In this document: one piece after another, positions 1 to 64,000 of the stretch
How positions within the stretch are numbered: position 1 is the first letter of the stretch
How the letters are laid out: the number at the start of each line of letters is the position of its first letter
From: a phage
Assembly: GCA_027337125.1 (NCBI GenBank)
Contig: GCA_027337125.1_3057.1
Length of the DNA: 64,000 nt
Direction: 5' to 3' (one strand)
Position numbers and translations under genes: made by a program
The notes under the pieces: generated by a model
Seen by the model: only the letters and a program-made list of their open reading frames with translations
What the model was told of the DNA's origin: nothing
The model's database searches: none

Positions 1-194
1 AGAATGATCAGAAGATTGGACGCAATACTGTCCGTGAATTGCTGGTTCAATATATCTTGTCAGAATTTGATGTTAAAGCCTTTGGTGTAGAATCGAAAGC
101 TTATCAAAAGCACGAAATTTCCGATAAAACTATTCGTCGCATGAAAAATCAACGCAAGAAAAAATTTGCAGACCTGAAAATTACTAAGGCATAA
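1..194 (+). CDS. 3' end of an upstream early ORF (partial, about 63 codons, basic C-terminus)
   Basis: Frame open from window edge to TAA at 192-194; abuts next ORF start at 197. Confidence 0.5.
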   Translation, partial: NDQKIGRNTVRELLVQYILSEFDVKAFGVESKAYQKHEISDKTIRRMKNQRKKKFADLKITKA

Positions 195-196
195 TT

Positions 197-412
197 ATGA
201 ACGAAGCTCTTATTAACGATTTACGCCTTGCTGGATATGAAGTAAATACAAATGGCATTGGTTTAACTCAAATTGAAGGAAATGGATTCATCCTTGAGTA
301 TGAATTCAATCAATGGTGGTTATATGCCAATTACGGCGAATTGATTGAATATGTTGACCAATTTGATTCACTGGATGCAGCTCTTGGAGCAGCTAAGTTG
401 ATGAATGTATGA
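197..412 (+). CDS. hypothetical small early protein (71 aa)
   Basis: ORF track; ATG 3 nt after upstream stop; position matches the T4 55.x small-ORF region. Confidence 0.5.
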   Translation: MNEALINDLRLAGYEVNTNGIGLTQIEGNGFILEYEFNQWWLYANYGELIEYVDQFDSLDAALGAAKLMNV

Positions 413-678
413 AATTTATTAATATTTCTATTACTATTGAAAATTATGGAATTTTCTATGTTGACCAATACATGAAAATTTCATTTTTTCCAAATAAGAC
501 TGGTGTTGGATATTGGGAAAGTCATGTTTCTGAATTAAATGAAAGTGAATATGTTAGCACCCATGAAAAGTTTTTAAACTTTTTATATCATGCTGATTTA
601 ACTAGTCATTATATAGATATTCATGAATTTAAAAAGATGATGGAGAAAGTGTTCCAAGCATACTGTTTACTTAGATAA
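409..678 (+). CDS. hypothetical small early protein (89 aa)
   Basis: ORF track; start overlaps upstream stop (ATGA coupling). Confidence 0.5.
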   Translation: MKFINISITIENYGIFYVDQYMKISFFPNKTGVGYWESHVSELNESEYVSTHEKFLNFLYHADLTSHYIDIHEFKKMMEKVFQAYCLLR

Positions 679-756
679 CTGATATCCTCTATGCTTTAAG
701 ATAGATCTTCAAATATTATGATATAATAGATCTATGAATTGAGCTAAGAGGTGAAA

Positions 757-1314
757 ATGTCAGAAACTAAGCCTAAATATAATTACGTAAACAATAAAGA
801 GCTTTTACAAGCTATTATTGATTGGAAAACAGAATTAGCAAATAATAAAGACCCAAATAAAGTAGTTCGTCAGAATGATACTATCGGATTAGCCATTATG
901 CTTATTGCAGAAGGCTTATCTAAACGTTTCAACTTTTCAGGATACACCCAGTCTTGGAAACAAGAAATGATTGCAGATGGTATAGAAGCTTCTATTAAGG
1001 GGCTTCATAATTTTGATGAAACGAAATATAAAAACCCACATGCATATATAACTCAAGCTTGTTTTAATGCATTCGTCCAACGTATTAAAAAAGAGCGTAA
1101 GGAAGTTGCAAAGAAATATAGTTACTTCGTTCACAATGTCTATGACAGTCGTGACGACGATATGGTTGCGTTAGTAGATGAAACTTTTATTCAAGATATC
1201 TACGATAAAATGACGCATTACGAAGAATCAACCTATAGAACACCGGGGGCTGAAAAGAAAAGTGTTGTAGACGATTCTCCTAGTTTGGATTTTTTATATG
1301 AGGCTAACGATTAA
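757..1314 (+). CDS. 55: gp55, sigma factor for late transcription
   Basis: Track ORF 751-1314 begins at GTG; ATG at 757 follows GAGG RBS and gives [10 protein letters not shown]..., matching recalled T4 gp55 (about 185 aa). Confidence 0.9.
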
Positions 1315-1516
1315 CCTCTCCGGATTCTTGGAAGAAATACCTGAAGTTGAAGCTATTCCCTATTTACTTAAAATGTATCTCAGGGAAGTTTTAGCTCTTG
1401 ACATTGATATTGACCCAGAAAATCCGTATGATACCGCTTTTAAATCTAATGGTGTAGAATTAAACTATCGGTATCATTTAACAGATGATGATTTTTATTT
1501 TATATTAGAGAAATAA
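1298..1516 (+). CDS. hypothetical protein (72 aa)
   Basis: ORF track; overlaps gp55 3' end; start codon uncertain. Confidence 0.4.
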
Positions 1517-1517
1517 T

Positions 1518-1835
1518 ATGACTGATAAACCCGAAATTAATGATGAAGTGGAAAAGCTTATTTCTTCTATTGAAGAAAAGAACCGTCTTGAAGCAGAAAG
1601 AAAAGCAAACAAGTTATTGTCTAAAAACAAACGCGAACTGAACCGTCTTTACAAGCACGCTCAGATTGCAGCTGAAAATAATAATTTTGCTCAGTACGAA
1701 TATGCTATCAAGAAAAGTCGGGATATTCTTAAACAGCCATATAACGATGAACTCATTAGTATTCTTTGGAAGACTACTAGATCACAGATTGAGGATATGA
1801 TTGATGCTTACACACGTAAAATTCAAGCGTCTTAA
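1518..1835 (+). CDS. hypothetical protein (105 aa), charged and probably coiled-coil
   Basis: ORF track; K/E-rich heptad-like sequence. Confidence 0.5.
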   Translation: MTDKPEINDEVEKLISSIEEKNRLEAERKANKLLSKNKRELNRLYKHAQIAAENNNFAQYEYAIKKSRDILKQPYNDELISILWKTTRSQIEDMIDAYTRKIQAS

Positions 1836-2007
1836 AATTAATGCAGGATTTACCGAATCTTTGAATGGTCATCTTTGTGTGAAAATTTCTGAAAAAGAAT
1901 ACCATGACAGTTCAATTAAAGAAGTTAATCCTCCTATTGTAAGAGCAGACCCTAATATGAAAGTGTGGGTTGATTCTTATCAAGTCAAAAAATGGTGGCA
2001 ACTGTGA
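1801..2007 (+). CDS. hypothetical protein (68 aa)
   Basis: ORF track only. Confidence 0.35.
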   Translation: MMLTHVKFKRLKINAGFTESLNGHLCVKISEKEYHDSSIKEVNPPIVRADPNMKVWVDSYQVKKWWQL

Positions 2008-2183
2008 AAGATGAACGCCCAGACTTGTGAAATAGATTATAATAAAATTCGTTCCTCTAAAGTAGAAATGATGAGACTCTTTAAAGAGTCTCATGATAAA
2101 GCTAAAGCAGAAGGAACTATAAAATATAAGCGTATAAAATTTAGAAGTTCTAATGAGCCTCTGTATGGTGTATTATGCGGATA

Positions 2184-2197
2184 GGAGCTTCGGCTCC
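2184..2197 (+). terminator. UUCG-tetraloop hairpin (GGAGC-uucg-GCUCC)
   Basis: Perfect 5 bp inverted repeat around ttcg, read from sequence. Confidence 0.5.
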
Positions 2198-2201
2198 TAT
2201 A

Positions 2202-2226
2202 TTGCTTTATAAATTTTTGGTAAAAT
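2202..2226 (+). promoter_or_regulatory. candidate MotA-dependent middle promoter for alpha-gt (TTGCTTTA box, about 12 bp, TAAAAT)
   Basis: MotA-box-like motif and -10 at canonical spacing about 25 bp upstream of the 2251 start. Confidence 0.45.
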
Positions 2227-2250
2227 AAACCAAAACAATGAGGATATTAA

Positions 2251-3453
2251 ATGAAAGTATGTATTTTTATGGCTCGGGGTCTTGAAGGTTGCGGTGTAAC
2301 TAAATTTTCTCTCGAGCAACGTGATTGGTTTATTAAAAATGGTCATGAAGTAACTTTGGTTTATGCTAAAGATAAATCATTTACTCGTAACTGTGCGCAT
2401 GATTATAAATCATTTTCAATTCCGGTTTTATTGGCAAAAGAATACGATAAAACACTTAAGCTGGTAAATGATTGTGATATTCTAATTATCAATTCAGTTC
2501 CTGCTACTTCAGTCGAAGAAGACACTATTAATAACTATAAAAAAATTATTGATAACATTAAACCTTCTGTTCGTGTTGTAGTTTATCAACATGACCATTC
2601 TTCTCTTTCTTTACGCCGAAATTTGGGATTAGAAGAAACTGTTCGTCGAGCTGATGTTATTTTTAGTCATTCTGATAATGGTGACTTTAATAAAGTTTTG
2701 ATGAAAGAATGGTATCCAGAAACAGTTTCTTTGTTTGATGATATTGAAGAAGCACCGACCGTATATAACTTTCAGCCTCCTATGGATATTGCGAAGGTTC
2801 GATCAACTTACTGGAAAGATGTTTCTGAAATTAACATGAATATCAACCGTTGGATTGGTCGTACAACTACGTGGAAAGGTTTTTATCAGATGTTTGATTT
2901 TCACGAAAAACATCTTAAACCTGCAGGACTAAGTACTATTATGGAAGGTCTGGAACGTTCTCCGGCATTCATTCCTATTAAAGAAAAAGGAATTCCATAC
3001 GAGTATTATCGTCTTCATCAAGTAGACCAAATTAAAATTGCTCCTAATTTGCCAACGCAAATTCTTGACCGTTATGTAAATAGCGAAATGCTTGAACGCA
3101 TGAGTAAATCCGGATTTGGTTATCAGCTGAGTAAATTGGACAAAAAATATCTACAACGTTCTTTAGAATATACTCATCTCGAGCTTGGTGCGTGCGGAAC
3201 AATTCCGGTATTTTGGAAATCTACTGGCGAAAATTTAAAATTCCGTGTTGATAATACTCCGTTAATTTCGCATGATAGCGGTATCGTTTGGTTTGATGAA
3301 AATGACATGGAATCAACATTTGAGCGTATTAAAGAACTGTCATCTGACCGAGCTCTTTATGACCGTGAACGTGAAAAAGCTTATGAATTTTTGTATCAGC
3401 ACCAAGATTCAAGCTTCTGCTTTAAAGAACAGTTTGACATTATTACAAAATAA
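2251..3453 (+). CDS. agt: DNA alpha-glucosyltransferase (hmC glucosylation)
   Basis: 400 aa; N-terminus MKVCIFMARGLEGCGVTKFSLEQRDWFIKNGHEV matches recalled T4 alpha-gt; sits between 55 and 47 as in T4. Confidence 0.9.
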   Translation: MKVCIFMARGLEGCGVTKFSLEQRDWFIKNGHEVTLVYAKDKSFTRNCAHDYKSFSIPVLLAKEYDKTLKLVNDCDILIINSVPATSVEEDTINNYKKIIDNIKPSVRVVVYQHDHSSLSLRRNLGLEETVRRADVIFSHSDNGDFNKVLMKEWYPETVSLFDDIEEAPTVYNFQPPMDIAKVRSTYWKDVSEINMNINRWIGRTTTWKGFYQMFDFHEKHLKPAGLSTIMEGLERSPAFIPIKEKGIPYEYYRLHQVDQIKIAPNLPTQILDRYVNSEMLERMSKSGFGYQLSKLDKKYLQRSLEYTHLELGACGTIPVFWKSTGENLKFRVDNTPLISHDSGIVWFDENDMESTFERIKELSSDRALYDREREKAYEFLYQHQDSSFCFKEQFDIITK

Positions 3454-3468
3454 AGGGCTTCGGCCCTT
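3453..3468 (+). terminator. UUCG-tetraloop hairpin (AAGGGC-uucg-GCCCUU) after alpha-gt
   Basis: Perfect 6 bp stem read from sequence, immediately after the agt stop. Confidence 0.55.
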
Positions 3469-3492
3469 TAGCTTTATACGGAGTTTGATATA

Positions 3493-3633
3493 ATGATATT
3501 TCTTGGATATGTGATACTTTTTCTTGCATTTTATCTATTCACTAGAGCATGTTGGATTGGGTTCTTTAGTACTCCAGATGGATTTATTTCAATAATTTTA
3601 TTTTGCATTTCAATGACGGTTCTTGATATATGA
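3493..3633 (+). CDS. small hydrophobic ORF (46 aa, predicted membrane peptide; 47.1-like position)
   Basis: Hand-derived ATG; stop overlaps gp47 start (ATATGA); a -10-like TATAAT overlaps its start, which lowers confidence. Confidence 0.35.
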   Translation: MIFLGYVILFLAFYLFTRACWIGFFSTPDGFISIILFCISMTVLDI

Positions 3634-4649
3634 AAATACTAAACTTGGGTGATTGGCATTTAGGCGTTAAAGCTGATGATGAGTGGGTTCAATCCATTCA
3701 GTTGGATGGAATTAAGCAAGCGATAGAATATTCTAAGAAAAATGGAATTACTGTATGGATTCAATACGGCGATATTTTTGATGTGCGAAAAGCAATCACG
3801 CATAAAACTATGGAGTTCGCTCGTGAAATAGTTCAAATGCTTGATGATGCTGGTATTACCCTACATACTATTGTAGGAAACCATGATATGCACTTCAAAA
3901 ATACTTTAACTCCAAATGCCTCTACTGAGCTTTTGGCTAAATATCCTAATGTTAAAGTATATGATAAGCCTACTACCGTAGATTTTGACGGATGTTTGAT
4001 TGATTTGATTCCTTGGATGTGCGAAGAAAATACTGGTGAAATCTTAGATCACATCAAAACTTCATCTGCTTCTTTTTGTGTCGGTCACTGGGAACTGAAT
4101 GGATTTTATTTTTATAAAGGAATGAAATCTCACGGTCTTGAGCCTGATTTCCTTAAGACTTATAAAGAGGTGTGGTCTGGTCACTTCCATACTATTTCTG
4201 AGGCTGCAAACGTCAAGTATATTGGGACACCATGGACACTAACCGCAGGTGACGAGAATGACCCTCGTGGGTTCTGGATGTTTGATACAGAAACAGAGCG
4301 AATGGAATTTATTCCAAACAATACTACTTGGCATCGTCGAATTCAATATCCATTTAAGGGAAAAATTGACTATAAAGATTTTACAAATCTATCAGTACGT
4401 GTTATAGTAACTGAAGTAGACAAAAATCTGACGAAGTTCGAATCTGAACTAGAAAAAGTTGTGCATTCATTGCGAGTTGTGTCAAAGATTGATAACTCTG
4501 TCGAGTCAGATGATAGTGAAGAAGTTGAAGTTCAATCTCTTCAGACGTTGATGGAAGAATATATTAATGCAATTCCAGACATCACTGATTCTGACCGTGA
4601 AGCACTTATTCAATATGCAAATCAGTTATATGTAGAGGCAACACAATGA
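3630..4649 (+). CDS. 47: gp47, Mre11-like recombination nuclease subunit
   Basis: 339 aa; phosphoesterase motifs GDWHLG and GNHD; position and length as T4 gp47. Confidence 0.9.
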   Translation: MKILNLGDWHLGVKADDEWVQSIQLDGIKQAIEYSKKNGITVWIQYGDIFDVRKAITHKTMEFAREIVQMLDDAGITLHTIVGNHDMHFKNTLTPNASTELLAKYPNVKVYDKPTTVDFDGCLIDLIPWMCEENTGEILDHIKTSSASFCVGHWELNGFYFYKGMKSHGLEPDFLKTYKEVWSGHFHTISEAANVKYIGTPWTLTAGDENDPRGFWMFDTETERMEFIPNNTTWHRRIQYPFKGKIDYKDFTNLSVRVIVTEVDKNLTKFESELEKVVHSLRVVSKIDNSVESDDSEEVEVQSLQTLMEEYINAIPDITDSDREALIQYANQLYVEATQ

Positions 4650-4909
4650 CTTTTGATGAATTTAAAAATGTTATGATGAGTCAGCATTTTGAATGCGAAG
4701 TAAAAGATGATATTGGTCATAAAGATATTATTGAATACTGGTTTGAACCACTAGAGGTTGAAGATAATTGTATTAAAAAGGTTACAGTCTGCACTGACTG
4801 GGCTGTATCTTTTAACTTCAACATTTTAGATAATGACACACCTAAATCATTACGAGATATGGCTGTATCTTGTATTAAGGATGCATACTGTGAAGTTTTC
4901 GACATTTGA
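4646..4909 (+). CDS. hypothetical protein (87 aa)
   Basis: ORF track; start overlaps gp47 stop. Confidence 0.5.
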   Translation: MTFDEFKNVMMSQHFECEVKDDIGHKDIIEYWFEPLEVEDNCIKKVTVCTDWAVSFNFNILDNDTPKSLRDMAVSCIKDAYCEVFDI

Positions 4910-5096
4910 CATTAATGATGAATTCATAGCAAATATTGATTATACTGAAGAAGATTCTAGATATGTTGGAATAATTTATATCACATCAAAAGCAGCACAA
5001 GGTGTTGTTTGCATGGCTGAATTTGATGAATACTTTTTAGATTATGATGATATGATAGAATGGTCTAAAAGATACATTAAAAGGAATCTTTTGTGA
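4833..5096 (+). CDS. hypothetical protein (87 aa; start uncertain)
   Basis: ORF track; overlaps upstream ORF by 77 nt, so the true start may be internal. Confidence 0.4.
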   Translation: MTHLNHYEIWLYLVLRMHTVKFSTFDINDEFIANIDYTEEDSRYVGIIYITSKAAQGVVCMAEFDEYFLDYDDMIEWSKRYIKRNLL

Positions 5097-6775
5097 AGAA
5101 TTTTAAACTTAACAGAGTAAAATATAAAAATATAATGTCAGTTGGACAAAATCCTATTGACATTCAACTAGATAAGGTTCAAAAAACTCTTATTACTGGA
5201 CGAAATGGCGGTGGTAAGTCTACTATGCTAGAAGCCATCACATTTGGGCTTTTTGGCAAGCCATTTCGCGATGTAAAGAAAGGCCAATTAATAAACAGCA
5301 CAAATAAGAAAGAACTTTTAGTTGAATTGTGGATGGAATATGATGAGAAAAAGTACTATATCAAAAGAGGACAAAAACCAAATGTTTTCGAAATCACCGT
5401 TAACGGTACACGTCTTAATGAATCTGCCAGCAGTAAAGATTTCCAAGCAGAATTTGAACAGCTTATCGGAATGTCATATGCCAGTTTCAAGCAGATTGTT
5501 GTCCTTGGTACAGCAGGGTATACCCCTTTCATGGGTTTGTCGACCCCTGCGCGAAGAAAGCTTGTGGAAGACCTGCTCGAGGTAGGAACATTAGCTGAAA
5601 TGGATAAGCTTAATAAAGCACTAATACGTGAATTAAATTCACAAAACCAAGTGCTTGACGTTAAAAAAGATAGTATTATCCAACAAATTAAAATATATAA
5701 TGATAACGTTGAACGCCAGAAAAAATTAACTGGTGACAACCTTACTCGTCTTCAAAATATGTATGATGATTTGGCAAAAGAAGCTAGAACATTAAAGTCT
5801 GAAATTGAAGAAGCTAATGAAAGATTAGTTAATATTGTTTTGGATGAAGACCCGACTGATGCATTTAATAAAATTGGTCAAGAAGCATTTTTAATTAAAT
5901 CAAAAATTGACTCATATAATAAAGTCATTAATATGTATCACGAAGGTGGATTATGCCCAACCTGTTTGTCACAATTAAGTTCAGGTGATAAAGTTGTTTC
6001 TAAAATTAAAGATAAAGTTTCTGAATGCACACATTCATTTGAACAGCTTTCAACACATCGTGATAATTTAAAAGTTCTTGTTGATGAATACCGAGATAAT
6101 ATTAAAACTCAACAATCATTGGCAAATGATATTCGCAATAAAAAGCAATCTCTAATTACGACAGTAGATAAAGCTAAAAAAGTTAAAGCGGCTATAGAAA
6201 AAGCATCTTCTGAGTTTATTGACCATGCTGATGAAATAGCACTGCTTCAAGAAGAACTTGATAAAATTGTTAAGACAAAAACTAATTTAGTAATGGAAAA
6301 ATACCACCGAGGAATTTTGACTGATATGCTCAAAGATTCTGGTATTAAAGGTGCTATTATTAAAAAGTACATTCCATTATTCAATAAGCAGATTAACCAT
6401 TATCTTAAAATAATGGAAGCGGATTATGTGTTTACATTAGATGAAGAATTTAATGAGACAATTAAATCCCGCGGTCGCGAAGATTTTAGTTATGCTTCAT
6501 TTAGTCAAGGTGAAAAAGCGCGAATTGATATTGCTCTTTTATTTACTTGGCGTGATATTGCTGAAAAAGTTTCAGGTGTTAAAATAAACACACTAATTCT
6601 TGATGAAGTTTTTGATTCAGCCACCGACGTTGAAGGTGTAAAAGCTATTTCAACTATTTTAGATAGTTTAAAAAATACTAATGTTTTTGTTATTTCACAC
6701 AGAGACCATGACCCACAAGCATATGGTCAGCATCTTCAAATGAAGAAAGTTGGTCGATTTACTGTAATGGCTTAA
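5093..6775 (+). CDS. 46: gp46, Rad50-like recombination ATPase
   Basis: 560 aa; Walker A GRNGGGKST, zinc-hook CPTC, Walker B LILDEVFDS. Confidence 0.9.
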   Translation: MKNFKLNRVKYKNIMSVGQNPIDIQLDKVQKTLITGRNGGGKSTMLEAITFGLFGKPFRDVKKGQLINSTNKKELLVELWMEYDEKKYYIKRGQKPNVFEITVNGTRLNESASSKDFQAEFEQLIGMSYASFKQIVVLGTAGYTPFMGLSTPARRKLVEDLLEVGTLAEMDKLNKALIRELNSQNQVLDVKKDSIIQQIKIYNDNVERQKKLTGDNLTRLQNMYDDLAKEARTLKSEIEEANERLVNIVLDEDPTDAFNKIGQEAFLIKSKIDSYNKVINMYHEGGLCPTCLSQLSSGDKVVSKIKDKVSECTHSFEQLSTHRDNLKVLVDEYRDNIKTQQSLANDIRNKKQSLITTVDKAKKVKAAIEKASSEFIDHADEIALLQEELDKIVKTKTNLVMEKYHRGILTDMLKDSGIKGAIIKKYIPLFNKQINHYLKIMEADYVFTLDEEFNETIKSRGREDFSYASFSQGEKARIDIALLFTWRDIAEKVSGVKINTLILDEVFDSATDVEGVKAISTILDSLKNTNVFVISHRDHDPQAYGQHLQMKKVGRFTVMA

Positions 6776-6830
6776 TTTACAAGAGATTATGCTTTAATTT
6801 ATTAGAGTATAATCTCTATGGAGGAAAAAC

Positions 6831-7019
6831 ATGGAATATTCAACTGGACAGCATTTATTAACTTTTCCTGAAATAAAACGATATATTCTGAGAAATAATT
6901 TTTCTAATGAAGAGCATATAGTTACTGAATCTATGCTTAAGAATGCATTTAAATCAGAATATACAAAAATAATGTCCAACAGAAATGAAGCTTGGACTGT
7001 TACTGATTATTATGACTAA
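6831..7019 (+). CDS. hypothetical protein (62 aa)
   Basis: ORF track only. Confidence 0.4.
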   Translation: MEYSTGQHLLTFPEIKRYILRNNFSNEEHIVTESMLKNAFKSEYTKIMSNRNEAWTVTDYYD

Positions 7020-7028
7020 AGGTGTATT

Positions 7029-7418
7029 ATGACTAAAATTACTGTGAATTATAACGTTGATGTAAAAGATATTCAGCCAAAACACGTGCGTTCTGACTCA
7101 AATCCGCAAAACCAAAATAAAATTCGTCGAGCATGGGTTTTGTCTCTTTCTGAAAACGCAATGGAAATTATTCAGGATAAAATTAAATCTGCTCCAGCTC
7201 GTCATGCGTATTATGAAGCTATCGATCGTGAAGTAAGCGATAAATGGATTGAACTAATGCGTAAACATACTGCAGAATCCCTAAACGCCGGTGCTAAATT
7301 TATTATGACTTCATGTGGTGAACGCCTTGAAGATGATTATTGTGGTAATGCAGATGAACGTCTAATTGTCGCTGCTCAAATTGTTGCAGAAACAATTGCT
7401 TCTGATTTTAATCGTTAA
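7029..7418 (+). CDS. rpbA: RpbA, RNA polymerase-binding protein
   Basis: 129 aa, same length and position (between 46 and 45) as T4 RpbA. Confidence 0.75.
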
Positions 7419-7443
7419 TTGCTTTATTAAATTAGTTATAAAA
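7419..7443 (+). promoter_or_regulatory. candidate MotA-box middle promoter for gene 45 (TTGCTTTA ... TATAAA)
   Basis: MotA-box-like motif right after rpbA stop with a -10-like element about 10-11 bp downstream. Confidence 0.45.
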
Positions 7444-7473
7444 TTAAATCTCATTTGAATTGAAGGAAATTAC

Positions 7474-8160
7474 ATGAAACTGTCTAAAGATACTACTGCT
7501 CTGCTTAAAAATTTCGCTACTATTAACTCCGGTATTATGCTTAAATCAGGTCAATTTATTATGACTCGCGCAGTTAATGGTACAACTTATGCGGAAGCAA
7601 ATATTTCTGACGTTATTGATTTTGATGTTGCAATTTACGATTTGAACGGTTTTCTCGGTATTCTGTCTCTAGTTAACGATGATGCAGAAATTTCCCAGTC
7701 AGAAGATGGAAATATTAAAATTGCTGATGCCCGCTCAACAATTTTTTGGCCAGCAGCCGATCCGAGTACAGTAGTTGCTCCTAATAAACCAATTCCATTC
7801 CCGGTAGCATCTGTTGTTACTGAAATTAAAGCTGAAGACCTTCAACAGCTGTTGCGTGTATCTCGTGGTCTGCAGATTGATACAATTGCTATCACAGTAA
7901 AAGAAGGTAAAATCGTAATTAACGGTTTTAACAAAGTAGAAGATTCTGCTTTGACTCGTGTTAAATATTCTTTAACTCTTGGTGATTATGATGGTGAAAA
8001 TACATTTAATTTCATTATCAATATGGCAAATATGAAAATGCAACCAGGAAATTATAAACTTCTGCTCTGGGCAAAAGGTAAACAAGGCGCTGCTAAATTT
8101 GAAGGTGAACACGCGAATTATGTAGTAGCTCTTGAAGCTGATTCCACCCACGATTTTTAA
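7474..8160 (+). CDS. 45: gp45, sliding clamp
   Basis: 228 aa; position between rpbA and 44; length equals T4 gp45. Confidence 0.9.
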   Translation: MKLSKDTTALLKNFATINSGIMLKSGQFIMTRAVNGTTYAEANISDVIDFDVAIYDLNGFLGILSLVNDDAEISQSEDGNIKIADARSTIFWPAADPSTVVAPNKPIPFPVASVVTEIKAEDLQQLLRVSRGLQIDTIAITVKEGKIVINGFNKVEDSALTRVKYSLTLGDYDGENTFNFIINMANMKMQPGNYKLLLWAKGKQGAAKFEGEHANYVVALEADSTHDF

Positions 8161-8163
8161 TAG

Positions 8164-8177
8164 AGGGCTTCGGCCCT
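8164..8177 (+). terminator. UUCG-tetraloop hairpin (AGGGC-uucg-GCCCU) between 45 and 44
   Basis: Perfect inverted repeat read from sequence. Confidence 0.5.
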
Positions 8178-8210
8178 TTATAATTTACACTAAACTTGAA
8201 TGAGGAAATT

Positions 8211-9170
8211 ATGATTACCGTAAATGAAAAAGAACACATTCTTGAACAGAAATATCGTCCATCTACTATCGATGAATGTATTCTTCCCGCCTTTGATAAA
8301 GAAACCTTTAAATCTATTACAAGTAAAGGTAAGATTCCACATATTATTCTTCATTCTCCTTCTCCAGGAACAGGTAAAACAACTGTAGCAAAAGCATTGT
8401 GCCATGATGTAAATGCTGATATGATGTTTGTGAATGGATCAGATTGTAAAATTGATTTCGTTCGTGGTCCTTTGACTAATTTTGCCAGCGCCGCTTCATT
8501 TGATGGTCGTCAAAAAGTAATCGTTATTGATGAATTTGACCGCTCAGGATTAGCAGAGTCTCAGCGACATCTTCGTTCCTTTATGGAAGCTTATAGTTCA
8601 AACTGCAGTATTATTATTACTGCTAACAATATTGATGGTATTATTAAACCGCTTCAGTCACGCTGCCGAGTTATCACATTCGGTCAACCGACCGATGAAG
8701 ATAAAATTGAAATGATGAAGCAGATGATTCGTCGATTGACTGAAATCTGTAAACATGAAGGAATTGCTATAGCTGATATGAAAGTTGTAGCAGCTTTGGT
8801 TAAAAAGAATTTTCCTGATTTTCGTAAAACTATTGGCGAGCTCGATAGTTATTCATCTAAAGGTGTTTTGGATGCTGGTATTTTATCACTGGTTACTAAC
8901 GATCGTGGTGCTATTGATGATGTTCTTGAGTCTCTCAAAAATAAAGATGTTAAACAACTCAGAGCTTTAGCACCAAAATATGCGGCTGATTATTCGTGGT
9001 TCGTGGGTAAACTTGCCGAAGAAATCTATTCACGTGTAACTCCACAGAGTATTATTCGTATGTACGAAATTGTCGGCGAAAATAATCAGTATCATGGTAT
9101 TGCAGCTAATACTGAATTGCATCTAGCTTATCTTTTCATTCAGTTAGCATGTGAAATGCAGTGGAAGTGA
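8211..9170 (+). CDS. 44: gp44, clamp-loader AAA+ ATPase subunit
   Basis: Track ORF starts at 8196; ATG at 8211 follows GAGGAAA RBS and gives [17 protein letters not shown]; Walker A GTGKTT and SRC motif. Confidence 0.9.
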
Positions 9171-9171
9171 T

Positions 9172-9735
9172 ATGAGCTTATTTGAAGATGATATTCAATT
9201 AAACGAGCATCAAGTTGCTTGGTATTCAAAAGATTGGACAGCTGTCCAATCCGCTGCTGATTCTTTTAAAGAAAAAGCTGAAAATGAGTTTTTTGAAATA
9301 ATTGGAGCTATTAATAATAAAACTAAATGCTCTATTGCTCAAAAAGATTATTCAAAATTCATGGTTGAGAATGCATTATCACAATTTCCAGAGTGCATGC
9401 CAGCTGTATATGCTATGAATTTAATTGGATCAGGCTTAAGCGATGAAGCTCATTTTAATTATCTGATGGCTGCAGTTCCTCGTGGTAAAAGATATGGTAA
9501 ATGGGCAAAACTGGTTGAAGATTCCACTGAAGTATTGATTATTAAGTTACTTGCTAAGCGGTATCAAGTTAATACAAATGATGCAATTAACTATAAATCA
9601 ATTCTTACTAAAAATGGAAAACTTCCTTTAGTATTAAAAGAACTAAAAGGTTTAGTCACGGATGATTTTTTGAAAGAAGTGACTAAGAACGTAAAAGAAC
9701 AGAAACAACTCAAAAAACTAGCATTGGAATGGTAA
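9172..9735 (+). CDS. 62: gp62, clamp-loader small subunit
   Basis: Track ORF starts at 9151; ATG at 9172 overlaps gp44 stop and gives 187 aa as in T4. Confidence 0.85.
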
Positions 9736-9736
9736 A

Positions 9737-10105
9737 ATGATTGAAATTACTCTTAAAAAACCTGAAGATTTTCTGAAAGTAAAAGAAACTTTGACTCGTA
9801 TGGGAATTGCTAATAATAAAGATAAAGTTCTGTATCAGTCCTGTCATATTCTTCAGAAAAAAGGACTATACTATATCGTTCATTTTAAAGAAATGCTTCG
9901 TATGGATGGTCGCCAAGTTGAAATGACAGAAGAAGATGAAGTTCGTCGTGATTCGATTGCATGGCTATTAGAAGATTGGGGACTGATTGAAATCGTTCCT
10001 GGTCAAAGAACTTTTATGAAAGATTTAACTAATAACTTCCGAGTTATTTCTTTTAAACAAAAACATGAATGGAAACTCGTTCCTAAATATACGATTGGTA
10101 ATTAA
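9737..10105 (+). CDS. regA: RegA, translational repressor of early mRNAs
   Basis: 122 aa; directly follows gene 62 and precedes gene 43 as in T4. Confidence 0.85.
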   Translation: MIEITLKKPEDFLKVKETLTRMGIANNKDKVLYQSCHILQKKGLYYIVHFKEMLRMDGRQVEMTEEDEVRRDSIAWLLEDWGLIEIVPGQRTFMKDLTNNFRVISFKQKHEWKLVPKYTIGN

Positions 10106-10108
10106 GCA

Positions 10109-10124
10109 AGGGGCTTCGGCCCCT
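10109..10124 (+). terminator. UUCG-tetraloop hairpin (AGGGGC-uucg-GCCCCU) after regA
   Basis: Perfect 6 bp stem read from sequence. Confidence 0.5.
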
Positions 10125-10149
10125 TAATTGGAGTATAATATATCAAGAG

Positions 10150-10183
10150 CCTAATAACTCGGGCTATAAACTAAGGAATATCT
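10150..10183 (+). promoter_or_regulatory. gene 43 translational operator hairpin overlapping the RBS
   Basis: AGCC-uaauaacuc-GGGCU hairpin followed by AAGGAA RBS just upstream of the gp43 ATG; T4 DNA polymerase is known to autoregulate through such a hairpin. Confidence 0.5.
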
Positions 10184-12880
10184 ATGAAAGAATTTTATAT
10201 CTCTATTGAAACAGTCGGAAATAACATTGTTGAACGTTATATTGATGAAAACGGAAAGGAACGTACTCGTGAAGTAGAATATCTTCCGACTATGTTTAGG
10301 CATTGTAAGGAAGAGTCAAAATACAAAGACATCTATGGTAAAAACTGTGCTCCTCAAAAATTTCCATCAATGAAAGATGCTCGAGATTGGATGAAGCGAA
10401 TGGAAGACATCGGTCTCGAAGCTCTCGGTATGAACGATTTTAAACTCGCTTATATCAGTGATACATATGGTTCAGAAATTGTTTATGACCGAAAATTTGT
10501 TCGTGTAGCTAACTGTGACATTGAGGTTACTGGTGATAAATTTCCTGACCCAATGAAAGCAGAATATGAAATTGATGCTATCACTCATTATGATTCAATT
10601 GACGATCGTTTTTATGTTTTCGACCTTTTGAATTCAATGTATGGTTCAGTATCAAAATGGGATGCAAAGTTAGCTGCTAAGCTTGACTGTGAAGGTGGTG
10701 ATGAAGTTCCTCAAGAAATTCTTGACCGAGTAATTTATATGCCATTTGATAATGAGCGTGATATGCTCATGGAATATATCAATCTCTGGGAACAGAAACG
10801 ACCTGCTATTTTTACTGGTTGGAATATTGAGGGATTTGACGTTCCGTATATCATGAATCGCGTTAAAATGGTTCTCGGTGAACGTAGTATGAAACGTTTC
10901 TCTCCAATCGGTCGAGTAAAATCTAAACTAATTCAAAATGTGTACGGTAGCAAAGAAATTTATTCTATTGATGGCGTATCTATTCTTGATTATTTAGATT
11001 TGTATAAGAAATTCGCATTTACTAATTTACCGTCATTCTCTTTGGAATCAGTTGCTCAACATGAAACCAAAAAAGGTAAATTACCGTACGACGGTCCTAT
11101 TAATAAACTTCGTGAGACTAATCATCAACGATACATTAGTTATAACATCATTGACGTAGAATCAGTTCAAGCAATTGATAAAATTCGTGGGTTTATCGAT
11201 CTAGTTTTAAGTATGTCTTATTATGCTAAAATGCCTTTTTCTGGTGTAATGAGTCCTATTAAAACTTGGGATGCTATTATTTTTAACTCGTTGAAAGGTG
11301 AACATAAGGTTATTCCTCAACAAGGTTCGCACGTTAAACAGAGTTTTCCGGGTGCATTTGTGTTTGAACCTAAACCAATTGCTCGTCGATATATTATGAG
11401 TTTTGACTTGACGTCTCTGTATCCGAGTATTATTCGTCAGGTTAACATTAGTCCTGAGACTATTCGTGGGCAGTTTAAAGTTCATCCAATTCATGAATAT
11501 ATTGCAGGAACAGCTCCTAAACCGAGTGATGAATATTCTTGTTCTCCGAATGGATGGATGTATGATAAGCATCAAGAAGGTATCATTCCAAAGGAAATCG
11601 CTAAAGTATTTTTCCAGCGTAAAGACTGGAAAAAGAAAATGTTCGCTGAAGAAATGAATGCCGAAGCTATTAAAAAGATTATTATGAAAGGCGCAGGGTC
11701 TTGTTCAACTAAACCTGAAGTTGAACGATATGTTAAGTTCAGTGATGATTTCTTAAATGAACTATCGAATTACACCGAATCCGTTCTCAATAGTCTGATT
11801 GAAGAATGTGAAAAAGCAGCTACACTTGCTAACACAAATCAACTTAACCGTAAAATTCTTATTAACAGTCTTTATGGTGCTCTTGGTAATATTCATTTCC
11901 GTTACTATGATTTGCGAAATGCTACTGCTATCACAATTTTCGGCCAAGTCGGTATTCAGTGGATTGCTCGTAAAATTAATGAATATCTGAATAAAGTATG
12001 CGGAACTAATGGTGAAGATTTCATCGCAGCAGGTGATACTGATTCGGTATATGTTTGCGTAGATAAAGTTATTGAAAAAGTTGGTCTTGACCGATTCAAA
12101 GAGCAGAACGATTTAGTTGAATTCATGAATCAGTTCGGTAAGAAAAAGATGGAACCTATGATTGATGTTGCATATCGTGAGTTATGTGATTATATGAATA
12201 ACCGCGAGCATCTGATGCATATGGACCGTGAAGCTATTTCTTGCCCTCCACTTGGTTCAAAGGGCGTAGGTGGATTTTGGAAAGCGAAAAAGCGTTATGC
12301 TCTGAACGTTTATGATATGGAAGATAAGCGATTTGCTGAACCGCATCTAAAAATCATGGGTATGGAAACTCAGCAGAGTTCAACACCAAAAGCAGTGCAA
12401 GAAGCTCTCGAAGAAAGTATTCGTCGTATTCTTCAGGAAGGTGAAGAGTCTGTCCAAGAATACTACAAGAACTTCGAGAAAGAATATCGTCAACTTGACT
12501 ATAAAGTTATTGCTGAAGTAAAAACTGCGAACGATATAGCGAAATATGATGATAAAGGTTGGCCAGGATTTAAATGCCCGTTCCATATTCGCGGTGTGCT
12601 AACTTATCGTCGAGCTGTTAGTGGTCTAGGTGTAGCTCCAATTTTGGATGGAAATAAGGTAATGGTTCTTCCATTACGTGAAGGAAATCCATTTGGTGAT
12701 AAGTGCATTGCTTGGCCATCGGGTACAGAACTTCCAAAAGAAATTCGTTCTGATGTGCTATCTTGGATTGACCACTCAACTTTGTTCCAAAAATCGTTTG
12801 TTAAACCGCTTGCAGGTATGTGTGAATCGGCTGGCATGGACTATGAAGAAAAAGCTTCGTTAGACTTCCTGTTTGGCTGA
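10184..12880 (+). CDS. 43: gp43, family B DNA polymerase with 3'-5' exonuclease
   Basis: 898 aa; exo motif NCDIEV, polymerase motifs SLYG and GDTDS. Confidence 0.95.
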   Translation: MKEFYISIETVGNNIVERYIDENGKERTREVEYLPTMFRHCKEESKYKDIYGKNCAPQKFPSMKDARDWMKRMEDIGLEALGMNDFKLAYISDTYGSEIVYDRKFVRVANCDIEVTGDKFPDPMKAEYEIDAITHYDSIDDRFYVFDLLNSMYGSVSKWDAKLAAKLDCEGGDEVPQEILDRVIYMPFDNERDMLMEYINLWEQKRPAIFTGWNIEGFDVPYIMNRVKMVLGERSMKRFSPIGRVKSKLIQNVYGSKEIYSIDGVSILDYLDLYKKFAFTNLPSFSLESVAQHETKKGKLPYDGPINKLRETNHQRYISYNIIDVESVQAIDKIRGFIDLVLSMSYYAKMPFSGVMSPIKTWDAIIFNSLKGEHKVIPQQGSHVKQSFPGAFVFEPKPIARRYIMSFDLTSLYPSIIRQVNISPETIRGQFKVHPIHEYIAGTAPKPSDEYSCSPNGWMYDKHQEGIIPKEIAKVFFQRKDWKKKMFAEEMNAEAIKKIIMKGAGSCSTKPEVERYVKFSDDFLNELSNYTESVLNSLIEECEKAATLANTNQLNRKILINSLYGALGNIHFRYYDLRNATAITIFGQVGIQWIARKINEYLNKVCGTNGEDFIAAGDTDSVYVCVDKVIEKVGLDRFKEQNDLVEFMNQFGKKKMEPMIDVAYRELCDYMNNREHLMHMDREAISCPPLGSKGVGGFWKAKKRYALNVYDMEDKRFAEPHLKIMGMETQQSSTPKAVQEALEESIRRILQEGEESVQEYYKNFEKEYRQLDYKVIAEVKTANDIAKYDDKGWPGFKCPFHIRGVLTYRRAVSGLGVAPILDGNKVMVLPLREGNPFGDKCIAWPSGTELPKEIRSDVLSWIDHSTLFQKSFVKPLAGMCESAGMDYEEKASLDFLFG

Positions 12881-12893
12881 TAGAATAAATCTA

Positions 12894-12914
12894 GGGACCT
12901 CCAGGTCCCTTTTT
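12894..12914 (+). terminator. intrinsic terminator (GGGACCU-cc-AGGUCCC plus T-run) after gene 43
   Basis: 7 bp perfect stem followed by TTTTT. Confidence 0.7.
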
Positions 12915-12997
12915 CATACAAGTAATATAAATCTATACTTATGAAAAAGAGATGATTCTGGACCCTTTGGATTCCCTAAAAATTTTTTCACAAAACT

Positions 12998-13027
12998 GTT
13001 TACATCCCTGTTCTTCTATGGTACTAT
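12998..13027 (+). promoter_or_regulatory. early sigma70-type promoter (GTTTACA -35, TACTAT -10), cassette copy 1
   Basis: T4 early promoter consensus; 18 bp spacing; A/T-rich upstream element. Confidence 0.6.
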
Positions 13028-13052
13028 ACAACTATCAACTACTGATACGGAT

Positions 13053-13301
13053 TTGGAGAATGAAATGAAAATTGTTATGGGATGCTTAGCAGTTTGTTTA
13101 GTTGCATTAGCAGCAGTTCCATTTGTTAGTGTTGAAAATGATACCCAACCTGTGATTGAATCTAGCACTGTTATTCACACTAATGGTAAAATATCAGTTA
13201 AAATTGATGATAATCTTCATGTGAATACAAATGGATCTTTAGGTGTGCAAATAGGTAATACCTGCATAAGCACTATTGGAGTAATTACTACTTGCATTTG
13301 A
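13053..13301 (+). CDS. predicted secreted or membrane-anchored small protein (82 aa)
   Basis: Hydrophobic N-terminal signal-like segment CLAVCLVALAAVPFV; downstream of an early promoter. Confidence 0.5.
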   Translation: MENEMKIVMGCLAVCLVALAAVPFVSVENDTQPVIESSTVIHTNGKISVKIDDNLHVNTNGSLGVQIGNTCISTIGVITTCI

Positions 13302-13311
13302 GGAAATTATT

Positions 13312-13692
13312 ATGAAAATCGCTATTTTGGTTATTGCATTAGGTCTTACTGGTTGTGTAGCTCAAGGACCGGTAGTAAATCAGTCTGATGTAGGAAAAAT
13401 TGTAAACTGTTCAAGCAAGTTTTATAATCCTAATGTCAAGTGTTATAAAGAAGCTCCAAAACAGACAGTAGAACAAATGCAGGCGAATTTTGACGAAGCT
13501 ATTCGTCCAGATGAATCTGCCCAAGCATATCGTAATTCAGATGTGATTACACGTGAAGAAAAAATTGAAAACTACTGTGCTGAACTTTGGGCAAATTGGG
13601 CTAATAATTACCAATGGCGTACCGGTAAAAATGCTCCGATGGAGTATGTAGTAAATTCTTATAATTCATGCGTAAAAAATTTGACTAAGTGA
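13312..13692 (+). CDS. predicted lipoprotein (126 aa)
   Basis: N-terminal signal peptide with lipobox LTGC; Cys followed by VAQ, suggesting outer-membrane sorting. Confidence 0.55.
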   Translation: MKIAILVIALGLTGCVAQGPVVNQSDVGKIVNCSSKFYNPNVKCYKEAPKQTVEQMQANFDEAIRPDESAQAYRNSDVITREEKIENYCAELWANWANNYQWRTGKNAPMEYVVNSYNSCVKNLTK

Positions 13693-13699
13693 GGAAAAT

Positions 13700-13951
13700 A
13701 TGGAAACTTTAGTAGCAGGTTCAATTTTTATGGTTTTAGTTTCAGGTGTGTTGGCTATTATTATATACATGCTTCCTTGGTTCATTGCCTTGATGCGTGG
13801 GTCAAAATCGACAGTAGGAATCTTTTTTACATCTTTACTGTTTAACTGGTCAATCATTGGTTGGTTTATTACATTTATTTGGTCAATTGCGGGTGAAACT
13901 AAAAAGTCAACACAGCCAAATCAAGTAATTATCATCAGAGAGAAGGAATGA
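13700..13951 (+). CDS. imm: Imm, membrane superinfection-immunity protein
   Basis: 83 aa with two hydrophobic transmembrane segments; lies between genes 43 and 42 as in T4. Confidence 0.75.
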   Translation: METLVAGSIFMVLVSGVLAIIIYMLPWFIALMRGSKSTVGIFFTSLLFNWSIIGWFITFIWSIAGETKKSTQPNQVIIIREKE

Positions 13952-14097
13952 AAAGCAAAATTTTAGCAGTATTGCTTTTAATCTTGATGATTATAATAAG
14001 TATATACTATAGTGTAACGGTTCCTCTTATGATTCCAACTATTATTTTAGGTTGGGGTTTATTACTGTTACAAGTTAAATATGAATGTATCAATTGA
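13948..14097 (+). CDS. small hydrophobic ORF (49 aa)
   Basis: Hand-derived; ATG overlaps imm stop; highly hydrophobic. Confidence 0.3.
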   Translation: MKSKILAVLLLILMIIISIYYSVTVPLMIPTIILGWGLLLLQVKYECIN

Positions 14098-14104
14098 GGT
14101 TTAA

Positions 14105-14845
14105 ATGATTAATGATTCTTTGACAGTTGAAGAAATCCGTCTTCATTTGGGAATTGCATTAAAGGAAAAAGATTTCGTAATTGATAAAACTGGTGTTAAA
14201 ACTATTGAAATTATTGGCGCATCATTTGTAGCAGATGAACCGTTTATTTTTGGCGCTCTTAATGATGAATACATTCAGCGTGAACTTGAATGGTACAAGT
14301 CTCAAAGTCTGTTTGTTAAAGATATTCCAGGCGAAACGCCAAAGATTTGGCAACAGGTAGCATCTTCTAAAGGTGAAATTAACTCGAATTATGGTTGGGC
14401 TATCTGGTCAGAAGATAACTATGCCCAGTATGATATGTGTTTAGCTGAACTTGGTCAAAATCCTGATTCTCGCCGCGGTATCATGATTTATACTCGTCCA
14501 TCCATGCAGTTTGACTACAACAAAGATGGTATGTCAGATTTCATGTGTACGAATACAGTACAGTACCTGATTCGTGATAAGAAAGTCAATGCAGTAGTAA
14601 GCATGCGTTCAAATGACGTGGTCTTTGGATTCCGTAATGATTATGCATGGCAAAAATACGTACTAGATAAATTAGTATCTGATTTGAATGCAGGTGATTC
14701 AACTCGTCAGTATAAAGCAGGTTCCATTATATGGAATGTTGGAAGCCTTCATGTGTATTCTCGTCATTTTTATTTGGTTGACCATTGGTGGAAAACTGGC
14801 GAAACTCATATTGCGAAAAAAGATTATAACGGTGAGTGGAAATGA
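14105..14845 (+). CDS. 42: gp42, dCMP hydroxymethylase
   Basis: 246 aa; conserved position and length relative to T4 gp42. Confidence 0.85.
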   Translation: MINDSLTVEEIRLHLGIALKEKDFVIDKTGVKTIEIIGASFVADEPFIFGALNDEYIQRELEWYKSQSLFVKDIPGETPKIWQQVASSKGEINSNYGWAIWSEDNYAQYDMCLAELGQNPDSRRGIMIYTRPSMQFDYNKDGMSDFMCTNTVQYLIRDKKVNAVVSMRSNDVVFGFRNDYAWQKYVLDKLVSDLNAGDSTRQYKAGSIIWNVGSLHVYSRHFYLVDHWWKTGETHIAKKDYNGEWK

Positions 14846-15684
14846 TTCAATTCGTAATTCCAAGCTATCAACGTGTAGGGGCAGTTTCTGCCCTTGATAT
14901 GTTTCCGACTGATTATGAACCTCATATTGTAGTACGTAAACACGAAGAAAAAGCTTATTATGACGCTTATGGGTCTAGAGCTAAAATTATAACTATTCCT
15001 GATGATGTTAATGGAATTGCTGGAACTCGTAAAGCAATTACTGATATGTATGCAGGTCAACGAATCTGGATGATTGACGATGATACTACGATTCGTATGA
15101 GTTCAATACGAAAGAGAGACGATAAACGGCGCGTAGATAAAATTAATCAATTAACTCGTGAACAGTTCTATGAATTGATTCAATACGTTGAAGATGCCAT
15201 GGATTGCGGGTATTATCATGGCCATGCTCGTCTACCAATTTTTAAAATTACTTCATCTTGGGGTAATTATCGTGAAAACTCATATGGATTCACGAATACG
15301 TGGTATGACCTCGGAAAACTTACGACAGAACAAATTGGGTATGGAAAAATTGATTTATGCGAAGATATGTATGCATTTCTCAATTTAATTAATCAAGGTT
15401 ATCCGCATTTGGCCTTGTTCAAATATCTAGTTGTATCTGGAAAATCACACGCTCCCGGTGGGTGTAGTTCAATTCGTAGTAATTCTAAACATAATAGAGC
15501 GCTTGAGCAAATCAATAGAGAGTTTCCAGAGCAAGCTCGTTGGAAAACTTCTAATATTGAAAAACGAAAATCGTTGGGTGAAGAAGATGAACCATTAAAG
15601 GTTCTTCGCATGTGTGTTTCGCGTAAAGAAAAATCAGAAGCATTTCATAAGTTTAATGCTATTCATCCAATAGCAGTTGATTAA
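14836..15684 (+). CDS. GT-A-fold glycosyltransferase at the locus where T4 has beta-gt; possibly the T2/T6-type beta-glucosyl-HMC alpha-glucosyltransferase
   Basis: 282 aa; DxD motif (IWMIDDDTTI); no resemblance to recalled T4 beta-gt; start probably the ATG at about 14842 overlapping the gp42 stop. Confidence 0.55.
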   Translation: MEMIQFVIPSYQRVGAVSALDMFPTDYEPHIVVRKHEEKAYYDAYGSRAKIITIPDDVNGIAGTRKAITDMYAGQRIWMIDDDTTIRMSSIRKRDDKRRVDKINQLTREQFYELIQYVEDAMDCGYYHGHARLPIFKITSSWGNYRENSYGFTNTWYDLGKLTTEQIGYGKIDLCEDMYAFLNLINQGYPHLALFKYLVVSGKSHAPGGCSSIRSNSKHNRALEQINREFPEQARWKTSNIEKRKSLGEEDEPLKVLRMCVSRKEKSEAFHKFNAIHPIAVD

Positions 15685-15761
15685 TGCCTAAATTTATTGT
15701 GTTATAATTACTCTATCTTTAACCAGTGAGGAAAATATAATGATGCCTATGGAAAAAATGA

Positions 15762-16943
15762 ATGTCTATTGCAGATTTAAAATCCCGTTTGATTAAAGCT
15801 TCCACTTCTAAAATGACTGCTGAACTGACTACATCTAAATTCTTTAATGAAAAGGATGTAATTCGTACAAAAATCCCAATGCTTAATATTGCTATTTCTG
15901 GTGCGATTGATGGCGGTATGCAGTCTGGTTTAACTATTTTCGCAGGGCCTTCTAAACACTTTAAATCAAATATGTCTTTGACTATGGTTGCGGCATATTT
16001 GAACAAATATCCTGATGCAGTTTGTCTATTCTATGATAGCGAATTTGGTATTACTCCAGCTTATTTGCGATCCATGGGAGTTGACCCGGAACGAGTAATT
16101 CATACGCCAATCCAGTCAGTTGAACAGCTAAAAATTGATATGGTGAATCAGCTTGAAGCTATTGAGCGCGGTGAAAAGGTTATTGTATTCATCGACTCAA
16201 TCGGTAATATGGCTTCTAAGAAAGAAACGGAAGATGCCCTGAATGAAAAATCTGTGGCAGATATGACTCGTGCTAAATCACTGAAGTCATTATTCCGTAT
16301 TGTTACTCCTTACTTTAGCATTAAAAATATTCCGTGTGTTGCGGTTAACCATACAATTGAAACAATTGAAATGTTTAGTAAAACCGTGATGACAGGTGGT
16401 ACAGGCGTAATGTATTCGGCTGATACCGTATTCATTATCGGTAAACGTCAGATTAAAGATGGTTCTGATCTTCAGGGGTATCAATTTGTTCTAAATGTAG
16501 AAAAATCTCGTACTGTTAAAGAAAAAAGTAAATTCTTTATTGATGTTAAATTTGACGGTGGTATCGATCCTTATTCTGGATTGTTAGATATGGCTCTAGA
16601 ATTAGGATTTGTAGTAAAACCTAAAAATGGCTGGTATGCTCGTGAATTTCTTGACGAAGAAACCGGCGAGATGATTCGCGAAGAAAAATCTTGGCGTGCA
16701 AAAGATACCAACTGCACTACATTCTGGGGTCCTTTATTTAAGCATCAACCATTCCGAGATGCTATTAAACGTGCTTATCAGTTAGGTGCTATTGATAGTA
16801 ATGAAATTGTTGAAGCTGAAGTTGATGAATTGATTAACTCAAAGGTTGAAAAATTTAAATCTCCAGAAAGTAAAAGTAAATCAGCTGCTGATTTAGAAAC
16901 TGACCTCGAGCAGTTAAGTGATATGGAAGAATTTAATGAGTAA
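15762..16943 (+). CDS. uvsX: UvsX, RecA-like recombinase
   Basis: 393 aa; Walker A GPSKHFKS; matches recalled T4 UvsX. Confidence 0.95.
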   Translation: MSIADLKSRLIKASTSKMTAELTTSKFFNEKDVIRTKIPMLNIAISGAIDGGMQSGLTIFAGPSKHFKSNMSLTMVAAYLNKYPDAVCLFYDSEFGITPAYLRSMGVDPERVIHTPIQSVEQLKIDMVNQLEAIERGEKVIVFIDSIGNMASKKETEDALNEKSVADMTRAKSLKSLFRIVTPYFSIKNIPCVAVNHTIETIEMFSKTVMTGGTGVMYSADTVFIIGKRQIKDGSDLQGYQFVLNVEKSRTVKEKSKFFIDVKFDGGIDPYSGLLDMALELGFVVKPKNGWYAREFLDEETGEMIREEKSWRAKDTNCTTFWGPLFKHQPFRDAIKRAYQLGAIDSNEIVEAEVDELINSKVEKFKSPESKSKSAADLETDLEQLSDMEEFNE

Positions 16944-17286
16944 AGATGATTTAGATTTAGATTTAGATCTAGAAATTATCGATGAATCCCCCTCTTCGGA
17001 GGGGGAAGAAGAAAGAAAAGAACGTCTTTTTAATGAATCTCTTAAGATAATTAAATCTGCCATGGAAAATGTTATCCAGGAGATTGTCATTAAACTAGAA
17101 GATGGTTCTACACACATTGTGTATGTGACAAAATTAGATTGGGTTGATGGAAAAGTCGTAATGGACTTTGCTGTTCTTGACCAAGAAAGAAAAGCTGAGT
17201 TAGCTCCTCATGTAGAAAAATGTATTACAATGCAACTACAAGATGCATTTAATAAAAGGTCAAAGAAAAAATTTAAATTCTTTTAA
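16918..17286 (+). CDS. 40: gp40-like head assembly protein
   Basis: Lies between uvsX and gene 41; true start may be the downstream ATG (MSKDDLDLDL...); contains a DLDLDLDL repeat from a GATTTA tandem. Confidence 0.65.
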   Translation: MIWKNLMSKDDLDLDLDLEIIDESPSSEGEEERKERLFNESLKIIKSAMENVIQEIVIKLEDGSTHIVYVTKLDWVDGKVVMDFAVLDQERKAELAPHVEKCITMQLQDAFNKRSKKKFKFF

Positions 17287-17295
17287 GGAGTAAGT

Positions 17296-18723
17296 GTGGT
17301 AGAAATTATTCTTTCTCATCTCATATTTGATCAAGCTTATTTTTCAAAAGTTTGGCCATATATGGATTCAGAATATTTTGAAAGTGGTCCAGCTAAAAAT
17401 ACATTCAAATTAATTAAATCTCATGTTAATGAGTACCATAGCGTTCCATCTATTAATGCGTTAAATGTTGCATTAGAAAATAGTTCATTTACTGAAACAG
17501 AATATTCTGGTGTAAAAACACTTATTTCGAAACTAGCCGATTCTCCAGAAGACCACAGCTGGTTAGTAAAAGAAACAGAAAAATATGTTCAGCAAAGGGC
17601 GATGTTTAATGCTACGTCTAAAATAATTGAAATTCAAACTAATGCTGAGCTTCCTCCGGAAAAACGAAATAAGAAAATGCCGGATGTTGGTGCTATTCCT
17701 GACATCATGCGCCAAGCATTATCAATTTCATTTGATAGTTACGTTGGCCATGATTGGATGGATGACTACGAAGCACGTTGGCTATCTTATATGAATAAAG
17801 CTCGTAAGGTTCCATTTAAACTCAAAATTCTAAATAAAATTACTAAAGGCGGAGCTGAGACTGGAACACTGAACGTTTTAATGGCTGGTGTTAACGTTGG
17901 TAAGTCATTAGGTCTATGTTCATTGGCAGCAGATTATTTACAACTCGGTCATAATGTTCTTTACATTTCAATGGAAATGGCAGAAGAAGTCTGTGCTAAA
18001 CGTATTGACGCTAATATGCTCGATGTTTCTCTTGATGACATTGATGATGGGCATATTTCTTATGCTGAGTATAAAGGAAAAATGGAAAAATGGCGTGAGA
18101 AATCTACTCTCGGCCGTTTAATCGTTAAACAGTATCCTACTGGCGGAGCAGACGCTAATACATTTAGATCGCTTTTAAACGAATTAAAGCTCAAGAAGAA
18201 TTTTGTTCCAACAATCATTATTGTTGACTATCTAGGTATTTGTAAATCTTGCCGCATCAGAGTTTACTCAGAAAATAGTTACACAACTGTTAAAGCTATC
18301 GCAGAGGAATTGCGTGCTCTGGCTGTTGAAACAGAAACTGTTCTTTGGACTGCAGCGCAGGTTGGTAAACAAGCTTGGGATTCTTCCGATGTTAACATGA
18401 GCGATATTGCAGAATCCGCCGGTCTTCCAGCAACAGCCGATTTTATGCTTGCGGTCATTGAAACCGAGGAGTTAGCAGCTGCTGAACAACAACTCATTAA
18501 GCAAATCAAATCACGATATGGTGATAAGAATAAATGGAATAAGTTTTTGATGGGTGTTCAAAAAGGAAATCAGAAATGGGTAGAAATTGAACAAGATTCT
18601 ACTCCAACTGAAGTGAACGAAGTAGCAGGTTCACAGCAGATTCAGGCTGAACAGAACCGCTATCAAAGAAACGAATCTACTCGAGCTCAGTTAGATGCTT
18701 TGGCGAATGAATTAAAATTTTAG
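17296..18723 (+). CDS. 41: gp41, replicative DnaB-like helicase
   Basis: 475 aa as in T4; Walker A GVNVGKS; GTG start. Confidence 0.95.
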   Translation: MVEIILSHLIFDQAYFSKVWPYMDSEYFESGPAKNTFKLIKSHVNEYHSVPSINALNVALENSSFTETEYSGVKTLISKLADSPEDHSWLVKETEKYVQQRAMFNATSKIIEIQTNAELPPEKRNKKMPDVGAIPDIMRQALSISFDSYVGHDWMDDYEARWLSYMNKARKVPFKLKILNKITKGGAETGTLNVLMAGVNVGKSLGLCSLAADYLQLGHNVLYISMEMAEEVCAKRIDANMLDVSLDDIDDGHISYAEYKGKMEKWREKSTLGRLIVKQYPTGGADANTFRSLLNELKLKKNFVPTIIIVDYLGICKSCRIRVYSENSYTTVKAIAEELRALAVETETVLWTAAQVGKQAWDSSDVNMSDIAESAGLPATADFMLAVIETEELAAAEQQLIKQIKSRYGDKNKWNKFLMGVQKGNQKWVEIEQDSTPTEVNEVAGSQQIQAEQNRYQRNESTRAQLDALANELKF

Positions 18724-18760
18724 TTTACAAGCTGACAAGACTATGGTATAGTAGTCTTGT
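18724..18760 (+). promoter_or_regulatory. early promoter (GTTTAC ... TATAGT) with its -10 inside a 9 bp perfect inverted repeat (ACAAGACTA / TAGTCTTGT)
   Basis: Read from sequence; 18 bp spacing; repeat arms at 18735-18743 and 18752-18760. Confidence 0.55.
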
Positions 18761-18781
18761 TGGTTAAATGAGGAGATCGTT

Positions 18782-18964
18782 ATGGAATTGGTAAAGGTAG
18801 TTTTTATGGGGTGGTTTAAGAATGAAAGCGTGTTTACTAAAGAAATCACAATGATGAAAGATGACGTTCAATGGGCTACTACTCAATATGCTGAAGTTAA
18901 TAAAGCATTAGTTAAAGCTTTCATTGATGACAAGAAAGTGTGTGAAGTGGATTGCAGAGGATAA
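18782..18964 (+). CDS. dmd: Dmd, inhibitor of RnlA/LsoA toxins
   Basis: 60 aa; sequence MELVKVVFMGWFKNES... matches recalled T4 Dmd almost exactly. Confidence 0.9.
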   Translation: MELVKVVFMGWFKNESVFTKEITMMKDDVQWATTQYAEVNKALVKAFIDDKKVCEVDCRG

Positions 18965-19208
18965 TATGCACATTGTTTTATTTAAACCTACTCCGTATAA
19001 TGTCAAGAAAAATACTCAATTCAAAGCACTTGTTGCAGATACGTGGGAATTGGTGTTAGATATTCCAGCAGAAGAAAGTCCTCCATTTGGTCGAGTGGAA
19101 TTTATTAAGTTTGCTGTGCGCCCTACGAAGCGACAGATTCGCCAATGCAAAAGATACTTTCGTAAAATCGTCAAGTTAGAGAAACAGTTATTGATGCTAG
19201 TAAAATAG
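18924..19208 (+). CDS. hypothetical small early protein (61.4-like position; possibly starts at ATG about 18966)
   Basis: ORF track; basic C-terminus; lies between dmd and sp. Confidence 0.5.
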   Translation: MMTRKCVKWIAEDNMHIVLFKPTPYNVKKNTQFKALVADTWELVLDIPAEESPPFGRVEFIKFAVRPTKRQIRQCKRYFRKIVKLEKQLLMLVK

Positions 19209-19210
19209 TA

Positions 19211-19252
19211 GTTTACAAGCTGATAGAGTTGTGTTATAGTAATTCTATCAGC
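19211..19252 (+). promoter_or_regulatory. early promoter (GTTTAC ... TATAGT) with its -10 inside a 9 bp perfect inverted repeat (GCTGATAGA / TCTATCAGC)
   Basis: Read from sequence; same -35/-10 as the 18724 promoter but different repeat arms. Confidence 0.55.
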
Positions 19253-19271
19253 TAATCGTGGAGAAAAGAAA

Positions 19272-19526
19272 ATGATGCTAGTTAATAGAGAATATCAGTT
19301 TAAATCAGAAGAAGATTTGGAAAAATTCGCGAGTGGTTGTGAACTGAATAGACGCACAGCTAAAGTCATAGGATTAAAACCCTTTACAGTTCTAGATTGT
19401 GAAGTTTCTAAATTCCGCAGAGGGTGTTCTATTAGCGGTCATGCTCTGGTTGATGGGAACACATTTTTCTTTGTTTTTAGCGTCAGAGAACTTTTATTGA
19501 TTAACGAACTTGAGGAAATAAAATAG
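19272..19526 (+). CDS. hypothetical small early protein (84 aa)
   Basis: ORF track; downstream of an early promoter. Confidence 0.5.
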   Translation: MMLVNREYQFKSEEDLEKFASGCELNRRTAKVIGLKPFTVLDCEVSKFRRGCSISGHALVDGNTFFFVFSVRELLLINELEEIK

Positions 19527-19583
19527 TTTACTTTTGTTGGAAATTGAGATACTATATAAACATAAACTACTGAGGAGATTATC

Positions 19584-19877
19584 ATGAAAAAATTTGTTTT
19601 TGCTGCAATTTTTGCTTTGGCTTCTTGTGCTGCTCAGCCTGCTATGGCGGGTTATGATAAAGATTTGTGCGAATGGTCTATGACTGCAGATCAGACTGAG
19701 GTTGAAACTCAGATTGAAGCAGATATTATGAATATCGTTGAACGTGATCGCCCTGAAATGAAAGCTGAAGTACAAAAACAGCTTAAGTCTGGTGGTGTAA
19801 TGCAGTATAATTACGTTCTGTATTGTGATAAAAACTTCAATAATAAAAATATCATCGCTGAAGTAGTAGGTGAATAA
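19584..19877 (+). CDS. sp: Sp (spackle), periplasmic superinfection-exclusion protein
   Basis: 97 aa with N-terminal signal peptide; matches recalled T4 Sp length and position. Confidence 0.8.
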   Translation: MKKFVFAAIFALASCAAQPAMAGYDKDLCEWSMTADQTEVETQIEADIMNIVERDRPEMKAEVQKQLKSGGVMQYNYVLYCDKNFNNKNIIAEVVGE

Positions 19878-19889
19878 TTAGAGGCTAAT

Positions 19890-20054
19890 ATGAAAACGTT
19901 TAAAGAATTTATCAAAGAAGATATGGTCGCTGGAGATTCAGGTGGTAATCCTGAAAATATCTCTACTGGAACAACGTCAGGCGCTGTAGTAAATAAAGGT
20001 CCTGAACAGATTCCTAAAAAGAAAAAAGAGGAATCTAAAGAAAAAGAAGAGTAA
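19890..20054 (+). CDS. small hydrophilic ORF (54 aa; 61.1-like position)
   Basis: Hand-derived ATG to TAA just before gene 61; below the track length cutoff. Confidence 0.35.
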   Translation: MKTFKEFIKEDMVAGDSGGNPENISTGTTSGAVVNKGPEQIPKKKKEESKEKEE

Positions 20055-20056
20055 AA

Positions 20057-21085
20057 ATGTCATCAATACCTTGGATTGATAATGAGTTTGCATATCGTGC
20101 GCTAGCTCATTTACCTAAATTCACACAAGTAAATAATAGTTCAACTTTTAAATTACGGTTTAGATGCCCTGTTTGTGGAGATTCAAAAACCGACCAAAAT
20201 AAAGCTCGTGGATGGTATTATGGCGATAATAATGAAGGAAATATTCATTGCTATAACTGTAACTATCATGCACCAATCGGAATATATTTAAAGGAGTTTG
20301 AACCCGATTTATATCGTGAGTATATCTTTGAAATAAGAAAAGAAAAAGGTAAAAGTCGTCCAGCAGAAAAACCTAAAGAACTTCCTAAACAACCTGAGAA
20401 GAAAATAATTAAATCTCTTCCGTCATGCATTAGATTGGATAAACTGGCGGAAGACCATCCAATTATAAAATACGTAAAAGCTCGATGTATTCCAAAGGAT
20501 AAATGGAAATATCTTTGGTTTACAACCGAATGGCCTAAATTAGTTAATAGTATAGCGCCAGGAACATATAAAAAGGAAATATCTGAGCCTCGTCTTGTTA
20601 TTCCAATTTATAATGCTAATGGAAAAGCTGAGTCTTTTCAAGGACGTGCATTAAAGAAAGATGCTCCTCAAAAATATATCACCATCAAAGCTTATCCTGA
20701 GGCAACAAAAATCTATGGAGTCGAACGGGTTAAAGATGGTGATGTATATGTTCTAGAAGGACCTATAGATTCTCTTTTTATTGAAAATGGTATAGCTATT
20801 ACGGGTGGTCAATTAGACCTAGAAATTGTTCCATTTAAAGATAGACGTGTATGGGTTTTAGATAATGAACCTCGTCACCCTGACACTATTAAACGAATGA
20901 CTAAATTAGTTGATGCAGGAGAAAGGGTTATGTTTTGGGATAAATCTCCCTGGAAATCAAAAGATGTCAATGATATGATTAGAAAGGAAGGTGCAACCCC
21001 TGAACAAATTATGGAATATATGAAAAATAATATTGCCCAAGGGTTGATGGCTAAAATGCGGCTATCTAAATATGCTAAGATTTAA
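20057..21085 (+). CDS. 61: gp61, DNA primase
   Basis: 342 aa; zinc ribbon CPVCGDS...CYNCNYH and TOPRIM-like EGPIDS; matches recalled T4 gp61. Confidence 0.95.
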   Translation: MSSIPWIDNEFAYRALAHLPKFTQVNNSSTFKLRFRCPVCGDSKTDQNKARGWYYGDNNEGNIHCYNCNYHAPIGIYLKEFEPDLYREYIFEIRKEKGKSRPAEKPKELPKQPEKKIIKSLPSCIRLDKLAEDHPIIKYVKARCIPKDKWKYLWFTTEWPKLVNSIAPGTYKKEISEPRLVIPIYNANGKAESFQGRALKKDAPQKYITIKAYPEATKIYGVERVKDGDVYVLEGPIDSLFIENGIAITGGQLDLEIVPFKDRRVWVLDNEPRHPDTIKRMTKLVDAGERVMFWDKSPWKSKDVNDMIRKEGATPEQIMEYMKNNIAQGLMAKMRLSKYAKI

Positions 21086-21282
21086 ATTAACCCAACTAAA
21101 GCAAATGCTAAATCTACGAATGTATCAAGAGTAATTACTGGAATACTAACGCCATGAGCAATAGCAACTGGCGATAAAACAAAATTCCAAAGTAAAATTC
21201 CTATCATAGCAGAAATAGTAAAAGCTATACGTTTTTTATTACCTTTGATGGCATTAACAAGTGCCATTAATTTTTGTACCAT
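21082..21282 (-). CDS. small hydrophobic protein encoded antisense to the early gene block (66 aa)
   Basis: ORF track; strong AGGAGG RBS upstream on the - strand; GATAAATA (near-late-promoter) motif further upstream. Confidence 0.45.
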   Translation of the reverse strand: MVQKLMALVNAIKGNKKRIAFTISAMIGILLWNFVLSPVAIAHGVSIPVITLDTFVDLAFALVGLI

Positions 21283-21330
21283 GCGTCGTCCTCCTTTAAA
21301 TTAATATTTATCGCAAATTTTACAAAATTT

Positions 21331-21360
21331 GTTTACTTTCTCAGCTTGTTATGGTATTAT
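21331..21360 (+). promoter_or_regulatory. early promoter (GTTTAC -35, TATTAT -10)
   Basis: T4 early promoter consensus, 18 bp spacing; precedes the 21386 ORF. Confidence 0.55.
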
Positions 21361-21385
21361 AAAATAAACTGCTGAGGATAATATA

Positions 21386-22725
<1,340 letters not shown>

Positions 22726-22785
22726 TTGCTTATATATTCAAATGATATAATTATTTAACTTATTAATGAATTGAAAGGAAAAATA

Positions 22786-23304
22786 ATGGCATACTTTAAT
22801 GAATGTTCACAACTGATTGAAGGCGCTGATAAAGCTCAAAATGAATACTGGGATATTCTCGGTGATGAAAAAGACCCGCTGCAGGTTATGCTTGATATGC
22901 AGAAATCTTTACAGGTTCGTTTAGCTAAAGATAAACCTGAATATAACCGTCATCCTGATGATTTGGCTACTGCAGGTGAAGTTGTTGATTGGCTACGTAA
23001 TCAGAAAGATTATATTGACGATGAATTCCGCGAACTTCTGACTTCTCTTGGCGGTATGAGCAATGGTGAAAAAGATGCATCTGCTGTATGGAAGCCTTGG
23101 AAAGCTCAACATGGTGAACGCCGTGAAACTCTAATTACTGATTTGTCTCCACAAGACCAGTTGGAAATTAAATTCGAAATGATTGATATTCTTCATTTCG
23201 TTCTGAACATGTTCCAAGGTCTCGGCCTTACAGCTGAAGAAATCTTTAAACTTTATTATCTGAAAAATGCTGAAAACTTCGCGCGTCAAGACCGAGGTTA
23301 TTAA
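22786..23304 (+). CDS. 56: gp56, dCTPase/dUTPase (dCTP pyrophosphatase)
   Basis: Track ORF starts at 22771; ATG at 22786 after GGAAA RBS gives MAYFNEC..., similar to recalled T4 gp56. Confidence 0.85.
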   Translation: MAYFNECSQLIEGADKAQNEYWDILGDEKDPLQVMLDMQKSLQVRLAKDKPEYNRHPDDLATAGEVVDWLRNQKDYIDDEFRELLTSLGGMSNGEKDASAVWKPWKAQHGERRETLITDLSPQDQLEIKFEMIDILHFVLNMFQGLGLTAEEIFKLYYLKNAENFARQDRGY

Positions 23305-23348
23305 TGGCTCGTTTATTTAAACGACGACTTAAAAGCCGTGAGAATTAT

Positions 23349-23356
23349 TATAAATA
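23349..23356 (+). promoter_or_regulatory. late promoter TATAAATA for soc
   Basis: Exact gp55-type late promoter consensus about 30 bp upstream of the soc start. Confidence 0.7.
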
Positions 23357-23386
23357 ATCATGTAATTTAAATAAAAGGAGAATTAC

Positions 23387-23632
23387 ATGGCTAGTACTCG
23401 CGGTTATGTTAATATCAAAACGTTTGAGCAGAAATTAGATGGAAATAAGAAAATTGAAGGAAAGGAAATTTCTGTAGCTTTCCCTCTTTATTCTGACGTT
23501 CACAAAATTTCTGGCGCTCATTATCAGATATTCCCTTCAGAAAAAGCAGCATATACTACCGTATATGAAGAAAATCAACGTGCTGCGTGGATTGCTGCAA
23601 ACGAAGATTTGTGGAAAGTAACTGGTGAATAA
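23387..23632 (+). CDS. soc: Soc, small outer capsid protein
   Basis: 81 aa; MASTRGYVNIKTFEQKLDGNKKIEGKEISVAFPLYSDVHKISGAHYQ matches recalled T4 Soc. Confidence 0.9.
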   Translation: MASTRGYVNIKTFEQKLDGNKKIEGKEISVAFPLYSDVHKISGAHYQIFPSEKAAYTTVYEENQRAAWIAANEDLWKVTGE

Positions 23633-23637
23633 ATTCA

Positions 23638-23665
23638 GGGACTCCTTCGGGAGTCCTTTTTTCAT
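23638..23665 (+). terminator. intrinsic terminator (GGGACUCC-uucg-GGAGUCC plus T-run) after soc
   Basis: 8 bp stem, UUCG loop, TTTTTT tail. Confidence 0.7.
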
Positions 23666-23672
23666 TTTACCG

Positions 23673-23702
23673 GTTTACTTTCCACAATGAGTATGGTATA
23701 AT
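23673..23702 (+). promoter_or_regulatory. early promoter (GTTTAC -35, TATAAT -10)
   Basis: Consensus early promoter, 18 bp spacing. Confidence 0.55.
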
Positions 23703-23728
23703 AGAATTATCTTATAGAGGAGAGCACT

Positions 23729-23941
23729 ATGTTAAATCGTTGGATTAAACCAAATGAAGACCTCCAGAAGGTTCTTGATAAAGCTATCTCTGATAAATGG
23801 GGTATGAAAAGCTGGGATTGTGATATCGTCACGCATTCATTCATGATGCATACAGATGGTTCAGTCGAGTTCAATGCTGAAATGCGATACACTGACTGGG
23901 GTGGATTTCAAAGAGTCGAATTTCAAAGAGGCTTTTTGTAA
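23729..23941 (+). CDS. hypothetical protein (70 aa)
   Basis: ORF track; RBS GAGGAGAG upstream. Confidence 0.5.
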   Translation: MLNRWIKPNEDLQKVLDKAISDKWGMKSWDCDIVTHSFMMHTDGSVEFNAEMRYTDWGGFQRVEFQRGFL

Positions 23942-24282
23942 TGTTTATCTTTAATTGGTTTAAAAGTTTCTTTACGGATTTTTTCTCTACAACTCCCGGA
24001 GAAGGTGTAGTTCCTATTTCAAATGACTACCTTCCTTTAACTGTAGTTGAATATGTTTATATGGGAGATGGAACAGTAGAAGCAGTTACTATGACTTATG
24101 AAGAAGCCCAGGAATATTATAAAAATCCTTGGCGCTGGTCAACACCTACTACATCATCTAATACGCAGAATACACAGTCTAGTTCTGATTCATATGACAC
24201 TAATGTTCCTGTTCATGTATGGGCAGGCGATTCGTGTGGAAGTTCTTGTGATTCTAGTTGTTCATCTACATCTTGTGATTGA
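23941..24282 (+). CDS. hypothetical protein (113 aa) with Ser/Cys-rich C-terminus
   Basis: ORF track; C-terminal [15 protein letters not shown] tail. Confidence 0.5.
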
Positions 24283-24290
24283 GGAAAATT

Positions 24291-24776
24291 ATGGAAGCGA
24301 TTTTGTTTGAAATGTATATTAGCAGTGATAGCATGGCGTTTGCTAAAGATATTCCAATTACAGTAGCAGTAATGATTGATAAGGGTTATTGTGACCCAAT
24401 GTATCTCGTAGAAAATTTCGTTTCAATGCCAGTTCCAGAAGATGCTGAAATAAAGCTTAAAAAGATTGGTATCATTGAAACTGTACCAAATATTCCGTTT
24501 AGAGCAATTGAAGCATTTACTAAATCCGAATACATTAATGTTAGCGCAGAACAATATAATGATAAGCCTTTATCTTTTTATTCGTACGATTCACTATATA
24601 GCTGGAAAATAGATAAAGGAAATAAATTTATAATTGCAAGTGAAGATGCTTTATCATACTTTATTTCTTCTGTATGGAATAGTTTACATCCAAATTTGCT
24701 AAAAATTCATGAATTTGATGATGCTCCTACTGTTGTTTTAGGTAAAACAAATGAAAGTTCTGAAGAAAATGTTTGA
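24291..24776 (+). CDS. hypothetical protein (161 aa; size and position resemble T4 mrh)
   Basis: Track ORF 24279-24776; ATG at 24291 follows GAGGAAA RBS. Confidence 0.45.
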
Positions 24777-24954
24777 ATGGTTCAATAGACCAAACTCAAT
24801 GTACATTGACGATGGTTGGGTTGAACAGGCAAATAAAGAAATGCAGAACGAATCAGAAGAATGGATGAAATCAATGATTAGTGCCGAGAAAGAAAAGAAA
24901 TTAGAACGCTCAGCGCTTAAATTGATGAGAGACATCTATGGGGATAAATCATGA
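24751..24954 (+). CDS. hypothetical protein (67 aa)
   Basis: ORF track only. Confidence 0.4.
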
Positions 24955-25115
24955 ACAGAGATATGACGTTAGAAGAGGCCAAGGCTAAAGCAAATGAAGC
25001 ATTGGATTTGCTTCTTAAAATTGGCAGTAAAATGATGGAAGAAAATGAGAAATATATCCAGGAAAACAAAATTCCTGACGGTCCATTAGTAGGCAAGAGG
25101 AAATCATATGATTGA
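24951..25115 (+). CDS. hypothetical small protein (54 aa)
   Basis: Hand-derived; ATG overlaps upstream stop; stop overlaps next ORF start. Confidence 0.35.
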
Positions 25116-25578
25116 AGTAGCAAAACATTATTCAATAGAATTTATGTCCAAAGAAGGTAAATCAGTAAATACACTTGATAAAAAGTGCTCATTAATTATT
25201 CCTTTAGCAGAAAATCCGGATCTTTTAATTAAAGATATAAAAGAAAGAAAATATCCAGAAAATGTTATTCTAATTATAAAGCATACTGAAGATATTTTGC
25301 AGAATACTGATTCACCATTTTCTTCTTCTGAAGCTTTAACTATTAAAGGCTATAAAAGAGCTCGTGAATATGGTCTTTTTGACCTGTTTGAAGACGATAA
25401 AGTTAAATTAGCGAGTCAACCTTCTAAAAGTAAAACATTCATTATTGAAGATATTAAAGATATAAATGCATTTGTTAAGATGGTCTGGGCTCATTTTGAT
25501 GTTGGACTACGCTGGAGAATGTCCGAAGAAGAAAGAAAGATTATTGAAGCTAATCGTCAATTTGGTTTTTATCGCTAG
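25108..25578 (+). CDS. hypothetical protein (156 aa)
   Basis: ORF track only. Confidence 0.5.
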
Positions 25579-25586
25579 GAATTAGT

Positions 25587-25769
25587 ATGGATTTATTTGA
25601 GATGTTAGAAGATAATCATTCTACGAATATCCAGAATGATTCTAGTGATTATAAGAAAGAATACCGTATAGTATTACAGAATTATGGAATTGAAGCCCCA
25701 GATGCTCTTCTAGAAGAACTGGCTTCATACCATCTTGACCCTCCGCCTTGGGCTCCCTGGGCAAAATAA
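25587..25769 (+). CDS. hypothetical protein (60 aa)
   Basis: ORF track only. Confidence 0.4.
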   Translation: MDLFEMLEDNHSTNIQNDSSDYKKEYRIVLQNYGIEAPDALLEELASYHLDPPPWAPWAK

Positions 25770-25780
25770 TTCAAAAAGTT

Positions 25781-25810
25781 GTTTACTTTCCTTTCTAACG
25801 ATGATATGAT
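25781..25810 (+). promoter_or_regulatory. early promoter (GTTTAC -35, TATGAT -10)
   Basis: Consensus -35, 18 bp spacing; precedes modB. Confidence 0.5.
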
Positions 25811-25836
25811 AGCTTCTGAAGTATACGGAGGCTATC

Positions 25837-26460
25837 ATGATTATTAATCTTGCAGATGTTGAACAGTTATCTATAAAAGCTGAAAGCGTTGATTTTCAAT
25901 ATGATATGTATAAAAAGGTCTGTGAAAAATTTACTGACTTTGAACAGTCAATTCTTTGGCAATGTATGGAAGCCAAAAAGAATGAAGCTCTTCATCGGCA
26001 GTTGAATAAAATCATTAAAAAGCATTTAACTAAATCACCTTATCAGCTATATCGTGGTATATCAAAATCGACAAAAGAACTCATTAAAGATTTACAAGTC
26101 GGAGAAGTGTTTTCAACGAACAGAGTAGATTCATTTACTACTAGTTTGCACACAGCGTGTTCTTTTTCTTATGCTGAATATTTTACTGAAACAATACTTC
26201 GCTTAAAAACTGATAAAGCTTTTAATTACTCTGACCATATCAGCGATATTATACTTTCTTCTCCTAATACTGAGTTTAAGTATACATATGAAGATACTGA
26301 TGGATTAGATTCAGAACGTACTGATAACTTAATGATGATTGTGCGTGAACAAGAATGGATGATTCCAATTGGAAAGTATAAAATAACTTCTATTTCAAAA
26401 GAAAAATTACATGATTCATTTGGAACATTTAAAGTGTATGATATTGAGGTAGTTGAATGA
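25837..26460 (+). CDS. modB: ModB, ADP-ribosyltransferase
   Basis: 207 aa; R-S-EXE ART motifs (LYRG, STN, EQEWMIP); order modB-modA-srd as in T4. Confidence 0.75.
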   Translation: MIINLADVEQLSIKAESVDFQYDMYKKVCEKFTDFEQSILWQCMEAKKNEALHRQLNKIIKKHLTKSPYQLYRGISKSTKELIKDLQVGEVFSTNRVDSFTTSLHTACSFSYAEYFTETILRLKTDKAFNYSDHISDIILSSPNTEFKYTYEDTDGLDSERTDNLMMIVREQEWMIPIGKYKITSISKEKLHDSFGTFKVYDIEVVE

Positions 26461-27059
26461 AATATTCAGCAATGCAATTAAAAGATTTTAAAATCAAATC
26501 AATGGATGCATCGGTGCGTGCTTCTATTCGTGAAGAATTACTTTCTGAAGGATTTAATTTATCTGAAATTGAACTTTTAATTCATTGTATTACTAATAAG
26601 CCAGACGATCATTCTTGGTTAAATGAAATAATCAAATCTCGTTTGGTTCCAAACGATAAACCTCTTTGGAGAGGTGTTCCAGTTGAGACTAAGCAGGTGT
26701 TAAATCAAGGAATTGATATTATTACATTTGATAAAGTAGTATCAGCTTCATATGATAAAAATATAGCTCTGCATTTTGCTTCTGGATTAGAATACAACAC
26801 GCAAGTTATTTTTGAATTCAAAGCTCCTATGGTATTTAATTTTCAGGAGTATGCTATAAAAGCTCTACGCTGTAAAGAATATAGTCCAAGTTTTAAGTTT
26901 CCGGATAGCCATCGCTATCGTAATATGGAATTAGTTTCAGATGAACAAGAAGTAATGATACCAGCTGGAAGTGTATTTAGAATTGCGGATAGATACGAGT
27001 ATAAAAAGTATTCAACATACACTATCTATACTCTTGACTTTGAAGGATTTAATCTATAA
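26457..27059 (+). CDS. modA: ModA, ADP-ribosyltransferase (modifies RNA polymerase alpha)
   Basis: 200 aa; ART motifs (LWRG, SAS, EQEVMIP). Confidence 0.75.
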   Translation: MKYSAMQLKDFKIKSMDASVRASIREELLSEGFNLSEIELLIHCITNKPDDHSWLNEIIKSRLVPNDKPLWRGVPVETKQVLNQGIDIITFDKVVSASYDKNIALHFASGLEYNTQVIFEFKAPMVFNFQEYAIKALRCKEYSPSFKFPDSHRYRNMELVSDEQEVMIPAGSVFRIADRYEYKKYSTYTIYTLDFEGFNL

Positions 27060-27115
27060 TGGAAGGACTTAGATTCATTATACCATGAAAGTTTTAAAGC
27101 ATTTTTCATAAAGTT

Positions 27116-27145
27116 GTTTACAAGCTGAAGTAAAAATGTTATAAT
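27116..27145 (+). promoter_or_regulatory. early promoter (GTTTACAAGCTGA -35 region, TATAAT -10)
   Basis: Consensus, 18 bp spacing. Confidence 0.55.
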
Positions 27146-27175
27146 ATAAGTAGTTAACCCGTCCGTGAGAAAAAT

Positions 27176-27922
27176 ATGAAACTGTCTAAAAATCAAATTC
27201 GTAAAATTACACGTCGTCTAGAGCATACTCAGGCATCAGCTAAAAGACGTTCTAAAGATTTTAACTTAGACTTCAATTACATTAAGAACATTTTAGATCA
27301 GAAAGTTTGCGCTTACTCAGGAGAACCTTTTGATAATCGTATTGAAGGAGAGAAATTATCGTTAGAACGTTTTGATAATAACGTTGGATACATTAAAGGG
27401 AATGTTATTGCAGTAAAGAAAAAGTATAATACATTTCGTTCTGATTATACTTTAGAAGAGTTGATTGAAAAGCGTGATTTATTTGCTTTGCGAATTGGTC
27501 GTTCATCTGCGAAAAAAGTTCATAAACTAAATTTAGATGAAAAGAAATGGGCTAAAATCAAAAAGACTTATAATCAAATTAAAGCTATACAGAAAAAACG
27601 TGAAAACCGAATTGAACACATTTCTCAGCTTTCTAAATCAAAACAAACTTCTGACGTTAAGCTAACGATTATAGCACTTAAAGCTCGTATTGATGGTTCT
27701 CGTATAGCAGAAGGCGCTGAAGTTGTTAAATTGAACGTTCTTCTTAAAGGCTCGGATTGGAAAACTGTGAAAAAGCTGTCAGAAGCAGAAATGCAATATG
27801 ATATGTGTGATAAAATTATTCAAGGTGTAGAGCGGTATCAAAACTTGTCTTTTATTGATAAACTTAAACTGAAAAGAGGATACCCGCTAAATTGTTCAAT
27901 TTTTAAACTTATCCGAGGATAA
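27176..27922 (+). CDS. srd: Srd-like protein (248 aa)
   Basis: Position between modA and dda.1/dda as in T4; identity from gene order only. Confidence 0.55.
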   Translation: MKLSKNQIRKITRRLEHTQASAKRRSKDFNLDFNYIKNILDQKVCAYSGEPFDNRIEGEKLSLERFDNNVGYIKGNVIAVKKKYNTFRSDYTLEELIEKRDLFALRIGRSSAKKVHKLNLDEKKWAKIKKTYNQIKAIQKKRENRIEHISQLSKSKQTSDVKLTIIALKARIDGSRIAEGAEVVKLNVLLKGSDWKTVKKLSEAEMQYDMCDKIIQGVERYQNLSFIDKLKLKRGYPLNCSIFKLIRG

Positions 27923-27923
27923 T

Positions 27924-28235
27924 ATGTTTTATGTATATGCGATAGTGTATAGAGATAAAGATGGTTTTGCGGTGCCTGTTCCTCTTGATGAACATCGCCC
28001 TGCTGTATTTTTTGAAAGGGAGATTGCTGATAAAGTATTTACAACTCTTAAAGAGCAGTATCGACTAGCTTTAGGTATGGGAATTCCTAGATTAGTTGAG
28101 ACTCCACGCAAGTTTTGGTTTAATAAAATAGAAGTTAAACATGTTAAGCCTGATGTAGACACACAAAGATTATATCGGCGAATTTTAGATACTGGGCGTA
28201 TTGTTAGTATACCAATTGCAGGGAATTTACGATGA
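27924..28235 (+). CDS. hypothetical protein (103 aa; dda.1 position)
   Basis: ORF track; stop overlaps dda start. Confidence 0.5.
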   Translation: MFYVYAIVYRDKDGFAVPVPLDEHRPAVFFEREIADKVFTTLKEQYRLALGMGIPRLVETPRKFWFNKIEVKHVKPDVDTQRLYRRILDTGRIVSIPIAGNLR

Positions 28236-29551
28236 CATTTGATGATTTGACCGAAGGCCAGAAAAATGCCTTTAACATTGTTATGAGGGCTATTAAAGAA
28301 AAGAAACATCATGTAACTATTAATGGACCTGCTGGTACCGGTAAGACTACTCTTACTAAGTTCATCATTGAAGCTTTAATATCTACAGGCGAAACTGGAA
28401 TTATTTTAGCAGCTCCTACACATGCAGCTAAAAAGATTCTTTCAAAACTATCAGGGAAAGAAGCGAGTACTATTCACAGTATTCTTAAAATTAACCCAGT
28501 AACATACGAAGAAAACGTTCTTTTTGAGCAAAAAGAAGTACCGGATTTGGCTAAATGCAGGGTATTAATCTGCGACGAAGTGTCAATGTATGATAGAAAG
28601 CTATTTAAAATTTTGCTTTCAACTATCCCGCCATGGTGTACTATAATTGGAATAGGCGATAATAAGCAAATTAGACCTGTTGACCCAGGAGAAAACACTG
28701 CTTATATCAGTCCGTTCTTTACGCACAAAGACTTTTATCAGTGTGAACTCACCGAAGTTAAACGCAGTAATGCTCCTATTATTGATGTAGCTACTGATGT
28801 TCGCAACGGTAAGTGGATTTATGATAAAATTGTTGACGGACATGGAGTACGTGGATTTACTGGTGATACCGCTTTACGCGATTTTATGGTAAATTATTTT
28901 TCAATCGTCAAATCACTAGATGATTTGTTTGAAAATCGTGTAATGGCATTTACGAATAAATCTGTTGATAAGTTAAATAGCATTATTCGCAAAAAGATTT
29001 TTGAAACCGATAAAGATTTTATCGTTGGTGAAATTATTGTAATGCAGGAACCATTAATTAAAACATATAAAATTGATGGAAAGCCTGTGTCAGAAATTAT
29101 TTTTAATAACGGGCAATTAGTTCGTATTATAGAAGCAGAATATACATCAACATTTGTTAAAGCTCGTGGTGTTCCTGGAGAATATCTAATTCGTCATTGG
29201 GATTTAACAGTAGAAACTTACGGCGATGATGAATATTATCGTGAAAAGATTAAAATAATTTCATCTGATGAAGAGCTGTATAAGTTTAACTTATTTTTAG
29301 GTAAAACTGCAGAAACTTACAAAAATTGGAATAAAGGCGGAAAGGCTCCATGGAGTGATTTTTGGGATGCTAAATCACAATTTAGTAAAGTGAAAGCACT
29401 TCCTGCGTCAACATTCCATAAAGCTCAGGGCATGTCTGTAGATCGTGCTTTTATCTATACGCCTTGTATTCATTATGCAGACGCTGAACTAGCTCAACAG
29501 CTTCTTTATGTTGGTGTCACTCGTGGTCGTTATGATGTGTTTTATGTATGA
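28232..29551 (+). CDS. dda: Dda, SF1B 5'-3' DNA helicase
   Basis: 439 aa; Walker A GPAGTGKT; near-identical to recalled T4 Dda. Confidence 0.95.
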   Translation: MTFDDLTEGQKNAFNIVMRAIKEKKHHVTINGPAGTGKTTLTKFIIEALISTGETGIILAAPTHAAKKILSKLSGKEASTIHSILKINPVTYEENVLFEQKEVPDLAKCRVLICDEVSMYDRKLFKILLSTIPPWCTIIGIGDNKQIRPVDPGENTAYISPFFTHKDFYQCELTEVKRSNAPIIDVATDVRNGKWIYDKIVDGHGVRGFTGDTALRDFMVNYFSIVKSLDDLFENRVMAFTNKSVDKLNSIIRKKIFETDKDFIVGEIIVMQEPLIKTYKIDGKPVSEIIFNNGQLVRIIEAEYTSTFVKARGVPGEYLIRHWDLTVETYGDDEYYREKIKIISSDEELYKFNLFLGKTAETYKNWNKGGKAPWSDFWDAKSQFSKVKALPASTFHKAQGMSVDRAFIYTPCIHYADAELAQQLLYVGVTRGRYDVFYV

Positions 29552-29557
29552 TTAAAT

Positions 29558-29818
29558 TTGAGGAAGCTATTCGTGGAAATAACTAAAGACCAGTTTTATC
29601 TGCTTCAAGATAAAGTAAGCGAAATTTATGAAATAGCTTATAGTAAAAATCGTAAAAACGTGAAAATTGAATCAGGCAAGTTAATGCTTCAATTGGAAGA
29701 AATTGAACGAGATTTGATTGCGTTAGAATTCTTTTGTGGTGAAGTGAAAACTGTTACAATCAGTGATTACGTTTTAGGTGAAATTAGCCATCTTTATAAG
29801 GCGGTTATTAATGATTGA
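29558..29818 (+). CDS. hypothetical protein (about 80-86 aa), paralog of the next ORF
   Basis: ORF track; shares I-DY-LG-I--L motif with the 29811 ORF; start codon uncertain. Confidence 0.45.
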   Translation: MRKLFVEITKDQFYLLQDKVSEIYEIAYSKNRKNVKIESGKLMLQLEEIERDLIALEFFCGEVKTVTISDYVLGEISHLYKAVIND

Positions 29819-30053
29819 ATTAAGTTTGCATCAGTTTAAATCTCTTATGACAAATGTTAAAGCTGTCATTCAAGAAAATTCAGGACCTGATAATGTTACT
29901 ATTCGCGAAAAAGCTTTAAAGATAGTATACAGTCTTGAAGAGATACAAAAAGATATTGAATCTATGGCAAAATTTATTGATGAGCCCATTAATAAAGTTT
30001 ATATCCAAGATTATACTGTAGGTCAAATTCGCGATTTAGCGAGGAAAATTTAA
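29811..30053 (+). CDS. hypothetical protein (80 aa), paralog of the preceding ORF
   Basis: Track ORF 29778-30053; ATG at 29811 overlaps upstream stop (ATGA). Confidence 0.45.
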   Translation: MIELSLHQFKSLMTNVKAVIQENSGPDNVTIREKALKIVYSLEEIQKDIESMAKFIDEPINKVYIQDYTVGQIRDLARKI

Positions 30054-30736
30054 TGTTTGATTTTATTATAGATTTTGAAACAATGGGAAGCGGTGAAAAG
30101 GCAGCTGTTATTGATTTGGCTGTTATTGCCTTTGACCCTAATCCAGAAGTAGTTGAATCATTTGATGAATTAGTTTCGCGCGGCATTAAAATCAAATTTG
30201 ATTTAAAAAGCCAAAAAGGACATCGTCTTTTTACTAAAAGCACTATCGAATGGTGGAAAAATCAGTCTCCTGAAGCTCGAAAAAATATTGCACCATCAGA
30301 TGAAGATGTAAGCACTATCGATGGTATTGTAAAATTTAATGATTACATCAATGCACATAACATCGATCCTTGGAAATCTCAAGGATGGTGCCGTGGAATG
30401 TCGTTTGATTTTCCAATTTTAGTCGATCTCATTCGCGATATTCAACGTCTTAATGGCGTTTCTGAGAATGAACTTGACACATTTAAGTTAGAACCATGTA
30501 AATTCTGGAATCAGCGTGATATTCGTACCAGAATTGAAGCACTTCTCCTTGTTCGTGATATGACCACGTGTCCTCTTCCAAAGGGAACTTTAGATGGATT
30601 CGTTGCACATGATTCTATTCATGACTGTGCGAAAGACATCTTGATGATGAAGTATGCTTTGCGATATGCTATGGGTCTTGAAGACGCTCCGTCAGAGGAA
30701 GAGTGCGATCCTCTATCTCTTCCAACAAAACGATAA
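30053..30736 (+). CDS. dexA: DexA, exonuclease A (DEDD family)
   Basis: 227 aa; MFDFIIDFETMG...; matches recalled T4 DexA. Confidence 0.9.
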   Translation: MFDFIIDFETMGSGEKAAVIDLAVIAFDPNPEVVESFDELVSRGIKIKFDLKSQKGHRLFTKSTIEWWKNQSPEARKNIAPSDEDVSTIDGIVKFNDYINAHNIDPWKSQGWCRGMSFDFPILVDLIRDIQRLNGVSENELDTFKLEPCKFWNQRDIRTRIEALLLVRDMTTCPLPKGTLDGFVAHDSIHDCAKDILMMKYALRYAMGLEDAPSEEECDPLSLPTKR

Positions 30737-30742
30737 AAAGTT

Positions 30743-30772
30743 GTTTACTTCCTCGGTTAGTTGTGGTATTAT
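30743..30772 (+). promoter_or_regulatory. early promoter (GTTTAC -35, TATTAT -10)
   Basis: Consensus, 18 bp spacing; lies inside track ORF 30761, implying a downstream true start. Confidence 0.5.
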
Positions 30773-30799
30773 AACACCATAGTTACTGAGGATAATAAA

Positions 30800-31300
30800 A
30801 TGAAAATTTATCGTGTTGAATCATCGTTTAGTATTCTTGATTATGAAGATGCTATAACAATACGTCGAAATCTTTGTGTTCAAATAACACCGTACAGGAG
30901 TATAATAGATTCATGGAGCGAAGAGTGGCTATTACACGTAGGTTATGACAGACCTAATTTTATGCATCATAGCGATAATAATAAAAGAATTCCTTTACCA
31001 CACGAAGATAAACTATTAGTTAAAAACGCTAATATAGTAATTAATACTAAGTTCAAGAAAGATTATGTTGGAGTAGAATATCATATTCCAGGATGGTTTA
31101 TAGCTCTTTATCATTTTGCTTTCGCTAGTGAATATGATATGATGAGATGGTTCACACGAGAAGAGCGGGAAGAATTATCTTCTAAAGGATTTTATCTCGC
31201 TGTATACGAAGTTCCTGAAGATGAAGTTATCATTGGCGGGCACCAAGTAATGTTCCGTAAATCCCATGCTGAACTCGTAGATTTTATTGAAATGAGATAA
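30800..31300 (+). CDS. hypothetical protein (166 aa)
   Basis: Track ORF 30761-31300; ATG at 30800 follows GAGGA RBS and the promoter. Confidence 0.5.
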   Translation: MKIYRVESSFSILDYEDAITIRRNLCVQITPYRSIIDSWSEEWLLHVGYDRPNFMHHSDNNKRIPLPHEDKLLVKNANIVINTKFKKDYVGVEYHIPGWFIALYHFAFASEYDMMRWFTREEREELSSKGFYLAVYEVPEDEVIIGGHQVMFRKSHAELVDFIEMR

Positions 31301-31302
31301 TT

Positions 31303-31845
31303 ATGAAATTTAATTATAATCCTGAATATACACCAAATCCGGTAGCTAAACTGATTGATTTTGATGTTGTAAGCACTTATGTATGCCCTGTTAAACCACT
31401 GGAAATTAAGGAATCTACTATGACTACCGCTATTGAAATCGGCAAAACCTACAAACTAGTTGAACCTGAAATTAAAACCAATGCCTTGATTTCCGGCTAT
31501 AAAACTTTGACTGATGTTTTTGGCGAAGGCGAATTTACTGTTGAAGACTTTGGAAAAAGTAAATGGTTTACTAAATCTTATATTGTCCACGGTCGTCGTT
31601 TAGACAATAACAAAATAGAGAAAATCCTGGTTTATGAAGCAGAGTTCATCCTGTTCCAAGAAGTTGAAGAACAAGACCCTACAGACCTTCTAACTCGTGC
31701 TATAGCTATCAAGACTCCATTTATTTCGGTCTGTGGTTGGGTAACAGACCAATGGATTGAAGATGGCGTTGAACTTCTGAACGTTGTTCATGCAGGTGAT
31801 TTTAGTGTAGTACCTCGTAGTGCGGTGGTAGCTATTTTGAATTAA
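31303..31845 (+). CDS. hypothetical protein (180 aa), paralog of the MotB-like ORF
   Basis: Shares C-terminal motif (C..TDQW-EDGV-L-N-V) with ORF 31922. Confidence 0.5.
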   Translation: MKFNYNPEYTPNPVAKLIDFDVVSTYVCPVKPLEIKESTMTTAIEIGKTYKLVEPEIKTNALISGYKTLTDVFGEGEFTVEDFGKSKWFTKSYIVHGRRLDNNKIEKILVYEAEFILFQEVEEQDPTDLLTRAIAIKTPFISVCGWVTDQWIEDGVELLNVVHAGDFSVVPRSAVVAILN

Positions 31846-31847
31846 TA

Positions 31848-31883
31848 GTTTACAAACTCTTGGGACCAGAGTATAATGGTCCC
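31848..31883 (+). promoter_or_regulatory. early promoter with its -10 (TATAAT) in the loop of a 7 bp inverted repeat (GGGACCA / TGGTCCC)
   Basis: Read from sequence; GTTTAC at 31848-31853, 18 bp spacing. Confidence 0.55.
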
Positions 31884-31921
31884 GCGGAGTATAAAATCTT
31901 TTTAACAAGTGAGAGATAACT

Positions 31922-32413
31922 ATGATTATTAATATTGGTGAAATTGCTCGTGTATCTGATAAATCCCGTTCTAAAGCAGCAGGAAAATTGGTCGAAATTG
32001 TAAGCATTCAGCTTAAACATGGTGTTAAAGATGAAGATTCTGAAGTAAAAGTGCGTATCATTCCTAAAGATGGAAAGTCTAAACCTCAGTTTGGCTATGT
32101 TCGTGCGAAATTTCTTGAATCTGCGTTTTTGAAAGCTGTTCCTGCTAAAGGAATTGAAACGATTGATACTTCGCATGTAGGTGTAGACTTTAAGTGGAAA
32201 CTCGGTCAGGCTATTAAGTTCGTTGCTCCTTGTGAATTCGAATTTACCGAAGGTGAGGAAGGTGTTGCTCACCGTACCCGCGCTATGTGTGCATACATTA
32301 CCGATCAATGGGTAGAAGATGGCGTTAAGTTGTACAACGCAGTATTTTTAGGAACATACAAAGTCATTCCCGAAAGTTGGATTAAACACTATAGCAAAGC
32401 CCGCTATGCATAA
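31922..32413 (+). CDS. motB: MotB-like protein (163 aa)
   Basis: Size and position between dexA and gene 39 as T4 motB; assignment by synteny only. Confidence 0.45.
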   Translation: MIINIGEIARVSDKSRSKAAGKLVEIVSIQLKHGVKDEDSEVKVRIIPKDGKSKPQFGYVRAKFLESAFLKAVPAKGIETIDTSHVGVDFKWKLGQAIKFVAPCEFEFTEGEEGVAHRTRAMCAYITDQWVEDGVKLYNAVFLGTYKVIPESWIKHYSKARYA

Positions 32414-32511
32414 AATTTAAAATTTTTTCATAAAACTATATACATCAGTAGTTGATTATGGTACTATATCAATATCAACTACTGATACAGAAAAACAACT
32501 TGGAGAATAAA

Positions 32512-32781
32512 ATGGAAAACTTAATTATCATCGAACAATCTTTCAACGATTATGGTATGGCTTACGGTTATCGTGCGATAATGGAAGATTCTCGTGGATG
32601 TGTTATCGATATTGCTGAATGTAAAGATTTACTGCAGCTTTTGAAGACTGTTCGCAAAAATTGGGATTGTGAAAATATTAAAGCTCGAGTTGTTACAGAA
32701 GAAGAAACTGTTTTTCATGATGTAAAATTCGCCAAAGGTGCTGCTACTCTTCTGAAACGTATCGCTCCACTGTTCAATTAA
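32512..32781 (+). CDS. hypothetical protein (89 aa)
   Basis: Track ORF 32452-32781 spans a promoter; ATG at 32512 follows GGAGAA RBS. Confidence 0.5.
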   Translation: MENLIIIEQSFNDYGMAYGYRAIMEDSRGCVIDIAECKDLLQLLKTVRKNWDCENIKARVVTEEETVFHDVKFAKGAATLLKRIAPLFN

Positions 32782-32794
32782 TGAGGAAATTGCA

Positions 32795-33010
32795 ATGAAA
32801 CGTAAAATTGTTCAGAACTGCACTAATGATGAATTTGAAGATGTATTATTTGATCCAAATTTGGTAGTAGTTCAAAAGGAACATACTAGCAAGTTTACTC
32901 ACTTGACTTCTGTTTATGTGTATGAGAAAGTCGGTGATAAACAGCCAATTTACGGTGTATTTCGTGAAATTACTGAAGACGGCACAACTTACTGGAAGGA
33001 AATTTATTAA
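32795..33010 (+). CDS. hypothetical protein (71 aa; length and position as T4 cef)
   Basis: ORF track; RBS GAGGAAA. Confidence 0.45.
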
Positions 33011-33429
33011 TGGCTATTAAATTTGAAGTTAATAAATGGTATCAATTTAAAAATAAACAAGCCCAAGAAAATTTTATTAAAGACCATACTGATAACGGAA
33101 TCTATGCACGACGTTTAGGTATGGAGCCTTTTAAAATTTTAGATGCTGATTATCTTGGGCGTCCTACTAAAATTATGACATCCATAGGTGTACTCAAACG
33201 TTGTGCCGGTGGTGATATCCTTGACGAAAACTTTATCTGGCTCTCTACTAACGAAGCTGGGTTCTTTGATGAAGTTGAAAATCCATATCAGGCAGCTGAA
33301 GAGCAAGAGCAGGAAGAGCAAGAACAAATAGAAGATTTCACAGCATTTCCTGTCATGAAAGTTACTATTGAAAATAATGAACAGGCATGGTCCTTGTATC
33401 AGATGTTGAAAGCACACTTTAAGGAATAA
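33010..33429 (+). CDS. hypothetical protein (139 aa) with acidic EQEQEEQEQ tract
   Basis: ORF track only. Confidence 0.5.
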
Positions 33430-33431
33430 TT

Positions 33432-33608
33432 ATGCCAATGTATGATTATAAATGCCAATCTGAAGACTGCGGGCATGAATATGAAAAAATTAAAAAGATT
33501 TCTGAACGAGAAAATGATGTTTGCCCTAAATGTCATCGTTTGTCTACTCGTCGGCCTTCTGCTCCTAAGCATGTGAATGGTGGTTTTTACGATTTACTTA
33601 AAGGGTGA
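33432..33608 (+). CDS. small zinc-ribbon protein (58 aa), FmdB-like CxxC...CxxC
   Basis: Hand-derived; MPMYDYKCQSEDCGHEYE...CPKCH resembles the FmdB-family zinc-ribbon signature. Confidence 0.4.
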   Translation: MPMYDYKCQSEDCGHEYEKIKKISERENDVCPKCHRLSTRRPSAPKHVNGGFYDLLKG

Positions 33609-33610
33609 TT

Positions 33611-33982
33611 ATGTTTAAAATCGGTAAGAAATATCGTGTTCGCGAAGGTGAAGAAAAGAAATATCTAATGTCTGCTATTTATAGGAATGGTTCTATTAAT
33701 GCTGTAATATCTACAAGCGAATTTATCGTTGAAGATATGAAAGGTCATAATGTTACAATGATTAGTACAGCATCTGGAAATGATGGAAAAATTCTTCACA
33801 GTATGCAGAGTAATGTTCTAATTTATGCTGAAGAATTTGACTTCTTCGAAGAAGTTTCCGAAAATTTTGATTTTGGATGCACTATCACTATGAAATCTGG
33901 CGACCCTCTTTCATTTACGGTTAAAGATGAAAGAAGTCGTTTGAGAATTATTAGTCTTCTTCAAGCCATTAAATTTGAGTGA
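33611..33982 (+). CDS. hypothetical protein (123 aa)
   Basis: Track ORF 33605-33982 starts at GTG; ATG at 33611. Confidence 0.5.
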   Translation: MFKIGKKYRVREGEEKKYLMSAIYRNGSINAVISTSEFIVEDMKGHNVTMISTASGNDGKILHSMQSNVLIYAEEFDFFEEVSENFDFGCTITMKSGDPLSFTVKDERSRLRIISLLQAIKFE

Positions 33983-34247
33983 AATTATGAAATATATTAA
34001 TCGTTCTATCGCAGCATTAGTATTAGCAGTGTCTTTAGCAGGATGTACTGATGCTGATAATGCAACCAAAGTTTTGTCTTCAAGTGGTTTTACTAATATT
34101 GAAATCACTGGATACAATTGGTTCGGTTGCTCTGAAAATGATTTCCAACATACTGGATTTCGCGCTATTGGACCTACCGGACAGAAAGTAGAAGGAACCG
34201 TATGTTCTGGTCTATTCTTCAAGGATTCGACTATCCGTTTTAAATAA
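33975..34247 (+). CDS. predicted lipoprotein (about 85-90 aa)
   Basis: Signal peptide with lipobox LAGC (MKYINRSIAALVLAVSLAGCTD). Confidence 0.5.
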   Translation: MSEIMKYINRSIAALVLAVSLAGCTDADNATKVLSSSGFTNIEITGYNWFGCSENDFQHTGFRAIGPTGQKVEGTVCSGLFFKDSTIRFK

Positions 34248-34264
34248 AAGGCCTTCGGGCCTTT
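34247..34264 (+). terminator. UUCG-tetraloop hairpin (AAAGGCC-uucg-GGCCUUU) followed by a MotA-box-like middle promoter for gene 39
   Basis: Perfect 7 bp stem; downstream AGCTTTA then TATAAT. Confidence 0.5.
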
Positions 34265-34316
34265 AGCTTTATGATTACCGGAGTATAATATTCCCGAAAC
34301 CAAACGAGGATAAGTG

Positions 34317-36134
34317 ATGATTAAGAATGAAATTAAAATTCTGAGCGATATTGAACATATCAAAAAGCGTAGCGGCATGTACATTGGTTCTTCTGCTAAT
34401 GAAATGCATGAGCGCTTTCTGTTTGGTAAATGGGAAAGTGTTCAGTATGTACCTGGTCTTGTTAAGCTTATTGATGAAATTATCGATAACTCAGTAGATG
34501 AAGGTATTCGTACTAAGTTTAAATTCGCGAATAAAATTAATGTTACTATTAAAAACAATCAAGTAACAGTTGAAGATAACGGTCGTGGTATTCCACAAGC
34601 GATGGTTAAAACACCTACTGGTGAAGAAATTCCTGGTCCTGTTGCTGCCTGGACTATTCCAAAAGCAGGTGGTAACTTCGGTGATGATAAAGAACGCGTC
34701 ACTGGCGGTATGAACGGTGTTGGTTCTAGTTTAACTAACATTTTTTCTGTGATGTTTGTCGGTGAAACTGGCGACGGTCAAAATAATATTGTAGTTCGTT
34801 GTTCAAATGGCATGGAAAATAAATCATGGGAAACTATTCCTGGAAAATGGAAGGGAACACGTGTTACTTTCATTCCTGATTTTATGTCATTTGAAACTAA
34901 TGAGCTATCTCAAGTTTATCTTGACATTACATTAGATCGCCTCCAGACACTTGCAGTAGTTTATCCTGATATTCAATTTACCTTTAATGGTAAAAAGGTT
35001 CAGGGTAATTTTAAGAAATATGCACGCCAATATGATGAGCATGCTATCGTTCAAGAACAGGAAAATTGCTCTATTGCGGTTGGTCGTTCACCGGATGGTT
35101 TTCGTCAATTAACATACGTCAATAACATTCATACTAAGAATGGTGGTCATCACATTGACTGTGTTATGGATGATATTTGTGAAGACCTTATTCCACAAAT
35201 CAAACGTAAGTTCAAAATTGATGTAACTAAAGCACGTGTTAAAGAATGTTTGACTATCGTTATGTTTGTCCGTGATATGAAAAACATGCGATTTGATTCT
35301 CAAACTAAAGAGCGTTTGACTTCTCCATTTGGTGAAATTCGTAGTCATATTCAGCTTGATGCTAAAAAGATTTCACGTGCTATTTTAAATAATGAAGCAA
35401 TTTTAATGCCAATTATTGAAGCTGCTTTGGCTCGTAAATTGGCGGCAGAAAAAGCAGCAGAAACTAAAGCAGCTAAAAAGGCTTCTAAAGCTAAGGTTCA
35501 TAAACATATTAAAGCGAATCTTTGTGGTAAAGATGCTGACACTACTCTTTTCTTGACTGAGGGTGATTCGGCTATTGGGTATCTTATTGATGTTCGTGAT
35601 AAAGAACTTCATGGTGGTTATCCATTACGTGGTAAAGTTCTCAACAGCTGGGGTATGTCATATGCTGATATGCTTAAAAATAAAGAACTGTTTGATATTT
35701 GCGCAATCACTGGATTAGTTCTTGGTGAAAAAGCCGAAAACTTGAATTATCATAATATTGCTATTATGACTGACGCTGACCACGATGGTCTAGGAAGCAT
35801 TTATCCTTCTCTGCTCGGATTTTTTAGTAATTGGCCAGAACTGTTTGAACAAGGAAGAATTCGCTTTGTCAAAACTCCTGTAATCATCGCTCAGGTCGGT
35901 AAAAAACAAGAATGGTTTTATACAGTCGCTGAATATGAGAGTGCCAAAGATGCTCTACCTAAACATAGCATCCGTTATATTAAAGGACTTGGCTCTTTGG
36001 AAAAATCTGAATATCGTGAGATGATTCAAAACCCAGTATATGATGTTGTTAAACTTCCTGAGAATTGGAAAGAGCTTTTTGAAATGCTCATGGGAGATAA
36101 TGCTGACCTTCGTAAAGAATGGATGAGCCAGTAG
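34317..36134 (+). CDS. 39: gp39, topoisomerase II large subunit (GyrB-like ATPase plus TOPRIM), unsplit form
   Basis: 605 aa from the ATG at 34317; GHKL and TOPRIM motifs; continuous through the region where T4 is split into 39 and 60. Confidence 0.9.
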   Translation: MIKNEIKILSDIEHIKKRSGMYIGSSANEMHERFLFGKWESVQYVPGLVKLIDEIIDNSVDEGIRTKFKFANKINVTIKNNQVTVEDNGRGIPQAMVKTPTGEEIPGPVAAWTIPKAGGNFGDDKERVTGGMNGVGSSLTNIFSVMFVGETGDGQNNIVVRCSNGMENKSWETIPGKWKGTRVTFIPDFMSFETNELSQVYLDITLDRLQTLAVVYPDIQFTFNGKKVQGNFKKYARQYDEHAIVQEQENCSIAVGRSPDGFRQLTYVNNIHTKNGGHHIDCVMDDICEDLIPQIKRKFKIDVTKARVKECLTIVMFVRDMKNMRFDSQTKERLTSPFGEIRSHIQLDAKKISRAILNNEAILMPIIEAALARKLAAEKAAETKAAKKASKAKVHKHIKANLCGKDADTTLFLTEGDSAIGYLIDVRDKELHGGYPLRGKVLNSWGMSYADMLKNKELFDICAITGLVLGEKAENLNYHNIAIMTDADHDGLGSIYPSLLGFFSNWPELFEQGRIRFVKTPVIIAQVGKKQEWFYTVAEYESAKDALPKHSIRYIKGLGSLEKSEYREMIQNPVYDVVKLPENWKELFEMLMGDNADLRKEWMSQ

Positions 36135-36164
36135 TTTAATTATACCACAAGGATGTGGTATAAT
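36134..36164 (+). promoter_or_regulatory. promoter-like element with 10 bp inverted repeat (TTATACCACA / TGTGGTATAA) overlapping a TATAAT -10
   Basis: Read from sequence right after the gp39 stop. Confidence 0.45.
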
Positions 36165-36189
36165 TAATTGGGCAAATGAGGATATTGAA

Positions 36190-36393
36190 ATGAAATCATA
36201 TAAAGTAAATTTAGAACTTTTTGATAAAGCAGTTCATCGAGAATATAGAATCATTCAACGCTTTTTCGATATGGGAGAAGCCGAAGAGTTTAAAAACCGC
36301 TTTAAGGATATTAGAGATAAAATTCAATCCGACACTGCAACTAAAGATGAACTACTAGAAGTTGCTGAAGTTATTAAACGCAATATGAATTAA
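36190..36393 (+). CDS. hypothetical protein (67 aa; rIIA.1-like position)
   Basis: ORF track only. Confidence 0.5.
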
Positions 36394-36403
36394 TGAGGAA
36401 ATT

Positions 36404-38581
36404 ATGATTATCACCACTGAAAAAGAAACAATTCTTGGTAATGGTGCTAAATCAAAAGCATTTAGCATCGCAGCAAATCCTAAAGTATTTAAAATTCTGT
36501 CATCTGATTTGTATACAAACAAGATTCGCGCAGTGGTTCGTGAATTGATTACCAACATGATTGATGCCCATGCTCTTAATGGAAATCCTGAAAAATTTAT
36601 CATTCAAGTCCCAGGACGATTAGATCCGCGATTTGTTTGCCGAGATTTTGGTCCAGGTATGAGCGATTTTGATATTCAGGGTGATGATAATTCTCCTGGG
36701 TTGTATAATTCATACTTCAGTTCATCTAAGGCTGAATCTAACGATTTCATTGGTGGATTTGGTTTAGGTTCTAAATCTCCGTTTAGTTATACTGATACGT
36801 TTAGTATTACTTCGTATCATAAAGGTGAAATTCGTGGTTATGTAGCTTACATGGATGGTGATGGTCCGCAGATTAAACCTACATTCGTAAAAGAAATGGG
36901 TCCAGATGATAAAACTGGTATTGAAATCGTAGTTCCAGTTGAAGAAAAAGACTTTAGAAACTTTGCTTATGAAGTTTCTTATATCATGCGACCATTCAAA
37001 GATTTGGCTATCATTAATGGTCTTGACCGCGAAATTGATTATTTTCCGGATTTTGATGACTATTACGGTGTAAATCCAGAAAGATACTGGCCAGATCGTG
37101 GTGGATTGTACGCTATCTATGGTGGTATTGTTTATCCTATTGACGGTGTTATTAGAGACCGTAACTGGTTAAGCATTCGCAATGAAGTGAATTATATTAA
37201 GTTTCCAATGGGTTCACTTGATATTGCTCCATCGCGTGAGGCTCTTTCGCTGGATGATCGTACTCGTAAAAATATTATTGAGCGTGTTAAAGAGCTCAGT
37301 GAGCGGGCGTTTAATGAAGATGTAAAACGATTTAAAGAATCTACATCTCCTCGTCATACATACCGTGAATTGATGAAGATGGGGTATTCTGCTCGAGATT
37401 ATATGATTAGTAATTCAGTCAAATTCACGACTAAAAATCTGTCATATAAGAAGATGCAGAGCATGTTTGAACCTGACAGTAAGTTATGCAATGCAGGAGT
37501 TGTGTATGAAGTAAATCTTGACCCTCGACTGAAACGCATTAAACAAAGTCATGAAACTTCAGCCGTTGCATCAAGTTATCGTCTGTTTGGTATTAATACG
37601 ACAAAAATTAATATTGTTATTGATAATATTAAAAATCGTGTTAATATTGTCCGTGGATTAGCACGTGCATTAGATGATAGCGAATTTAATAACACTTTGA
37701 ATATTCATCACAATGAACGCCTTTTGTTTATTAATCCGGAAGTAGAATCGCAGATTGATTTGCTTCCTGATATTATGGCAATGTTTGAAAGTGATGAAGT
37801 TAACATTCATTATCTGTCAGAAATTGAAGCTTTAGTTAAAAGTTATATTCCAAAGGCAGTAAAAAGTACAGCTCCTCGTCCTAAAACTGCTACTGCATTT
37901 AAGTTTGAAATTAAAGACGGGCGCTGGGAAAAAGAGGAATTGTTTACGCTCACATCAGAAGCAGATGAAATTACTGGTTATGTAGCATACATGCATCGTT
38001 CTGATATTTTCTCTATGGATGGTACTACATCGCTTTGTCATCCATCTACGAGTATTTTGACTCGTATGGCTAATCTTATTGGCATTAATGAATTTTATGT
38101 TATTCGTCCGCTTTTGCAGAAAAAGGTAAAAGAACTTGGTCAGTGCCAATGTATTTTTGAAACTCTACGTGATTTATATGTAGATGCTTTTGATGATGTA
38201 GATTATGATAAGTATGTAGGTTATTCAAGTTCAGCTAAACGATATATTGATAAAATTATCAAGTATCCTGAGTTAGATTTTATGATGAAGTACTTCAGTG
38301 CAGATGAAGTTTCTGAAGAATATACACGACTCGCTAATATGGTTAGTTCATTGCAGGGTGTATATTTTAATGGTGGAAAAGATACCATCGGTCATGACAT
38401 CTGGACAGTAACTAATCTTTTTGATGTATTATCAAATAATGCTTCAAAAAACAGTGATAAAATGGTTGCTGAGTTTACCAAGAAATTCCGTATTGTTTCT
38501 GACTTCATCGGATATCGTAACTCTTTGAGTGATGATGAAGTTTCCCAAATCGCTAAAACTATGAAGGCCCTTGCGGCCTAA
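36404..38581 (+). CDS. rIIA: RIIA, membrane-associated rII protein with GHKL ATPase-like N-terminus
   Basis: 725 aa as in T4; [10 protein letters not shown]-box; followed by rIIB. Confidence 0.9.
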
Positions 38582-38592
38582 TAAGGAAAATT

Positions 38593-39531
38593 ATGTACAA
38601 TATTAAATGCCTGACCAAAAACGAACAAGCTGAAATTGTTAAACTGTATTCAAGCGGTAATTATACCCAACAGGAATTGGCTGATTGGCAAGGTGTATCG
38701 GTTGACACAATCCGTCGTGTTTTGAAAAATGCTGAAGAAGCTGAGCGCTCCAAAGTTGCCATTAGCGGTGACATTACAGTTGAAGTTAAGAGCGATGTAG
38801 CTATTGCTCCAGTTGCTAAATCTGACATTATTTGGAATGCATCTAAAAAATTCATTTCAATTACTGTTGACGGCGTAACTTATAACGCAACTCCTAATAC
38901 TCATTCAAACTTCCAGGAAATTCTTAACCTGCTTGTTGCAGATAAATTGGAAGAAGCGGCACAAAAAATTAATGTTCGTCGCGCTGTTGAAAAATATATT
39001 TCCGGTGATGTTCGAATTGAAGGTGGAAGCCTGTTCTATCAAAATATTGAATTGCGGTCTGGTTTAGTTGATCGTATTCTTGATTCGATGGAAAAAGGTG
39101 AAAACTTTGAATTTTATTTTCCGTTCTTGGAAAATCTGCTGGAAAACCCAAGCCAAAAAGCAGTATCTCGACTCTTTGATTTCTTGGTAGCAAACGATAT
39201 TGAAATTACAGAAGACGGCTACTTCTATGCTTGGAAAGTAGTTCGCAGCAATTACTTTGACTGTCACTCAAATACCTTTGATAACAGTCCTGGTAAAGTA
39301 GTTAAAATGCCACGTACTCGTGTGAATGACGATGATACACAAACTTGTTCTCGTGGTCTGCATGTGTGTTCTAAATCTTATATTCGTCACTTTGGCAGTT
39401 CAACCAGCCGAGTTGTAAAAGTTAAAGTACATCCTCGCGATGTAGTATCAATTCCGATTGATTACAATGATGCTAAAATGCGTACCTGCCAATACGAAGT
39501 AGTTGAAGACGTTACTGAACAATTTAAATAA
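38593..39531 (+). CDS. rIIB: RIIB
   Basis: 312 aa as in T4; directly downstream of rIIA. Confidence 0.9.
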   Translation: MYNIKCLTKNEQAEIVKLYSSGNYTQQELADWQGVSVDTIRRVLKNAEEAERSKVAISGDITVEVKSDVAIAPVAKSDIIWNASKKFISITVDGVTYNATPNTHSNFQEILNLLVADKLEEAAQKINVRRAVEKYISGDVRIEGGSLFYQNIELRSGLVDRILDSMEKGENFEFYFPFLENLLENPSQKAVSRLFDFLVANDIEITEDGYFYAWKVVRSNYFDCHSNTFDNSPGKVVKMPRTRVNDDDTQTCSRGLHVCSKSYIRHFGSSTSRVVKVKVHPRDVVSIPIDYNDAKMRTCQYEVVEDVTEQFK

Positions 39532-39545
39532 GGGCTTCGGCCCTT
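39530..39545 (+). terminator. UUCG-tetraloop hairpin (AAGGGC-uucg-GCCCUU) after rIIB
   Basis: Perfect 6 bp stem. Confidence 0.5.
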
Positions 39546-39559
39546 AACTAAGGAAAATT

Positions 39560-39754
39560 ATGTTAGGTTATCAAGCACGAGTAAAAGAAGAATACGAACA
39601 ATTAATGCTCAAAATTAATGCACTGAGCAAATTTTTAGAAAGTGAAAAGTTTTCAACGGTTAATGCAGTTGAGCAAGAACTGCTGCTTTCACAGTTTATC
39701 TCAATGAAATCTTACGCAGATTGTTTAGAGAAAAGAATTGCACAATTTAAATAA
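39560..39754 (+). CDS. hypothetical protein (64 aa)
   Basis: ORF track only. Confidence 0.5.
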   Translation: MLGYQARVKEEYEQLMLKINALSKFLESEKFSTVNAVEQELLLSQFISMKSYADCLEKRIAQFK

Positions 39755-39775
39755 GGGCTTCGGCCCTTTTGTTTT
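39753..39775 (+). terminator. intrinsic terminator (AAGGGC-uucg-GCCCUU plus U-rich tail)
   Basis: Second copy of the same hairpin, here followed by TTTTGTTTT. Confidence 0.6.
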
Positions 39776-39785
39776 AAGGAAAATT

Positions 39786-40115
39786 ATGATTTATTGTATG
39801 AATATCGGTGATTCCGACATAAAAGAAATTTCTCTACACGGTAATCATCACGCTAATATTGTGTACTGTAATAAATTTGAGTTTGGTCATGAAAAACTTG
39901 GAGTTCTTTACTGCAATGATGTTATAGTCATGGATAAAAAGAATCTCGATGAACTTGATCGTAATTCTTTAGATGAAAATGATCGAATTTATTATGGTAC
40001 TCTTAAAGTATATAACGCTTATCTTAGTGGTAAAAAGGAAAGTCTAAATGCAGAAAACGAATCCAGGTTTACAAAGACTATTTCAGATTCCGACATTTAC
40101 CCTATCGAACAATGA
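39786..40115 (+). CDS. hypothetical protein (109 aa)
   Basis: Track ORF 39738-40115 spans the terminator; ATG at 39786 follows AAGGAAA RBS. Confidence 0.45.
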   Translation: MIYCMNIGDSDIKEISLHGNHHANIVYCNKFEFGHEKLGVLYCNDVIVMDKKNLDELDRNSLDENDRIYYGTLKVYNAYLSGKKESLNAENESRFTKTISDSDIYPIEQ

Positions 40116-40605
40116 CTTGACTAGTGAAATGAAGGTCAAAATTGCTGATACAGCAAGATACTCTTTAAAACAAAATCCTAATCAGGATAAAGCAGAAGTT
40201 ATCGAAAGATGCCGTATTGCGGTGTACGCAGAGTTTTTTGTAGCAGATTGGCTAAGCGGATATGTTAACAAAGGACAAGAGGATGTTAATGACCCGTATA
40301 CATATGCATGGGATGTACTGGCGCATCCAAAATACTGCGGGCTTCGTGTAGAAGTCAAAACACATCAAACTGACTCACGTTGGATTTCGGTAACAACCGG
40401 ATGCAGCGGAGAGTATCCATACGGTTCTGGAATAAATCTAGGGCCCATTCTGAATCACCAAGTCGCTGACTGTATAATTATATTCAACACTAAAGAAATT
40501 CATCCAGGTGTCATCAAGTACACTCCGAAGTTCATCGGTGATAGAGAAGACCTTCGTAAAGTTGTAAGAAAAAGCAACTACAACGGATGGTATCTTTCCA
40601 TTTAA
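40048..40605 (+). CDS. denB: DenB-like endonuclease IV
   Basis: 185 aa, same length as T4 DenB; lies between rIIB and ndd. Confidence 0.7.
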   Translation: MQKTNPGLQRLFQIPTFTLSNNDLTSEMKVKIADTARYSLKQNPNQDKAEVIERCRIAVYAEFFVADWLSGYVNKGQEDVNDPYTYAWDVLAHPKYCGLRVEVKTHQTDSRWISVTTGCSGEYPYGSGINLGPILNHQVADCIIIFNTKEIHPGVIKYTPKFIGDREDLRKVVRKSNYNGWYLSI

Positions 40606-40621
40606 AAATTTTCACAAAACG

Positions 40622-40651
40622 GTTTACAAACCACAAGGACTGTGGTACTAT
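40622..40651 (+). promoter_or_regulatory. early promoter (GTTTACA, TACTAT), cassette copy 3
   Basis: Shares upstream A/T tract, -35, -10 and leader with copies at 12998, 44425, 61720. Confidence 0.55.
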
Positions 40652-40679
40652 ACAACTATCAACTGCGGAGGAGCGGAAA

Positions 40680-40943
40680 ATGAAATTTAAATTTTATTAT
40701 GCTAAACATAAAATAACTGATGAGTTTGTGTCAGTTGAATATTCTAGCGATGATGAAGGTATGATTTATACTCGCTTAGGATTATCGCATTGGGAATCTG
40801 ATCAGCCTTATTTTTCAACTCCTGAAGAAATTACACGCTTAGTTAATGGTCATATGAATGACCACTGGAATGTAATTCTTTCAGATAGTCTTAAAGCGGC
40901 TATTAATAGTAATGAAATGAAAATCGCTGAGATTGAACTATGA
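40680..40943 (+). CDS. hypothetical protein (87 aa)
   Basis: Track ORF 40587-40943; ATG at 40680 lies downstream of the promoter. Confidence 0.5.
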   Translation: MKFKFYYAKHKITDEFVSVEYSSDDEGMIYTRLGLSHWESDQPYFSTPEEITRLVNGHMNDHWNVILSDSLKAAINSNEMKIAEIEL

Positions 40944-41026
40944 GTTCGTTATGGTGGTGTTTTGTTTGGTTAATTAGTATTCCAGTAATTTGTTTAACAT
41001 TTACTTTTGTAATGAGGCTATTATGA
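40940..41026 (+). CDS. tiny hydrophobic ORF (28 aa)
   Basis: Hand-derived; overlapping start/stop coupling. Confidence 0.25.
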   Translation: MSSLWWCFVWLISIPVICLTFTFVMRLL

Positions 41027-41121
41027 AAATTTTGAATTCTGTACTTATTGCTTGTGCGTGGTGGGTTGCGCAAGTTTCGGCAGTTGTGATTGGCATTCAC
41101 ATTTATTACGAATATTTTTAA
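41023..41121 (+). CDS. tiny hydrophobic ORF (32 aa)
   Basis: Hand-derived; overlapping start/stop coupling. Confidence 0.25.
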   Translation: MKILNSVLIACAWWVAQVSAVVIGIHIYYEYF

Positions 41122-41127
41122 AAAGTG

Positions 41128-41157
41128 GTTTACAAGACTGTTCCTCTGTGGTATTAT
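41128..41157 (+). promoter_or_regulatory. early promoter (GTTTACAAG, TATTAT)
   Basis: Consensus, about 18 bp spacing. Confidence 0.5.
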
Positions 41158-41182
41158 TCTATCAACTATGGAGGAACAGAAA

Positions 41183-41296
41183 ATGAAAAAGATTGTTAAA
41201 GCTATATGGAATGTAATTATAATTTTAGTTGTTTTGAGTATATTCCCAATCGTTTTAATGATTGATGTATTAAACGCTTACTTTGGATTTATGTGA
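41183..41296 (+). CDS. small membrane protein (37 aa)
   Basis: Track ORF 41090-41296; ATG at 41183 follows GGAGG RBS; hydrophobic. Confidence 0.3.
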   Translation: MKKIVKAIWNVIIILVVLSIFPIVLMIDVLNAYFGFM

Positions 41297-41303
41297 GGAA
41301 AAC

Positions 41304-41501
41304 ATGAAGCATAAACGCAGTGCTTTTACATTTATAGAATGGTTTTTCGATAATATTTTTCCGGCTTTATTCATTTTCATGCTGATTTTTGCATTAGGTT
41401 CAGTTGTAGTTGGAATCTATTTGATGACGGTAGTCGGAATGGATATTCATCAGAATGGTTTAAAATCCGTGGTTGAAACAATTTGGAATGGTGTAAAATG
41501 A
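41304..41501 (+). CDS. small membrane protein (65 aa)
   Basis: Track ORF 41283-41501; ATG at 41304 follows GAGGAAAA RBS. Confidence 0.35.
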   Translation: MKHKRSAFTFIEWFFDNIFPALFIFMLIFALGSVVVGIYLMTVVGMDIHQNGLKSVVETIWNGVK

Positions 41502-41608
41502 TGAATTTGCTGAGTGGTTGGTTTTATATTCTCATGTTTTACGTTGGTGCAAATTTTCCGTATTGGATGGGATGGTCAACAACTGCATTTGGATTTTATA
41601 CTCCCTGA
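41498..41608 (+). CDS. tiny hydrophobic ORF (36 aa)
   Basis: Hand-derived; ATG overlaps upstream stop. Confidence 0.25.
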   Translation: MMNLLSGWFYILMFYVGANFPYWMGWSTTAFGFYTP

Positions 41609-41616
41609 GGTGAATT

Positions 41617-41832
41617 ATGAAAATTTTTAAAGATGTAAAAGTTGGCGAAATTTTTTGCTTGGATAGTGGTGATCAGTTAATTCGTATTTCACCTCTTAAG
41701 AGCACTAGCGAGAAAATGACAGTTAACGCTACTTTAGCAAACAACAGTAATGAACGTTTCTGTATTGAAAATGATACTGAAACTTATACTGTAGAAGAGT
41801 TCTGGGAATTGAGCGTCGATTGCGACGATTAA
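41617..41832 (+). CDS. hypothetical protein (71 aa)
   Basis: ORF track; RBS GAGGTGAA. Confidence 0.5.
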   Translation: MKIFKDVKVGEIFCLDSGDQLIRISPLKSTSEKMTVNATLANNSNERFCIENDTETYTVEEFWELSVDCDD

Positions 41833-41891
41833 TTTATTGGCCGTGTGTATTCATGCGGCCTTGGAGTAGAAAATAATTAGAGGAAATTAAT

Positions 41892-42344
41892 ATGAAATAC
41901 ATGACTGTTACTGATCTGAATAATGCAGGTGCTACTGTTATTGGTACAATCAAGGGTGGTGAATGGTTTTTGGGAACTCCGCACAAAGATATTTTATCTA
42001 AACCTGGATTTTACTTTTTGGTAAGTGAATTCGATGGTTCATATGGTTCATGCGTATCTGCACGATTTTATGTAGGTAATCAGCGTTCTAAGCAAGGATT
42101 CAGTGCAGTTCTAAGTCATATTCGTCAACGCCGGTCTCAACTTGCACGTACTATTGCAAATAACAATATGGCATACACTGTATTTTATCTGCCTTCTTCT
42201 AAGATGAAACCTCTGACGACAGGATTTGGAAAAGGTCAGTTAGCTTTGGCGTTTACTCGTAATCATCATTCTGAGTATCAAACGCTTGAAGAAATGAACC
42301 GTATGTTGGCTGATAACTTTAAATTTGTTTTACAGGCATATTAA
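41892..42344 (+). CDS. ndd: Ndd, nucleoid disruption protein
   Basis: 150 aa; [33 protein letters not shown]... matches recalled T4 Ndd. Confidence 0.85.
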
Positions 42345-42424
42345 TGAGTAATTTCCACAACGAACACGTGATGCAGTTCTATCGTAATAATCTTAAAACT
42401 AAAGGCGTCTTCGGACGCCAGTGA
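42344..42424 (+). CDS. stp: Stp, 26-residue peptide that activates the host PrrC anticodon nuclease
   Basis: Hand-derived: [26 protein letters not shown] matches recalled T4 Stp; ATG overlaps ndd stop. Confidence 0.8.
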
Positions 42425-42431
42425 GGAAAAT

Positions 42432-42587
42432 ATGAAATTTGTTCACGGTATAGCCTTTTTCTGTTGGTTCTTTTTATGCATCGGAACAGTAATAACTGGA
42501 GAAACTTCAGTATTTTTGCAAGCATCAGCTCAGGGCGTATTAGCGATTTTATCATTATTCGCGTACATTGGTTCTAAAAATAGTTGA
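42432..42587 (+). CDS. Ac-like small membrane protein (51 aa)
   Basis: Hand-derived; hydrophobic; which of this and its paralog is ac is not resolved. Confidence 0.45.
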   Translation: MKFVHGIAFFCWFFLCIGTVITGETSVFLQASAQGVLAILSLFAYIGSKNS

Positions 42588-42597
42588 GGAGAATATT

Positions 42598-42756
42598 ATG
42601 AATATCGCAAAATTATTAGGAGTTATTTCATTTATTTGTTGGATAGTAGCATGTGTTTTAACTATCTGTATTGATGCCAGCAGTGTGTTTTCACAAGCTT
42701 TAGCCCAGGGTATGTGTGCATATTTAACATTTGTGTTGTTATCTACTAATGATTAA
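42598..42756 (+). CDS. Ac-like small membrane protein, paralog (52 aa)
   Basis: Track ORF 42568-42756; ATG at 42598 after GAGGAGAA RBS; shares S-VF-QA-AQG motif with ORF 42432. Confidence 0.45.
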   Translation: MNIAKLLGVISFICWIVACVLTICIDASSVFSQALAQGMCAYLTFVLLSTND

Positions 42757-42889
42757 GAAAATCTTGGGCTATTCACTAGCCCTTGCTACTTTATTGGTAG
42801 CGTTATATTACGGAATAATGTTCGGGTTAATTCAAGTCGTGCTTTTCATTTCTGATGTTATTATGGCACTACATTCACTAGTATGGTAA
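42749..42889 (+). CDS. small membrane protein (46 aa)
   Basis: Hand-derived; overlaps upstream stop; hydrophobic. Confidence 0.3.
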   Translation: MIKKILGYSLALATLLVALYYGIMFGLIQVVLFISDVIMALHSLVW

Positions 42890-42893
42890 ATTT

Positions 42894-44222
42894 ATGCAAC
42901 TGAATAATCGTGATTTAAAAAGTATCATTGATAATGAAGCATTGGCTTATGCTATGTACACGGTTGAAAATCGTGCTATCCCAAATATGATTGACGGATT
43001 TAAGCCAGTCCAACGATTTGTTATTGCTCGAGCTCTTGATTTGGCACGAGGAAATAAAGATAAGTTTCACAAACTTGCTTCTATTGCAGGTGGTGTAGCT
43101 GACCTTGGATATCATCATGGTGAAAACTCTGCACAAGATGCAGGTGCTTTGATGGCTAACACTTGGAATAATAATTTTCCTCTGTTAGATGGTCAAGGAA
43201 ACTTTGGTTCTCGTACCGTCCAAAAAGCAGCAGCAAGTCGTTATATTTTTGCTCGTGTAAGTAAAAATTTCTATAACGTATATAAAGATACTGAATATGC
43301 TCCGGTACATCAAGATAAAGAACACATTCCGCCTGCTTTCTATTTGCCTATTATTCCTACTGTTCTTCTTAATGGCGTTTCCGGTATTGCAACTGGTTAT
43401 GCAACTTACATTCTTCCTCATAGTGTTTCTTCTGTCAAGAAAGCTGTACTGCAAGCTCTTCAAGGAAAGAAAGTAACTAAACCGAAGGTAGAATTCCCAG
43501 AATTTCGTGGTGAAGTCGTTGAAATTGATGGGCAATATGAAATTCGTGGAACATATAAGTTTACTTCACGAACTCAAATGCATATCACTGAGATTCCGTA
43601 TAAGTATGATCGTGAAACTTATGTGAGTAAAATTTTAGACCCGCTTGAAGATAAAGGCTTCATTACGTGGGATGATGCTTGTGGTGAGCACGGCTTTGGC
43701 TTCAAAGTTAAATTCCGTAAAGAATACTCTTTGAGCGATAATGAAGAAGAACGACACGCAAAAATTATGAAAGACTTCGGGTTGATTGAGCGTCGTTCTC
43801 AGAATATTACGGTTATTAATGAGAAAGGAAAACTACAAGTTTACGATAACGTAGTCGATTTAATTAAAGACTTTGTTGAAGTTCGTAAAACTTATGTCCA
43901 AAAACGAATTGATAACAAAATCAAAGAAACTGAATCAGCATTTCGTTTAGCCTTTGCCAAGGCACATTTCATTAAGAAAGTAGTTTCAGGTGAAATCGTT
44001 GTGCAGGGTAAAACTCGCAAAGAACTGACTGAAGAACTTTCTAAAATTGATATGTATTCTTCTTATGTTGATAAACTAGTTGGTATGAATATTTTTCATA
44101 TGACTTCTGATGAAGCAAAGAAACTTGCTGAAGAAGCTAAAGCTAAAAAAGAAGAAAACGAATATTGGAAAACTACTGATGTAGTTACCGAATACACCAA
44201 AGATTTAGAGGAAATCAAATGA
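42894..44222 (+). CDS. 52: gp52, topoisomerase II DNA-cleavage subunit (GyrA-like)
   Basis: 442 aa as in T4; active-site region AASRYIFARVS. Confidence 0.95.
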   Translation: MQLNNRDLKSIIDNEALAYAMYTVENRAIPNMIDGFKPVQRFVIARALDLARGNKDKFHKLASIAGGVADLGYHHGENSAQDAGALMANTWNNNFPLLDGQGNFGSRTVQKAAASRYIFARVSKNFYNVYKDTEYAPVHQDKEHIPPAFYLPIIPTVLLNGVSGIATGYATYILPHSVSSVKKAVLQALQGKKVTKPKVEFPEFRGEVVEIDGQYEIRGTYKFTSRTQMHITEIPYKYDRETYVSKILDPLEDKGFITWDDACGEHGFGFKVKFRKEYSLSDNEEERHAKIMKDFGLIERRSQNITVINEKGKLQVYDNVVDLIKDFVEVRKTYVQKRIDNKIKETESAFRLAFAKAHFIKKVVSGEIVVQGKTRKELTEELSKIDMYSSYVDKLVGMNIFHMTSDEAKKLAEEAKAKKEENEYWKTTDVVTEYTKDLEEIK

Positions 44223-44368
44223 GTCCATTCATTGGTATTACAAGCGCGGCGTTAGTATCCGGTAGCATTTTACTGGCGGGTTTAGGCGTTGTTCCAGCCG
44301 TAGCAGGAGGTCTTCTTGCGTTCGGAATTCAACGTGTTATCATGACAGTTATCACAGTCATGCAGTAA
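44219..44368 (+). CDS. small membrane protein (49 aa)
   Basis: Hand-derived; ATG overlaps gp52 stop; Gly/Ala-rich hydrophobic. Confidence 0.35.
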   Translation: MSPFIGITSAALVSGSILLAGLGVVPAVAGGLLAFGIQRVIMTVITVMQ

Positions 44369-44373
44369 TTTTA

Positions 44374-44400
44374 GGGAGAGCCGAGGCTCTCCCTTTTTTA
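44374..44400 (+). terminator. intrinsic terminator (GGGAGAGCC-ga-GGCUCUCCC plus T-run)
   Basis: 9 bp perfect stem followed by TTTTTT. Confidence 0.75.
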
Positions 44401-44424
44401 TTTTAAAAATTTTTTCACAAAACG

Positions 44425-44454
44425 GTTTACAACCAAAGCATACTGTGGTACTAT
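44425..44454 (+). promoter_or_regulatory. early promoter (GTTTACA, TACTAT), cassette copy 4, for motA
   Basis: Same cassette as 12998, 40622, 61720 including conserved leader CAACTATCAACTACTGATACAG. Confidence 0.6.
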
Positions 44455-44495
44455 ACAACTATCAACTACTGATACAGAATTACGGAGATTAGAAA

Positions 44496-45131
44496 ATGTC
44501 TAAAGTAACTTACATCATCAAAGCTTCTAACGATGTTCTGAATGAAAAAACTGCTGCGATTTTAATTACCATTGCTAAGAAAGATTTCATTACAGCTGCA
44601 GAAGTTCGTGAGGTGCATCCAGATTTAGGTAATGCAGTAGTTAATAGTAATATTGGGGTATTGATTAAAAAAGGCCTGGTGGAGAAATCTGGTGATGGAT
44701 TAATCATTACTGGTGAAGCTCAGGATATTATTTCAAATGCAGCAACTTTATACGCGCAAGAAAACGCTCCTGAACTGCTGAAAAAACGAGCAACTCGTAA
44801 AGCTCGCGAGATTACTTCTGATATGGAAGAAGATAAAGACCTCATGTTAAAACTGCTAGATGAAAATGGATTTGTTCTTAAAAAGGTTGAAACTTACCGC
44901 AGTAACTATCTTGCTATTTTAGAAAAACGCACTCACGGAATTCGCAATTTTGAAATTAACAATAATGGAAACATGCGAATTTTTGGATACAAAATGATGG
45001 AACATCATATTCAGAAATTTACTGACATCGGAATGTCATGTAAAATCGCTAAAAACGGTAATGTGTATCTTGACATTAAACGCTCGGTAGAAAACATTGA
45101 AGCTGTAATCACTGTAGCATCTGAACTGTGA
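44496..45131 (+). CDS. motA: MotA, activator of middle transcription
   Basis: 211 aa; MSKVTYIIKASNDVLNEKTAAILITIAKKDFITAAEV... matches recalled T4 MotA. Confidence 0.95.
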   Translation: MSKVTYIIKASNDVLNEKTAAILITIAKKDFITAAEVREVHPDLGNAVVNSNIGVLIKKGLVEKSGDGLIITGEAQDIISNAATLYAQENAPELLKKRATRKAREITSDMEEDKDLMLKLLDENGFVLKKVETYRSNYLAILEKRTHGIRNFEINNNGNMRIFGYKMMEHHIQKFTDIGMSCKIAKNGNVYLDIKRSVENIEAVITVASEL

Positions 45132-45141
45132 GGAATAAATA

Positions 45142-45471
45142 ATGAACAAGTTAGAAATTGTCAATGAACTTCGTCGTTGTGCAGAACCTACTCAAGAGGG
45201 TTGGGACATCTGGTATCATGGAGCTTATCTTGGAACTATCGTAAAGATTAAGACTGGTAAATACATGATTATTCGTGAAAGTAAAGATGCTCCAGTAGGT
45301 ATTCGTAATAATTTTATGGCAGCGATAAGTTCCTTTACAGATGCAGCTTACGAAATTTATCTTGCTGATTATAAAGAATTCCAGGAATCTCAACCGGTTA
45401 TTCGCTCAATTGGTGTTAACAAAGCTCAACAGAAAACTTTGTGGCAACGTATTAAAGGATGGTTTAAATGA
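45142..45471 (+). CDS. hypothetical protein (109 aa)
   Basis: ORF track only. Confidence 0.5.
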
Positions 45472-45929
45472 AAACTTTTAAAGAACGTTTAGCTCTGTTA
45501 GATAAAGCTTTGTTACGTGAGACTCCGGAAAGTCTGGCTGCTAAATTAGCTTCTTACAGTGGTGAATATACAGAACAAAATGTTTTAGATGAAGTTCCTG
45601 AAATATGTTGGCAGACTGCGTATTGGGATGAAAACCAAAAGTATCAACGACGAATTGTCTGTGCAGCCAACCGTTTTAAATTAAAAGATGGACGAACTCT
45701 CGTTATTCCAGGTGCTCGTCATTATTCTAAAGATATGGCAGAAGTTTTAGATGTAGTTAAACCTCAATTAGTTACTCAACAAGTTTGTGATGATGACCAA
45801 GGGTTTATTGACCAATACAGTAATTATTGGACACGTGAAGAAGCAATGATTATTGCAACTTACGCTGGACAAGTACGTATTGAACGTGGTGGTAGTGAAA
45901 AAGAACTTTACTCTGAGGACCTTTACTAA
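45468..45929 (+). CDS. hypothetical protein (153 aa)
   Basis: ORF track; start overlaps upstream stop; no confident domain assignment. Confidence 0.5.
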
Positions 45930-46225
45930 TGAATATTAAAAAGTTTCAAATTGATGGAATTATGAATCAAATTCAGGCACTGGAATATGCCAATAAAATG
46001 ATGTCAACTAATTGGGGAATTTATGCCAATGAACCGGCATTTCAGTTCTGTAATATGGAATTCACCAAAAAGCTCGTAGGAAAAGATTATGTATGTCCAT
46101 TTAGTTCTCCAGTAAATGGAATGTTAAAACCTGCTTTACGAGATCTTTATATTGCGATGAACGAAGAAATGATAAAAGAACTAAAACGTCAACTGAAGGT
46201 GATTCAATTTGGCCAGGGAAATTAA
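45929..46225 (+). CDS. hypothetical protein (98 aa)
   Basis: ORF track only. Confidence 0.5.
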   Translation: MNIKKFQIDGIMNQIQALEYANKMMSTNWGIYANEPAFQFCNMEFTKKLVGKDYVCPFSSPVNGMLKPALRDLYIAMNEEMIKELKRQLKVIQFGQGN

Positions 46226-46427
46226 TTCAAAATCCGATTATTTTAATTCTCTCAATGATAAAGATAAAAATCTAATACGGCATTTTATTGTTGAGATGGG
46301 ATATACTGACACACGTGATTTAAGAGAACATATATTTGAATGTGGTGTAGCTAAAAAGTTTTCATTCACATGCAAATGTTTGAGAGAGGTAATTCAGCAC
46401 TATGAACAATTTAGTCGCAAAACATAA
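46209..46427 (+). CDS. hypothetical protein (72 aa)
   Basis: ORF track; overlaps upstream ORF end. Confidence 0.4.
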   Translation: MAREINSKSDYFNSLNDKDKNLIRHFIVEMGYTDTRDLREHIFECGVAKKFSFTCKCLREVIQHYEQFSRKT

Positions 46428-46510
46428 TTTTAATAAAGCTTCTGTCCATAAGGATAAAAAGAAAGCGTTTAAAGAATCTAATCGCAAACAGAAACATAAG
46501 GGGAAGGTCT

Positions 46511-46789
46511 ATGATTATTGATTCTCAGTCTGTGGTTCAATACACAATCAAAATTGATATTCTAGAAAAGCTATACAAGTTACTACCAAATTTATACCAC
46601 TCAATTGTTAATGAATTAGTTGAAGAACTACATCTCGAGAATAATGATTTCTTGGTTGGAACTTATAAAGACCTCTCAAAAGCAGGGTATTTTTACGTAA
46701 TTCCAGCTCCAGGAAAAAGTATTGATGATGTATTAAAAACTATAATGATTTACGTCCATGATTACGAAATTGAAGATTATTTCGAATGA
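46511..46789 (+). CDS. arn: Arn-like anti-restriction protein (inhibitor of McrBC in T4)
   Basis: 92 aa acidic protein immediately upstream of asiA, as T4 arn; assignment by size and synteny. Confidence 0.55.
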   Translation: MIIDSQSVVQYTIKIDILEKLYKLLPNLYHSIVNELVEELHLENNDFLVGTYKDLSKAGYFYVIPAPGKSIDDVLKTIMIYVHDYEIEDYFE

Positions 46790-46938
46790 GTCATAATCTT
46801 GAAAAGGTAATCGAGCATAATGTAGCTCAGGAACGTGAGTCGTTCAAGGAATTCGTAGAAAAAATTTTTGAAGAAAATAACACAGACCAGTTTACAAATC
46901 AAACGTCTGATGATATTATAACAAAGTCAACTAATTGA
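46786..46938 (+). CDS. small acidic ORF (50 aa)
   Basis: Hand-derived; ATG overlaps arn stop. Confidence 0.3.
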   Translation: MSHNLEKVIEHNVAQERESFKEFVEKIFEENNTDQFTNQTSDDIITKSTN

Positions 46939-46950
46939 GTGGTATAGTTA

Positions 46951-47223
46951 ATGAATAAAAACATTGATACAGTTCGTGAAATTATTACTGTTGCGTCTAT
47001 TTTGATTAAATTTTCCAGAGAAGATATTGTTGAAAATCGTGCTAATTTTATTGCATTTCTGAATGAGATTGGAGTAACGCATGAAGGTAGAAAATTAAAT
47101 CAGAATTCATTCCGTAAAATTGTTTCTGAATTAACTCAAGAAGATAAGAAAACCCTCATCGACGAATTCAACGAGGGTTTTGAGGGTGTATATCGATATC
47201 TAGAGATGTATACGAACAAATAA
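46951..47223 (+). CDS. asiA: AsiA, anti-sigma70 factor and MotA co-activator
   Basis: 90 aa; MNKNIDTVREIITVASILIKFSREDIVENRANFIAFLNEIG... matches recalled T4 AsiA. Confidence 0.9.
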   Translation: MNKNIDTVREIITVASILIKFSREDIVENRANFIAFLNEIGVTHEGRKLNQNSFRKIVSELTQEDKKTLIDEFNEGFEGVYRYLEMYTNK

Positions 47224-47880
47224 TTATTTAGCCCTTCCTAATATTCTGGCCGCCTGAGCACATATTGATTCAAGGCGGTCATTACTTATATGATCATTTC
47301 TATACCAGTACATGGTTATTGTTCCAGCATAGATATTATCCAAATTGAAATATGGACAACTGTACATGTAGTTTATTTCGGGAGTAGGCTTTTTAGTTGG
47401 TAAAAAAGCAAATTTTGAGTTGGAATAATAATGACGTCCATTTAAATGAACTGTATATTCATCCATAGTTTTATCAACAGGATATCCTCCAAGTGATTTT
47501 TCACTTATTGTTGAAGGTAATTTTCCTTCATATGCTATAATATCGACAAAATAGTTTAAGTTTTTAGGGCGGAAAGAATACACCGCACTAAAGTCTGCCT
47601 CAGATGATATGTGAACTATCTGGAGTTGTTCCAGGGCGACAGATTCAAAGCGTGCATTTCTTTCCTTTTCAATAATTTCACTGTATGTTTCATACTTTGA
47701 TTGCTTATAGTACTCAAAGAAACTATCTCCCCTATACCAAACAATCGCCATCATAAATAAAAGAATTACGACAGCTACCCGGGAAGCAAGAACTTTCCCG
47801 GTAGCATTATCTTTGAACAAGCGATCTAGAACACCAAACAGAATACCAGAGGGCGAAAGTGATATTCTAGGTGCTGCCAT
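47224..47880 (-). CDS. t: T holin
   Basis: 218 aa; MAAPRISLSPSGILFGVLDRLFKDNATGKVLASRVAVV... matches recalled T4 holin; one N-terminal TM segment. Confidence 0.95.
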   Translation of the reverse strand: MAAPRISLSPSGILFGVLDRLFKDNATGKVLASRVAVVILLFMMAIVWYRGDSFFEYYKQSKYETYSEIIEKERNARFESVALEQLQIVHISSEADFSAVYSFRPKNLNYFVDIIAYEGKLPSTISEKSLGGYPVDKTMDEYTVHLNGRHYYSNSKFAFLPTKKPTPEINYMYSCPYFNLDNIYAGTITMYWYRNDHISNDRLESICAQAARILGRAK

Positions 47881-47899
47881 ATTACCTCCAATTTATCAA

Positions 47900-47907
47900 T
47901 ATTTATA
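47900..47907 (-). promoter_or_regulatory. late promoter TATAAATA upstream of t
   Basis: Exact late consensus on the - strand about 20 bp upstream of the t start. Confidence 0.65.
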
Positions 47908-47925
47908 ACTGAGAGGTATTATCGT

Positions 47926-48711
47926 TTAAATCCAGGAGCCGTAGATCGTGCCTGTAGCACCCCATGACGGTGAACTTCCGAATACTGCTCTGCCAGGAGC
48001 ACCACCGCCAGATCTAGATAAGTGATTACCCCATCCATCTCCGCCCCGACCTCCAGCATCACCGCCATTGCCTCCGCCGAATTGGGAAGTGTAGCCGGCA
48101 CCGCCCGGCGCGTCATAACTAGCATTACCACCCGGCCAATTAACGCCGCCTCCGCCGATGCCAAATGGTCTACCGCCACCGCCACCTGCTGTAGCATTTG
48201 GCGCCCAGCTATTCTTTAATGACACTGCACCACCACCGCCACCGCCTGATGCAATAACGCCATAGTTCCAAATACGAAGTCTTCCGCCGATATCATTTTG
48301 GATTACATCGCCGCCATTTGTGCCTGGGTTTCCATTTACGCTACCGTTACCACCTCGTCCCCACATATGAACTCCACCATGAATATTCAAAGTAACATAT
48401 TCATTTGGTGTATCTCCGTACATGAAGAATAAAGGAACGTCTCTAGAATATGATACCAAATTTCCAGTGATATTAAACACTATAGGTGCACTACCTGCCT
48501 CAAAACATCTATCTCGGAACCATTGACCATTGAAGTTATGGTCTGCTCCAAGTGTGTGAATTACTTCAACAGATCGACCTATCATATTACTCATCCAAAA
48601 TGGAGTACCCATTCTTAATCGTTGGGCCGCGCCGCCCATCCAATTTTGTCCTGTATTAACTACTGCAGACGATCCTACCCACGGTCCTGTTACTGCCATA
48701 TAAACCTCCAA
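47926..48711 (-). CDS. 38: gp38, long-tail-fiber tip adhesin (T2/T6 type, glycine-rich motifs)
   Basis: 261 aa; conserved N-terminal region then poly-Gly blocks (GGGGGG, GGGGG, GGGG) separated by variable segments. Confidence 0.85.
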
Positions 48712-48724
48712 GGGGCCGAAGCCC
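48711..48724 (-). other. UUCG hairpin (GGGGC-uucg-GCCCC) in the gp37-gp38 junction, followed by the GGAGG RBS of gene 38
   Basis: Perfect inverted repeat between gp37 stop and gp38 start. Confidence 0.45.
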
Positions 48725-48730
48725 CTCTTA

Positions 48731-51700
48731 TTATTTTAACAATGATTTAACTAATGCTTTAAGTTCTTCAATTTCTGATTTAAGTTCCGCAATTTCTGCA
48801 GTATGCTCATTGATTGCAGCTGTATTTAAACCAATTACACCGTTATAGTTCAAACGAAGTAAAGCTTCGCCATCAGGGTCACCTTCAACTAATTCAGGCA
48901 AAATAGCTTGAACTTCTTGAGCTATCAAACCGGCGTTTGGTTCCCATTTCTGATTACCTTCTTCATCTAGGCCTCGCTTCTGCATATAAGTGTAACCATT
49001 AATTTTTGAAAGCTTCTCAGAAGCATTTTCAAATTTAACTAGGTCCTTTTTGACACGAATATCAGAGCGGACATAAACATCGCGGACATATGTTGAATAG
49101 TTGTCATTCGCCTGAACTAAATGACCATGAGAAATAACTGCTTTGCCAACTTCTGTCCACAAAGCACCGTTTGTCTCCCAAAGGCCAGGATGAGAATGAT
49201 AAGATGAAGACCATGAAGCTATATGCACTCCATTTGCAACCATATTGATTCGGCCGTCACCACCGTGAACTAATCCAGTATCATTATCACCAATAACAAG
49301 ACACGGTCCAGTCCACACCGGGTCGCCACCACCAGCTGATAATCTTGCTCCGGTTTTAACCATGTTAGGAACATACATAACTCCATTGTGGTGAAATTCA
49401 TAGATAGCTTGTGGGTCAGAACCGTTTTCCTGGTTACCTACACAAATAATACCTTGTGCCCAGTTATTAGTAATGCGTCGCATACCAAAATCTACGCCGG
49501 AAAAATATCCTTCGTTAGTAATACCAGATTTTCCTTTAATAATAGGATAATAGCAGTCATTGCTGACGGATCCAAAATCTACAAATATAGGAGCTTCTAA
49601 ACCCCATTGGTCACCCCAGGCGCCAGATTTATGCGCAACCCATTGTGTACCGTTTATATGAAGGCGGTCTCTATTAAAATTAAATGTTCCTTGACCTTGA
49701 GGAGAAAGCGATATTTCGCCATTATTTGTTATGTATACACCGCCTTGTGTAATGTAACTATAAAAACCTAGACCATTGTCGCCGCCGCCTTTGCCTATAT
49801 ACCAGTTACCTGTACCACCTACATCACTACGGATGTGCGATGAAGCACCCACGCCTGCAGTTAAAACAAGGGCATCATTTCCAGCAGATAAAGTCAACTT
49901 ACCGGTCATCGTATCGCCTTCTTTAGCAACACGAGTAGCTATCGCATCGCGAATATTTGTAGTGTCTCCCGCAGAAGTAAACGATTTCCAAATATCTGAG
50001 AAAATATTACCATTGCGAGCAATAGTAGCTTCACCGCCGCCGACCTGAACGTTATCGGGGAAATTAACTGTACCATCAGCATTAAATCTTGATGTATGGC
50101 CCTGTGAACCATCTTCTTTCAGATGATGAATAACGAATGTACCCGAATTAATTTCAGTACCTAAAGACCAAACGGCTTTACCATTTAAAAACTTCTGTTT
50201 AACAATAGGATAATATTTGCTTATAGCATCATCATCAATTTCCTGGAAAATAGGAGCCGCTTGAACATATTGAATATCATAACCACCAGCGCCTGCGCCA
50301 TGACCAGTAAATTTAATATAGCCGTTTGCCGCGAACGTATTGTAACTTGATTGTAAATCTGGAATAGTAACTTTACCAGTATCTAAAGCTATACTAAACG
50401 GGCGAAGTGGACCGATATCACCATTTTTACCTTCACCGTAAGCAGTTGGAATAATATGAAGACTGCCTTCTGAACGTCTAAAAATGGCTCCGTAATCATT
50501 ATTCCAAATACGAAGACCATTAACAGCATTTGTAGTGATTTCGCCAAGGGTGTGAACTGCTCGGTCAACCCAAATATCCTTTTTTGCAATAATATTTTCG
50601 TTAATTGTCTGTTGACCATTTAATACGGCTTCAACTGTATTATCTTTATTTCGTTGAATATAATGCATCCATCCAATATCATCAGAAATTTCCATGACAT
50701 TTTTACGGGTGCCTTCACTTGGATTAGTAAAAGTATTTCCCCAAACAGCTATATACATGTTATCAACGGAGCTTTGACCCATGGTATAGCCTTTAAACAT
50801 TAAAGTTGAATTATTATTTCTACCATCAATATTAACAGAACCGCCAATAACATCAATATTACCTGGAGTAACTAACAAACCGCCGTGAGTATTAATGTTT
50901 GTAGTACCTTTACCGCGGAAATAGTGATGATAATTACCGCCTTGATAATATCCTAAAAGAGTCTGACCGTCACCGTATGCGTTATTATCATGGTAAGTAA
51001 CAACAGTGGCTAATGCATAGTTTTCAGTCGGAGGAGTAGTTAAATCTGTTCCATTAGTAGAATATCCAGCTACAAATTTTCTTAGGCTAGTTGTTTCGCT
51101 AGGGCTAAATAAAAATGTTTTCGTTCCATTATTGACGCTGAAATAATATCCATCCTGATGCCATTTTAGCCCGGTATCATTATCGCCAAGAGAAATTGAA
51201 GCAGTCCCTAATTCAGAGTATCCTTTATTGCCACCAGGAGTACCAACAGAAATAGAATGGCCTGCTTTCAATCCACCGGACCAGGTAAACGACCAAAGAT
51301 AGGCATCTAACCCGTCACCGGCGTACCAGGTTATCCCGTCGTTATCTTTAACTTCATGGAATATACCAGATCCTACGGCATTTCGCATAACACGGAGGTG
51401 GTTAATAGCCGTTTCGCTTTCTGCCAATGGAGTGTTATTTGCTAATGAAGATATATCATAATCGCCCGTCTTCTTCCCATCTGTAATAACTTTATCGGTC
51501 AGAATTTGTGGAGACGAAATAGATTTCCATGCTGATACTTCAGGTGAAGTAAATAGGCCACTGCCTGAAAATGCATAAGTGCTTTCATCACCAGCGGCGT
51601 AGTCTTGAACCCTGATATTAAGTACTTGTGTAGTTAAACCATCATTAGCCGGGGCATAAATGATTCCGCGTTCGCGACTATTGCCATCGAAAAAACGAAC

Positions 51701-52060
51701 ATGTGCTGTACCTGAACTTTTTGTAATAAGTTCACCGCCTTCGGTCATAATCTGCCCGGCGGCAATAATATCGCGAGTTACTCGAGCAATACCAGTTAAA
51801 TTAAAATTACCTGTCTGAGTGAAAGTGCCATTTAAAGTATAATCACCAGTTTGATTATAGTTTCCTGTATGAATAACATTCCCGTCAATGCTACCGCCTT
51901 TAGCAAAACCCAGATCAATAATATTTCCTTGGTCGTCTTTAGTAAAAAGTACGCGGTCTTTTAAGTTTATAGCCAATTCACCTTCGGCTAATACTGAAGC
52001 GGCAGGACGTGCTCCTGCAGTTTTGCTTCTTTTAAATTGTATTTGTTTTAAAGTAGCCAT
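48731..52060 (-). CDS. 37: gp37, distal long tail fiber subunit with C-terminal intramolecular-chaperone-like domain
   Basis: 1109 aa, Gly/Thr/Asn-rich fibre; C-terminal about 110 aa begin at SDIRVKKDL and end in a coiled-coil; position after gp36. Confidence 0.9.
48734..49066 (-). other. gp37 C-terminal intramolecular chaperone (self-cleaving) domain
   Basis: Motif RSDIRVKKD...NYNGVIGL... plus terminal coiled-coil resembles the autoproteolytic chaperone domains of other phage fibres; T2-type gp37 is known to be C-terminally processed. Confidence 0.55.
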
Positions 52061-52068
52061 AAGTCCTC

Positions 52069-52725
52069 TTAATAATAGCCGAAATCTTGAACAGAATCCT
52101 TAATAACAATTTGATCAAATCGTGGAACATGCGAAGGTTGAGATGCAGGATTCTGTGAAAAAAGGTTTGGCGCAGTTAAATTTCCTGTCATAGTATCTCC
52201 AGAGCGTAATACTCTAGAGTTTGCGTTTGCTGTAACAATATTTATTGCTCCATCAACATAATCTTTCCTTGTAAGGTCATAATTATTTACTGGAGATAAT
52301 GAAGCTGCGCGTATTTGTGATGCTTCAATTACACCCTTTGAGCTAATATCTCCATTTCGCGTGTTAATTACTACAGTTCTACCTGCTGTTCCTTGTGATG
52401 ATTTAAAACCAATACCATACCACGAAACAATATCCATATTTGTAGTATCAAATGTTGCTCCATCATCATTACCAGGATATATACCATTTCCAGAATTACT
52501 TGCTAATGGAATCGTTATTCCATTATTAAAAATTACTCTATTTAAATAAGTACCACCATTAGCTTTAGAAACGAAATCGTTATCAGCAGCTTGTGGTTTA
52601 TTGTATTCTGAATATATTTTAAATGATTTATAGAGTACATCGTCACCGGCTGGATTCAATGGAAAATTTCCTTGATGCCAAATGACAGAGCCTCCAGTTG
52701 TTGAACCTACTTTTAAATCAGCCAT
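52069..52725 (-). CDS. 36: gp36, long tail fiber hinge connector
   Basis: 218 aa; between gp35 and gp37 as in T4. Confidence 0.85.
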   Translation of the reverse strand: MADLKVGSTTGGSVIWHQGNFPLNPAGDDVLYKSFKIYSEYNKPQAADNDFVSKANGGTYLNRVIFNNGITIPLASNSGNGIYPGNDDGATFDTTNMDIVSWYGIGFKSSQGTAGRTVVINTRNGDISSKGVIEASQIRAASLSPVNNYDLTRKDYVDGAINIVTANANSRVLRSGDTMTGNLTAPNLFSQNPASQPSHVPRFDQIVIKDSVQDFGYY

Positions 52726-52748
52726 TGTATGCCCCTTTATTTTAATAG

Positions 52749-52756
52749 TATTTATA
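52749..52756 (-). promoter_or_regulatory. late promoter TATAAATA upstream of gene 36
   Basis: Exact consensus on the - strand in the 35-36 intergenic region. Confidence 0.65.
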
Positions 52757-52787
52757 AAGAAAAAGGGAACCCGAAGGCTCCCTCAAT

Positions 52788-53906
52788 TTAAACTTCTCTA
52801 AATTCTTGTCCAAACACTTTACCAGTTTTAGACGATGCTTGTGTAGGAAGTACCATTATGTCCGGAGGTGAAGCAGATTCACAGACATAATTAACTCGAA
52901 TACCATTAACGCCAAATTCAGCAGGTTTAGAAATACCTCCATTTCTTGACACTTCAGAAAAGCTTAAATTTCTCATACCGCCTTGACCAGCTTGTGCAGT
53001 TCTTTGTGCGTATATCGTAAATCCTACTGCGTTTTCTGGAATAACTACATAATCTTCCTTTAATTCCCATGACCCAGCTTGTCCAGTAAACTCAGCATGT
53101 GTTGAGGAAATATATCCATTCGACTCATCATAAAATCTAATAGATATATTCGTAGTTCCAAGAGCGAGTAAATCTGCATCAGCATATAGTTGTGCTTTAA
53201 GATAAAGCACATCGCCTGGAATTAAATTATAATCAGATAATTTACTTATAGCAGCTGAAGTTGGTAGACGCGCAATTTCGTTATTAGTTCCACCAACCGC
53301 TGACATAAATTGCTCCACGCTTTCATATGTTCTTTTAGGAAATCCCGTAGCTCCAACGTCTTCTAAACTATCAAATACAACATCTAAAATAGTTTGATAA
53401 TCATCTGTGCTTTTTCTATTGCTCAGTTTAACATGCTCTAATGCAATAGCTCTTTTAGAAGAAGTGTAAAAAGCAGCATATGATACGTCAAATCTTGACA
53501 ATACAGAATCAGATGGAAAAGCAGACGTTCCTGCGGTTCTTATCCAAGATACTACCTCAGGAGGAAAATTAACTTTTCCGTTAGTTAATATAGCAACAAG
53601 TCTATTATTCGTCAAAGAGTTCATGAAACTAACAAAAGCAGCTGATGTAGTATCATTTGAAGTCGAAAAAGCATATGACTTACTATCAACTAATGCACCG
53701 GTGGAAGGATCAAAAACTCTTAAATGAAGACCCGCGCTAAATGTTTGACTTCCGACAGGATTATCCTGAAATTTAACGTATGGTCCTTCTGCAGTAGAAA
53801 GCGGGCAAGAACCCGCTATACTTATTTTATATCTTACTGAATTACTTTCCGATAAAAATGGCGTTTGGACATATCCTTGTCCAAACTCTGCCATAAATTT
53901 TTCCAT
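52788..53906 (-). CDS. 35: gp35, long tail fiber hinge protein
   Basis: 372 aa as in T4; follows gp34. Confidence 0.85.
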   Translation of the reverse strand: MEKFMAEFGQGYVQTPFLSESNSVRYKISIAGSCPLSTAEGPYVKFQDNPVGSQTFSAGLHLRVFDPSTGALVDSKSYAFSTSNDTTSAAFVSFMNSLTNNRLVAILTNGKVNFPPEVVSWIRTAGTSAFPSDSVLSRFDVSYAAFYTSSKRAIALEHVKLSNRKSTDDYQTILDVVFDSLEDVGATGFPKRTYESVEQFMSAVGGTNNEIARLPTSAAISKLSDYNLIPGDVLYLKAQLYADADLLALGTTNISIRFYDESNGYISSTHAEFTGQAGSWELKEDYVVIPENAVGFTIYAQRTAQAGQGGMRNLSFSEVSRNGGISKPAEFGVNGIRVNYVCESASPPDIMVLPTQASSKTGKVFGQEFREV

Positions 53907-53914
53907 AATACCTC

Positions 53915-56900
53915 TTATTCAACCCATTCAAATTTAACCGTTTTATTCACTGGGTCAGGAATAATGCGAACATTACCAATTCGTAAGAAATCACGAATAG
54001 TAAGATTCCCCATTATAGCATTATCAGATGGTAAAGCACCGATATCAGACGGCTGAGGAGGGTTACCCCCATCAAATACCTGAACAAAACTTGACCAAGA
54101 GTTTTTGGTTTTCTGCCATGTGCGCGTCCAGCGAGTGGTGCGCGCTTCTGGGGTCGTTGGATAAGTAATCCAATCTTGATAAAGCGAATCGAGTGTGTTA
54201 CCAAACTGAGTCAATGTACCAGGAGATTTAACTTCTTCGCCACGTTCTAAGTATGGAAGTCCAGTCACTTCATTAGTCTTTTCAACCATCTTAAAATAAC
54301 CCGGGAACTGGTTATAAGTGGCTGAATCATTAATATCGATTGACCAGAATCCTACAGTATCAGATGTTGGCGCACGAGTATATAAATCAGAGGTTTTAGT
54401 GCCTTGAGAACGAATTCTCGAGTTGACAGTTAAACCACCTGAAGTTATAGTAGCACCTTTGGCAATGATTAAGCTTTCACCAATTGTAACCTGACCAGAT
54501 TGATTATTAATTGATAATGGACGTAATCCATTAAATCCACCAGTCTGATCACCAGATGCAGTAAGCATAAAATAGGTGTTAGCAGCATCATTACGAATAA
54601 AGAATCCATAATCACCGTTTATTGCTCTAAAAGCATTCGACGATTTACTGATAAATTCGCCATTAGCAGTAACTGAACTACCGAATGTTGCAACGCCGTT
54701 CGCGTTCAAAGAACCTAAAGCATTCACATTTATTGGCATTACAGTACCATTAATGCTAAATGCTATATTACCATCCGTATCGCGTTGAGAATAAAAGTGA
54801 TAAGATGTTTCATCACTAACTTCAAATACGGTAGAACGTGTTGTGTTTGATTCCCCGCTAAATTGATTCCCCCACACGCTGACTGTCATCGTTTGAGCCG
54901 GGTTCGTTCCAGTTTGAGGTCCTTTCTCAAAAATCAGACGAGTTGCTGTTCCATCAGTATTAGAAATGGTTAGTGTACTATTTGCTGAAACTGATCCACC
55001 AAACGTAGCAGTACTAGATGATACAAGAGGGGCACCCAGATTCGTTTGTTGGGTTAAGGTTAGTGAACCATTAACCGTTTGTGCAATATCCCTACGAATG
55101 AACTGAGATGAATTTAGACCATCCAGTAAATTACTATCTACGGCTTTTGCTTTTAACGGCAAATAATTTGCTAATACACGGTTTAATTCATATGGCGATA
55201 CTGCATAGCTATTTTTCTCGTATAATTCTAATGACTGGGTTGAACCAACTGTATCATTACCAACGAATGTAATTGAACCAGATGAAGTTTTAACAAAACC
55301 TCTTACCAGGGTAGTAGCTGCCCAAGTAGGTTCACTCTGTACAATCCATTTTAAATTTTTTGGAGATACAGCAGTGTTCGCTGACGTTCCAGTCACAGTT
55401 TCAGACTGGGTTGCAACTTTAATAACACCTTCTTGTGCTTCGGTAGATTTAGTACCTAAAAGCTTTTTAGGAGTTATTAAAACATTATCTAATATTCCTG
55501 CAGCAGCTTCAACTTGTGTAGCTACACGAAGTGTACCACGTTGTGTCTCATTTGCTTCAAGAATATTAAGGGTATAATGGTCCCAGAGAGTTCCTGATTC
55601 AACTAATCCAGATAGAGCAACAACAGAAGTACGATCAGTACTATTAAATCTGGTTTTAATTTTTAATGGTGTAGAGATACGAGTATCATCGACGCCTGCG
55701 TCGAATTCAACTTGTGTAGCAATTTCAGCTATACCACTTAAACTTTCAGTTGCTCTACGGTCATTTAAAGTTTTAGGAGTGACTGCACGAGTATAATCAG
55801 TTCCTGTATTAACTTCACTTTGCGTAGCAATTTCAATTAAACCAATTCTTGCATCAGTTGATGTCTTTTTATGTAACGTTTCTGGTGTTACAACCGCATT
55901 TGCCCATCCTTCTTGGCTTTGTCCAGCAATTACTTCACTTTCAACTGCTAAAATTACTGCACCTTGTTGTGTTGGAGTAGCTTTATACTGATCCAAAGCT
56001 TTAGGCGAAACAACTAAATTATTAGTGTTTTTATTATAAACGTTTGTACCATTTAATTCACGACTAGAAGCTGGAGTAGCTCCTGCGGTAGATACAAAGG
56101 TTACAATACCAGATAATGATTCAGAACCCTGACGAGCTTGAAGCTTTTTAGGAGTGATGATTGTAGTATCATCAGTACCTGCATTAGTTTCTTGCTGCGT
56201 AGCAATTTCAGCGACACCTCTACGAGTTTCTGTAGCAGTTCTTTCATTCAGCTTTTTAGGGGTGATGATAAGGTCATCAGCAAAAGAGAATGTGGTGTTC
56301 TGATTCACTTGAGCAGTTGTTGCTATTCTTGCAATACCTCTACGAGTTTCTGTAGCAGTACGATTAGCTAACGTTTCTGGAGTAATTGCCAATTCTTTTT
56401 GCGGAGAATTTTCTAAATCGGCATTAGCTTGAGCTTGTGTAGCTAAAGCAATTACGCCTAATCTCGCTCTAGTAGAATCATTTAAAGAATCAACTCTTTC
56501 TACAGTTGGAACGTTTTGCTGTACAACCCAGTATTTTCCATCAGAATCTTCTATATAAGCAAGCTCTAAAACTGGAACATAATTAGTTTCACCGTTAAAA
56601 ACTAATTCTTGAACTGTAACCCACTCAGCTTCAGGCGGATATTCTGAGCGTTTTGGGAATTGCAGCAATTGAACTGAAGAAGCAATTTTATCTTCATCAG
56701 CAGCTTTGATTTTAACTGTTTGTCCTTTTCTCATGTAATTCATGGAAATTTTAACAGTATCGCCAATGGAAATATCGGTCGGAAGCTGAAGTTCAATTGT
56801 TTGAGTTGTTCCATTATTCGCACCAAATACCATAACTTCTTCGTTTGGACGAATATTAGAATTAGTTGTTATAACGCGTAAACGTGCTTTACTATCCCCG

Positions 56901-57787
56901 TCAAATAATCTCCATAATTTCTCATTATCATCATACATCAAGAAACCATCAATAGATGTACGGCCTTCAATGGAATGAGTTCCATCTTCTTGTACTGATG
57001 TAGTTTCATCATATGTAGTAACAATTGTATGATAAAGAGGATTTAATTTATCTAAATCAACGAAATTAATAATATCGCCATGATTAGCAAATCTCGGAAG
57101 TTTAATATTTATCGGTGCAGCAGAAGTAAATCTGCGCACGATAAAATCGTTTGACTGCGCCTGGTAGAGACTTGCTGGCGTCACAACTACCGCTTCTCTG
57201 CTATAATCAGCCACATACATTTGCCACAGACGATTACTAAAAATTAAAACTATCTGTGATTTTGGATGGGTCATTAGTACTGATCGTACTTGTTCGCCTC
57301 TAAAGTTTACAATACTTTGCACTGGAGCTACAATTAAAACTTGGTTAACTCCCGGTTTTCCTCCAATATCTTGGAGAACGATAGTATCACCATCAATTGG
57401 AGAAGATGGCAAAGTAAATGTAATGTCATTACCAGCTGCGGTGTTAACTGAAATTGATTCACCTGATTTTAATTGATACGGTCCTGATGAAACAGTTGTC
57501 CAATTTGCATCAGTACGTAATGCTCTCCATCGTACGCTATTAAAAGCTCCTGCTGGTTTTGGAATATCATTTATAGCAGCCCAAAAACGGTTATCATAAA
57601 TGATTACAAAATCTTTTAAATATCCACGAGTTGGATCATATTGTTGAACTGTGTTTTCTTGAATTAAGTAATCAACGTTAACACCGTCAGTTCCTACGGT
57701 ACGATCAGCTAAAGCTACATTGATTACTTTATCGCCACCTGCGTCCAGACCGTCTTCTGCTCTGAACTTTCTTTTAATCTCGGCCAT
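53915..57787 (-). CDS. 34: gp34, proximal long tail fiber subunit
   Basis: 1290 aa; internal repeats (TETRRG-A-IAT ... TPKKL); first gene of the - strand late fibre operon. Confidence 0.9.
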   Translation of the reverse strand: MAEIKRKFRAEDGLDAGGDKVINVALADRTVGTDGVNVDYLIQENTVQQYDPTRGYLKDFVIIYDNRFWAAINDIPKPAGAFNSVRWRALRTDANWTTVSSGPYQLKSGESISVNTAAGNDITFTLPSSPIDGDTIVLQDIGGKPGVNQVLIVAPVQSIVNFRGEQVRSVLMTHPKSQIVLIFSNRLWQMYVADYSREAVVVTPASLYQAQSNDFIVRRFTSAAPINIKLPRFANHGDIINFVDLDKLNPLYHTIVTTYDETTSVQEDGTHSIEGRTSIDGFLMYDDNEKLWRLFDGDSKARLRVITTNSNIRPNEEVMVFGANNGTTQTIELQLPTDISIGDTVKISMNYMRKGQTVKIKAADEDKIASSVQLLQFPKRSEYPPEAEWVTVQELVFNGETNYVPVLELAYIEDSDGKYWVVQQNVPTVERVDSLNDSTRARLGVIALATQAQANADLENSPQKELAITPETLANRTATETRRGIARIATTAQVNQNTTFSFADDLIITPKKLNERTATETRRGVAEIATQQETNAGTDDTTIITPKKLQARQGSESLSGIVTFVSTAGATPASSRELNGTNVYNKNTNNLVVSPKALDQYKATPTQQGAVILAVESEVIAGQSQEGWANAVVTPETLHKKTSTDARIGLIEIATQSEVNTGTDYTRAVTPKTLNDRRATESLSGIAEIATQVEFDAGVDDTRISTPLKIKTRFNSTDRTSVVALSGLVESGTLWDHYTLNILEANETQRGTLRVATQVEAAAGILDNVLITPKKLLGTKSTEAQEGVIKVATQSETVTGTSANTAVSPKNLKWIVQSEPTWAATTLVRGFVKTSSGSITFVGNDTVGSTQSLELYEKNSYAVSPYELNRVLANYLPLKAKAVDSNLLDGLNSSQFIRRDIAQTVNGSLTLTQQTNLGAPLVSSSTATFGGSVSANSTLTISNTDGTATRLIFEKGPQTGTNPAQTMTVSVWGNQFSGESNTTRSTVFEVSDETSYHFYSQRDTDGNIAFSINGTVMPINVNALGSLNANGVATFGSSVTANGEFISKSSNAFRAINGDYGFFIRNDAANTYFMLTASGDQTGGFNGLRPLSINNQSGQVTIGESLIIAKGATITSGGLTVNSRIRSQGTKTSDLYTRAPTSDTVGFWSIDINDSATYNQFPGYFKMVEKTNEVTGLPYLERGEEVKSPGTLTQFGNTLDSLYQDWITYPTTPEARTTRWTRTWQKTKNSWSSFVQVFDGGNPPQPSDIGALPSDNAIMGNLTIRDFLRIGNVRIIPDPVNKTVKFEWVE
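56216..56359 (-). repeat. direct repeat inside gene 34 (24 bp perfect repeat 120 bp apart, part of the about 40 aa protein repeats)
   Basis: ACCTCTACGAGTTTCTGTAGCAGT occurs at 56216-56239 and 56336-56359 on the + strand. Confidence 0.7.
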
Positions 57788-57822
57788 TCTCCCGGGCTCC
57801 TATTGTGTTTTCAATAATAAGT

Positions 57823-57830
57823 ATTTATAC
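57823..57830 (-). promoter_or_regulatory. late promoter TATAAATA for gene 34
   Basis: Exact consensus on the - strand about 35 bp upstream of the gp34 start. Confidence 0.7.
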
Positions 57831-57832
57831 TT

Positions 57833-57862
57833 GTTTACTTTAAGATTTGGATGGTATATAAT
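57833..57862 (+). promoter_or_regulatory. early promoter (GTTTAC, TATAAT) for rnh, divergent from the gene 34 late promoter
   Basis: Consensus, 18 bp spacing; -35 lies 3 bp from the - strand late promoter. Confidence 0.55.
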
Positions 57863-57891
57863 AGAAATCTCACTAATTGAACGAGGTTCAT

Positions 57892-58809
57892 ATGGATTTA
57901 GAAATGATGCTGGATGAAGATTACAAAGAAGGAATTTGCTTAATTGACTTTAGTCAAATTGCGCTTTCAACTGCTTTGGTAAACTTCCCAGATAAAGAAA
58001 AAATTAATTTATCAATGGTTCGTCATTTGATATTGAACTCAATTAAGTTTAATGTCAAAAAAGCAAAAACTCTTGGATACACTAAAATTGTACTGTGTAT
58101 CGATAACGCGAAATCTGGATACTGGCGTCGTGATTTCGCTTATTACTATAAGAAAAACCGTGGAAAAGCACGAGAAGAATCTACTTGGGATTGGGAAGGT
58201 TATTTTGAATCCAGTCATAAAGTTATAGATGAATTGAAAGCTTATATGCCATACATTGTTATGGATATTGATAAGTATGAAGCAGATGACCACATTGCTG
58301 TGCTTGTTAAAAAGTTCTCTTTAGAAGGACATAAGATTTTAATCATTTCATCGGATGGCGACTTTACTCAACTTCACAAATATCCAAATGTTAAGCAATG
58401 GTCTCCGATGCATAAGAAATGGGTTAAAATTAAAAGTGGTTCTGCTGAAATTGACTGTATGACTAAAATCCTTAAAGGCGACAAAAAGGATAACGTTGCT
58501 TCAGTTAAAGTACGATCTGACTTTTGGTTTACCAGAGTTGAAGGTGAACGAACTCCTTCAATGAAAACTTCAATCGTTGAAGCTATTGCTAATGACCGTG
58601 AGCAAGCTAAGGTGCTTCTCACAGAATCTGAATATAATCGTTATAAAGAAAATTTAGTTCTAATTGATTTTGATTATATTCCTGATAATATTGCTTCAAA
58701 CATTGTGAATTATTATAATTCATATAAATTACCACCGCGTGGCAAAATTTATTCATATTTTGTAAAAGCGGGTCTTTCTAAATTAACTAATAGCATTAAT
58801 GAATTTTGA
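57892..58809 (+). CDS. rnh: RNase H (5'-3' exonuclease, FEN family)
   Basis: Track ORF 57877-58809; ATG at 57892 gives MDLEMMLDEDYKEG..., 305 aa as in T4. Confidence 0.9.
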   Translation: MDLEMMLDEDYKEGICLIDFSQIALSTALVNFPDKEKINLSMVRHLILNSIKFNVKKAKTLGYTKIVLCIDNAKSGYWRRDFAYYYKKNRGKAREESTWDWEGYFESSHKVIDELKAYMPYIVMDIDKYEADDHIAVLVKKFSLEGHKILIISSDGDFTQLHKYPNVKQWSPMHKKWVKIKSGSAEIDCMTKILKGDKKDNVASVKVRSDFWFTRVEGERTPSMKTSIVEAIANDREQAKVLLTESEYNRYKENLVLIDFDYIPDNIASNIVNYYNSYKLPPRGKIYSYFVKAGLSKLTNSINEF

Positions 58810-58817
58810 GGTGAATA

Positions 58818-59087
58818 ATGGCTAAAAAAGAAATGGTTGAATTTGATGAAGCTATCCATGGCGAAGACTTGGCTAAATTTATTAAAGAAGCATCTGATCA
58901 TAAACTGAAAATTTCTGGTTATAATGAATTGATTAAAGATATTCGAATTCGTGCTAAAGATGAACTCGGTGTTGATGGTAAGATGTTTAATCGTCTATTA
59001 GCTTTGTATCATAAAGATAATCGTGATGTGTTTGAAGCTGAAACTGAAGAGGTAGTTGAACTTTATGACACAGTTTTCTCTAAATGA
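58818..59087 (+). CDS. dsbA: DsbA, dsDNA-binding late-transcription accessory protein
   Basis: 89 aa; between rnh and gene 33 as in T4. Confidence 0.75.
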   Translation: MAKKEMVEFDEAIHGEDLAKFIKEASDHKLKISGYNELIKDIRIRAKDELGVDGKMFNRLLALYHKDNRDVFEAETEEVVELYDTVFSK

Positions 59088-59403
59088 TATTCGTCCGGTC
59101 GATGAGGCCGGTCTTTCAGAAAAAGAACTTTCAATTAAGAAAGAAAAGGATGAAATAGCAAAGCTTCTTGATCGTCAAGAAAATGGATTTATTATTGAAA
59201 AAATGGTAGAAGAGTTTGGAATGAGTTATCTTGAAGCTACAACAGCATTCTTAGAAGAAAATTCTATTCCTGAAACTCAATTTGCTAAATTTATTCCTTC
59301 GGGTATAATTGAAAAAATTCAGTCAGAAGCTATTGACGAAAATCTTTTACGTCCTTCTGTTGTTCGTTGTGAAAAAACTAATACATTAGATTTTCTACTA
59401 TGA
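59065..59403 (+). CDS. 33: gp33, late transcription co-activator
   Basis: Track ORF 59056-59403; ATG at 59065 gives 112 aa as in T4. Confidence 0.75.
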   Translation: MTQFSLNDIRPVDEAGLSEKELSIKKEKDEIAKLLDRQENGFIIEKMVEEFGMSYLEATTAFLEENSIPETQFAKFIPSGIIEKIQSEAIDENLLRPSVVRCEKTNTLDFLL

Positions 59404-60053
59404 TTAAACTCCGCATGCCTGCTGGTGGTGAAAGATACATTGATGGTAAATCAGTTTATAAATTATACTTAATGATAAAACAACATATGAATGGAAAGTA
59501 TGATGTAATTAAGTATAATTGGTGCATGCGGGTGTCTGATGCCGCTTATCAAAAGCGAAGGGATAAGTATTTTTTCCAGAAGTTATCAGAAAAATATAAA
59601 TTAAAGGAACTTGCTTTAATCTTTATAAGCAATCTTGTTGCTAACCAAGATGCTTGGATTGGTGACATCTCTGACGCTGATGCACTTGTGTTTTATCGTG
59701 AATATATCGGACGCTTAAAGCAAATTAAATTTAAGTTTGAAGAAGATATTCGCAACATTTATTATTTTAGTAAAAAAGTTGAAGTTTCTGCTTTTAAAGA
59801 AATCTTTGAGTATAATCCAAAAGTCCAATCAAGTTATATTTTTAAACTACTTCAATCGAATATAATTTCGTTTGAGACGTTTATCTTGCTTGATTCGTTT
59901 TTAAATATAATCGATAAACATGATGAACAGACTGATAATTTAGTCTGGAATAATTATTCTATAAAGTTAAAGGCTTATAGAAAAATTTTAAATATTGATT
60001 CACAGAAAGCTAAAAGTGTTTTTATTGAAACTGTGAAATCTTGTAAGTATTGA
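59400..60053 (+). CDS. 59: gp59, helicase loader
   Basis: 217 aa; MIKLRMPAGGERYIDGKSVYKLYLMIKQHMNGKYDVIKYNW... matches recalled T4 gp59. Confidence 0.9.
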   Translation: MIKLRMPAGGERYIDGKSVYKLYLMIKQHMNGKYDVIKYNWCMRVSDAAYQKRRDKYFFQKLSEKYKLKELALIFISNLVANQDAWIGDISDADALVFYREYIGRLKQIKFKFEEDIRNIYYFSKKVEVSAFKEIFEYNPKVQSSYIFKLLQSNIISFETFILLDSFLNIIDKHDEQTDNLVWNNYSIKLKAYRKILNIDSQKAKSVFIETVKSCKY

Positions 60054-60054
60054 T

Positions 60055-60687
60055 ATGAATATAGTATATTGGTTTACATTTGAAGACCGTGTCAAAAATA
60101 AGACTCCGCCATACTACTATATCGGTAGTAAATTAAATTGCTCATTTGAGAACGGAATAATATATGACTCTTCCGGAAAGGAATACTGGAGTTCGTGTAA
60201 ACAAAAAAGATTTTTGAATGCGGTAATGCTTCAAAAACCGAGCGTTAAAATAATTCAAATTGATGATGATTTGGATGTTATTGAAGCAGAGCGAAAATAC
60301 CAACTTGAAGTAAATGCCAGAGATAATCCAGACTATTTTAATCTGGTATATGCTGGCGGCGGATTTGGTGTGAGTGGTGAAACTCACCCAGCTAAAGACC
60401 CGGAAGTTAGAGAGCATATGAGATTGGCTAATTATATGAACCGTGACGATTTCAGACCTTGGAAAACATCACGAGCTAATATAGAGTCTTGGAAATTATC
60501 TCATATTGCTTACGAGAATTATGTGTTATTATTATCCTCTAATCTGTACGGTAAAACTCCTGGATGGCGAAGAGTTAAAGGTAATATAAATATAACTGAT
60601 ACAACTGCTAAATCGATGGTAAAGTATTTCAACTCAGGTTGGATACCTCTCGAAGACCCAGAGTATTGCAAATTATGCCAGCTATGA
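60055..60687 (+). CDS. GIY-YIG-like putative homing endonuclease (Seg-like, 210 aa)
   Basis: N-terminal IVY...(16 aa)...YYIGS then conserved-position E and N; occupies the 59-32 intergenic slot where T4 carries a seg gene. Confidence 0.45.
   Translation: MNIVYWFTFEDRVKNKTPPYYYIGSKLNCSFENGIIYDSSGKEYWSSCKQKRFLNAVMLQKPSVKIIQIDDDLDVIEAERKYQLEVNARDNPDYFNLVYAGGGFGVSGETHPAKDPEVREHMRLANYMNRDDFRPWKTSRANIESWKLSHIAYENYVLLLSSNLYGKTPGWRRVKGNINITDTTAKSMVKYFNSGWIPLEDPEYCKLCQL
60585..60592 (+). promoter_or_regulatory. candidate late promoter TATAAATA for gene 32
   Basis: Exact consensus about 150 bp upstream of the gp32 start, inside the 60055 ORF. Confidence 0.4.
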
Positions 60688-60741
60688 GGTAAAGTGTCAT
60701 AGCACCAACTGTTAATTAAATTAAGTTAAAAAGGAAATAAA
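60678..60741 (+). promoter_or_regulatory. gene 32 translational operator: pseudoknot-forming hairpin plus UUAAA/UUAAG repeats
   Basis: Stem GCUAUGA/UCAUAGC then UUAAUUAAAUUAAGUUAAAAAGGAAAUAAA before the ATG; corresponds to the known gp32 autoregulatory operator. Confidence 0.6.
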
Positions 60742-61647
60742 ATGTTTAAACGTAAATCTACTGCTGAACTTGCTGCGCAAATGGCTAAACTGAATGGCAA
60801 TAAAGGTTTTTCTTCTGAAGATAAAGGCGAGTGGAAACTGAAACTCGATAATGCGGGTAACGGTCAAGCAGTAATTCGTTTTCTTCCGTCTAAAAATGAT
60901 GAACAAGCACCATTCGCAATTCTTGTAAATCACGGTTTCAAGAAAAATGGTAAATGGTATATTGAAACATGTTCATCTACCCATGGTGATTACGATTCTT
61001 GCCCAGTATGTCAATACATCAGTAAAAATGATCTGTACAACACTGACAATAAAGAGTACAGTCTTGTTAAACGTAAAACTTCTTACTGGGCTAACATTCT
61101 TGTTGTAAAAGACCCAGCTGCTCCAGAAAACGAAGGTAAAGTATTTAAATATCGTTTCGGTAAGAAAATCTGGGATAAAATCAACGCGATGATTGCGGTT
61201 GATGTTGAAATGGGCGAAACTCCGGTTGATGTAACTTGTCCGTGGGAAGGTGCTAACTTTGTACTGAAAGTTAAACAAGTTTCTGGTTTTAGTAACTACG
61301 ACGAATCTAAATTCCTGAATCAATCTGCGATTCCAAACATTGATGATGAATCTTTCCAGAAAGAACTGTTCGAACAAATGGTTGACCTTTCTGAAATGAC
61401 TTCTAAAGATAAATTCAAATCGTTTGAAGAACTGAGCACTAAATTCAGTCAAGTTATGGGAACTGCTGCTATGGGTGGTGCCGCAGCGACTGCCGCTAAG
61501 AAAGCTGATAAAGTTGCTGATGATTTGGATGCATTCAATGTTGATGACTTCAAAACAAAAACTGAAGATGATTTTATGAGCTCAAGCTCTGGCAGTTCAT
61601 CTAGTGCTGATGACACGGACCTGGATGACCTTTTGAATGACCTTTAA
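60742..61647 (+). CDS. 32: gp32, single-stranded DNA-binding protein
   Basis: 301 aa as in T4; zinc site [10 protein letters not shown]; acidic C-terminal tail. Confidence 0.95.
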
Positions 61648-61670
61648 TAGATTATATTACTAATTAATTG

Positions 61671-61696
61671 GGGACCCTAGAGGTCCCCTTTTTTAT
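61671..61696 (+). terminator. intrinsic terminator (GGGGACC-cuag-AGGUCCCC plus T-run) after gene 32
   Basis: Stem-loop followed by TTTTTT. Confidence 0.7.
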
Positions 61697-61719
61697 TTCA
61701 AAAATTTTTTCACAAAACG

Positions 61720-61749
61720 GTTTACAAGCATAAAGCTTTATGGTACTAT
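61720..61749 (+). promoter_or_regulatory. early promoter (GTTTACA, TACTAT), cassette copy 5
   Basis: Same cassette as 12998, 40622, 44425. Confidence 0.55.
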
Positions 61750-61792
61750 ACAACTATCGGCAATACTGCTGATGATTAAAGAGGAAAATAAT

Positions 61793-62023
61793 ATGGCTAA
61801 AGTTGATATTGACATCGTTGATTTTGAATATATTGAAGAAATTATTCGTAATCGTTATCCTGAACTTAGTATCACAAGTATTCACGATGACCCTAATTAT
61901 TGCAATTTTTCTATTGTCATTGAAGGTCCTCTTGAAGACCTCACCCGCTTTATGGCTAATGAATATTGTGATGGCATGGATGCCGAAGACGCAGAATTTT
62001 ACATGGGACTGATTGAACAATAA
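61793..62023 (+). CDS. hypothetical protein (76 aa)
   Basis: Track ORF 61772-62023; ATG at 61793 follows GAGGAAAA RBS. Confidence 0.5.
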
Positions 62024-62068
62024 TTATCAAGGGGCTATTACAGCCCCTATCAAAATGAGGAAAACACA

Positions 62069-62449
62069 ATGTATATTGGCAAAAAGTATGAACTTGTTCC
62101 AAGACTTATTGATACATTTATTAATTATAGTCCACGTTCTAATTCATCAATAGTTAAAATTATTCAAGATAATGGCGGATGGTTTGAAGTCAAAGAAGTT
62201 TTCTTTGCTAATGGATTTAAAGCAGTAAAACACATTGAATGCGCTAATGGAAAGCATTTTTACCTCAAAGATAGACTTTTAGAAATTTGCGAAGACGAAT
62301 TTCATTGTTTCCGCGAGTATAAAGAACCGACTTCTGAAGAAGATGAAGTCGAAGACAAGATTTCTGGCGTAACAAAAATTCACTGCGTTGTAGACGAAAA
62401 CAATGTAGATGAAATTATTGAACTTTTGCGAAAAACTTTCAAAAAGTAG
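62069..62449 (+). CDS. hypothetical protein (126 aa)
   Basis: ORF track only. Confidence 0.5.
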   Translation: MYIGKKYELVPRLIDTFINYSPRSNSSIVKIIQDNGGWFEVKEVFFANGFKAVKHIECANGKHFYLKDRLLEICEDEFHCFREYKEPTSEEDEVEDKISGVTKIHCVVDENNVDEIIELLRKTFKK

Positions 62450-62485
62450 TTTACAGTAGGGTAGTAGTGTGATACTATTACCCTA
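62449..62485 (+). promoter_or_regulatory. early promoter with its -10 (TACTAT) inside a 7 bp inverted repeat (TAGGGTA / TACCCTA)
   Basis: Read from sequence; GTTTAC at 62449-62454, 18 bp spacing. Confidence 0.5.
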
Positions 62486-62503
62486 TCAACTAAGGAGAAT
62501 AAA

Positions 62504-62746
62504 ATGAGATTACAACGCCAGAGCATCAAAGATTCAGAAGTTAAAGGTAAATGGTATTTTAATATCATTGGTAAAGATTCTGAGCTTGTTGAAAAAGCTG
62601 AACATCTTTTACGTGATATTGGATGGGAAGATGAATGTGATGGATGCCCTCTTTATGAAGATGGAGAAAGCGCAGGATTCTGGATTTACCATTCTGACGT
62701 TGAACAGTTTAAAGCCGATTGGAAAATTGTGAAAAAGTCTGTTTGA
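62504..62746 (+). CDS. hypothetical protein (80 aa)
   Basis: ORF track; RBS AAGGAGAA. Confidence 0.5.
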   Translation: MRLQRQSIKDSEVKGKWYFNIIGKDSELVEKAEHLLRDIGWEDECDGCPLYEDGESAGFWIYHSDVEQFKADWKIVKKSV

Positions 62747-62756
62747 GGAAAATAAT

Positions 62757-62999
62757 ATGATTTTTGTTTTTGAATTTATGAATGACGAATTCGATTATGC
62801 AATTTTTAACGCATTACATAATCCTGATTTAAGTGAATTTAATGAAATGTTTTCTGACGCTTTGAGTATGTCAGAAGAATACTGTGGAGAATGTCAACGT
62901 GTTTGTGTGACAGTTTTTGAAAACAAAGAAAAGACATATGAAGAGTTATTCTTTGATGCTAATAAAGCCACTGAATGGTTTATTGAAAAGGGGTTTTGA
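62757..62999 (+). CDS. hypothetical protein (80 aa), Cys-containing
   Basis: ORF track only. Confidence 0.5.
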   Translation: MIFVFEFMNDEFDYAIFNALHNPDLSEFNEMFSDALSMSEEYCGECQRVCVTVFENKEKTYEELFFDANKATEWFIEKGF

Positions 63000-63957
<958 letters not shown>

Positions 63958-63970
63958 TTATAGGTGCTAA

Positions 63971-64000
63971 ATGAAACAATACCAAGATTTAATTAAAAAT
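63971..64000 (+). CDS. td: 5' end of td (thymidylate synthase), partial
   Basis: ATG followed by MKQYQDLIKN, matching the recalled T4 thymidylate synthase N-terminus; truncated by window end. Confidence 0.6.
   Translation, partial: MKQYQDLIKN

What the first reader, a model, noticed from the sequence alone, without database searches (positions are those of the whole stretch)
12975..13050. Repeated promoter/leader cassette present in at least five copies
An extended module (A/T tract AAAATTTTTTCACAAAAC, GTTTACA -35, TGGTACTATACA -10, leader ACTATCAACTACTGATACAG) recurs at about 12975-13050, 32411-32490 (degenerate -35), 40600-40675, 44400-44485 and 61690-61765. Conservation extends into the transcribed leader, beyond what promoter function needs, and the leader contains a small TATCA/TGATA inverted repeat. 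Such dispersed near-identical cassettes are candidate sites for homologous recombination and module shuffling, and several flank small ORFs of unknown function.
Basis: partly seen in the sequence, partly recalled or inferred. Interest (0 to 1): 0.45.

Follow-up and report, generated by a model that had tools for sequence, protein, structure and literature searches.

The report
Repeated T4-type early promoter cassettes
The five repeats are copies of the strong "early" promoter that T4-like phages use to capture the host's RNA polymerase at the start of infection; both the promoters and their suspected role as recombination points for swapping small genes are already described, so the finding is real but ordinary.

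Summary
Five same-strand copies share two near-identical blocks: an A/T-rich upstream (UP) tract plus GTTTACA at -35, and TGGTACTAT plus ACAACTATCAAC... These blocks are separated by a 14-bp spacer that is unrelated between copies. Shuffled sequence gives none.

The window is a Tequatrovirus (T4/T2/T6-like) genome. All five copies sit at positions orthologous to T4 early promoters. One, T4 Pe26.4, has a published start at exactly the predicted A. T4 carries 8-11 such copies, and about 560 phage records carry 7-9 each.

The mechanism is a sigma-70 UP/-35/TGn/-10 promoter. Three copies lie downstream of an intrinsic terminator (c4 and c5 directly, c1 about 65 nt away), and one is embedded in a hairpin.

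The leader conservation splits in two. Positions -6 to +6 (ACAACT|ATCAAC) are nearly invariant, and TATCAAC recurs in other genera, which suggests a role in initiation. Positions +7 to +17, including the TATCA/TGATA repeat, form no meaningful structure and decay in orthologues.

Comparison with T4, T6 and fHoEco02 shows indel junctions at or just after four of the five cassettes. It also shows whole-spacer swaps between paralogues. This fits the published PeSL model of promoter-mediated modular shuffling.

Verdict: already known, low interest.

The parts
12975..13064 (+). Cassette c1, orthologue of T4 Pe26.4. UP tract 12975-12997, -35 GTTTACA 12998-13004, spacer 13005-13018, TGG+TACTAT 13019-13027, predicted +1 A at 13034. 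The leader carries the RegB-type SD GGAGAATGAAA at 13055-13065. It drives the 78-aa ORF 13065-13301, then imm.1 and imm.
   Evidence: T4 orthologue at 27056. PMC6024815 gives map unit 27,044 as the start of the Pe26.4 region, which is the same A.
12893..12918 (+). Intrinsic terminator after gene 43 (7-bp G+C stem plus T run), about 65 nt upstream of the c1 UP tract.
32415..32511 (+). Cassette c2, between motB and cef. The -35 is degenerate (ATATACA, 32438-32444). TGG+TACTAT is at 32459-32467 and the predicted +1 at 32474. The SD is an exact RegB/S1 consensus, GGAGAATAAAA, at 32502-32512. It drives the 89-aa ORF 32512-32781.
   Evidence: RegB consensus from PMC1702504.
32444..32486 (+). Hairpin in which the c2 spacer (TCAGTAGTTGAT) pairs with the conserved leader (ATCAACTACTGA), leaving the -10 in the loop. 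It can form only in read-through RNA from upstream.
   Evidence: -20.2 kcal/mol, z = -5.9, 0 of 200 shuffles as stable. The sequence is identical in T4, T6 and fHoEco02.
40600..40679 (+). Cassette c3, overlapping the end of denB. -35 at 40622-40628, TGG+TACTAT at 40643-40651, predicted +1 at 40658. The family leader stops after ...ATCAACT (40664). From there on, 247 bp that T4 lacks begin. It drives the 87-aa ORF 40680-40943.
44373..44401 (+). Intrinsic terminator after motA.1 (9-bp stem plus T run). Its T run merges into the c4 UP tract.
   Evidence: (-17.6 kcal/mol, z = -4.1). The same site is annotated 'terminator' in phage fPS-90.
44402..44495 (+). Cassette c4, the motA early promoter. -35 at 44425-44431, TGG+TACTAT at 44446-44454, predicted +1 at 44461, full leader, SD containing GGAG, motA ATG at 44496.
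   Evidence: Annotated 'predicted early promoter' at the same site in fPS-90. Orthologue at T4 163649.
61670..61696 (+). Intrinsic terminator after gene 32 (7-bp stem plus T run), directly upstream of the c5 UP tract.
   Evidence: -14.3 kcal/mol, z = -2.2. Nolan 2006 (PMC1524935) notes a terminator after gene 32 conserved in 5 of 6 genomes.
61697..61792 (+). Cassette c5, the frd.3 early promoter. -35 at 61720-61726, TGG+TACTAT at 61741-61749, predicted +1 at 61756. The leader diverges after ACTATC. frd.3 ATG at 61793.
   Evidence: It is 98.6% identical over 73 bp to the T4 nrdC.10 promoter at a different locus. T6 and fHoEco02 carry a different spacer allele at this site.
62449..62503 (+). Looser family member: GTTTACA-N14-TGATACTAT-taccc-TATCAAC. 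An indel junction lies 26 nt after its -10 in comparisons with T4, T6 and fHoEco02.
41128..41186 (+). Looser family member: GTTTACA-N14-TGGTATTAT-tc-TATCAAC. Its spacer is complementary to its own SD, giving a promoter-spanning hairpin.
   Evidence: -20.9 kcal/mol, z = -3.5.

Best explanation
The five repeats are paralogous copies of the Tequatrovirus (T4-type) early promoter. Each is a very strong sigma-70 promoter built from four parts: an A/T-rich UP element for the RNA polymerase alpha C-terminal domains, the -35 element GTTTACA, a 17-bp spacer with an extended -10 (TGG-TACTAT), and an optimised start region (ACAACT|A+1 TCAAC).

Each fires immediately after DNA injection using unmodified host polymerase and drives the early gene(s) downstream. 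Three copies lie downstream of the intrinsic terminator of the preceding transcription unit: c4 and c5 directly, c1 about 65 nt away. One (c2) is embedded in a hairpin. These four are therefore composite terminator/promoter (PeSL-type) units.

The conserved blocks stay alike for two reasons. One is purifying selection on polymerase contacts, and this step is inferred. The other is recombination and gene conversion among the copies, which genome comparison shows as outcomes. The same homology makes the cassettes preferred junctions for gain, loss and exchange of the small ORFs that follow them.

The distal leader (+7..+17, TACTGATACAG) is best explained as shared descent of a sub-family. It is not a separate functional element.
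For: Identity of the genome and promoters:
- The window is 93-97% identical and colinear with T4, T6 and other Tequatrovirus genomes.
- Every copy has a T4 counterpart at the orthologous site. T4 holds further copies at nrdC.8, nrdC.10, rI.-1, e.8 and elsewhere.
- A c4 79-mer finds 566 phage records and 3,966 places, about 7-9 per Tequatrovirus genome.
- Public records annotate the sites as -35/-10 signals (T4 L13089) or as a predicted early promoter plus terminator (fPS-90).
- PMC6024815 gives map unit 27,044 as the start of the T4 Pe26.4 region. That is the A predicted as +1 in c1.
- The anatomy matches the described T4 early class of UP/-35/TGn/-10 promoters with additional consensus regions (PMC2988021; PMC1524935).

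Start region:
- Across 37 predicted T4 early promoters (my own heuristic scan), the 15 with a TACTAT -10 have A+1 and T+2 in 100%, C+3 in 87%, and A+4 and A+5 in 80%.
- TATCAA(C/A) at the same position recurs in other T4-like genera and in RB69. There the UP tract, spacer and discriminator differ.

Recombination:
- Indel junctions lie 18-57 nt after the -10 of c1, c2 and c3 in window-versus-T4 comparisons.
- A 321-bp ORF insertion sits at c4 in fHoEco02, flanked by two promoter copies that share a 23-bp leader.
- Seven of 22 indel events touch an early promoter. For the 16 events not involving homing endonucleases, a binomial test against an estimated 18% of gene boundaries carrying a promoter gives p = 0.015.
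- At the frd.3 site, the window and T4 carry the nrdC.10-type spacer while T6 and fHoEco02 carry the e.8-type spacer.
- T6 c1 and c3 are identical over 40 bp. An automatic tool even labelled them attL and attR.
- The PeSL model was published for PST/T4 and includes an exchange in the ndd.4/.5 region (PMC4122927).
Against: - No transcription data for this phage were available. Promoter activity and start sites are inferred from orthology and consensus.
- c2 has a weakened -35 (ATATACA) and may be a poor promoter.
- c3 has no adjacent stem-loop, so it is not a full PeSL unit.
- The junctions at c1 and c2 lie at ATGAAAAT and AAAA(T/C)T microhomologies just after the cassette, not inside it. They show proximity, not cassette-mediated exchange.
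- Enrichment of indels at promoters is modest against a gene-boundary null (p = 0.015, or 0.085 if homing-endonuclease events are kept). It rests on only three comparison genomes.
- The shared 3-nt leader indel (ACTACT to ACT) could arise repeatedly by slippage, so it is weak evidence for gene conversion.
Confidence: 0.9

Rival explanations
1. The conserved leader (+1..+17, ATCAACTACTGATACAG) is a distinct regulatory element. It would be either an RNA 5' hairpin or a palindromic DNA operator (TATCA-N5-TGATA) bound by a phage factor, for example one that shuts off a co-regulated subset of early promoters.
For: - Three of the five copies, and five T4 copies, carry the identical 17-nt leader.
- The palindrome sits at +2..+16, a typical position for a repressor.
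- The mechanism of early-promoter shut-off in T4 is described as unknown (PMC2988021).
Against: - The RNA hairpin is worth only -0.6 kcal/mol, and 140 of 200 shuffles fold as well.
- The palindrome is absent from c3 and c5.
- It is destroyed at orthologous sites: T6 c1 and c3 have TATCA-AC-TGATA, fHoEco02 c1 has CAACTAATAC, T6 c4 has TTATA, and T4 nrdC.10 has the 3-nt deletion.
- No Rfam family matches anywhere in the window.
- RegB/S1 needs no information 5' of GGAG.
Confidence: 0.05
2. Similarity is maintained purely by selection on each promoter independently (functional convergence or stasis). Recombination between copies plays no part, and the association with indels exists only because promoters mark gene boundaries.
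For: - The spacer is unrelated between copies while the functional blocks are identical.
- The start motif recurs in distant genera.
- Junctions at c1 and c2 are at microhomologies outside the cassette.
- Enrichment over a gene-boundary null is weak.
Against: - Whole 14-bp spacer alleles are exchanged between loci. The frd.3 site carries either the nrdC.10-type or the e.8-type spacer in different genomes.
- The c3 junction lies inside the leader.
- The fHoEco02 insertion is flanked by duplicated promoter/leader copies.
- Non-functional distal leader and SD sequences are shared between loci.
Confidence: 0.1
3. The repeats are ends or attachment sites of a mobile element or prophage-like insertion, as the attL/attR labels in the T6 RefSeq record suggest.
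For: Identical 40-bp direct repeats are labelled attL and attR in NC_054907.
Against: - The interval they would bound contains essential replication and rII genes.
- No integrase lies nearby.
- The 40-mer is TGGTACTAT plus the leader and SD of two early promoters, and there are 7-9 such copies per genome.
- The labels are an artefact of an automatic prophage finder.
Confidence: 0.01

Closest known systems
Bacteriophage T4 early promoters (Pe class)
   Same: - GTTTAC(A/T) at -36..-30, a 17-bp spacer, TGn plus TAnnnT at -10, and an A/T-rich UP region with A at about -40.
- Additional consensus around +1.
- Located upstream of early genes on the early strand.
- The five sites are orthologous to T4 sequences, including Pe26.4 and the motA and frd.3 promoters (PMC2988021; PMC1524935).
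   Different: Nothing essential. The five belong to the sub-class with the non-consensus -10 TACTAT and an almost invariant ACAACT|ATCAAC start region (15 of 37 predicted T4 early promoters). c2 has a degenerate -35.
PeSL (promoter-early stem-loop) cassettes of T4-like phages (Arbiol et al. 2010, PMC2839356; Comeau et al. 2014, PMC4122927)
   Same: - A composite of a strong early promoter and a stem-loop or terminator, repeated in intergenic regions.
- Often found ahead of small ORFs of unknown function.
- Found at indel and replacement junctions between close relatives.
- The T4/PST consensus TTTACW-N17-TAYWAT fits all five copies.
- The stem-loop is upstream (c1, c4, c5) or spans the -10 (c2), both being described sub-classes.
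   Different: - c3 has no stem-loop.
- c4 and c5 precede conserved genes (motA, frd.3), not ORFans.
- Mini-circle formation, shown for RB49/phi1, was not and cannot be tested here.
- T-even stem-loops are not the GGGG...CCCC type of RB49.
Strong UP-element promoters of E. coli and other phages (rrnB P1, T7 A1, lambda PL, T5 N25). This comparison rests on my own knowledge and on PMC2988021.
   Same: They use the same host sigma-70 holoenzyme contacts: alpha C-terminal domain with the UP element, sigma region 4 with -35, region 3 with TGn, and region 2 with -10. The initial transcribed sequence influences promoter escape.
   Different: - The -35 is GTTTAC instead of TTGACA.
- All four elements are combined in one promoter.
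- Some T4 early promoters respond to Alt ADP-ribosylation of the alpha subunit.
Botstein-Campbell 'linker' sequences and integron-like gene cassettes (analogy drawn in PMC2839356)
   Same: Short conserved regulatory sequences between genes that serve as homologous crossover points, so that modules arrive with correct expression signals.
   Different: No dedicated recombinase or attC-like site is involved. Exchange is presumed to use the general T4 recombination machinery.

Membership tests
T4-type early promoter (Pe) | -35 element GTTTAC(A/T) at -36..-30 | tested here: met
   GTTTACA is exact in c1, c3, c4 and c5. c2 has ATATACA, i.e. 5 of 7.
T4-type early promoter (Pe) | 17-bp spacing to an extended -10 (TGn + TAnnnT) | tested here: met
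   TGGTACTAT is identical in all five, with a 17-bp spacer.
T4-type early promoter (Pe) | A/T-rich UP region upstream of -35 (A tract about -40 to -44, T tract about -46 to -50) | tested here: met
   AAAAATTTTTTCACAAAAC is present in all five, with 0-3 mismatches. The same positions carry information in the T4 set.
T4-type early promoter (Pe) | Lies upstream of, and co-oriented with, early genes, at sites orthologous to catalogued T4 early promoters | tested here: met
   Orthologous T4 sites are 27056, 6606, 167062, 163649 and 146851. PMC6024815 gives 27,044 as the start of the Pe26.4 region. The motA site is annotated as an early promoter in fPS-90.
T4-type early promoter (Pe) | Active immediately after infection with unmodified host RNA polymerase, without phage protein synthesis | not testable with these tools
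   This needs 5'-end mapping or in vitro transcription. It is inferred from orthology only.
PeSL (promoter-early stem-loop) cassette | Early promoter physically combined with a stable stem-loop or terminator | tested here: inconclusive
   Met for c4 and c5 (terminators directly upstream). Met for c2 (-20.2 kcal/mol hairpin spanning the -10). Met loosely for c1 (terminator about 65 nt upstream). Not met for c3. Promoter-spanning folds of c1, c3, c4 and c5 are not better than shuffles.
PeSL (promoter-early stem-loop) cassette | Repeated, conserved motif in intergenic regions, preferentially before variable small ORFs | tested here: met
   There are five copies here and 7-9 per genome. c1, c2 and c3 precede ORFs of 78, 89 and 87 aa in PHROG families of unknown function. 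Each is absent or truncated in at least one of T4, T6 and fHoEco02. c4 and c5 precede conserved genes.
PeSL (promoter-early stem-loop) cassette | Insertion, deletion or replacement junctions between close relatives coincide with the cassettes | tested here: met
   Junctions lie within 60 nt after the -10 at c1, c2, c3, c4 (in fHoEco02) and at 62473. Promoter-plus-ORF insertions occur at 19189-19519 and 21317-21859. That is 7 of 22 events. Only c3 and the fHoEco02 c4 event have a junction inside the cassette itself.
PeSL (promoter-early stem-loop) cassette | Recombination between neighbouring cassettes yields excised mini-circles | not testable with these tools
   This needs outward-facing PCR or sequencing of infected-cell or virion DNA.

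The most novel reading that the evidence does not exclude
The tight coupling of the non-consensus -10 hexamer TACTAT with the start-region motif T(-1)A(+1)TCAAC(TAC) is seen in 15 of 15 predicted T4 promoters of that type. It recurs in RB69 and in other T4-like genera where the rest of the promoter has diverged. This coupling could mark a functionally distinct sub-class of early promoters. Examples would be a class with special initiation or escape kinetics, a particular response to Alt/ModA-modified polymerase, or the target of the still-unidentified early shut-off. In that case it would not be merely one paralogous lineage.
Probability: 0.12. Interest if true: 0.5.

Novelty: already known. 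Interest (0 to 1): 0.15.

Why it matters
It matters little as a discovery. These are the textbook T4 early promoters, and the idea that they act as crossover points for shuffling small early genes has been published (PeSL; 2010 and 2014, the latter including the PST/T4 pair).

The analysis does give clean, locus-level examples that support that model in T-even phages:
- a junction inside the leader at denB/ndd;
- an ORF inserted at the motA promoter between duplicated promoter copies;
- swaps of whole spacer alleles between distant promoters.

It also separates the part of the "leader" that is probably functional (-6..+6) from the part that is merely inherited (+7..+17). For annotation, it warns that automatic tools mislabel these repeats as att sites.

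Tried and rejected
- **Leader RNA structure.** Folding +1 to the ATG of c1, c2 and c4 gives -0.6 to -3.0 kcal/mol with z-scores of 0.1 to 1.1, so there is no structure. c5 has a different 5' hairpin (-7.6 kcal/mol, z = -1.8) that is only partly kept in T4. I did not pursue it.
- **Promoter-spanning hairpins.** For c1, c3, c4 and c5 these are not better than shuffles. Only c2 has one.
- **Rfam.** A scan of the whole window at gathering thresholds gave no hits.
- **Operator idea for TATCA-N5-TGATA.** Rejected because the spacing or sequence is broken at orthologous sites.
- **RegB dependence on the leader.** Rejected, because the published site is GGAG plus 7 nt on the 3' side, with no 5' requirement.
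- **att-site reading in the T6 record.** Rejected.
- **Shared ACT deletion as proof of gene conversion.** Downgraded, because ACTACT is slippage-prone.
- **Literature not retrievable.** Miller et al. 2003 (PMC150520) and Koch et al. 1995 (PMC6134386) could not be read. A search for the Liebig and Rüger consensus paper found nothing useful. Whether the +1-region consensus was explicitly described there rests on my memory only.
- **Formatting errors.** Searches failed on input format and gave no data.

Full report

Reading the five stated intervals shows the module on the + strand each time. The 21-mer TGGTACTATACAACTATCAAC occurs five times with at most 3 mismatches, and never in 100 shuffles. 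The UP tract AAAATTTTTTCACAAAAC also occurs at the same five places.

A looser -35/-10 pattern finds 14 sites against 0.28 expected, all on the + strand. The five are therefore the most similar members of a larger set of promoters.

The multiple alignment shows two near-identical blocks separated by an unrelated 14-bp spacer (A1). Mean pairwise identities by segment are:
- UP tract 0.77
- -35 element 0.89
- spacer 0.36
- TGGTACTAT 1.00
- -6..-1 0.80
- +1..+6 0.87
- +7..+17 0.45
- +18..+30 0.30

The full leader is present in only three copies (c1, c2, c4).

**2. What genome is this, and where do the copies sit?**

A 4-kb piece around c1 matches 657 phage records at up to 97.5% identity. They are overwhelmingly Escherichia, Shigella and Yersinia T4-like phages of the genus Tequatrovirus. 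The window is colinear with T4, with its + strand equal to the T4 early-gene strand.

- c1 follows gene 43 and its terminator. It precedes a 78-aa ORF, then imm.1 and imm.
- c2 lies between motB and cef.
- c3 overlaps the end of denB, at the edge of the hypervariable ndd region.
- c4 lies between the motA.1 terminator and motA.
- c5 lies between the gene 32 terminator and frd.3.

T4 has the same cassettes at the five orthologous sites: 27056, 6606, 167062, 163649 and 146851. It has more outside the window's range at nrdC.8, nrdC.10, rI.-1 and e.8, plus looser ones.

A 79-nt c4 query finds 566 phage records and 3,966 places, typically 7-9 per Tequatrovirus genome. Mosigvirus-like phages give only single weak hits.

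**3. What are they?**

They are T4-type early promoters. Reviews describe this class as UP/-35/TGn/-10 promoters with GTTTAC at -35 and additional consensus regions (PMC2988021; PMC1524935).

Public records mark members of the family as -35/-10 signals (T4 L13089). The c4 site itself is marked as a predicted early promoter preceded by a terminator in fPS-90.

PMC6024815 places the start of the T4 Pe26.4 region at map unit 27,044. In T4 that is the A seven bases after TACTAT. It corresponds to window position 13034 in c1 and, by register, to 32474, 40658, 44461 and 61756 in the others.

**4. How far does conservation reach, and why?**

I assembled 37 predicted T4 early promoters with my own heuristic scan. 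The 15 with the non-consensus -10 TACTAT all have A+1 and T+2. C+3 is present in 87%, and A+4 and A+5 in 80%. The 22 promoters of TATAAT/TATAGT type show this only weakly.

An IMG/VR scan required only GTTTACA-N14-TGGTACTAT and returned 109 loci. Many come from other T4-like lineages. Promoter-like hits often carry TATCAA(C/A) at -1..+6, even though the UP tract, spacer and discriminator differ.

RB69 (genus Mosigvirus) shows the same thing. An example is TGTTACTAT-ctttc-TATCAACTAC before imm.1.

The block -6..+6 is therefore probably constrained by initiation, meaning start-site choice and early RNA synthesis. This is an inference.

Positions +7..+17 behave differently and are altered at orthologous sites:
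- T6 c1 and c3, and T4 nrdC.10, lack one ACT.
- fHoEco02 c1 reads CAACTAATAC.
- T6 c4 has a G-to-T change.
- c3 in the window and in fHoEco02 switches to another sequence after CAACT or CAGCT.

The TATCA/TGATA hairpin is worth -0.6 kcal/mol, no better than shuffles. Rfam finds nothing in the window.

The SD parts of c1 and c2 match the RegB/S1 site GGAGAAUAAAA, and no 5' information is required for cleavage (PMC1702504).

The claim of conservation "beyond what promoter function needs" is therefore not supported. The distal leader looks like shared ancestry of a sub-family.

**5. Two promoter architectures**

c4 and c5 sit directly behind intrinsic terminators, and c1 sits about 65 nt behind one. 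Their own promoter regions do not fold better than shuffles.

c2 is different. Its spacer is the reverse complement of the conserved leader, giving a hairpin of -20.2 kcal/mol (z = -5.9) with the -10 in the loop. Several neighbouring early promoters have the same design: 18721-18800, 19210-19285 and 41126-41200, with z from -3.5 to -4.3. In some of these the 3' arm includes the SD.

Stem-loops upstream of the promoter and stem-loops overlapping the -10 are both sub-classes described for PeSLs (PMC2839356).

**6. Recombination**

I compared the window with T4, T6 and fHoEco02.

- **c1.** The 78-aa ORF is absent from T4 and T6. The junction is the 8-bp microhomology ATGAAAAT, right after the cassette.
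- **c2.** T4, T6 and fHoEco02 carry a 200-bp internal deletion of the downstream ORF. It starts a few codons after the ATG.
- **c3.** The window has 247 bp where T4 has 24 bp. The left junction is inside the leader, after ACTATCAACT.
- **c4.** fHoEco02 has a 321-bp insertion carrying an extra ORF. It is flanked by two promoter copies that share the 23-bp leader CTATCAAATAAATGAACTGAAAC.
- **c5.** There is no indel. The window and T4 carry the spacer AGCATAAAGCTTTA and are 98.6% identical over 73 bp to the nrdC.10 promoter. T6 and fHoEco02 carry an e.8-type spacer, TCCTTGT(T/C)CTTCCA.
- **T6 c1 and c3.** They are identical over 40 bp. An automatic tool labelled them attL and attR.

Of 22 indel events, seven touch an early promoter. 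Against an estimated 18% of gene boundaries carrying a promoter, the binomial p is 0.015 for the 16 events that do not involve homing endonucleases, and 0.085 for all 22. This is suggestive, not strong.

The published PeSL work reaches the same conclusion for PST/T4, including an exchange in the ndd.4/.5 region (PMC4122927).

**7. Verdict**

Its identity is the known T4 early promoter family, and the recombination idea is the known PeSL model.

What remains mildly open is why the TACTAT -10 and the ATCAAC start region go together. The finding is already known and of low interest.

Noticed in passing
window 18721-18800, 19210-19285, 41126-41200 (and c2, 32444-32486): Many early promoters here and in T4 have a -35/-10 spacer that is the reverse complement of their own leader. 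Read-through RNA from upstream would then form a strong hairpin of -20 to -21 kcal/mol (z from -3.5 to -5.9) with the -10 in the loop. In some cases (e.g. 41126-41200) the 3' arm includes the SD. RNA started at the promoter itself lacks the 5' arm. This fits a PeSL sub-class. It may terminate, process or translationally mask read-through transcripts.
   Followed up: partly
L007 24507-24546 and L008 (T6 NC_054907 166589-166628): The T6 RefSeq record labels two identical 40-bp sequences attL and attR. They are TGGTACTAT plus the leader and SD of the early promoters orthologous to c1 and c3. This is an artefact of an automatic prophage finder, not an integration site.
   Followed up: yes
window 21386-21946: A 186-aa ORF (phrog_8706) lies directly upstream of dam (21946-22725). 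It has sub-threshold Pfam hits to the restriction endonucleases DpnII (GATC-specific, E = 0.0025) and BanI. It arrives with its own early promoter (21331-21361). It is present in fHoEco02 and absent from T4 and T6. A nuclease-like gene next to the GATC methylase may deserve a look.
   Followed up: no
window 32502-32512 and 13055-13065: The Shine-Dalgarno region of c2 is an exact copy of the published T4 RegB/S1 cleavage consensus GGAGAAUAAAA. That of c1 differs at one base (GGAGAAUGAAA). The motA SD (c4) carries GGAG, a known RegB target.
   Followed up: partly
L010 (fHoEco02 161027-161254; scratch coordinates 47200-47680): fHoEco02 carries an extra 75-aa ORF (HE2_265) between motA.1 and motA. 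It is bracketed by two early promoters with the same 23-bp leader, a textbook promoter-plus-ORF cassette insertion. An IMG/VR contig (L062) has the same ORF leader behind the native motA-type spacer.
   Followed up: partly
window 14836-15684, 34314-36134, 47926-48711 (-), and indel list: This phage differs from T4 in several known ways. It has the T2/T6-type beta-glucosyl-HMC-alpha-glucosyltransferase in place of beta-gt and segA. Its topoisomerase gene 39 is unsplit, with no gene 60 bypass region or mobA. It has a T2/T6-type gp38 adhesin and different tail-fibre tips. It lacks mobB and segF but keeps a segG-like ORF (60055-60687). It also has extra small ORFs at 409-678, 19272-19526, 33605-33982 and 42432-42587.
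   Followed up: no
window 61756-61775: The c5 leader (AUCGGCAAUACUGCUGAU) forms its own 5'-terminal hairpin of -7.6 kcal/mol (z = -1.8), in place of the family leader. It is only partly preserved in T4 and T6.
   Followed up: no

Follow-up and report, generated by a model that had tools for sequence, protein, structure and literature searches.

A predicted lipoprotein encoded beside imm in T-even phages is a candidate accessory factor in superinfection exclusion

Introduction

Superinfection exclusion by phage T4 is a textbook phenomenon, and for 50 years the genes imm and sp have been held to be its two determinants. In Streptococcus phage TP-J34, the lipoprotein Ltp acts in exclusion and reportedly targets the tape measure protein. 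Spackle, the product of sp, inhibits the gp5 lysozyme in the periplasm. The mechanism of Imm, which binds the gp29 tape measure protein, is being resolved only in a 2026 preprint, in which plasmid-expressed Imm alone excluded T4 and lowered its plating and in which the neighbouring gene, imm.1, receives no mention (bioRxiv 10.64898/2026.03.06.709160). As Imm alone lowers T4 plating, Imm.1 is not required for Imm activity. We found no experiments on Imm.1 in the searchable literature, where its Pfam name, DUF5481, returned no papers and 'imm.1' mostly journal-abbreviation noise.

Imm.1 shares early timing and envelope location with Imm and Spackle, but whereas Imm is an integral inner-membrane protein and Spackle a soluble periplasmic one, Imm.1 is a predicted lipoprotein unrelated in sequence to either. 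Like T5 Llp and the Cor-type phage lipoproteins, it belongs to a phage that excludes superinfection, is small, and is predicted to be an outer-membrane lipoprotein whose gene follows an early-type promoter, but it has no sequence or fold similarity to them by Foldseek or by profile search of the PDB. Ltp is lipid-anchored, as Imm.1 is predicted to be, and likewise mainly helical and extracytoplasmic, with a proposed site at the DNA-entry step rather than at adsorption; it differs in coming from a Gram-positive temperate phage and in its fold, and no homology with Imm.1 was detected.

The two-component spanins also pair adjacent genes for an inner-membrane protein and a predicted outer-membrane lipoprotein. 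A spanin reading of imm.1-imm was rejected: the operon that holds them is an early one, placed between genes 43 and 42, and not a lysis cassette, Imm is nearly all membrane-embedded and has no extended periplasmic domain, and mature Imm.1, at 111 aa, is neither short nor, by eye, visibly proline-rich. In Kosakonia phage 305, which also encodes an Imm.1-family lipoprotein, Rz-like spanin genes are annotated elsewhere.

Results

Layout of the locus

The DNA analysed here, a stretch of 64,000 nucleotides that we refer to as the window, comes from a T4-like phage of the genus Tequatrovirus. An ORF check of the window returned, on the plus strand, the four ORFs that an initial annotation had placed downstream of one early promoter with imm in their midst. 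They are tightly packed 3' of the gene 43 terminator and of one early-type promoter-like site (Table 1), and the proposed layout stands, the promoter being a pattern match only. The promoter-like site has the same sequence in T4 and T6, and the record of phage e11/2 annotates a terminator at the position that matches the hairpin. No convincing terminator was seen downstream, up to gene 42. The region is best explained as the early operon that occupies the "43-42 interval" in a T-even phage, and its conserved core, again as the best explanation, is imm.1 together with imm. The sp gene lies in the window at a distance from imm.1-imm, unlike in Mosigvirus.

Table 1. Features of the imm.1-imm locus, and the sp gene, in the window
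Feature	Position	Strand	Description
Intrinsic-terminator-like hairpin	12893..12910	+	AGGGACC-TCCA-GGTCCCT then TTTTT, just 3' of the gene 43 stop codon
Early-type promoter-like site	12999..13027	+	TTTACA-17-TACTAT, TG before the -10, A/T-rich tract upstream; pattern match only
78-aa ORF	13065..13301	+	phrog_4189; N-terminal hydrophobic segment
imm.1, 126-aa predicted lipoprotein	13312..13692	+	Pfam DUF5481, phrog_1754
imm, 83-aa inner-membrane superinfection immunity protein	13700..13951	+	Pfam PF14373, phrog_1039
49-aa hydrophobic micro-ORF (T4 'Y02C')	13948..14097	+	phrog_3610, Pfam PF26865
sp (spackle), the other known T4 exclusion gene	19584..19877	+	local HMM 6e-57

imm.1 and its product

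The second of the four ORFs is the known T-even gene imm.1 (T4p046). It has the same genome position as in T4 and nothing material differs: the proteins are 99% identical, with a single difference, T13A in the lipobox, and one extra C-terminal residue. The T4 RefSeq label for imm.1, 'iduronate sulfatase', is a mislabel. Imm.1 matches PF17578 (DUF5481) at 5.4e-72, with 239 bits against a cut-off of 27, and phrog_1754 at 5e-44, a family that the lipoproteins of phages S16, pKp20, SP18 and Bp7 match at 2e-15 to 1.5e-51.

The N-terminus of Imm.1, MKIAILVIALGLTGC-VAQ, carries an export signal in which K2 is followed by IAILVIALGL, a stretch with no D, E, R or K, and a lipobox, L-T-G-C (L-A-G-C in T4), with Cys15 followed by Val at +2. 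These features agree with a PROSITE PS51257-type lipoprotein rule, namely Lys or Arg in the first 7 residues, then at least 6 uncharged hydrophobic residues, and a lipobox [LVI][ASTVI][GAS]-C with its Cys at position 15-35. All but one of ~19 distinct, diverged Imm.1-family sequences inspected keep the lipobox, and the +2 residue in the relatives is V, G, A, S or Q and never D. In the exception, P0004, the lipobox Cys is replaced by Phe and a signal peptidase I site (AHA/S) is present, so that this protein is still exported. By the '+2 rule' of the Lol pathway in E. coli, the lack of Asp after the lipidated Cys directs sorting to the outer membrane, and Imm.1, with Val at this position, conforms. 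The initial annotation had called the ORF a lipoprotein gene for its LTGC and lack of Asp at +2, and conservation across the family bears this out; lipidation and an outer-membrane location are accordingly predictions that we attach to Imm.1. The lipobox is more than an accident of the search: among 1128 start/ORF combinations in the window, the pattern occurs at only four real ORF loci and in one spurious minus-strand ORF. Spackle, which is cleaved by signal peptidase I, also fits it (ALASC), and the pattern by itself is therefore no proof of a lipoprotein.

In comparisons with other Tequatroviruses, dN/dS is 0.00-0.03 for imm.1 and 0.03-0.07 for imm; imm.1 is under selection as tight as imm. 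Imm.1 is at least 95% identical in all 502 Tequatrovirus records, and the proteins of T2, T4, T6 and the present phage differ by 1-2 residues. A word-index protein search with Imm.1 returned only near-identical proteins. An exhaustive search of representatives returned 6, which marks the family as narrow, and a scan of IMG/VR found only 7 loci.

C89 and C120 are invariant in a nine-sequence alignment (18-44% identity to Imm.1), while C32 and C44 are either both present or both missing; both patterns fit periplasmic disulfides. The N-terminal tether of the mature protein carries the motifs G-x-V-V-x-x-S/N-D/E-V/I-G-K and Y-N-P-N-V-K-x-Y. Bp7_090 and P0033 share 99% identity over their N parts and 40% over their C parts, P0004 joins an N part of Tequatrovirus type to a C part of Mosigvirus type, and the C-terminal half of the family appears to undergo modular exchange.

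From the single sequence, AlphaFold2 gave a poor model of Imm.1 (pLDDT 60). With a 5-sequence alignment, confidence is high only in a C-terminal helical hairpin, residues ~81-126 (block-mean pLDDT 87 at residues 81-90 and >90 at 91-126), the N half being of low confidence and the tether region below 50. The best explanation of mature Imm.1 is a conserved N-terminal tether joined to a fast-evolving, exchangeable C-terminal helical hairpin that a disulfide between the two invariant cysteines would lock. Foldseek found no match in the PDB at E ≤ 0.001 and only members of Imm.1's own family in BFVD, and the sequence profile gave a single marginal match in the PDB, to 2mct_A (E = 0.017), an uncharacterised protein with an NMR structure. 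With no significant PDB match, and a model confident only for the hairpin, an Ltp-like fold was not found, nor did the PDB and BFVD searches reveal likeness in fold or sequence to any exclusion protein already known. NCBIfam and PADLOC yielded no meaningful hits.

The flanking small ORFs

For the first ORF, the start previously assigned, TTG 13053, was rejected: the likely start is ATG 13065, which gives 78 aa rather than 82 and has GGAG upstream at 13055-13058, and the same 237-nt CDS is annotated in other phage records. The signal-like N-terminus proposed for the longer ORF survives this correction. Residues 3-21 are the most hydrophobic 19-residue stretch (Kyte-Doolittle mean 2.73) and are flanked by K2 and by E24/D26; the segment may be a signal peptide or a signal anchor, and the C-terminal ~55 aa, with two cysteines near the end, are probably periplasmic. 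A lipobox in this ORF was considered and rejected, Cys7 and Cys11 being too early and Val standing at -1. In some variants, a 7-aa tandem duplication creates L-A-A-C at Cys18. A profile search of the PDB with the 78-aa ORF found no match.

The 78-aa ORF has dN/dS values of 0.2-0.4 overall and 0.25-0.28 in its mature part against other Tequatroviruses, and it occurs in 326 phage records compared with 657 for imm.1. It is missing from T4 and T6, where imm.1 consequently follows the promoter directly, and in T2 an unrelated ORF fills the slot. Comparison of the interval between gene 43 and imm among T-even phages, which the initial annotation had suggested, thus finds imm.1 kept but not its upstream neighbour, and the 78-aa ORF reads as an optional cassette in a variable slot.

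Imm matches Pfam Imm_superinfect (PF14373) at 7.6e-16 (58.2 bits against a cut-off of 27.9) and differs from T4 Imm at two residues. The very hydrophobic 49-aa ORF that follows has a start that overlaps the imm stop codon as ATGA. It matches phrog_3610 at 1e-25; a local Pfam scan, whose Pfam copy may lack PF26865, gave no PF26865 match, and the homolog in metagenomic contig L033 carries PF26865 and matches the same local HMM. This ORF, Y02C, is intact in T4 NC_000866 but carries no annotation there. Its family occurs in 745 phage records from several genera, and its dN/dS against other Tequatroviruses, from few changes, is about 0.25-0.5. RB69 (Mosigvirus) and Kosakonia phage 305 keep the homolog in the 43-42 interval, and the 5-kb locus examined in each contains no imm.

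Linkage of imm.1 and imm

Six genera and six metagenomic lineages have an Imm.1-family lipoprotein next to imm or separated from it by one small ORF, and the neighbourhood is kept in two gene orders and at two genome positions. The order imm.1, imm is found in Tequatrovirus, Gelderlandvirus S16, Jiaodavirus pKp20 and metagenome contigs L018, L020 and L021. Gaprivervirus SP18, Dhakavirus Bp7 and contigs L031-L033 have the order imm, a 45-47-aa homolog of the 49-aa ORF, lipoprotein, and in L029/L030 imm is followed by the lipoprotein with a 4-nt overlap. In Mosigvirus, imm.1-imm is found between genes 41 and 61, together with a promoter and leader that are homologous, in the order imm.1, imm, sp, which puts the cassette directly upstream of spackle; in Mosigvirus MM02, the homologous promoter site upstream of the relocated imm.1 homolog, a pattern match, reads CTGTTTACA...TGTTACTAT...CTATCAACTAC. 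In every sampled lineage with both genes, imm.1 adjoins imm or is separated from it by one small ORF.

imm.1 is present in 657 phage records (502 + 155); for imm, at ≥60% identity, the number is 658 (502 + 156), and in Tequatrovirus and Mosigvirus the counts agree one to one. In Kosakonia phage 305, an Imm.1-family lipoprotein (local HMM 1e-20) is accompanied by a homolog of the 49-aa ORF, and a search of 135 kb of the 175-kb genome detected no imm. Conversely, Morganella phage Rgz1, Mangalitsa and an Acinetobacter phage have imm with no such lipoprotein nearby, as do non-T4-like phages. Since gene order is conserved in T4-like phages in general, part of the adjacency is inherited synteny; the conserved neighbourhood nonetheless lends support to a functional link between the lipoprotein and imm.

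Discussion

The ORFs, their export signals, the Imm.1 family with its narrow range and the conserved linkage are supported. To the reading that imm.1 and imm form the core of an early operon, with Imm.1 a periplasmic accessory of the barrier that keeps a second phage out, we give a probability of about 0.5. Imm binds gp29 and Spackle inhibits the periplasmic gp5 lysozyme, which leaves room for a player on the outer-membrane side, and the retention of imm.1 beside imm in at least six genera makes its product a credible candidate partner in blocking a second phage. Imm acts against the tape measure protein at the level of the inner membrane, and Spackle against the gp5 lysozyme. Imm.1 would act in the periplasm, on the outer-membrane side, as an accessory against entry of the second phage's genome; its target would be the tail-tube tip or the tape measure protein as these arrive, or it would aid Imm at entry sites. 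The 49-aa ORF would contribute a two-helix membrane micro-protein made together with Imm, and the 78-aa ORF an optional exported accessory protein. From its sequence and setting, Imm.1 is a good candidate accessory exclusion factor; we infer any effect on superinfection, and that it would block DNA injection through the tape measure protein is suggested by its linkage to imm. The "envelope-targeted module" of the initial annotation keeps its conserved imm.1 lipobox and its imm.1-imm linkage, but its four ORFs do not form one fixed module, as the 78-aa ORF is optional and the 49-aa ORF stays in the 43-42 interval in RB69 and Kosakonia phage 305, whose 5-kb loci there show no imm.

A more elaborate version, which we regard as unlikely, has Imm.1, Imm and possibly Y02C forming an exclusion device across both membranes, in which an outer-membrane lipoprotein bears, on a conserved tether, an exchangeable C-terminal specificity module. 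Within the periplasm, the tail-tube tip or tape measure protein of the incoming phage would be recognised by that module, which would pass it to Imm, or cooperate with Imm, at the inner membrane. If so, swaps of the C-terminal module between lineages would reflect an arms race in which co-infecting T-even phages compete to exclude one another.

The strongest competitor, although itself rather doubtful, is that Imm.1, exported as a lipoprotein, has a function in the envelope outside superinfection exclusion, such as envelope stabilisation, lysis-inhibition sensing, counter-defence or protection from colicins or other phages, and that its adjacency to imm is mostly inherited synteny within a compact early operon. 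Such a role would accommodate Kosakonia phage 305, which keeps the lipoprotein and the 49-aa ORF homolog with no detectable imm, the phages in which imm occurs but the lipoprotein does not (Morganella Rgz1, Mangalitsa and an Acinetobacter phage), and the activity of Imm alone from a plasmid. It accounts less well for a pair whose adjacency has survived both a rearranged gene order and a move, with its own promoter, to a different part of the genome, that stands after relocation directly upstream of sp, and whose record counts agree one to one in Tequatrovirus and Mosigvirus. Less probable still is that Imm.1 is a bystander and the true partner of Imm is the 49-aa Y02C, with coupled translation giving matched amounts of the two inner-membrane proteins. 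The ATGA overlap in the window, 4-nt CDS overlaps in SP18 and Bp7 and the retention of the family in 745 phage records from several genera favour this, but the Mosigvirus imm loci L004, L016 and L017 have imm then sp with no homolog of the 49-aa ORF, and the homolog is not beside imm in S16, pKp20, L020 or L029; RB69 has it in the 43-42 interval with no imm nearby, phage 305 has it with no detected imm, and the ORF is under weaker selective constraint.

The initial annotation had also drawn an analogy with phage lipoproteins that block receptors. Imm.1 would then resemble T5 Llp or the Cor proteins in binding the phage's own outer-membrane receptor from the periplasm and blocking adsorption, to the benefit of the infected cell, which is protected, and of progeny not lost on debris. 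Imm.1 is a predicted outer-membrane lipoprotein behind an early-type promoter, and its small size and the probable disulfide of its mature part resemble Llp. T2, T4 and T6, however, use different receptors (FadL/OmpF, OmpC/LPS and Tsx), and a protein that is near-invariant among them and across the 502 Tequatrovirus records is unlikely to mask a receptor; together with the lack of fold or sequence likeness in the PDB searches, this led us to reject an Llp-type mask, to which we attach only a very small probability. The idea that the signal-like N-termini arose by chance, in small AT-rich ORFs none of which is a true gene, can draw on the abundance of small ORFs in AT-rich phage DNA and on the missing T4 RefSeq annotation of the 49-aa ORF, but it is already effectively refuted: all four ORFs are intact in hundreds of genomes, have the substitution patterns of coding sequence, are tightly spaced with Shine-Dalgarno sites and match PHROG or Pfam families.

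The misleading database names 'iduronate sulfatase' and 'immunity protein' are corrected here. Being strongly constrained, exported and carried along with imm through rearrangements, Imm.1 is an obvious candidate for a third component of T-even superinfection exclusion, and one that is cheap to test. As a periplasmic accessory of Imm, it could explain interception of genome delivery at the periplasmic stage and why plasmid-borne Imm may fall short of the whole phenotype. Should it prove unrelated to exclusion, Imm.1 would still be among the most conserved unknown early envelope proteins of the T-even phages.

The 43-42 interval

The window derives from a T4-like phage, and its 1224-bp interval 12881-14104 shares 97-98% identity with many Tequatrovirus genomes (536 phage records matched). 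The four ORFs that the initial annotation described here are all present. They are tightly packed, each preceded by its own Shine-Dalgarno sequence: 10 nt separate the first ORF from imm.1, 7 nt separate imm.1 from imm and 7 nt the 49-aa ORF from gene 42, and imm overlaps the 49-aa ORF in an ATGA. Between the promoter-like site and gene 42 no convincing terminator was seen in the window. The glucosyltransferase gene that follows gene 42 lies where T4 carries beta-gt and segA, so the DNA glucosylation genes resemble those of S16 and e11/2-type Tequatroviruses rather than those of T4.

Features of the interval and its surroundings, with dN/dS against other Tequatroviruses
Feature	Position	Profile	dN/dS	Remark
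gp43 DNA polymerase	10184-12880			upstream of the interval
Terminator-like hairpin	12893-12910			after gene 43
Promoter-like site	12999-13027			TTTACA-17-TACTAT, TG upstream, A/T-rich tract
78-aa ORF	start ATG 13065	phrog_4189	0.2-0.4; mature part 0.25-0.28	GGAG at 13055-13058
imm.1	13312-13692	Pfam DUF5481 (5.4e-72); phrog_1754	0.00-0.03
imm	13700-13951	PF14373	0.03-0.07
49-aa ORF	13948-14097	phrog_3610	~0.25-0.5 (few changes)
Gene 42, dCMP hydroxymethylase	14105-14845			downstream of the interval
TAGT-family beta-glucosyl-HMC-alpha-glucosyltransferase	14836-15684	phrog_842 (5e-88)		overlaps gene 42 by 10 nt; uvsX follows

Linkage of imm.1 and imm

Our main result, supported by comparison across lineages, is that imm.1 keeps its place as a neighbour of imm even where the gene order has been rearranged. 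Five arrangements emerged when every fetched locus was scanned with local HMMs and the genes called on the metagenomic contigs were added. In Tequatrovirus and in loci L018 and L021 the order is gene 43, optional ORF, imm.1, imm, 49-aa ORF and gene 42, and in S16, pKp20 and locus L020 it is gene 43, lipoprotein, imm and gene 42. The lipoprotein gene follows imm in SP18, Bp7 and loci L031-L033 (gene 43, imm, a 45-47-aa ORF49 homolog, lipoprotein) and in loci L029 and L030, where the order is gene 43, imm and lipoprotein with a 4-nt overlap. In Mosigvirus the pair is gone from the 43-42 interval and is found between genes 41 and 61 in the order imm.1, imm, sp; RB69, another Mosigvirus, has an ORF49 homolog (RB69ORF054c) in its 43-42 interval. 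The promoter and leader of the cassette in the window, CTGTTTACA-N-TGGTACTATA...CTATCAACTAC, are homologous to those of the relocated pair in the Mosigvirus phage MM02, CTGTTTACA-N-TGTTACTATC...CTATCAACTAC, and thus the promoter-imm.1-imm cassette appears to have moved as one unit, which now lies directly upstream of spackle. Record totals in cultured phages agree as well, at 657 for imm.1 and 658 for imm (the latter at no less than 60% identity).

Kosakonia phage 305 (Kanagawavirus) carries an Imm.1-family lipoprotein directly after gene 43 (LLTGC, HMM 1e-20), and it also has an ORF49 homolog. Over the 135 of 175 kb scanned, which lie outside the 90-130 kb stretch from the baseplate-wedge genes to the tail tube gene, imm was not detected, and this phage keeps the lipoprotein and seems to lack imm. 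Its gp041 (L036, 20144-20497), annotated 'spackle periplasmic', matches the Spackle HMM weakly (E = 0.046) and opens with a lipobox-like L-S-A-C. In Morganella phage Rgz1 imm is followed by an sp-like gene, with no Imm.1-type lipoprotein there, and no lipoprotein neighbours the imm homologs of the non-T4-like phages Mangalitsa and an Acinetobacter phage.

Identity and range of Imm.1

The ORF upstream of imm is T4 gene imm.1, a gene already known; its product differs from T4 Imm.1 at one residue and from those of T2 and T6 at one or two. The T4 RefSeq record (L003, NC_000866.4, 26636-27013) names it 'iduronate sulfatase', as do ECO4, HP3, GEP001 and a second T4 record, and elsewhere it is called 'immunity' or 'immunity protein', 'putative membrane protein' or 'putative 14.1 kDa protein'. 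We found no experimental basis for any of these names, profile searches supported neither 'iduronate sulfatase' nor 'immunity protein', and literature searches turned up nothing published on Imm.1 or DUF5481.

The family has a narrow range. Among 1.84 billion representative proteins, searched exhaustively, only 6 representatives were found, and a profile run against 5.8 billion proteins gave 18 clusters, none with a bacterial source name and about half with a longest contig above 150 kb. The 657 cultured-phage records comprise 502 at 95% identity or above, a band that matches Tequatrovirus, and a further 155 at ~33%, all Mosigvirus-type coliphages among the matches listed. The lipoproteins of Gelderlandvirus S16, Jiaodavirus pKp20, Gaprivervirus SP18 and Dhakavirus Bp7 fall within phrog_1754 (2e-15 to 1.5e-51); Pfam DUF5481 reaches none of these four.

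Export signal, cysteines and modular structure of Imm.1

The N-terminus of Imm.1 is MKIAILVIALGLTGC followed by VAQ. It satisfies a PS51257-type rule, with Cys15, K2, an uncharged hydrophobic region and Val at +2, which bears out the lipobox free of Asp at +2 that had been proposed for this ORF. Such a pattern is rare in the window (4 real loci and 1 spurious among 1128 start/ORF combinations). We inspected ~19 distinct family members: T2, T4, T6, MM02/P0006, the metagenomic proteins P0005, P0007, P0022, P0027, P0031 and P0033-P0036, S16 gp27/P0032, Klebsiella pKp20_039, SP18_045, Bp7_090, Kosakonia 305 gp055 and P0004. L/T-A/T/S/V-G-C is present and Asp never at +2, with P0004 the sole exception: its lipobox Cys is replaced by Phe and is followed by a signal peptidase I-type site, AHA/S, and it is predicted to be exported still, yet as a soluble protein.

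Across nine aligned sequences that are 18-44% identical to Imm.1, just four columns never vary: K2, the lipobox Gly at -1, C89 and C120. C32 and C44 either co-occur (Tequatrovirus, P0004) or are jointly missing. Such conserved pairs are consistent with disulfide bonds, and hence with a periplasmic location. Conservation of the export and lipidation signal and of the cysteine pairs is thus supported, as is strong purifying selection on Imm.1.

By sequence comparison the protein is modular, with clear exchanges between lineages. The N part (signal, tether motifs and first Cys motif) retains 43-99% identity between lineages and the C-terminal part 15-44%. Bp7_090 and P0033 share 99% in the N part and 40% in the C part, P0034 and P0035 share 87% and 100%, and P0004 is chimeric, its N part Tequatrovirus-like (67%) and its C part Mosigvirus-like (48%). 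An AlphaFold2 model from a five-sequence alignment has low confidence in the N half; block means are 87 over residues 81-90 and >90 over residues 91-126, where two helices (81-104 and 110-125) bear C89 and C120.

The 78-aa ORF as an optional cassette

For the first ORF the most probable start is the ATG annotated in other phages, later than the 13053 proposed for an ORF 13053-13301, which gives a product of 78 aa. The hydrophobic, signal-like N-terminus ascribed to it is present as a segment of 21 residues (Kyte-Doolittle 2.73) flanked by K2 on one side and E24/D26 on the other. The ORF shows a possible A-L-A/A cleavage site and, in the window, no canonical lipobox; its product may be secreted or, alternatively, anchored with an outward-facing C-terminus.

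Comparison of loci indicates that this ORF is an optional cassette. Window positions 13073-13311 are missing from T4, where the junction is the 8-nt string ATGAAAAT that begins the 78-aa ORF and imm.1 alike, so that in T4 the promoter and ribosome-binding site that serve the 78-aa ORF here are immediately followed by imm.1. T6 is the same as T4. The T2 slot (L035, AP018813.1, 24667-24918) holds an unrelated 83-aa ORF, MKNIQTNFIQNLK..., with no hydrophobic N-terminus and with the implausible annotation 'tail tape measure protein', and the slot of locus L021 holds an FRD3-like ORF. The 78-aa ORF was found in 326 phage records, and every organism name, source name and contig size returned points to T-even-type phages. 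In-frame tandem duplications of 7 aa (LVALAAV-type) occur within the hydrophobic segment in L008 (ELT1, 1126-1383), P0010, P0018 and P0019; through its duplication P0018, whose UniRef name is 'Lipoprotein', gains a canonical L-A-A-C lipobox at Cys18, and P0019 additionally has a DI-DI-DI expansion. In Shigella phage CT01 (L009, 909-1746) the full imm.1 comes after a shortened duplicate of its 5' end, a 78-aa ORF fragment and a second promoter-leader copy, a layout that suggests recombination between repeated ATGAAAAT start regions.

The 49-aa ORF and other small lipobox-like ORFs

In the 49-aa ORF a hydrophobic region extends from about residue 5 to residue 43, broken by YYSVTVP, which suggests a helical hairpin. 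The T4 copy (MKSKIIAALLL...YECIN; L003, 26220-26372) is intact and unannotated in NC_000866, and 745 phage records contain a conserved copy, those of RB69 and of Kosakonia and Erwinia phages among them. One homolog carries Pfam PF26865 (Phage_T4_Y02C), and the RB69 annotators remarked of theirs 'similar to T4 42-imm intercistronic region'.

Elsewhere in the window, the signal peptide of Spackle (19584-19877) has a lipobox-like A-L-A-S-C (Cys15) before its AMA/GYD site; the Mosigvirus homolog has A-V-S-C and that of Rgz1 no Cys. The match may be a false positive of the pattern, or it may hint that a fraction of Spackle could be lipidated. An 86-aa predicted lipoprotein (33987-34247; MKYINRSIAALVLAVSLAGC-TDAD, lipobox LAGC, phrog_902) and a 52-aa hydrophobic micro-ORF (42598-42756; phrog_2501, I-V-A-C at Cys19), probably a small membrane protein, were also seen.

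A possible role in superinfection exclusion

T4 Imm binds the gp29 tape measure protein at its helical-bundle domain, is inactivated by W50A or R33A, is likened to HK97 gp15 and colicin immunity proteins, and alone on a plasmid lowers T4 plating (10.64898/2026.03.06.709160, a 2026 preprint that mentions neither Imm.1, a lipoprotein nor Spackle). Spackle inhibits the gp5 lysozyme in the periplasm (PMC7677548). The Imm form in the preprint has 94 residues, from an earlier T4 start codon (10.64898/2026.03.06.709160); in the window the codon that lies 11 in-frame positions before the imm ATG, the one codon inspected by eye, is CAT (13667-13669), not a start.

We propose that Imm.1 is lipidated and, under the established +2 rule of E. 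coli lipoprotein sorting, would reach the outer membrane. It may intervene in the periplasm as a genome enters, as a complement to Imm in the inner membrane and to Spackle, which works at the cell wall. The conserved N module would engage an invariant partner, either the host envelope or Imm, and the exchangeable C-terminal hairpin a lineage-variable one such as the tube tip or tape measure protein.

On these comparisons we give an exclusion-related role a probability of about one half; an envelope role unrelated to exclusion is the less likely reading, though a serious one. That Imm.1 masks a receptor in the manner of Llp is improbable: T2, T4 and T6 use different receptors, and Imm.1 is nearly identical among them, which argues against a mask. 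The remaining rival explanations likewise carry little weight, and identity as a spanin was rejected. With the exclusion lipoproteins Llp, Cor and Ltp, Imm.1 has in common only the lipid anchor, predicted in its case, and the phage context; neither homology nor fold similarity to them was detected. The envelope-targeted module of the initial annotation stands in part, with imm.1 and imm as its core and not all four ORFs as members. From comparative genomics only, Imm.1 offers a sharp and cheaply testable hypothesis on a classic phenomenon, and in function it would add to the class of phage exclusion lipoproteins.

Follow-up and report, generated by a model that had tools for sequence, protein, structure and literature searches.

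Among the closest described relatives of the gene presented here are those of the phages T2 and T6, whose TAGT protein (TET-associated glycosyltransferase, also referred to as ba-gt, g-gt or ggt) adds glucose to alpha-glucosylated cytosine and was modelled, in the case of T6, as a GT-A fold that is sister to GT2 (PMC13216743, NAR 2026). A T6 phage deleted of ba-gt was described as containing alpha-glucosyl-hmC only (on presumably ~75% of the cytosines), its DNA becoming a substrate of Brig1 in vitro and the phage being more sensitive to Brig1 in vivo (PMC11078745, Nature 2024). The same deletion was used in the study of the BapA deglucosylase, which cannot act on gentiobiosyl-hmC (PMC13160076). 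The nucleosides of the phages Geo, EL and BGP, as analyzed by HPLC-MS, comprised hmC, alpha-glucosyl-hmC and alpha-gentiobiosyl-hmC in a ratio of about 1:2:2; in seven other Tequatrovirus isolates, hmC made up about one third and gentiobiosyl-hmC about two thirds, and beta-glucosyl-hmC occurred in none of the Tequatrovirus isolates measured (PMC13390438, AEM 2026). As the origin of the second glucose the authors named TAGT, whose gene is syntenic with the beta-gt gene of T4, and close relatives possess no beta-gt (PMC13390438). The T4 pair, alpha-gt and beta-gt, occurs in 6 of 753 phage genomes, the usual combination being TAGT with alpha-gt (or beta-gt) (PMC13216743); T4 is the exception, and the arrangement described below is the rule.

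The locus between gene 42 and uvsX

The window, i.e., the whole 64-kb stretch of phage DNA that was analyzed (out of a ~167 kb genome), contains ba-gt together with gp42 and alpha-gt, and no T4-type beta-gt. A preliminary description of this DNA had placed a 282-amino-acid glycosyltransferase between gene 42 and uvsX. This position is correct (Table 1), and the uninterrupted ORF of the + strand at 14836-15684, which ends with TAA, does comprise 282 codons from its GTG; the probability of a stop-free run of this length, as calculated from the base composition, is ~2e-10. The likely start is, however, the ATG at 14842, which yields a product of 280 amino acids. This ATG was preferred to the GTG at 14836 because it runs into the TGA stop of gene 42 (14843-14845), giving ATGA, is preceded 5 nt upstream by the Shine-Dalgarno-like GGTGAG, and corresponds to the start of an 843-nt CDS in all the annotated relatives inspected. 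The same GGTGAG/ATGA junction occurs in T2, PST, Geo, EL, BGP, CP and Some.

Table 1. Coordinates, in the window, of the features discussed in the text.
Feature	Position	Strand	Evidence
alpha-glucosyltransferase (a-gt)	2251-3453	+	Pfam PF11440 AGT, E = 2.4e-236
gene 42, dCMP hydroxymethylase	14105-14845	+	Pfam Thymidylat_synt, E = 1.1e-15; 95% nt identity to T4 gene 42 region
Segment without nucleotide homology to T4	14828-15773	.	blastn, window versus T4
Translational coupling junction (putative): GGTGAG then ATGA	14831-14845	+	read from the sequence
ba-gt / TAGT CDS, beta-glucosyl-HMC-alpha-glucosyltransferase (very probable)	14842-15684	+	ORF, PF20691, PHROG 842, 96-99.3% identity to T2/T6/PST/Geo
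D79-D80-D81, DxD-type metal/nucleotide-sugar motif (predicted)	15076-15084	+	invariant in alignment; directly after predicted strand 74-77
UvsX	15762-16943	+	
gene 56, dCTPase/dUTPase	22771-23304 (mechanical ORF)	+	Pfam dUTPase_2; collinear with Geo 'dCTP pyrophosphatase'

No strong + strand promoter was detected upstream of ba-gt, the sigma-70-like hits of the scan numbering 15 versus 9.4 +/- 2.7 expected, and the terminator scan returned 2 hairpins versus 1.2 expected, i.e., the level of chance, the match at 14876-14896 being inside the coding region. From the sequence, translational coupling to gene 42 would be a simpler reading than a promoter and a terminator proper to ba-gt. The 14876-14896 match is a 9-bp G+C-rich hairpin of the + strand, TAGGGGCAG TTT CTGCCCTTG, spanning codons 12-19 of ba-gt, and it also occurs in T6. 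As for the 77-nt spacer between ba-gt and uvsX (15685-15761), it carries at 15700-15708 an exact extended -10 element, TGTTATAAT, which is missing from the list of the sigma-70 scan because it has no -35 hexamer. Near -30, TGCCTAA (15685-15691) resembles a T4 MotA box, and the two elements may constitute a middle promoter of uvsX. Scans for Rfam families and tRNAs across all 64 kb returned nothing.

The comparison with T4 delimits the exchanged segment. The nucleotide homology stops at 14827, 15 nt before the start of ba-gt, and restarts at 15774, 12 nt into uvsX; the intervening 1.9 kb of T4 are annotated as beta-gt and the homing endonuclease segA. We found no counterpart of segA in the window, and a tblastn search of the whole 64 kb with T4 beta-gt gave nothing better than E = 0.14. 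As the preliminary description had recognized, the protein does not resemble T4 beta-gt, which it replaces at the same locus: the best BLASTP value is E = 3.9, and PF09198 (the GT-B family of T4 beta-gt) is not matched at E <= 1. Judging from the alignments, this is a clean cassette difference within a conserved frame. Both T4 beta-gt and ba-gt (the latter as predicted) are UDP-glucose-dependent inverting transferases that operate on phage DNA after its replication, from the same genomic slot, but they differ in fold (GT-B versus the predicted GT-A) and in acceptor (bare hmC versus, for ba-gt, alpha-glucosyl-hmC). No signal of horizontal acquisition was seen in the base composition, the GC content being 0.35-0.37 across 14800-15700, as in the neighbouring genes.

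The order 42 / ba-gt / uvsX is common to T2, T6, PST, Geo, EL, BGP, CP, Some and Bas44. The counterparts of gene 42 are annotated as dCMP hydroxymethylase in the relatives, and the annotated start of gene 56 in Geo corresponds to ~22786 of the window. The alpha-gt is indeed T4-like, with 91% amino-acid identity to the T4 protein and 99% to that of T2.

Orthology, fold and motif of the encoded protein

We propose that the gene very probably encodes the T2/T6-type beta-glucosyl-HMC-alpha-glucosyltransferase that makes gentiobiosyl-hmC, the whole pathway being included in this assessment. The identification relies on orthology, synteny, fold, motif conservation and the upstream pathway genes; the chemistry is that published for proteins with 96-99% identity to this one. 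First, the protein matches the Pfam family PF20691 TAGT over profile positions 2-205 of 205 (39.4 bits versus a gathering score of 27.5) and PHROG 842 'beta-glucosyl-HMC-alpha-glucosyltransferase' over residues 1-275 (E = 1.5e-87). Second, the homology search against the T2 and T6 enzymes, which the preliminary description had proposed as a check, retrieved full-length orthologues: over 280 amino acids and with no indels, the identity is 96.8% to T2, 96.1% to T6, 97.2% to CP and 96.8% to Some, in support of the idea, put forward at the same time, that a second sugar would be added to glucosyl-hmC as in T2/T6. Third, merely 2 of the 280 residues differ (99.3% identity) from the proteins of the Yersinia phage PST and of the Durham Collection phages Geo, EL and BGP. 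Full-length identity, position and a start overlapping the stop of gene 42 together place the gene in the T2/T6 ba-gt orthologue group.

Such genes are widespread. A tblastn search of 50,697 phage records found the protein in 689 of them, with at least 90% identity in 475, many of which are annotated as beta-glucosyl-HMC-alpha-glucosyltransferase, and the 2.2-kb region has nucleotide matches in 608 records. No NCBIfam family was matched by ba-gt or alpha-gt, and the GT2 models of Pfam and NCBIfam did not match ba-gt. The gene is an intact, ordinary and already known one in its usual place, and it teaches nothing new on mechanism. It shares with those of T6 and T2 the length of 280 amino acids, the slot between gene 42 and uvsX, the alpha-gt partner and the DDD motif, and differs from them by nine to eleven substitutions, six of which are a haplotype shared with Geo and PST. 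Lys33 is private to the window protein, the eight other sequences compared all having Glu.

The assignment to the GT-A type, made earlier from the DxD motif IWMIDDDTTI, is borne out by the predicted structure. The motif was found where expected, at residues 75-84 (nt 15064-15093). A DxD motif was not accepted as evidence on its own, since 1.3 are expected by chance and 1 was observed; it carries weight because it is invariant across homologues down to 27% identity. A word-indexed protein search found 11 relatives, the most distant one being 27% identical, and the shallow alignment used here (A2) comprises 10 sequences, in which D79, D80, D81, R11, D93, D121, D175 and the P205-G206-G207 region are invariant and E174 nearly so. 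All 40 invariant residues of this alignment, R11 included, are intact in the window protein. The AlphaFold2 model is only of moderate quality (mean pLDDT 69, pTM 0.71) because of the shallow alignment that the 11 relatives found by this search afford; its pLDDT is 82-93 over the first 80 residues, and falls below 50 in the loops 126-151 and 194-210. In the model, the protein is predicted to form one Rossmann-like nucleotide-sugar domain that resembles solved GT-A enzymes in structure, and the conserved acidic motif directly follows a core beta strand (74-77).

By analogy, the residues DDD 79-81 presumably bind the divalent metal and the diphosphate of UDP, and E174-D175 is a candidate catalytic base, as judged from GT2 enzymes. 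An inverting GT2-like enzyme is consistent with a beta linkage made from UDP-alpha-glucose. As compared with the cellular GT-A enzymes of the GT2 family (TarP, 6h1j; TarS, 5tze; RmlT, 8bz4; and the catalytic domain of cellulose synthase), the sequence identity is 7-17%, and the acceptor of ba-gt differs in being a sugar on double-stranded DNA. A sequence search of the PDB with ba-gt gave chance hits alone (E > 1), no structure of the family being detectable.

Predicted modification of the phage DNA

We propose the following pathway. Gp42 would make hm-dCMP, the base of which would later be glucosylated, and gp56 would remove dCTP, so that hmC would replace C in replication. Then alpha-gt (GT-B) would add an alpha-linked glucose to some of the hmC residues of freshly replicated DNA. 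Finally, ba-gt (GT-A), translated by coupling to gene 42, would move a glucose from UDP-glucose to the 6-OH of the first glucose, with inversion, thereby forming the beta-1,6 linkage of gentiobiosyl-hmC. This activity on alpha-glucosyl-hmC is putative in the present phage, by analogy with the T6 deletion and the LC-MS data on Geo, EL and BGP. We infer that the DNA of this phage is a mixture of hmC, alpha-glucosyl-hmC and gentiobiosyl-hmC, devoid of beta-glucosyl-hmC.

The proportions of this mixture might be those of a true ba-gt of low activity, with the modified cytosines mostly carrying a single glucose and the second sugar minor, as in T2 (5% gentiobiosyl). We consider this rather unlikely, though possible as a matter of degree. 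It draws on the occurrence of two ba-gt haplotypes, namely I89 K95 R97 I101 S202 H203 in the window, Geo, EL, BGP and PST, and M89 R95 C97 V101 A202 Q203 in T6, T2, Some, CP and Bas44. The three measured phages with the haplotype of the window convert about half of their alpha-glucosyl-hmC (~50%), whereas T6, Some and CP, which have the other one, convert nearly all of it (PMC13390438). Intact T6-type ba-gt goes with the conversion of almost all (at least 95%) alpha-glucosyl-hmC to gentiobiosyl-hmC whichever alpha-gt is present, and T2, with its R11H substitution, with ~7%. The private E33K substitution of the window protein may point in the same direction. However, the window protein has kept all the invariant residues, including the R11 that T2 has lost; Geo, EL and BGP are closely related and count as a single lineage; and the ratio could reflect instead expression, timing or the alpha-gt allele, which in the window differs from that of Geo.

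The alpha-gt proteins also fall into two types, ~91% identical, whose differences concentrate at residues 47-118 and 221-298: a T4-type in T4, T6, Geo, EL and BGP, and a T2-type in T2, Some, CP and the window (99.0-99.5% identity of the window protein to T2, Some and CP, 91% to T4, T6 and Geo). The window ba-gt groups with Geo but its alpha-gt groups with T2, Some and CP, which indicates that the transferase genes have been reassorted by recombination. We found no measured phage with this pairing of a Geo-type ba-gt (plus the private E33K) and a T2-type alpha-gt, so the modification ratio of the window phage could differ from that of every measured phage. That the natural ba-gt haplotypes themselves set the extent of di-glucosylation is a tentative and somewhat doubtful idea, which reflects a correlation only, drawn from what amounts to a single Geo lineage and, among the seven group-iv Durham phages, from Some and CP. 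Were the haplotype causal, it would explain the 60-year-old difference in gentiobiosylation between T2 and T6, and provide a genotype-to-modification predictor for T-even phages.

Gentiobiosylation is ~5% in T2 versus 72% in T6. Codon 11 of T2 ba-gt specifies His, whereas Arg11 is invariant in all the aligned homologues down to 27% identity (Arg codon of the window, 14872-14874). The stretch with R11H is identical in all eight T2 records of the collection and in SV76, and is present in no other phage record. From these sequences, R11H is a candidate explanation of the low gentiobiosylation of T2 as compared with T6.

In both of the public T6 genome records ba-gt is damaged, and the window gene has neither lesion. 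In MH550421, codon 10 is TAG (C28T; 3951-3953 on the - strand of sequence L004) and the gene is annotated from M20 (261 amino acids). In AP018814/NC_054907, an in-frame 3-nt deletion turns the invariant DDD into DD (279 amino acids; 951-1790 of sequence L016), and the T6 TAGT protein of PMC13216743 was apparently taken from the RefSeq record NC_054907. These lesions could have arisen by mutation in the stocks or by misreading of the GATGATGAT run in sequencing; if they are real, little gentiobiosyl-hmC is to be expected from those stocks.

That ba-gt would act directly on bare hmC, as a GT-A replacement of T4 beta-gt yielding beta-glucosyl-hmC and no disaccharide, is highly improbable. The gene does occupy exactly the slot of T4 beta-gt, some database records call it 'beta-glucosyltransferase' (e.g., SH7 and Sf21), and solitary TAGT homologues occur in phages with neither alpha-gt nor beta-gt (PMC13216743), which implies that some members of the family must use another acceptor. 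Yet this reading conflicts with published LC-MS and deletion data on near-identical proteins, since beta-glucosyl-hmC was undetected in the phages with the 99.3% identical protein (PMC13390438) and T6 lacking ba-gt was reported to keep alpha-glucosyl-hmC only (PMC11078745); furthermore, 20-33% of bare hmC remains in T2, T6 and the Durham phages in spite of their ba-gt. A disaccharide other than gentiobiose, resulting from another sugar donor or linkage, has an almost negligible probability: related T-even-like phages do use arabinose instead of glucose (PMC13390438), and a sequence does not by itself reveal which donor is used, but the proteins of Geo, EL and BGP, which differ by two residues, come from phages whose DNA contains gentiobiosyl-hmC (PMC13390438), which again sets this reading against the published data, no RB69-type cluster for sugar-nucleotide biosynthesis was present among the genes examined around ba-gt and alpha-gt, and the window is collinear with Geo.

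Gentiobiosylation, the predicted outcome of the T2/T6-type reading that we favour, matters to the host in that the second glucose alters the set of defences to which the phage DNA is exposed. DNA with gentiobiosyl-hmC withstands the BapA deglucosylase and, in vitro, the Brig1 glycosylase, and is still cut by GmrSD-type enzymes (PMC11078745, PMC13160076, PMC13216743). Knowing that a phage has alpha-gt and ba-gt rather than alpha-gt and beta-gt helps in predicting its host range and the ease of its engineering. For T2, T6 and many field isolates this relevance to defence is known already, and the window adds one more intact copy.

Other features of the window

On sequence grounds, the window belongs to a typical T2/T6-type Tequatrovirus. 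Its collinearity with Geo, at 93-97% nucleotide identity, extends over the 27 kb compared, dam and the adjoining DpnII-like ORF included, and the gp38 adhesin is of the T2/T6 type. The large subunit of topoisomerase II (34314-36134, +) is a single ORF of 606 amino acids with GyrB-type ATPase and TOPRIM_C domains, whereas T4 encodes this subunit in two pieces, genes 39 and 60; the unsplit gp39 is in keeping with a T2/T6-like genome.

An ORF of 186 amino acids (21386-21946, +) ends exactly at the start of the Dam methyltransferase gene (21946-22725, +; Pfam D12 MTase, E = 1e-50). Its match to the DpnII restriction endonuclease family is weak and below threshold (E = 0.0025, 17.6 bits versus a cut-off of 23), and the pair also occurs in Geo, EL and BGP. 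Such a pairing, of a GATC nuclease-like gene with a GATC methylase, is curious in a phage whose DNA contains hmC. Between gene 43 and imm.1, the segment 13079-13311 (+) has no nucleotide homology to T4 and overlaps an ORF of 82 amino acids (13053-13301) whose N-terminus is hydrophobic and which matches no Pfam family; at this place, the annotations of T2, Geo, EL and BGP list one or two small hypothetical genes.

Follow-up and report, generated by a model that had tools for sequence, protein, structure and literature searches.

Stem-loops overlapping early promoters of a T4-like phage: PeSL-type elements with a preferred pairing register on the sense strand

Hairpins and early promoters are associated well beyond chance in the stretch of T4-like phage DNA analysed here (64,000 nucleotides, hereafter the window). 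Its + strand carries 18 clear early promoters, 9-10 of them with hairpins, and these hairpin promoters belong to an already published element type, the promoter-early stem-loop (PeSL). The interpretation that we favour, with confidence that is about even, is a PeSL-type composite in which a hairpin at the 3′ boundary of the upstream message is laid over a restart promoter, its effect on transcripts being what we infer from the patterns described below.

T4 early gene expression is a textbook system, and the distinction between immediate-early and delayed-early RNA is still poorly understood. The window derives from a Tequatrovirus phage, and the 2 kb around the finding are 97-98% identical to many Tequatrovirus phages. 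Gene order on the early-transcription strand is that of T4 (46/47, 45, 44, 62, regA, 43, 42, uvsX, 40, 41, dmd), and the match continues beyond dmd with sp, 61, soc, modA/B, dda, 39, rIIA/B and 52, followed by tail-fibre genes on the opposite strand. Early promoters throughout are consensus predictions, with start sites predicted ~7 nt past the -10. The T4 GenBank record (AF158101) contains no promoter or terminator features in this region, the searchable literature yielded no usable T4 start-site or 3′-end maps, and an Rfam scan of the whole 64-kb window at gathering thresholds gave zero matches. The same site between genes 41 and dmd is annotated as a 'predicted early promoter' in phage fPS-65.

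This junction illustrates how tightly the elements are packed. Gene 41 ends at 18723, and its TAG stop codon (18721-18723) overlaps the G of the promoter's GTTTAC; the dmd ORF, identified as Dmd by Pfam, occupies 18782-18964 on the + strand, and the promoter at 18723 fills the ~58-nt gap between the two co-directional genes. Early promoters generally are arranged in this way, with a median gap of 2 nt separating the upstream stop codon and the -35. Since the stop abuts the -35, the promoter is the only place in which intercistronic structure can be written. The explanation that a hairpin is embedded merely because the upstream gene abuts the -35 was rejected, as stops abut the -35 of nearly every early promoter, whether a hairpin is present or absent (gap <=12 nt, p 0.3).

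All five perfect inverted repeats listed in the preliminary description are present, two of them with longer arms than had been claimed: the repeat at 19218-19253 has 10 bp rather than 9, and that at 36136-36167 has 14 bp rather than 10. Each overlaps a T4-type early promoter, GTTTAC-N18-TAnnnT (GTTTAA at 36134), with a TG-extended -10 at three, and the five sites rank among the best sigma-70-like matches in the promoter scan. The -10 lies where it had been placed: at 36134 this is the 3′ arm, and at the other four sites the loop, its last base falling in the 3′ arm at two of these four. Folded as sense RNA, the five reach -15.7 to -21 kcal/mol with z-scores of -3.6 to -5.2, and 0 of 200 shuffles were as good.

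The predicted dmd early promoter (18723-18752, + strand) has its -35, GTTTAC, at 18723-18728 and a TG-extended -10, TATAGT, at 18747-18752. Its hairpin, of the type designated class A below, spans 18730-18765 on the + strand around a 9-bp core (18735-18743/18752-18760, loop of 8); G·U pairs extend the helix to 15 pairs with the loop GGUAUA, and the 3′ arm ends near the predicted start. At -21 kcal/mol (z -5.2) it is far more stable than its antisense counterpart, which reaches only -10.1, and phage T4 carries the same hairpin at its dmd promoter. The next predicted early promoter, at 19211-19253 (+ strand; -35 at 19211-19216, -10 TATAGT at 19235-19240), drives a goF-like ORF (19272-19526) and contains a class A hairpin at 19218-19231/19240-19253 (+ strand), with a perfect core of 10 bp at 19218-19227/19244-19253, a loop of 16 and a z-score of -4.6. 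Driving a motB-like gene (31922-32413), the predicted early promoter at 31848-31890 (+ strand; -10 TATAAT at 31872-31877) has a class A hairpin at 31856-31868/31877-31890 (+ strand; -19.7 kcal/mol, z -3.9) whose 7-bp core, GGGACCA/TGGTCCC, occupies 31862-31868/31877-31883 with a loop of 8. The two remaining sites are built somewhat differently. At 36134-36167 (+ strand) the predicted early promoter, with GTTTAA and a -10 TATAAT at 36159-36164, sits within a perfect 14-bp hairpin with a loop of 4 (36136-36149/36154-36167, + strand; -15.7 kcal/mol, z -4.5), the 5′ arm of which overlaps the -35; because all its pairs are Watson-Crick, the antisense strand is equally stable. The predicted early promoter at 62449-62486 (+ strand; -10 TACTAT at 62473-62478) holds a hairpin at 62456-62469/62473-62486 (+ strand) with a 7-bp core, TAGGGTA/TACCCTA, at 62457-62463/62479-62485 and a loop of 15; it folds at -17.8 kcal/mol (z -3.6), against -11.9 for the antisense.

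The original count of at least five hairpin-bearing early promoters proved too low, since a sixth site of the same kind and four sites of a second kind were found. The sixth hairpin (32444-32486, + strand; -20.2 kcal/mol, z -4.6) pairs CAUCAGUAGUUGA with UCAACUACUGAUG and holds TGGTACTAT, with the -10 at 32462-32467, in its loop; the -35 is degenerate (TATACA). Hairpins of the second kind, class B, occur at the promoters at 21331, 25781, 30743 and 41128. An MFE of <=-12 kcal/mol over the 50 nt that follow the -35 was reached by 9 of the 18 promoters, compared with 5.0% of 2558 background windows (binomial 6e-8); in shuffles that preserved the -10, on average 0.2 and at most 2 of 18 passed this threshold. 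Early promoters host 8 of the 42 strongest + strand hairpins of the 64 kb. We assembled a comparison set from 45 related loci around gene 41, taken from viral contigs, together with the window, which yielded 189 strict promoters, 162 of them unique. Here 39% of the unique promoters reached <=-12 kcal/mol, compared with 6.6% of background; the 162 include orthologues, and p-values from this set therefore overstate independence.

PeSLs were described in phages RB49 and phi1 as a strong early promoter combined with a stem-loop, with a stop codon upstream and with a Shine-Dalgarno sequence and start codon downstream (Arbiol et al. 2010, PMC2839356). The stem-loop lies mostly in the stretch that separates -35 and -10 or overlaps the -10, and G-T pairs are marked in it (PMC2839356). 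PeSLs recur along a genome with a preference for hyperplastic regions. A later paper describes PeSLs in the PST/T4 pair, where the promoters have the consensus TTTACW-N17-TAYWAT and the stems vary (Comeau et al. 2014, PMC4122927). The comparison with these elements, to which the preliminary description had pointed, is apt: promoter type, stem-loop position, module bounds and indel ends all agree. The promoters in the window are likewise of the sigma-70 early type, and the five sites fit the PST/T4 consensus; a stable stem-loop in the described position, including overlap with the -10, is found at all five. They are intergenic modules running 5′ to 3′ from the upstream stop to a Shine-Dalgarno sequence and start codon, they recur along the window, with hairpins at 9-10 of its 18 early promoters, and indels between close relatives end at them. 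One point of placement differs, as the 2014 legend puts the stem-loops of PST just upstream of the promoter, whereas those in the window straddle the -10 in one preferred register. As the element type is already published, the present results refine known biology rather than open a new field. What the present analysis adds to the PeSL papers is the strand bias, the register and the terminator anticorrelation described below, and these new points are modest; similarly modest additions are the lack of a U-tract and the clear separation of masking from non-masking hairpins. Sense-strand selection, folding confined to read-through RNA, a fixed register and terminator avoidance bear on a narrow question, the role of the PeSL stem-loop.

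When aligned on GTTTAC, the promoters sort into three hairpin classes: A, B1 and B2. Class A hairpins pair the spacer with the last -10 base and the first transcribed bases, leaving TG-n-TATA in the loop. Those at 18723, 19211 and 31848 share one exact register, and those at 62449 and 36134 are offset variants, so that the 'same geometry' previously ascribed to all five holds for the first three but not for 62449, where the register is shifted by 5 (sum of paired positions), or for 36134, where the hairpin is centred in the spacer. The longest pair run was then counted in every symmetric register of the 162 unique promoters. The sole enriched register has its centre between bases one and two of the -10 hexamer. 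Runs of 7 or more consecutive pairs occur there in 22.8% of promoters, compared with 6% in a control that borrows the 3′ arm from another promoter; in all other registers such runs occur in about 0-5% of promoters.

Covariation gives a similar picture. The promoter that follows gene 41 retains a helix of 15 pairs in nine phages, T4 among them, despite quite different arms, with compensatory changes on both sides at 11 of the 15 pairs. Here 91.9% of cells are paired, compared with 74.7% in shuffles and 34-57% in slid controls; the nine phages were picked for having the hairpin, which makes the percentage paired partly circular, but the compensatory changes are not circular. Within Tequatrovirus, all five arm substitutions seen keep pairing, although this is a small sample and any transition is tolerated at G·U sites. 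The covariation and the register-specific complementarity bear out the earlier suggestion of selection on structure instead of arm sequence, and on these comparisons the hairpin structure is under selection. Such palindromy could in principle be a by-product of a self-complementary consensus (ATGG-TAtAgT, CTATCAAC) in an element spread by duplication. Arms are often alike within one genome, column composition alone predicts 37-56% pairing, and even the cross-promoter control is higher in the favoured register, at 6%, than elsewhere, at about 1%. Pairing within promoters is nonetheless about four times this control, and together with the compensatory changes, the bias of G·U over A·C and the depletion of hairpins next to terminators, both presented below, it makes this origin extremely improbable.

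The favoured-register helices (register 51), scored with G·T and A·C mismatches equally allowed, contain 31 internal G·U pairs versus 7 A·C, where 44% G·U would be expected from base composition (p 3e-6). Among the strong cases, 58 of 70 fold more stably as the sense strand than as the antisense, compared with 214 of 347 in the background (p 5e-4), and the antisense is weaker at four of the five sites first listed. These observations point to pairing that is maintained on the sense strand, with RNA as the simplest reading and the top DNA strand as a less simple one, and the same bias (31 versus 7; 58 of 70) disfavours the earlier proposal of a 'structure-sensitive promoter' acting at the DNA level. 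The 3′ arm of class A hairpins ends at positions 34-43, and the start is predicted near 37, that is, within the 3′ arm or beyond it. With the 5′ arm upstream of the predicted start, the hairpin can form only on read-through transcripts, as anticipated by the proposal of a restart promoter laid over a structure of read-through RNA. Transcripts initiated at the promoter, given the predicted starts, lack the 5′ arm and have leaders of 19-38 nt with a Shine-Dalgarno sequence.

Promoters embedded in hairpins are known from T4, where the late promoters of e, soc, 49 and I-TevI lie inside a hairpin of long transcripts that masks the ribosome-binding site (RBS) (PMC3014915, PMC2988022); according to a review, all known T4 cases of this kind are late genes (PMC2988022). 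The shared feature is a promoter within the hairpin DNA, such that the hairpin forms on transcripts from upstream, and those started at the promoter have no 5′ arm. The late promoters are of the TATAAATA type, whereas the embedded promoters described here are all of the early type GTTTAC...TAnnnT. The five sites also differ in their RBS. We compared RBS accessibility, taken as the unpaired probability of the ribosome-binding region, between read-through and primary RNA, and masking by the five hairpins was rejected: the ratio of read-through to primary accessibility is 0.96-1.13 at 18723, 19211, 36134 and 62449, where the RBS is equally open on both RNAs, and accessibility is moderately lower on read-through RNA at 31848 (ratio 0.64).

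Class B hairpins at 25805-25839, 41138-41179 and 21338-21378 sequester the Shine-Dalgarno sequence and/or the AUG much as the late hairpins do. In class B1 the -10 and about 8 nt pair with the next gene's Shine-Dalgarno sequence and AUG. This class is found at the predicted early promoter of modA (-35 at 25781), where the -10 TATGAT and 8 nt pair with GGAGG...AUG (25805-25839, + strand). Accessibility of the modA RBS is 0.21 on read-through and 0.61 on primary RNA (ratio 0.34), so that in the folding model the site is masked only on read-through RNA, and the hairpin is conserved in 11 loci with 3 compensatory pairs. The modA product is reported to be toxic. PHROGs names it an RNA polymerase ADP-ribosylase, and Pfam gave no family for the modA and modB products. 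Class B2 pairs a CCUC-type run just past the -35 with the Shine-Dalgarno sequence. The hairpin of the promoter at 41128 (41138-41179, + strand) pairs CUGUUCCUC, just after the -35, with the Shine-Dalgarno sequence GAGGAACAG (ratio 0.56), and that of the promoter at 21331 (21338-21378, + strand) pairs UUCUCAGC with the Shine-Dalgarno sequence GCUGAGGA (ratio 0.63). At 30743 (30750-30792, + strand; -18.4 kcal/mol), UCCUCGG... pairs with ...CUGAGGA, which contains the Shine-Dalgarno sequence, and accessibility is barely altered (0.30 versus 0.32, ratio 0.95).

A broader reading, possible although on the doubtful side, is that the hairpins form a genome-wide 'origin tag' on RNA and are not terminators, making the read-through and promoter-proximal copies of a cistron differ in structure. 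If this were true, the phage could treat the two RNA copies differently, in stability or processing for class A and in translation for class B, with modA as an example. The logic known from the late genes e, soc, 49 and I-TevI would then extend to the immediate-early versus delayed-early programme, and would concern about half of the early promoters in T4-like phages.

The hairpins had also been proposed as terminators, and for the canonical intrinsic type this is not supported. Like a canonical Rho-independent terminator, they are stable hairpins directly after a stop codon; class A hairpins differ from it in their low GC content and in having no U-tract. The 8 nt that follow 37 class A stems have a mean of 1.7 T and an A content of 44%, and the GC content of the stems is 36%. 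The five hairpins were not called by the terminator scan, which did call the terminators at 12893-12910 and 23637-23658. The missing U-tract and the lack of a scan call make efficient intrinsic termination unlikely. Canonical terminators in the window (12893-12910, 23637-23658, 44373-44394 and 61670-61688) are GC-rich with tetraloops and T-runs, and they sit upstream of promoters that have no embedded hairpin. The same tendency is seen in the comparison set: of 24 promoters that have a canonical terminator <=130 nt upstream, 2 carry a hairpin, against 60 of the 133 that have none (p 5e-4), an anticorrelation that emerged only after the spacer and upstream range were widened, strict definitions giving 5 terminator cases and p 0.16. 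At the gene 41 junction, a class A hairpin is present in about a dozen related phages, and about fifteen have a promoter preceded by a terminator; these junction terminators in other T4-like phages are GC-rich and U-tailed. The anticorrelation and the substitution at this junction are consistent with a hairpin acting for the 3′ end of the upstream message. The anticorrelation fits any role confined to read-through RNA equally well, and the orthologues are not independent.

Efficient termination was nevertheless the role first proposed for PeSL stem-loops, which would insulate early cassettes from upstream transcription. The stem-loop of RB49 PeSL211/210, a GC-rich element and the one PeSL stem-loop tested, reduced lacZ expression like rrnB T1 (PMC2839356), and the hairpins in the window stand where canonical terminators are found at other promoters. 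RB49/phi1 stems, however, are rich in G-tracts and C-tracts and include this one that behaved as a strong terminator, whereas the stems described here are AT-rich, end in A-rich tails with no U-run and escape the terminator scan. Moreover, the separate canonical terminators of the window indicate that the phage uses that design where termination is wanted. We regard an efficient-terminator role as very unlikely for these sites.

For the composite that we favour, a very strong sigma-70 early promoter would fill the intergenic gap, and the hairpin would be written into the promoter's only free positions, with the spacer as 5′ arm, the constrained TG-n-TATA as loop, and the last -10 base and first transcribed bases as 3′ arm. 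Transcripts initiated at the promoter would begin inside or beyond the 3′ arm and have an open leader of 19-25 nt. Read-through transcripts would carry both arms and form a hairpin of 7-15 bp directly behind the upstream stop codon, marking the 3′ boundary of the upstream message. There it may act as a weak attenuator and/or as a block to 3′-to-5′ exonucleases after downstream cleavage, taking the place of the canonical terminator found before other early promoters. A stop to exonucleases specifically after RegB cleavage was considered separately and rejected, since a downstream GGAG is present in 21 of 37 promoters with a hairpin and in 69 of 125 without.

The opposite effect can also be envisaged, in which the hairpin protects read-through delayed-early RNA in the untranslated gap from Rho loading and from RNase E/G cuts, and thereby helps read-through. 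Untranslated T4 delayed-early RNA is sensitive to Rho and nuclease attack (Hinton review, PMC2988021), and such protection would fit a hairpin found only on read-through RNA and stems with no U-tract, and would equally predict depletion near upstream terminators. A true terminator at the same junction in other phages, however, suggests that a 3′ end is wanted there and not passage, and about half of the terminator-less early promoters with co-directional upstream genes have no hairpin. Protection of this kind therefore seems unlikely, and a hairpin at the 3′ boundary of the upstream message is preferred.

The hairpin promoters also coincide with the ends of indels. A cassette at 19190-19515, comprising the promoter at 19211 and the goF-like ORF, is absent from T4 and from L001-L004, and is flanked by the promoters at 19211 and 19526; an indel segment at 21293-22724 begins just upstream of the promoter at 21331, and another at 23332-23631 ends upstream of the promoter at 23673. 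PeSL mini-circles and crossovers within the stem-loop have been reported (PMC2839356). Together with the perfect 14-bp Watson-Crick palindrome at 36134, these coincidences could suggest a palindrome that works at the DNA level, either through cruciform or hairpin extrusion that tunes promoter opening or as a target of recombination or endonuclease VII for cassette shuffling, with RNA folding incidental. A cruciform or a dimeric protein site needs both strands, whereas wobble pairing favours the sense strand and the antisense is weaker at four of five sites; the freely varying arms argue against a sequence-specific protein site, and recombination requires homology alone and no hairpin. A DNA-level function is accordingly a distinctly improbable account. 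Under the 3′-boundary interpretation, cassette swapping between related phages would be a by-product of repeated promoter and hairpin modules. For annotation and engineering, the hairpin promoters would be treated not as neutral insulators but as places where cassette swaps tend to end. By a rough estimate, of ~14 breakpoints about 5 fall in the 50 nt that precede a -35, compared with ~0.25 expected.

In the predicted early promoter region of modA, the gene for an RNA polymerase ADP-ribosylase (25781-25850, plus strand), the GGAGG...AUG of the gene pairs with the -10 element TATGAT and the following 8 nt, forming a hairpin at 25805-25839. This helix of 14 pairs is retained across 11 diverse phages and includes three compensatory pairs. 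Among related loci around gene 41 collected from viral contigs (L-codes, followed by the position within the locus), hairpins of the modA type were found at L002 18575, L006 16232, L008 17993, L014 17241, L032 16924, L033 17483, L036 18062, L037 18738, L038 19775 and L043 17835. In read-through RNA, which enters from the upstream gene and carries both arms, the ribosome-binding site would be paired and modA poorly translated; ModA would then be made solely from short-lived transcripts begun at the gene's own promoter. According to a review, ModA is highly toxic. T4 has the same device at e, soc, 49 and I-TevI, but these are late genes, and the promoter embedded in the window's hairpin is early.

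The Shine-Dalgarno sequence of a downstream gene also pairs with a CCUC-like pyrimidine run located immediately 3′ of the -35 hexamer, leaving a loop of 20-30 nt that contains the -10 element. Such hairpins are present on the plus strand of the window at 21338-21378, 30750-30792 and 41138-41179, and in relatives at L034 16294 and L035 16699; a pyrimidine run 3′ of GTTTAC is found at many early promoters. A further hairpin, at 6778-6823 (-18.4 kcal/mol), is followed closely by GGAGG and an ATG (6831); its 5′ arm contains TATGCTTTA, which resembles a MotA box, and its 3′ arm contains TATAAT, the two motifs being separated by 11 nt. From its sequence, it looks like a putative middle promoter embedded in a stem-loop, resembling the 'PmSL' of phage nt-1. 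Scanning of the window (1-64000) against Rfam returned no family at the gathering score.

Short sequences recur at these promoters. CTATCAAC(T) lies directly 3′ of the -10 element (+1 to about +10) at many early promoters of the window and of L001-L045, and is often part of the 3′ arm in hairpins in which the spacer pairs with the last base of the -10 and the first transcribed bases, the 5′ arm contributing GATAG. Another repeated element is a short hairpin, ACCACA-AGGA(C)-TGTGGT, in which the extended -10 (TGTGGTA) serves as the 3′ arm. It occurs in the spacers of unrelated promoters (40630-40646, 36140-36163) and in other phages (L019, L020), which suggests that promoter modules have been copied from site to site. 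Four promoters, at 12998, 40622, 44425 and 61720, are almost identical, sharing TCACAAAAC(G/T)GTTTAC...TGGTACTATACAACTATC. None has a hairpin straddling the -10 element, promoter 40622 having only a short 6-bp stem confined to the spacer, and a canonical GC-rich, T-tailed terminator precedes three of them (12893-12910, 44373-44394, 61670-61688).

Promoter 19211 and a goF-like ORF of 84 aa make up a cassette (19190-19515) shared with some relatives (SYGD1, SH-2, BP32). T4, PST and L001-L004 lack it, and there gene 61.4 is followed directly by one promoter, the equivalent of window 19526. Several further indels separate the window from close relatives. A 1.4-kb segment (21293-22724), absent from L003, L004, L021 and SYGD1, begins slightly upstream of promoter 21331 and contains a 186-aa ORF of unknown function (phrog_8706); another indel lies at 13073-13311, and relatives carry insertions at window positions 14828/14840 and 19878/19879.
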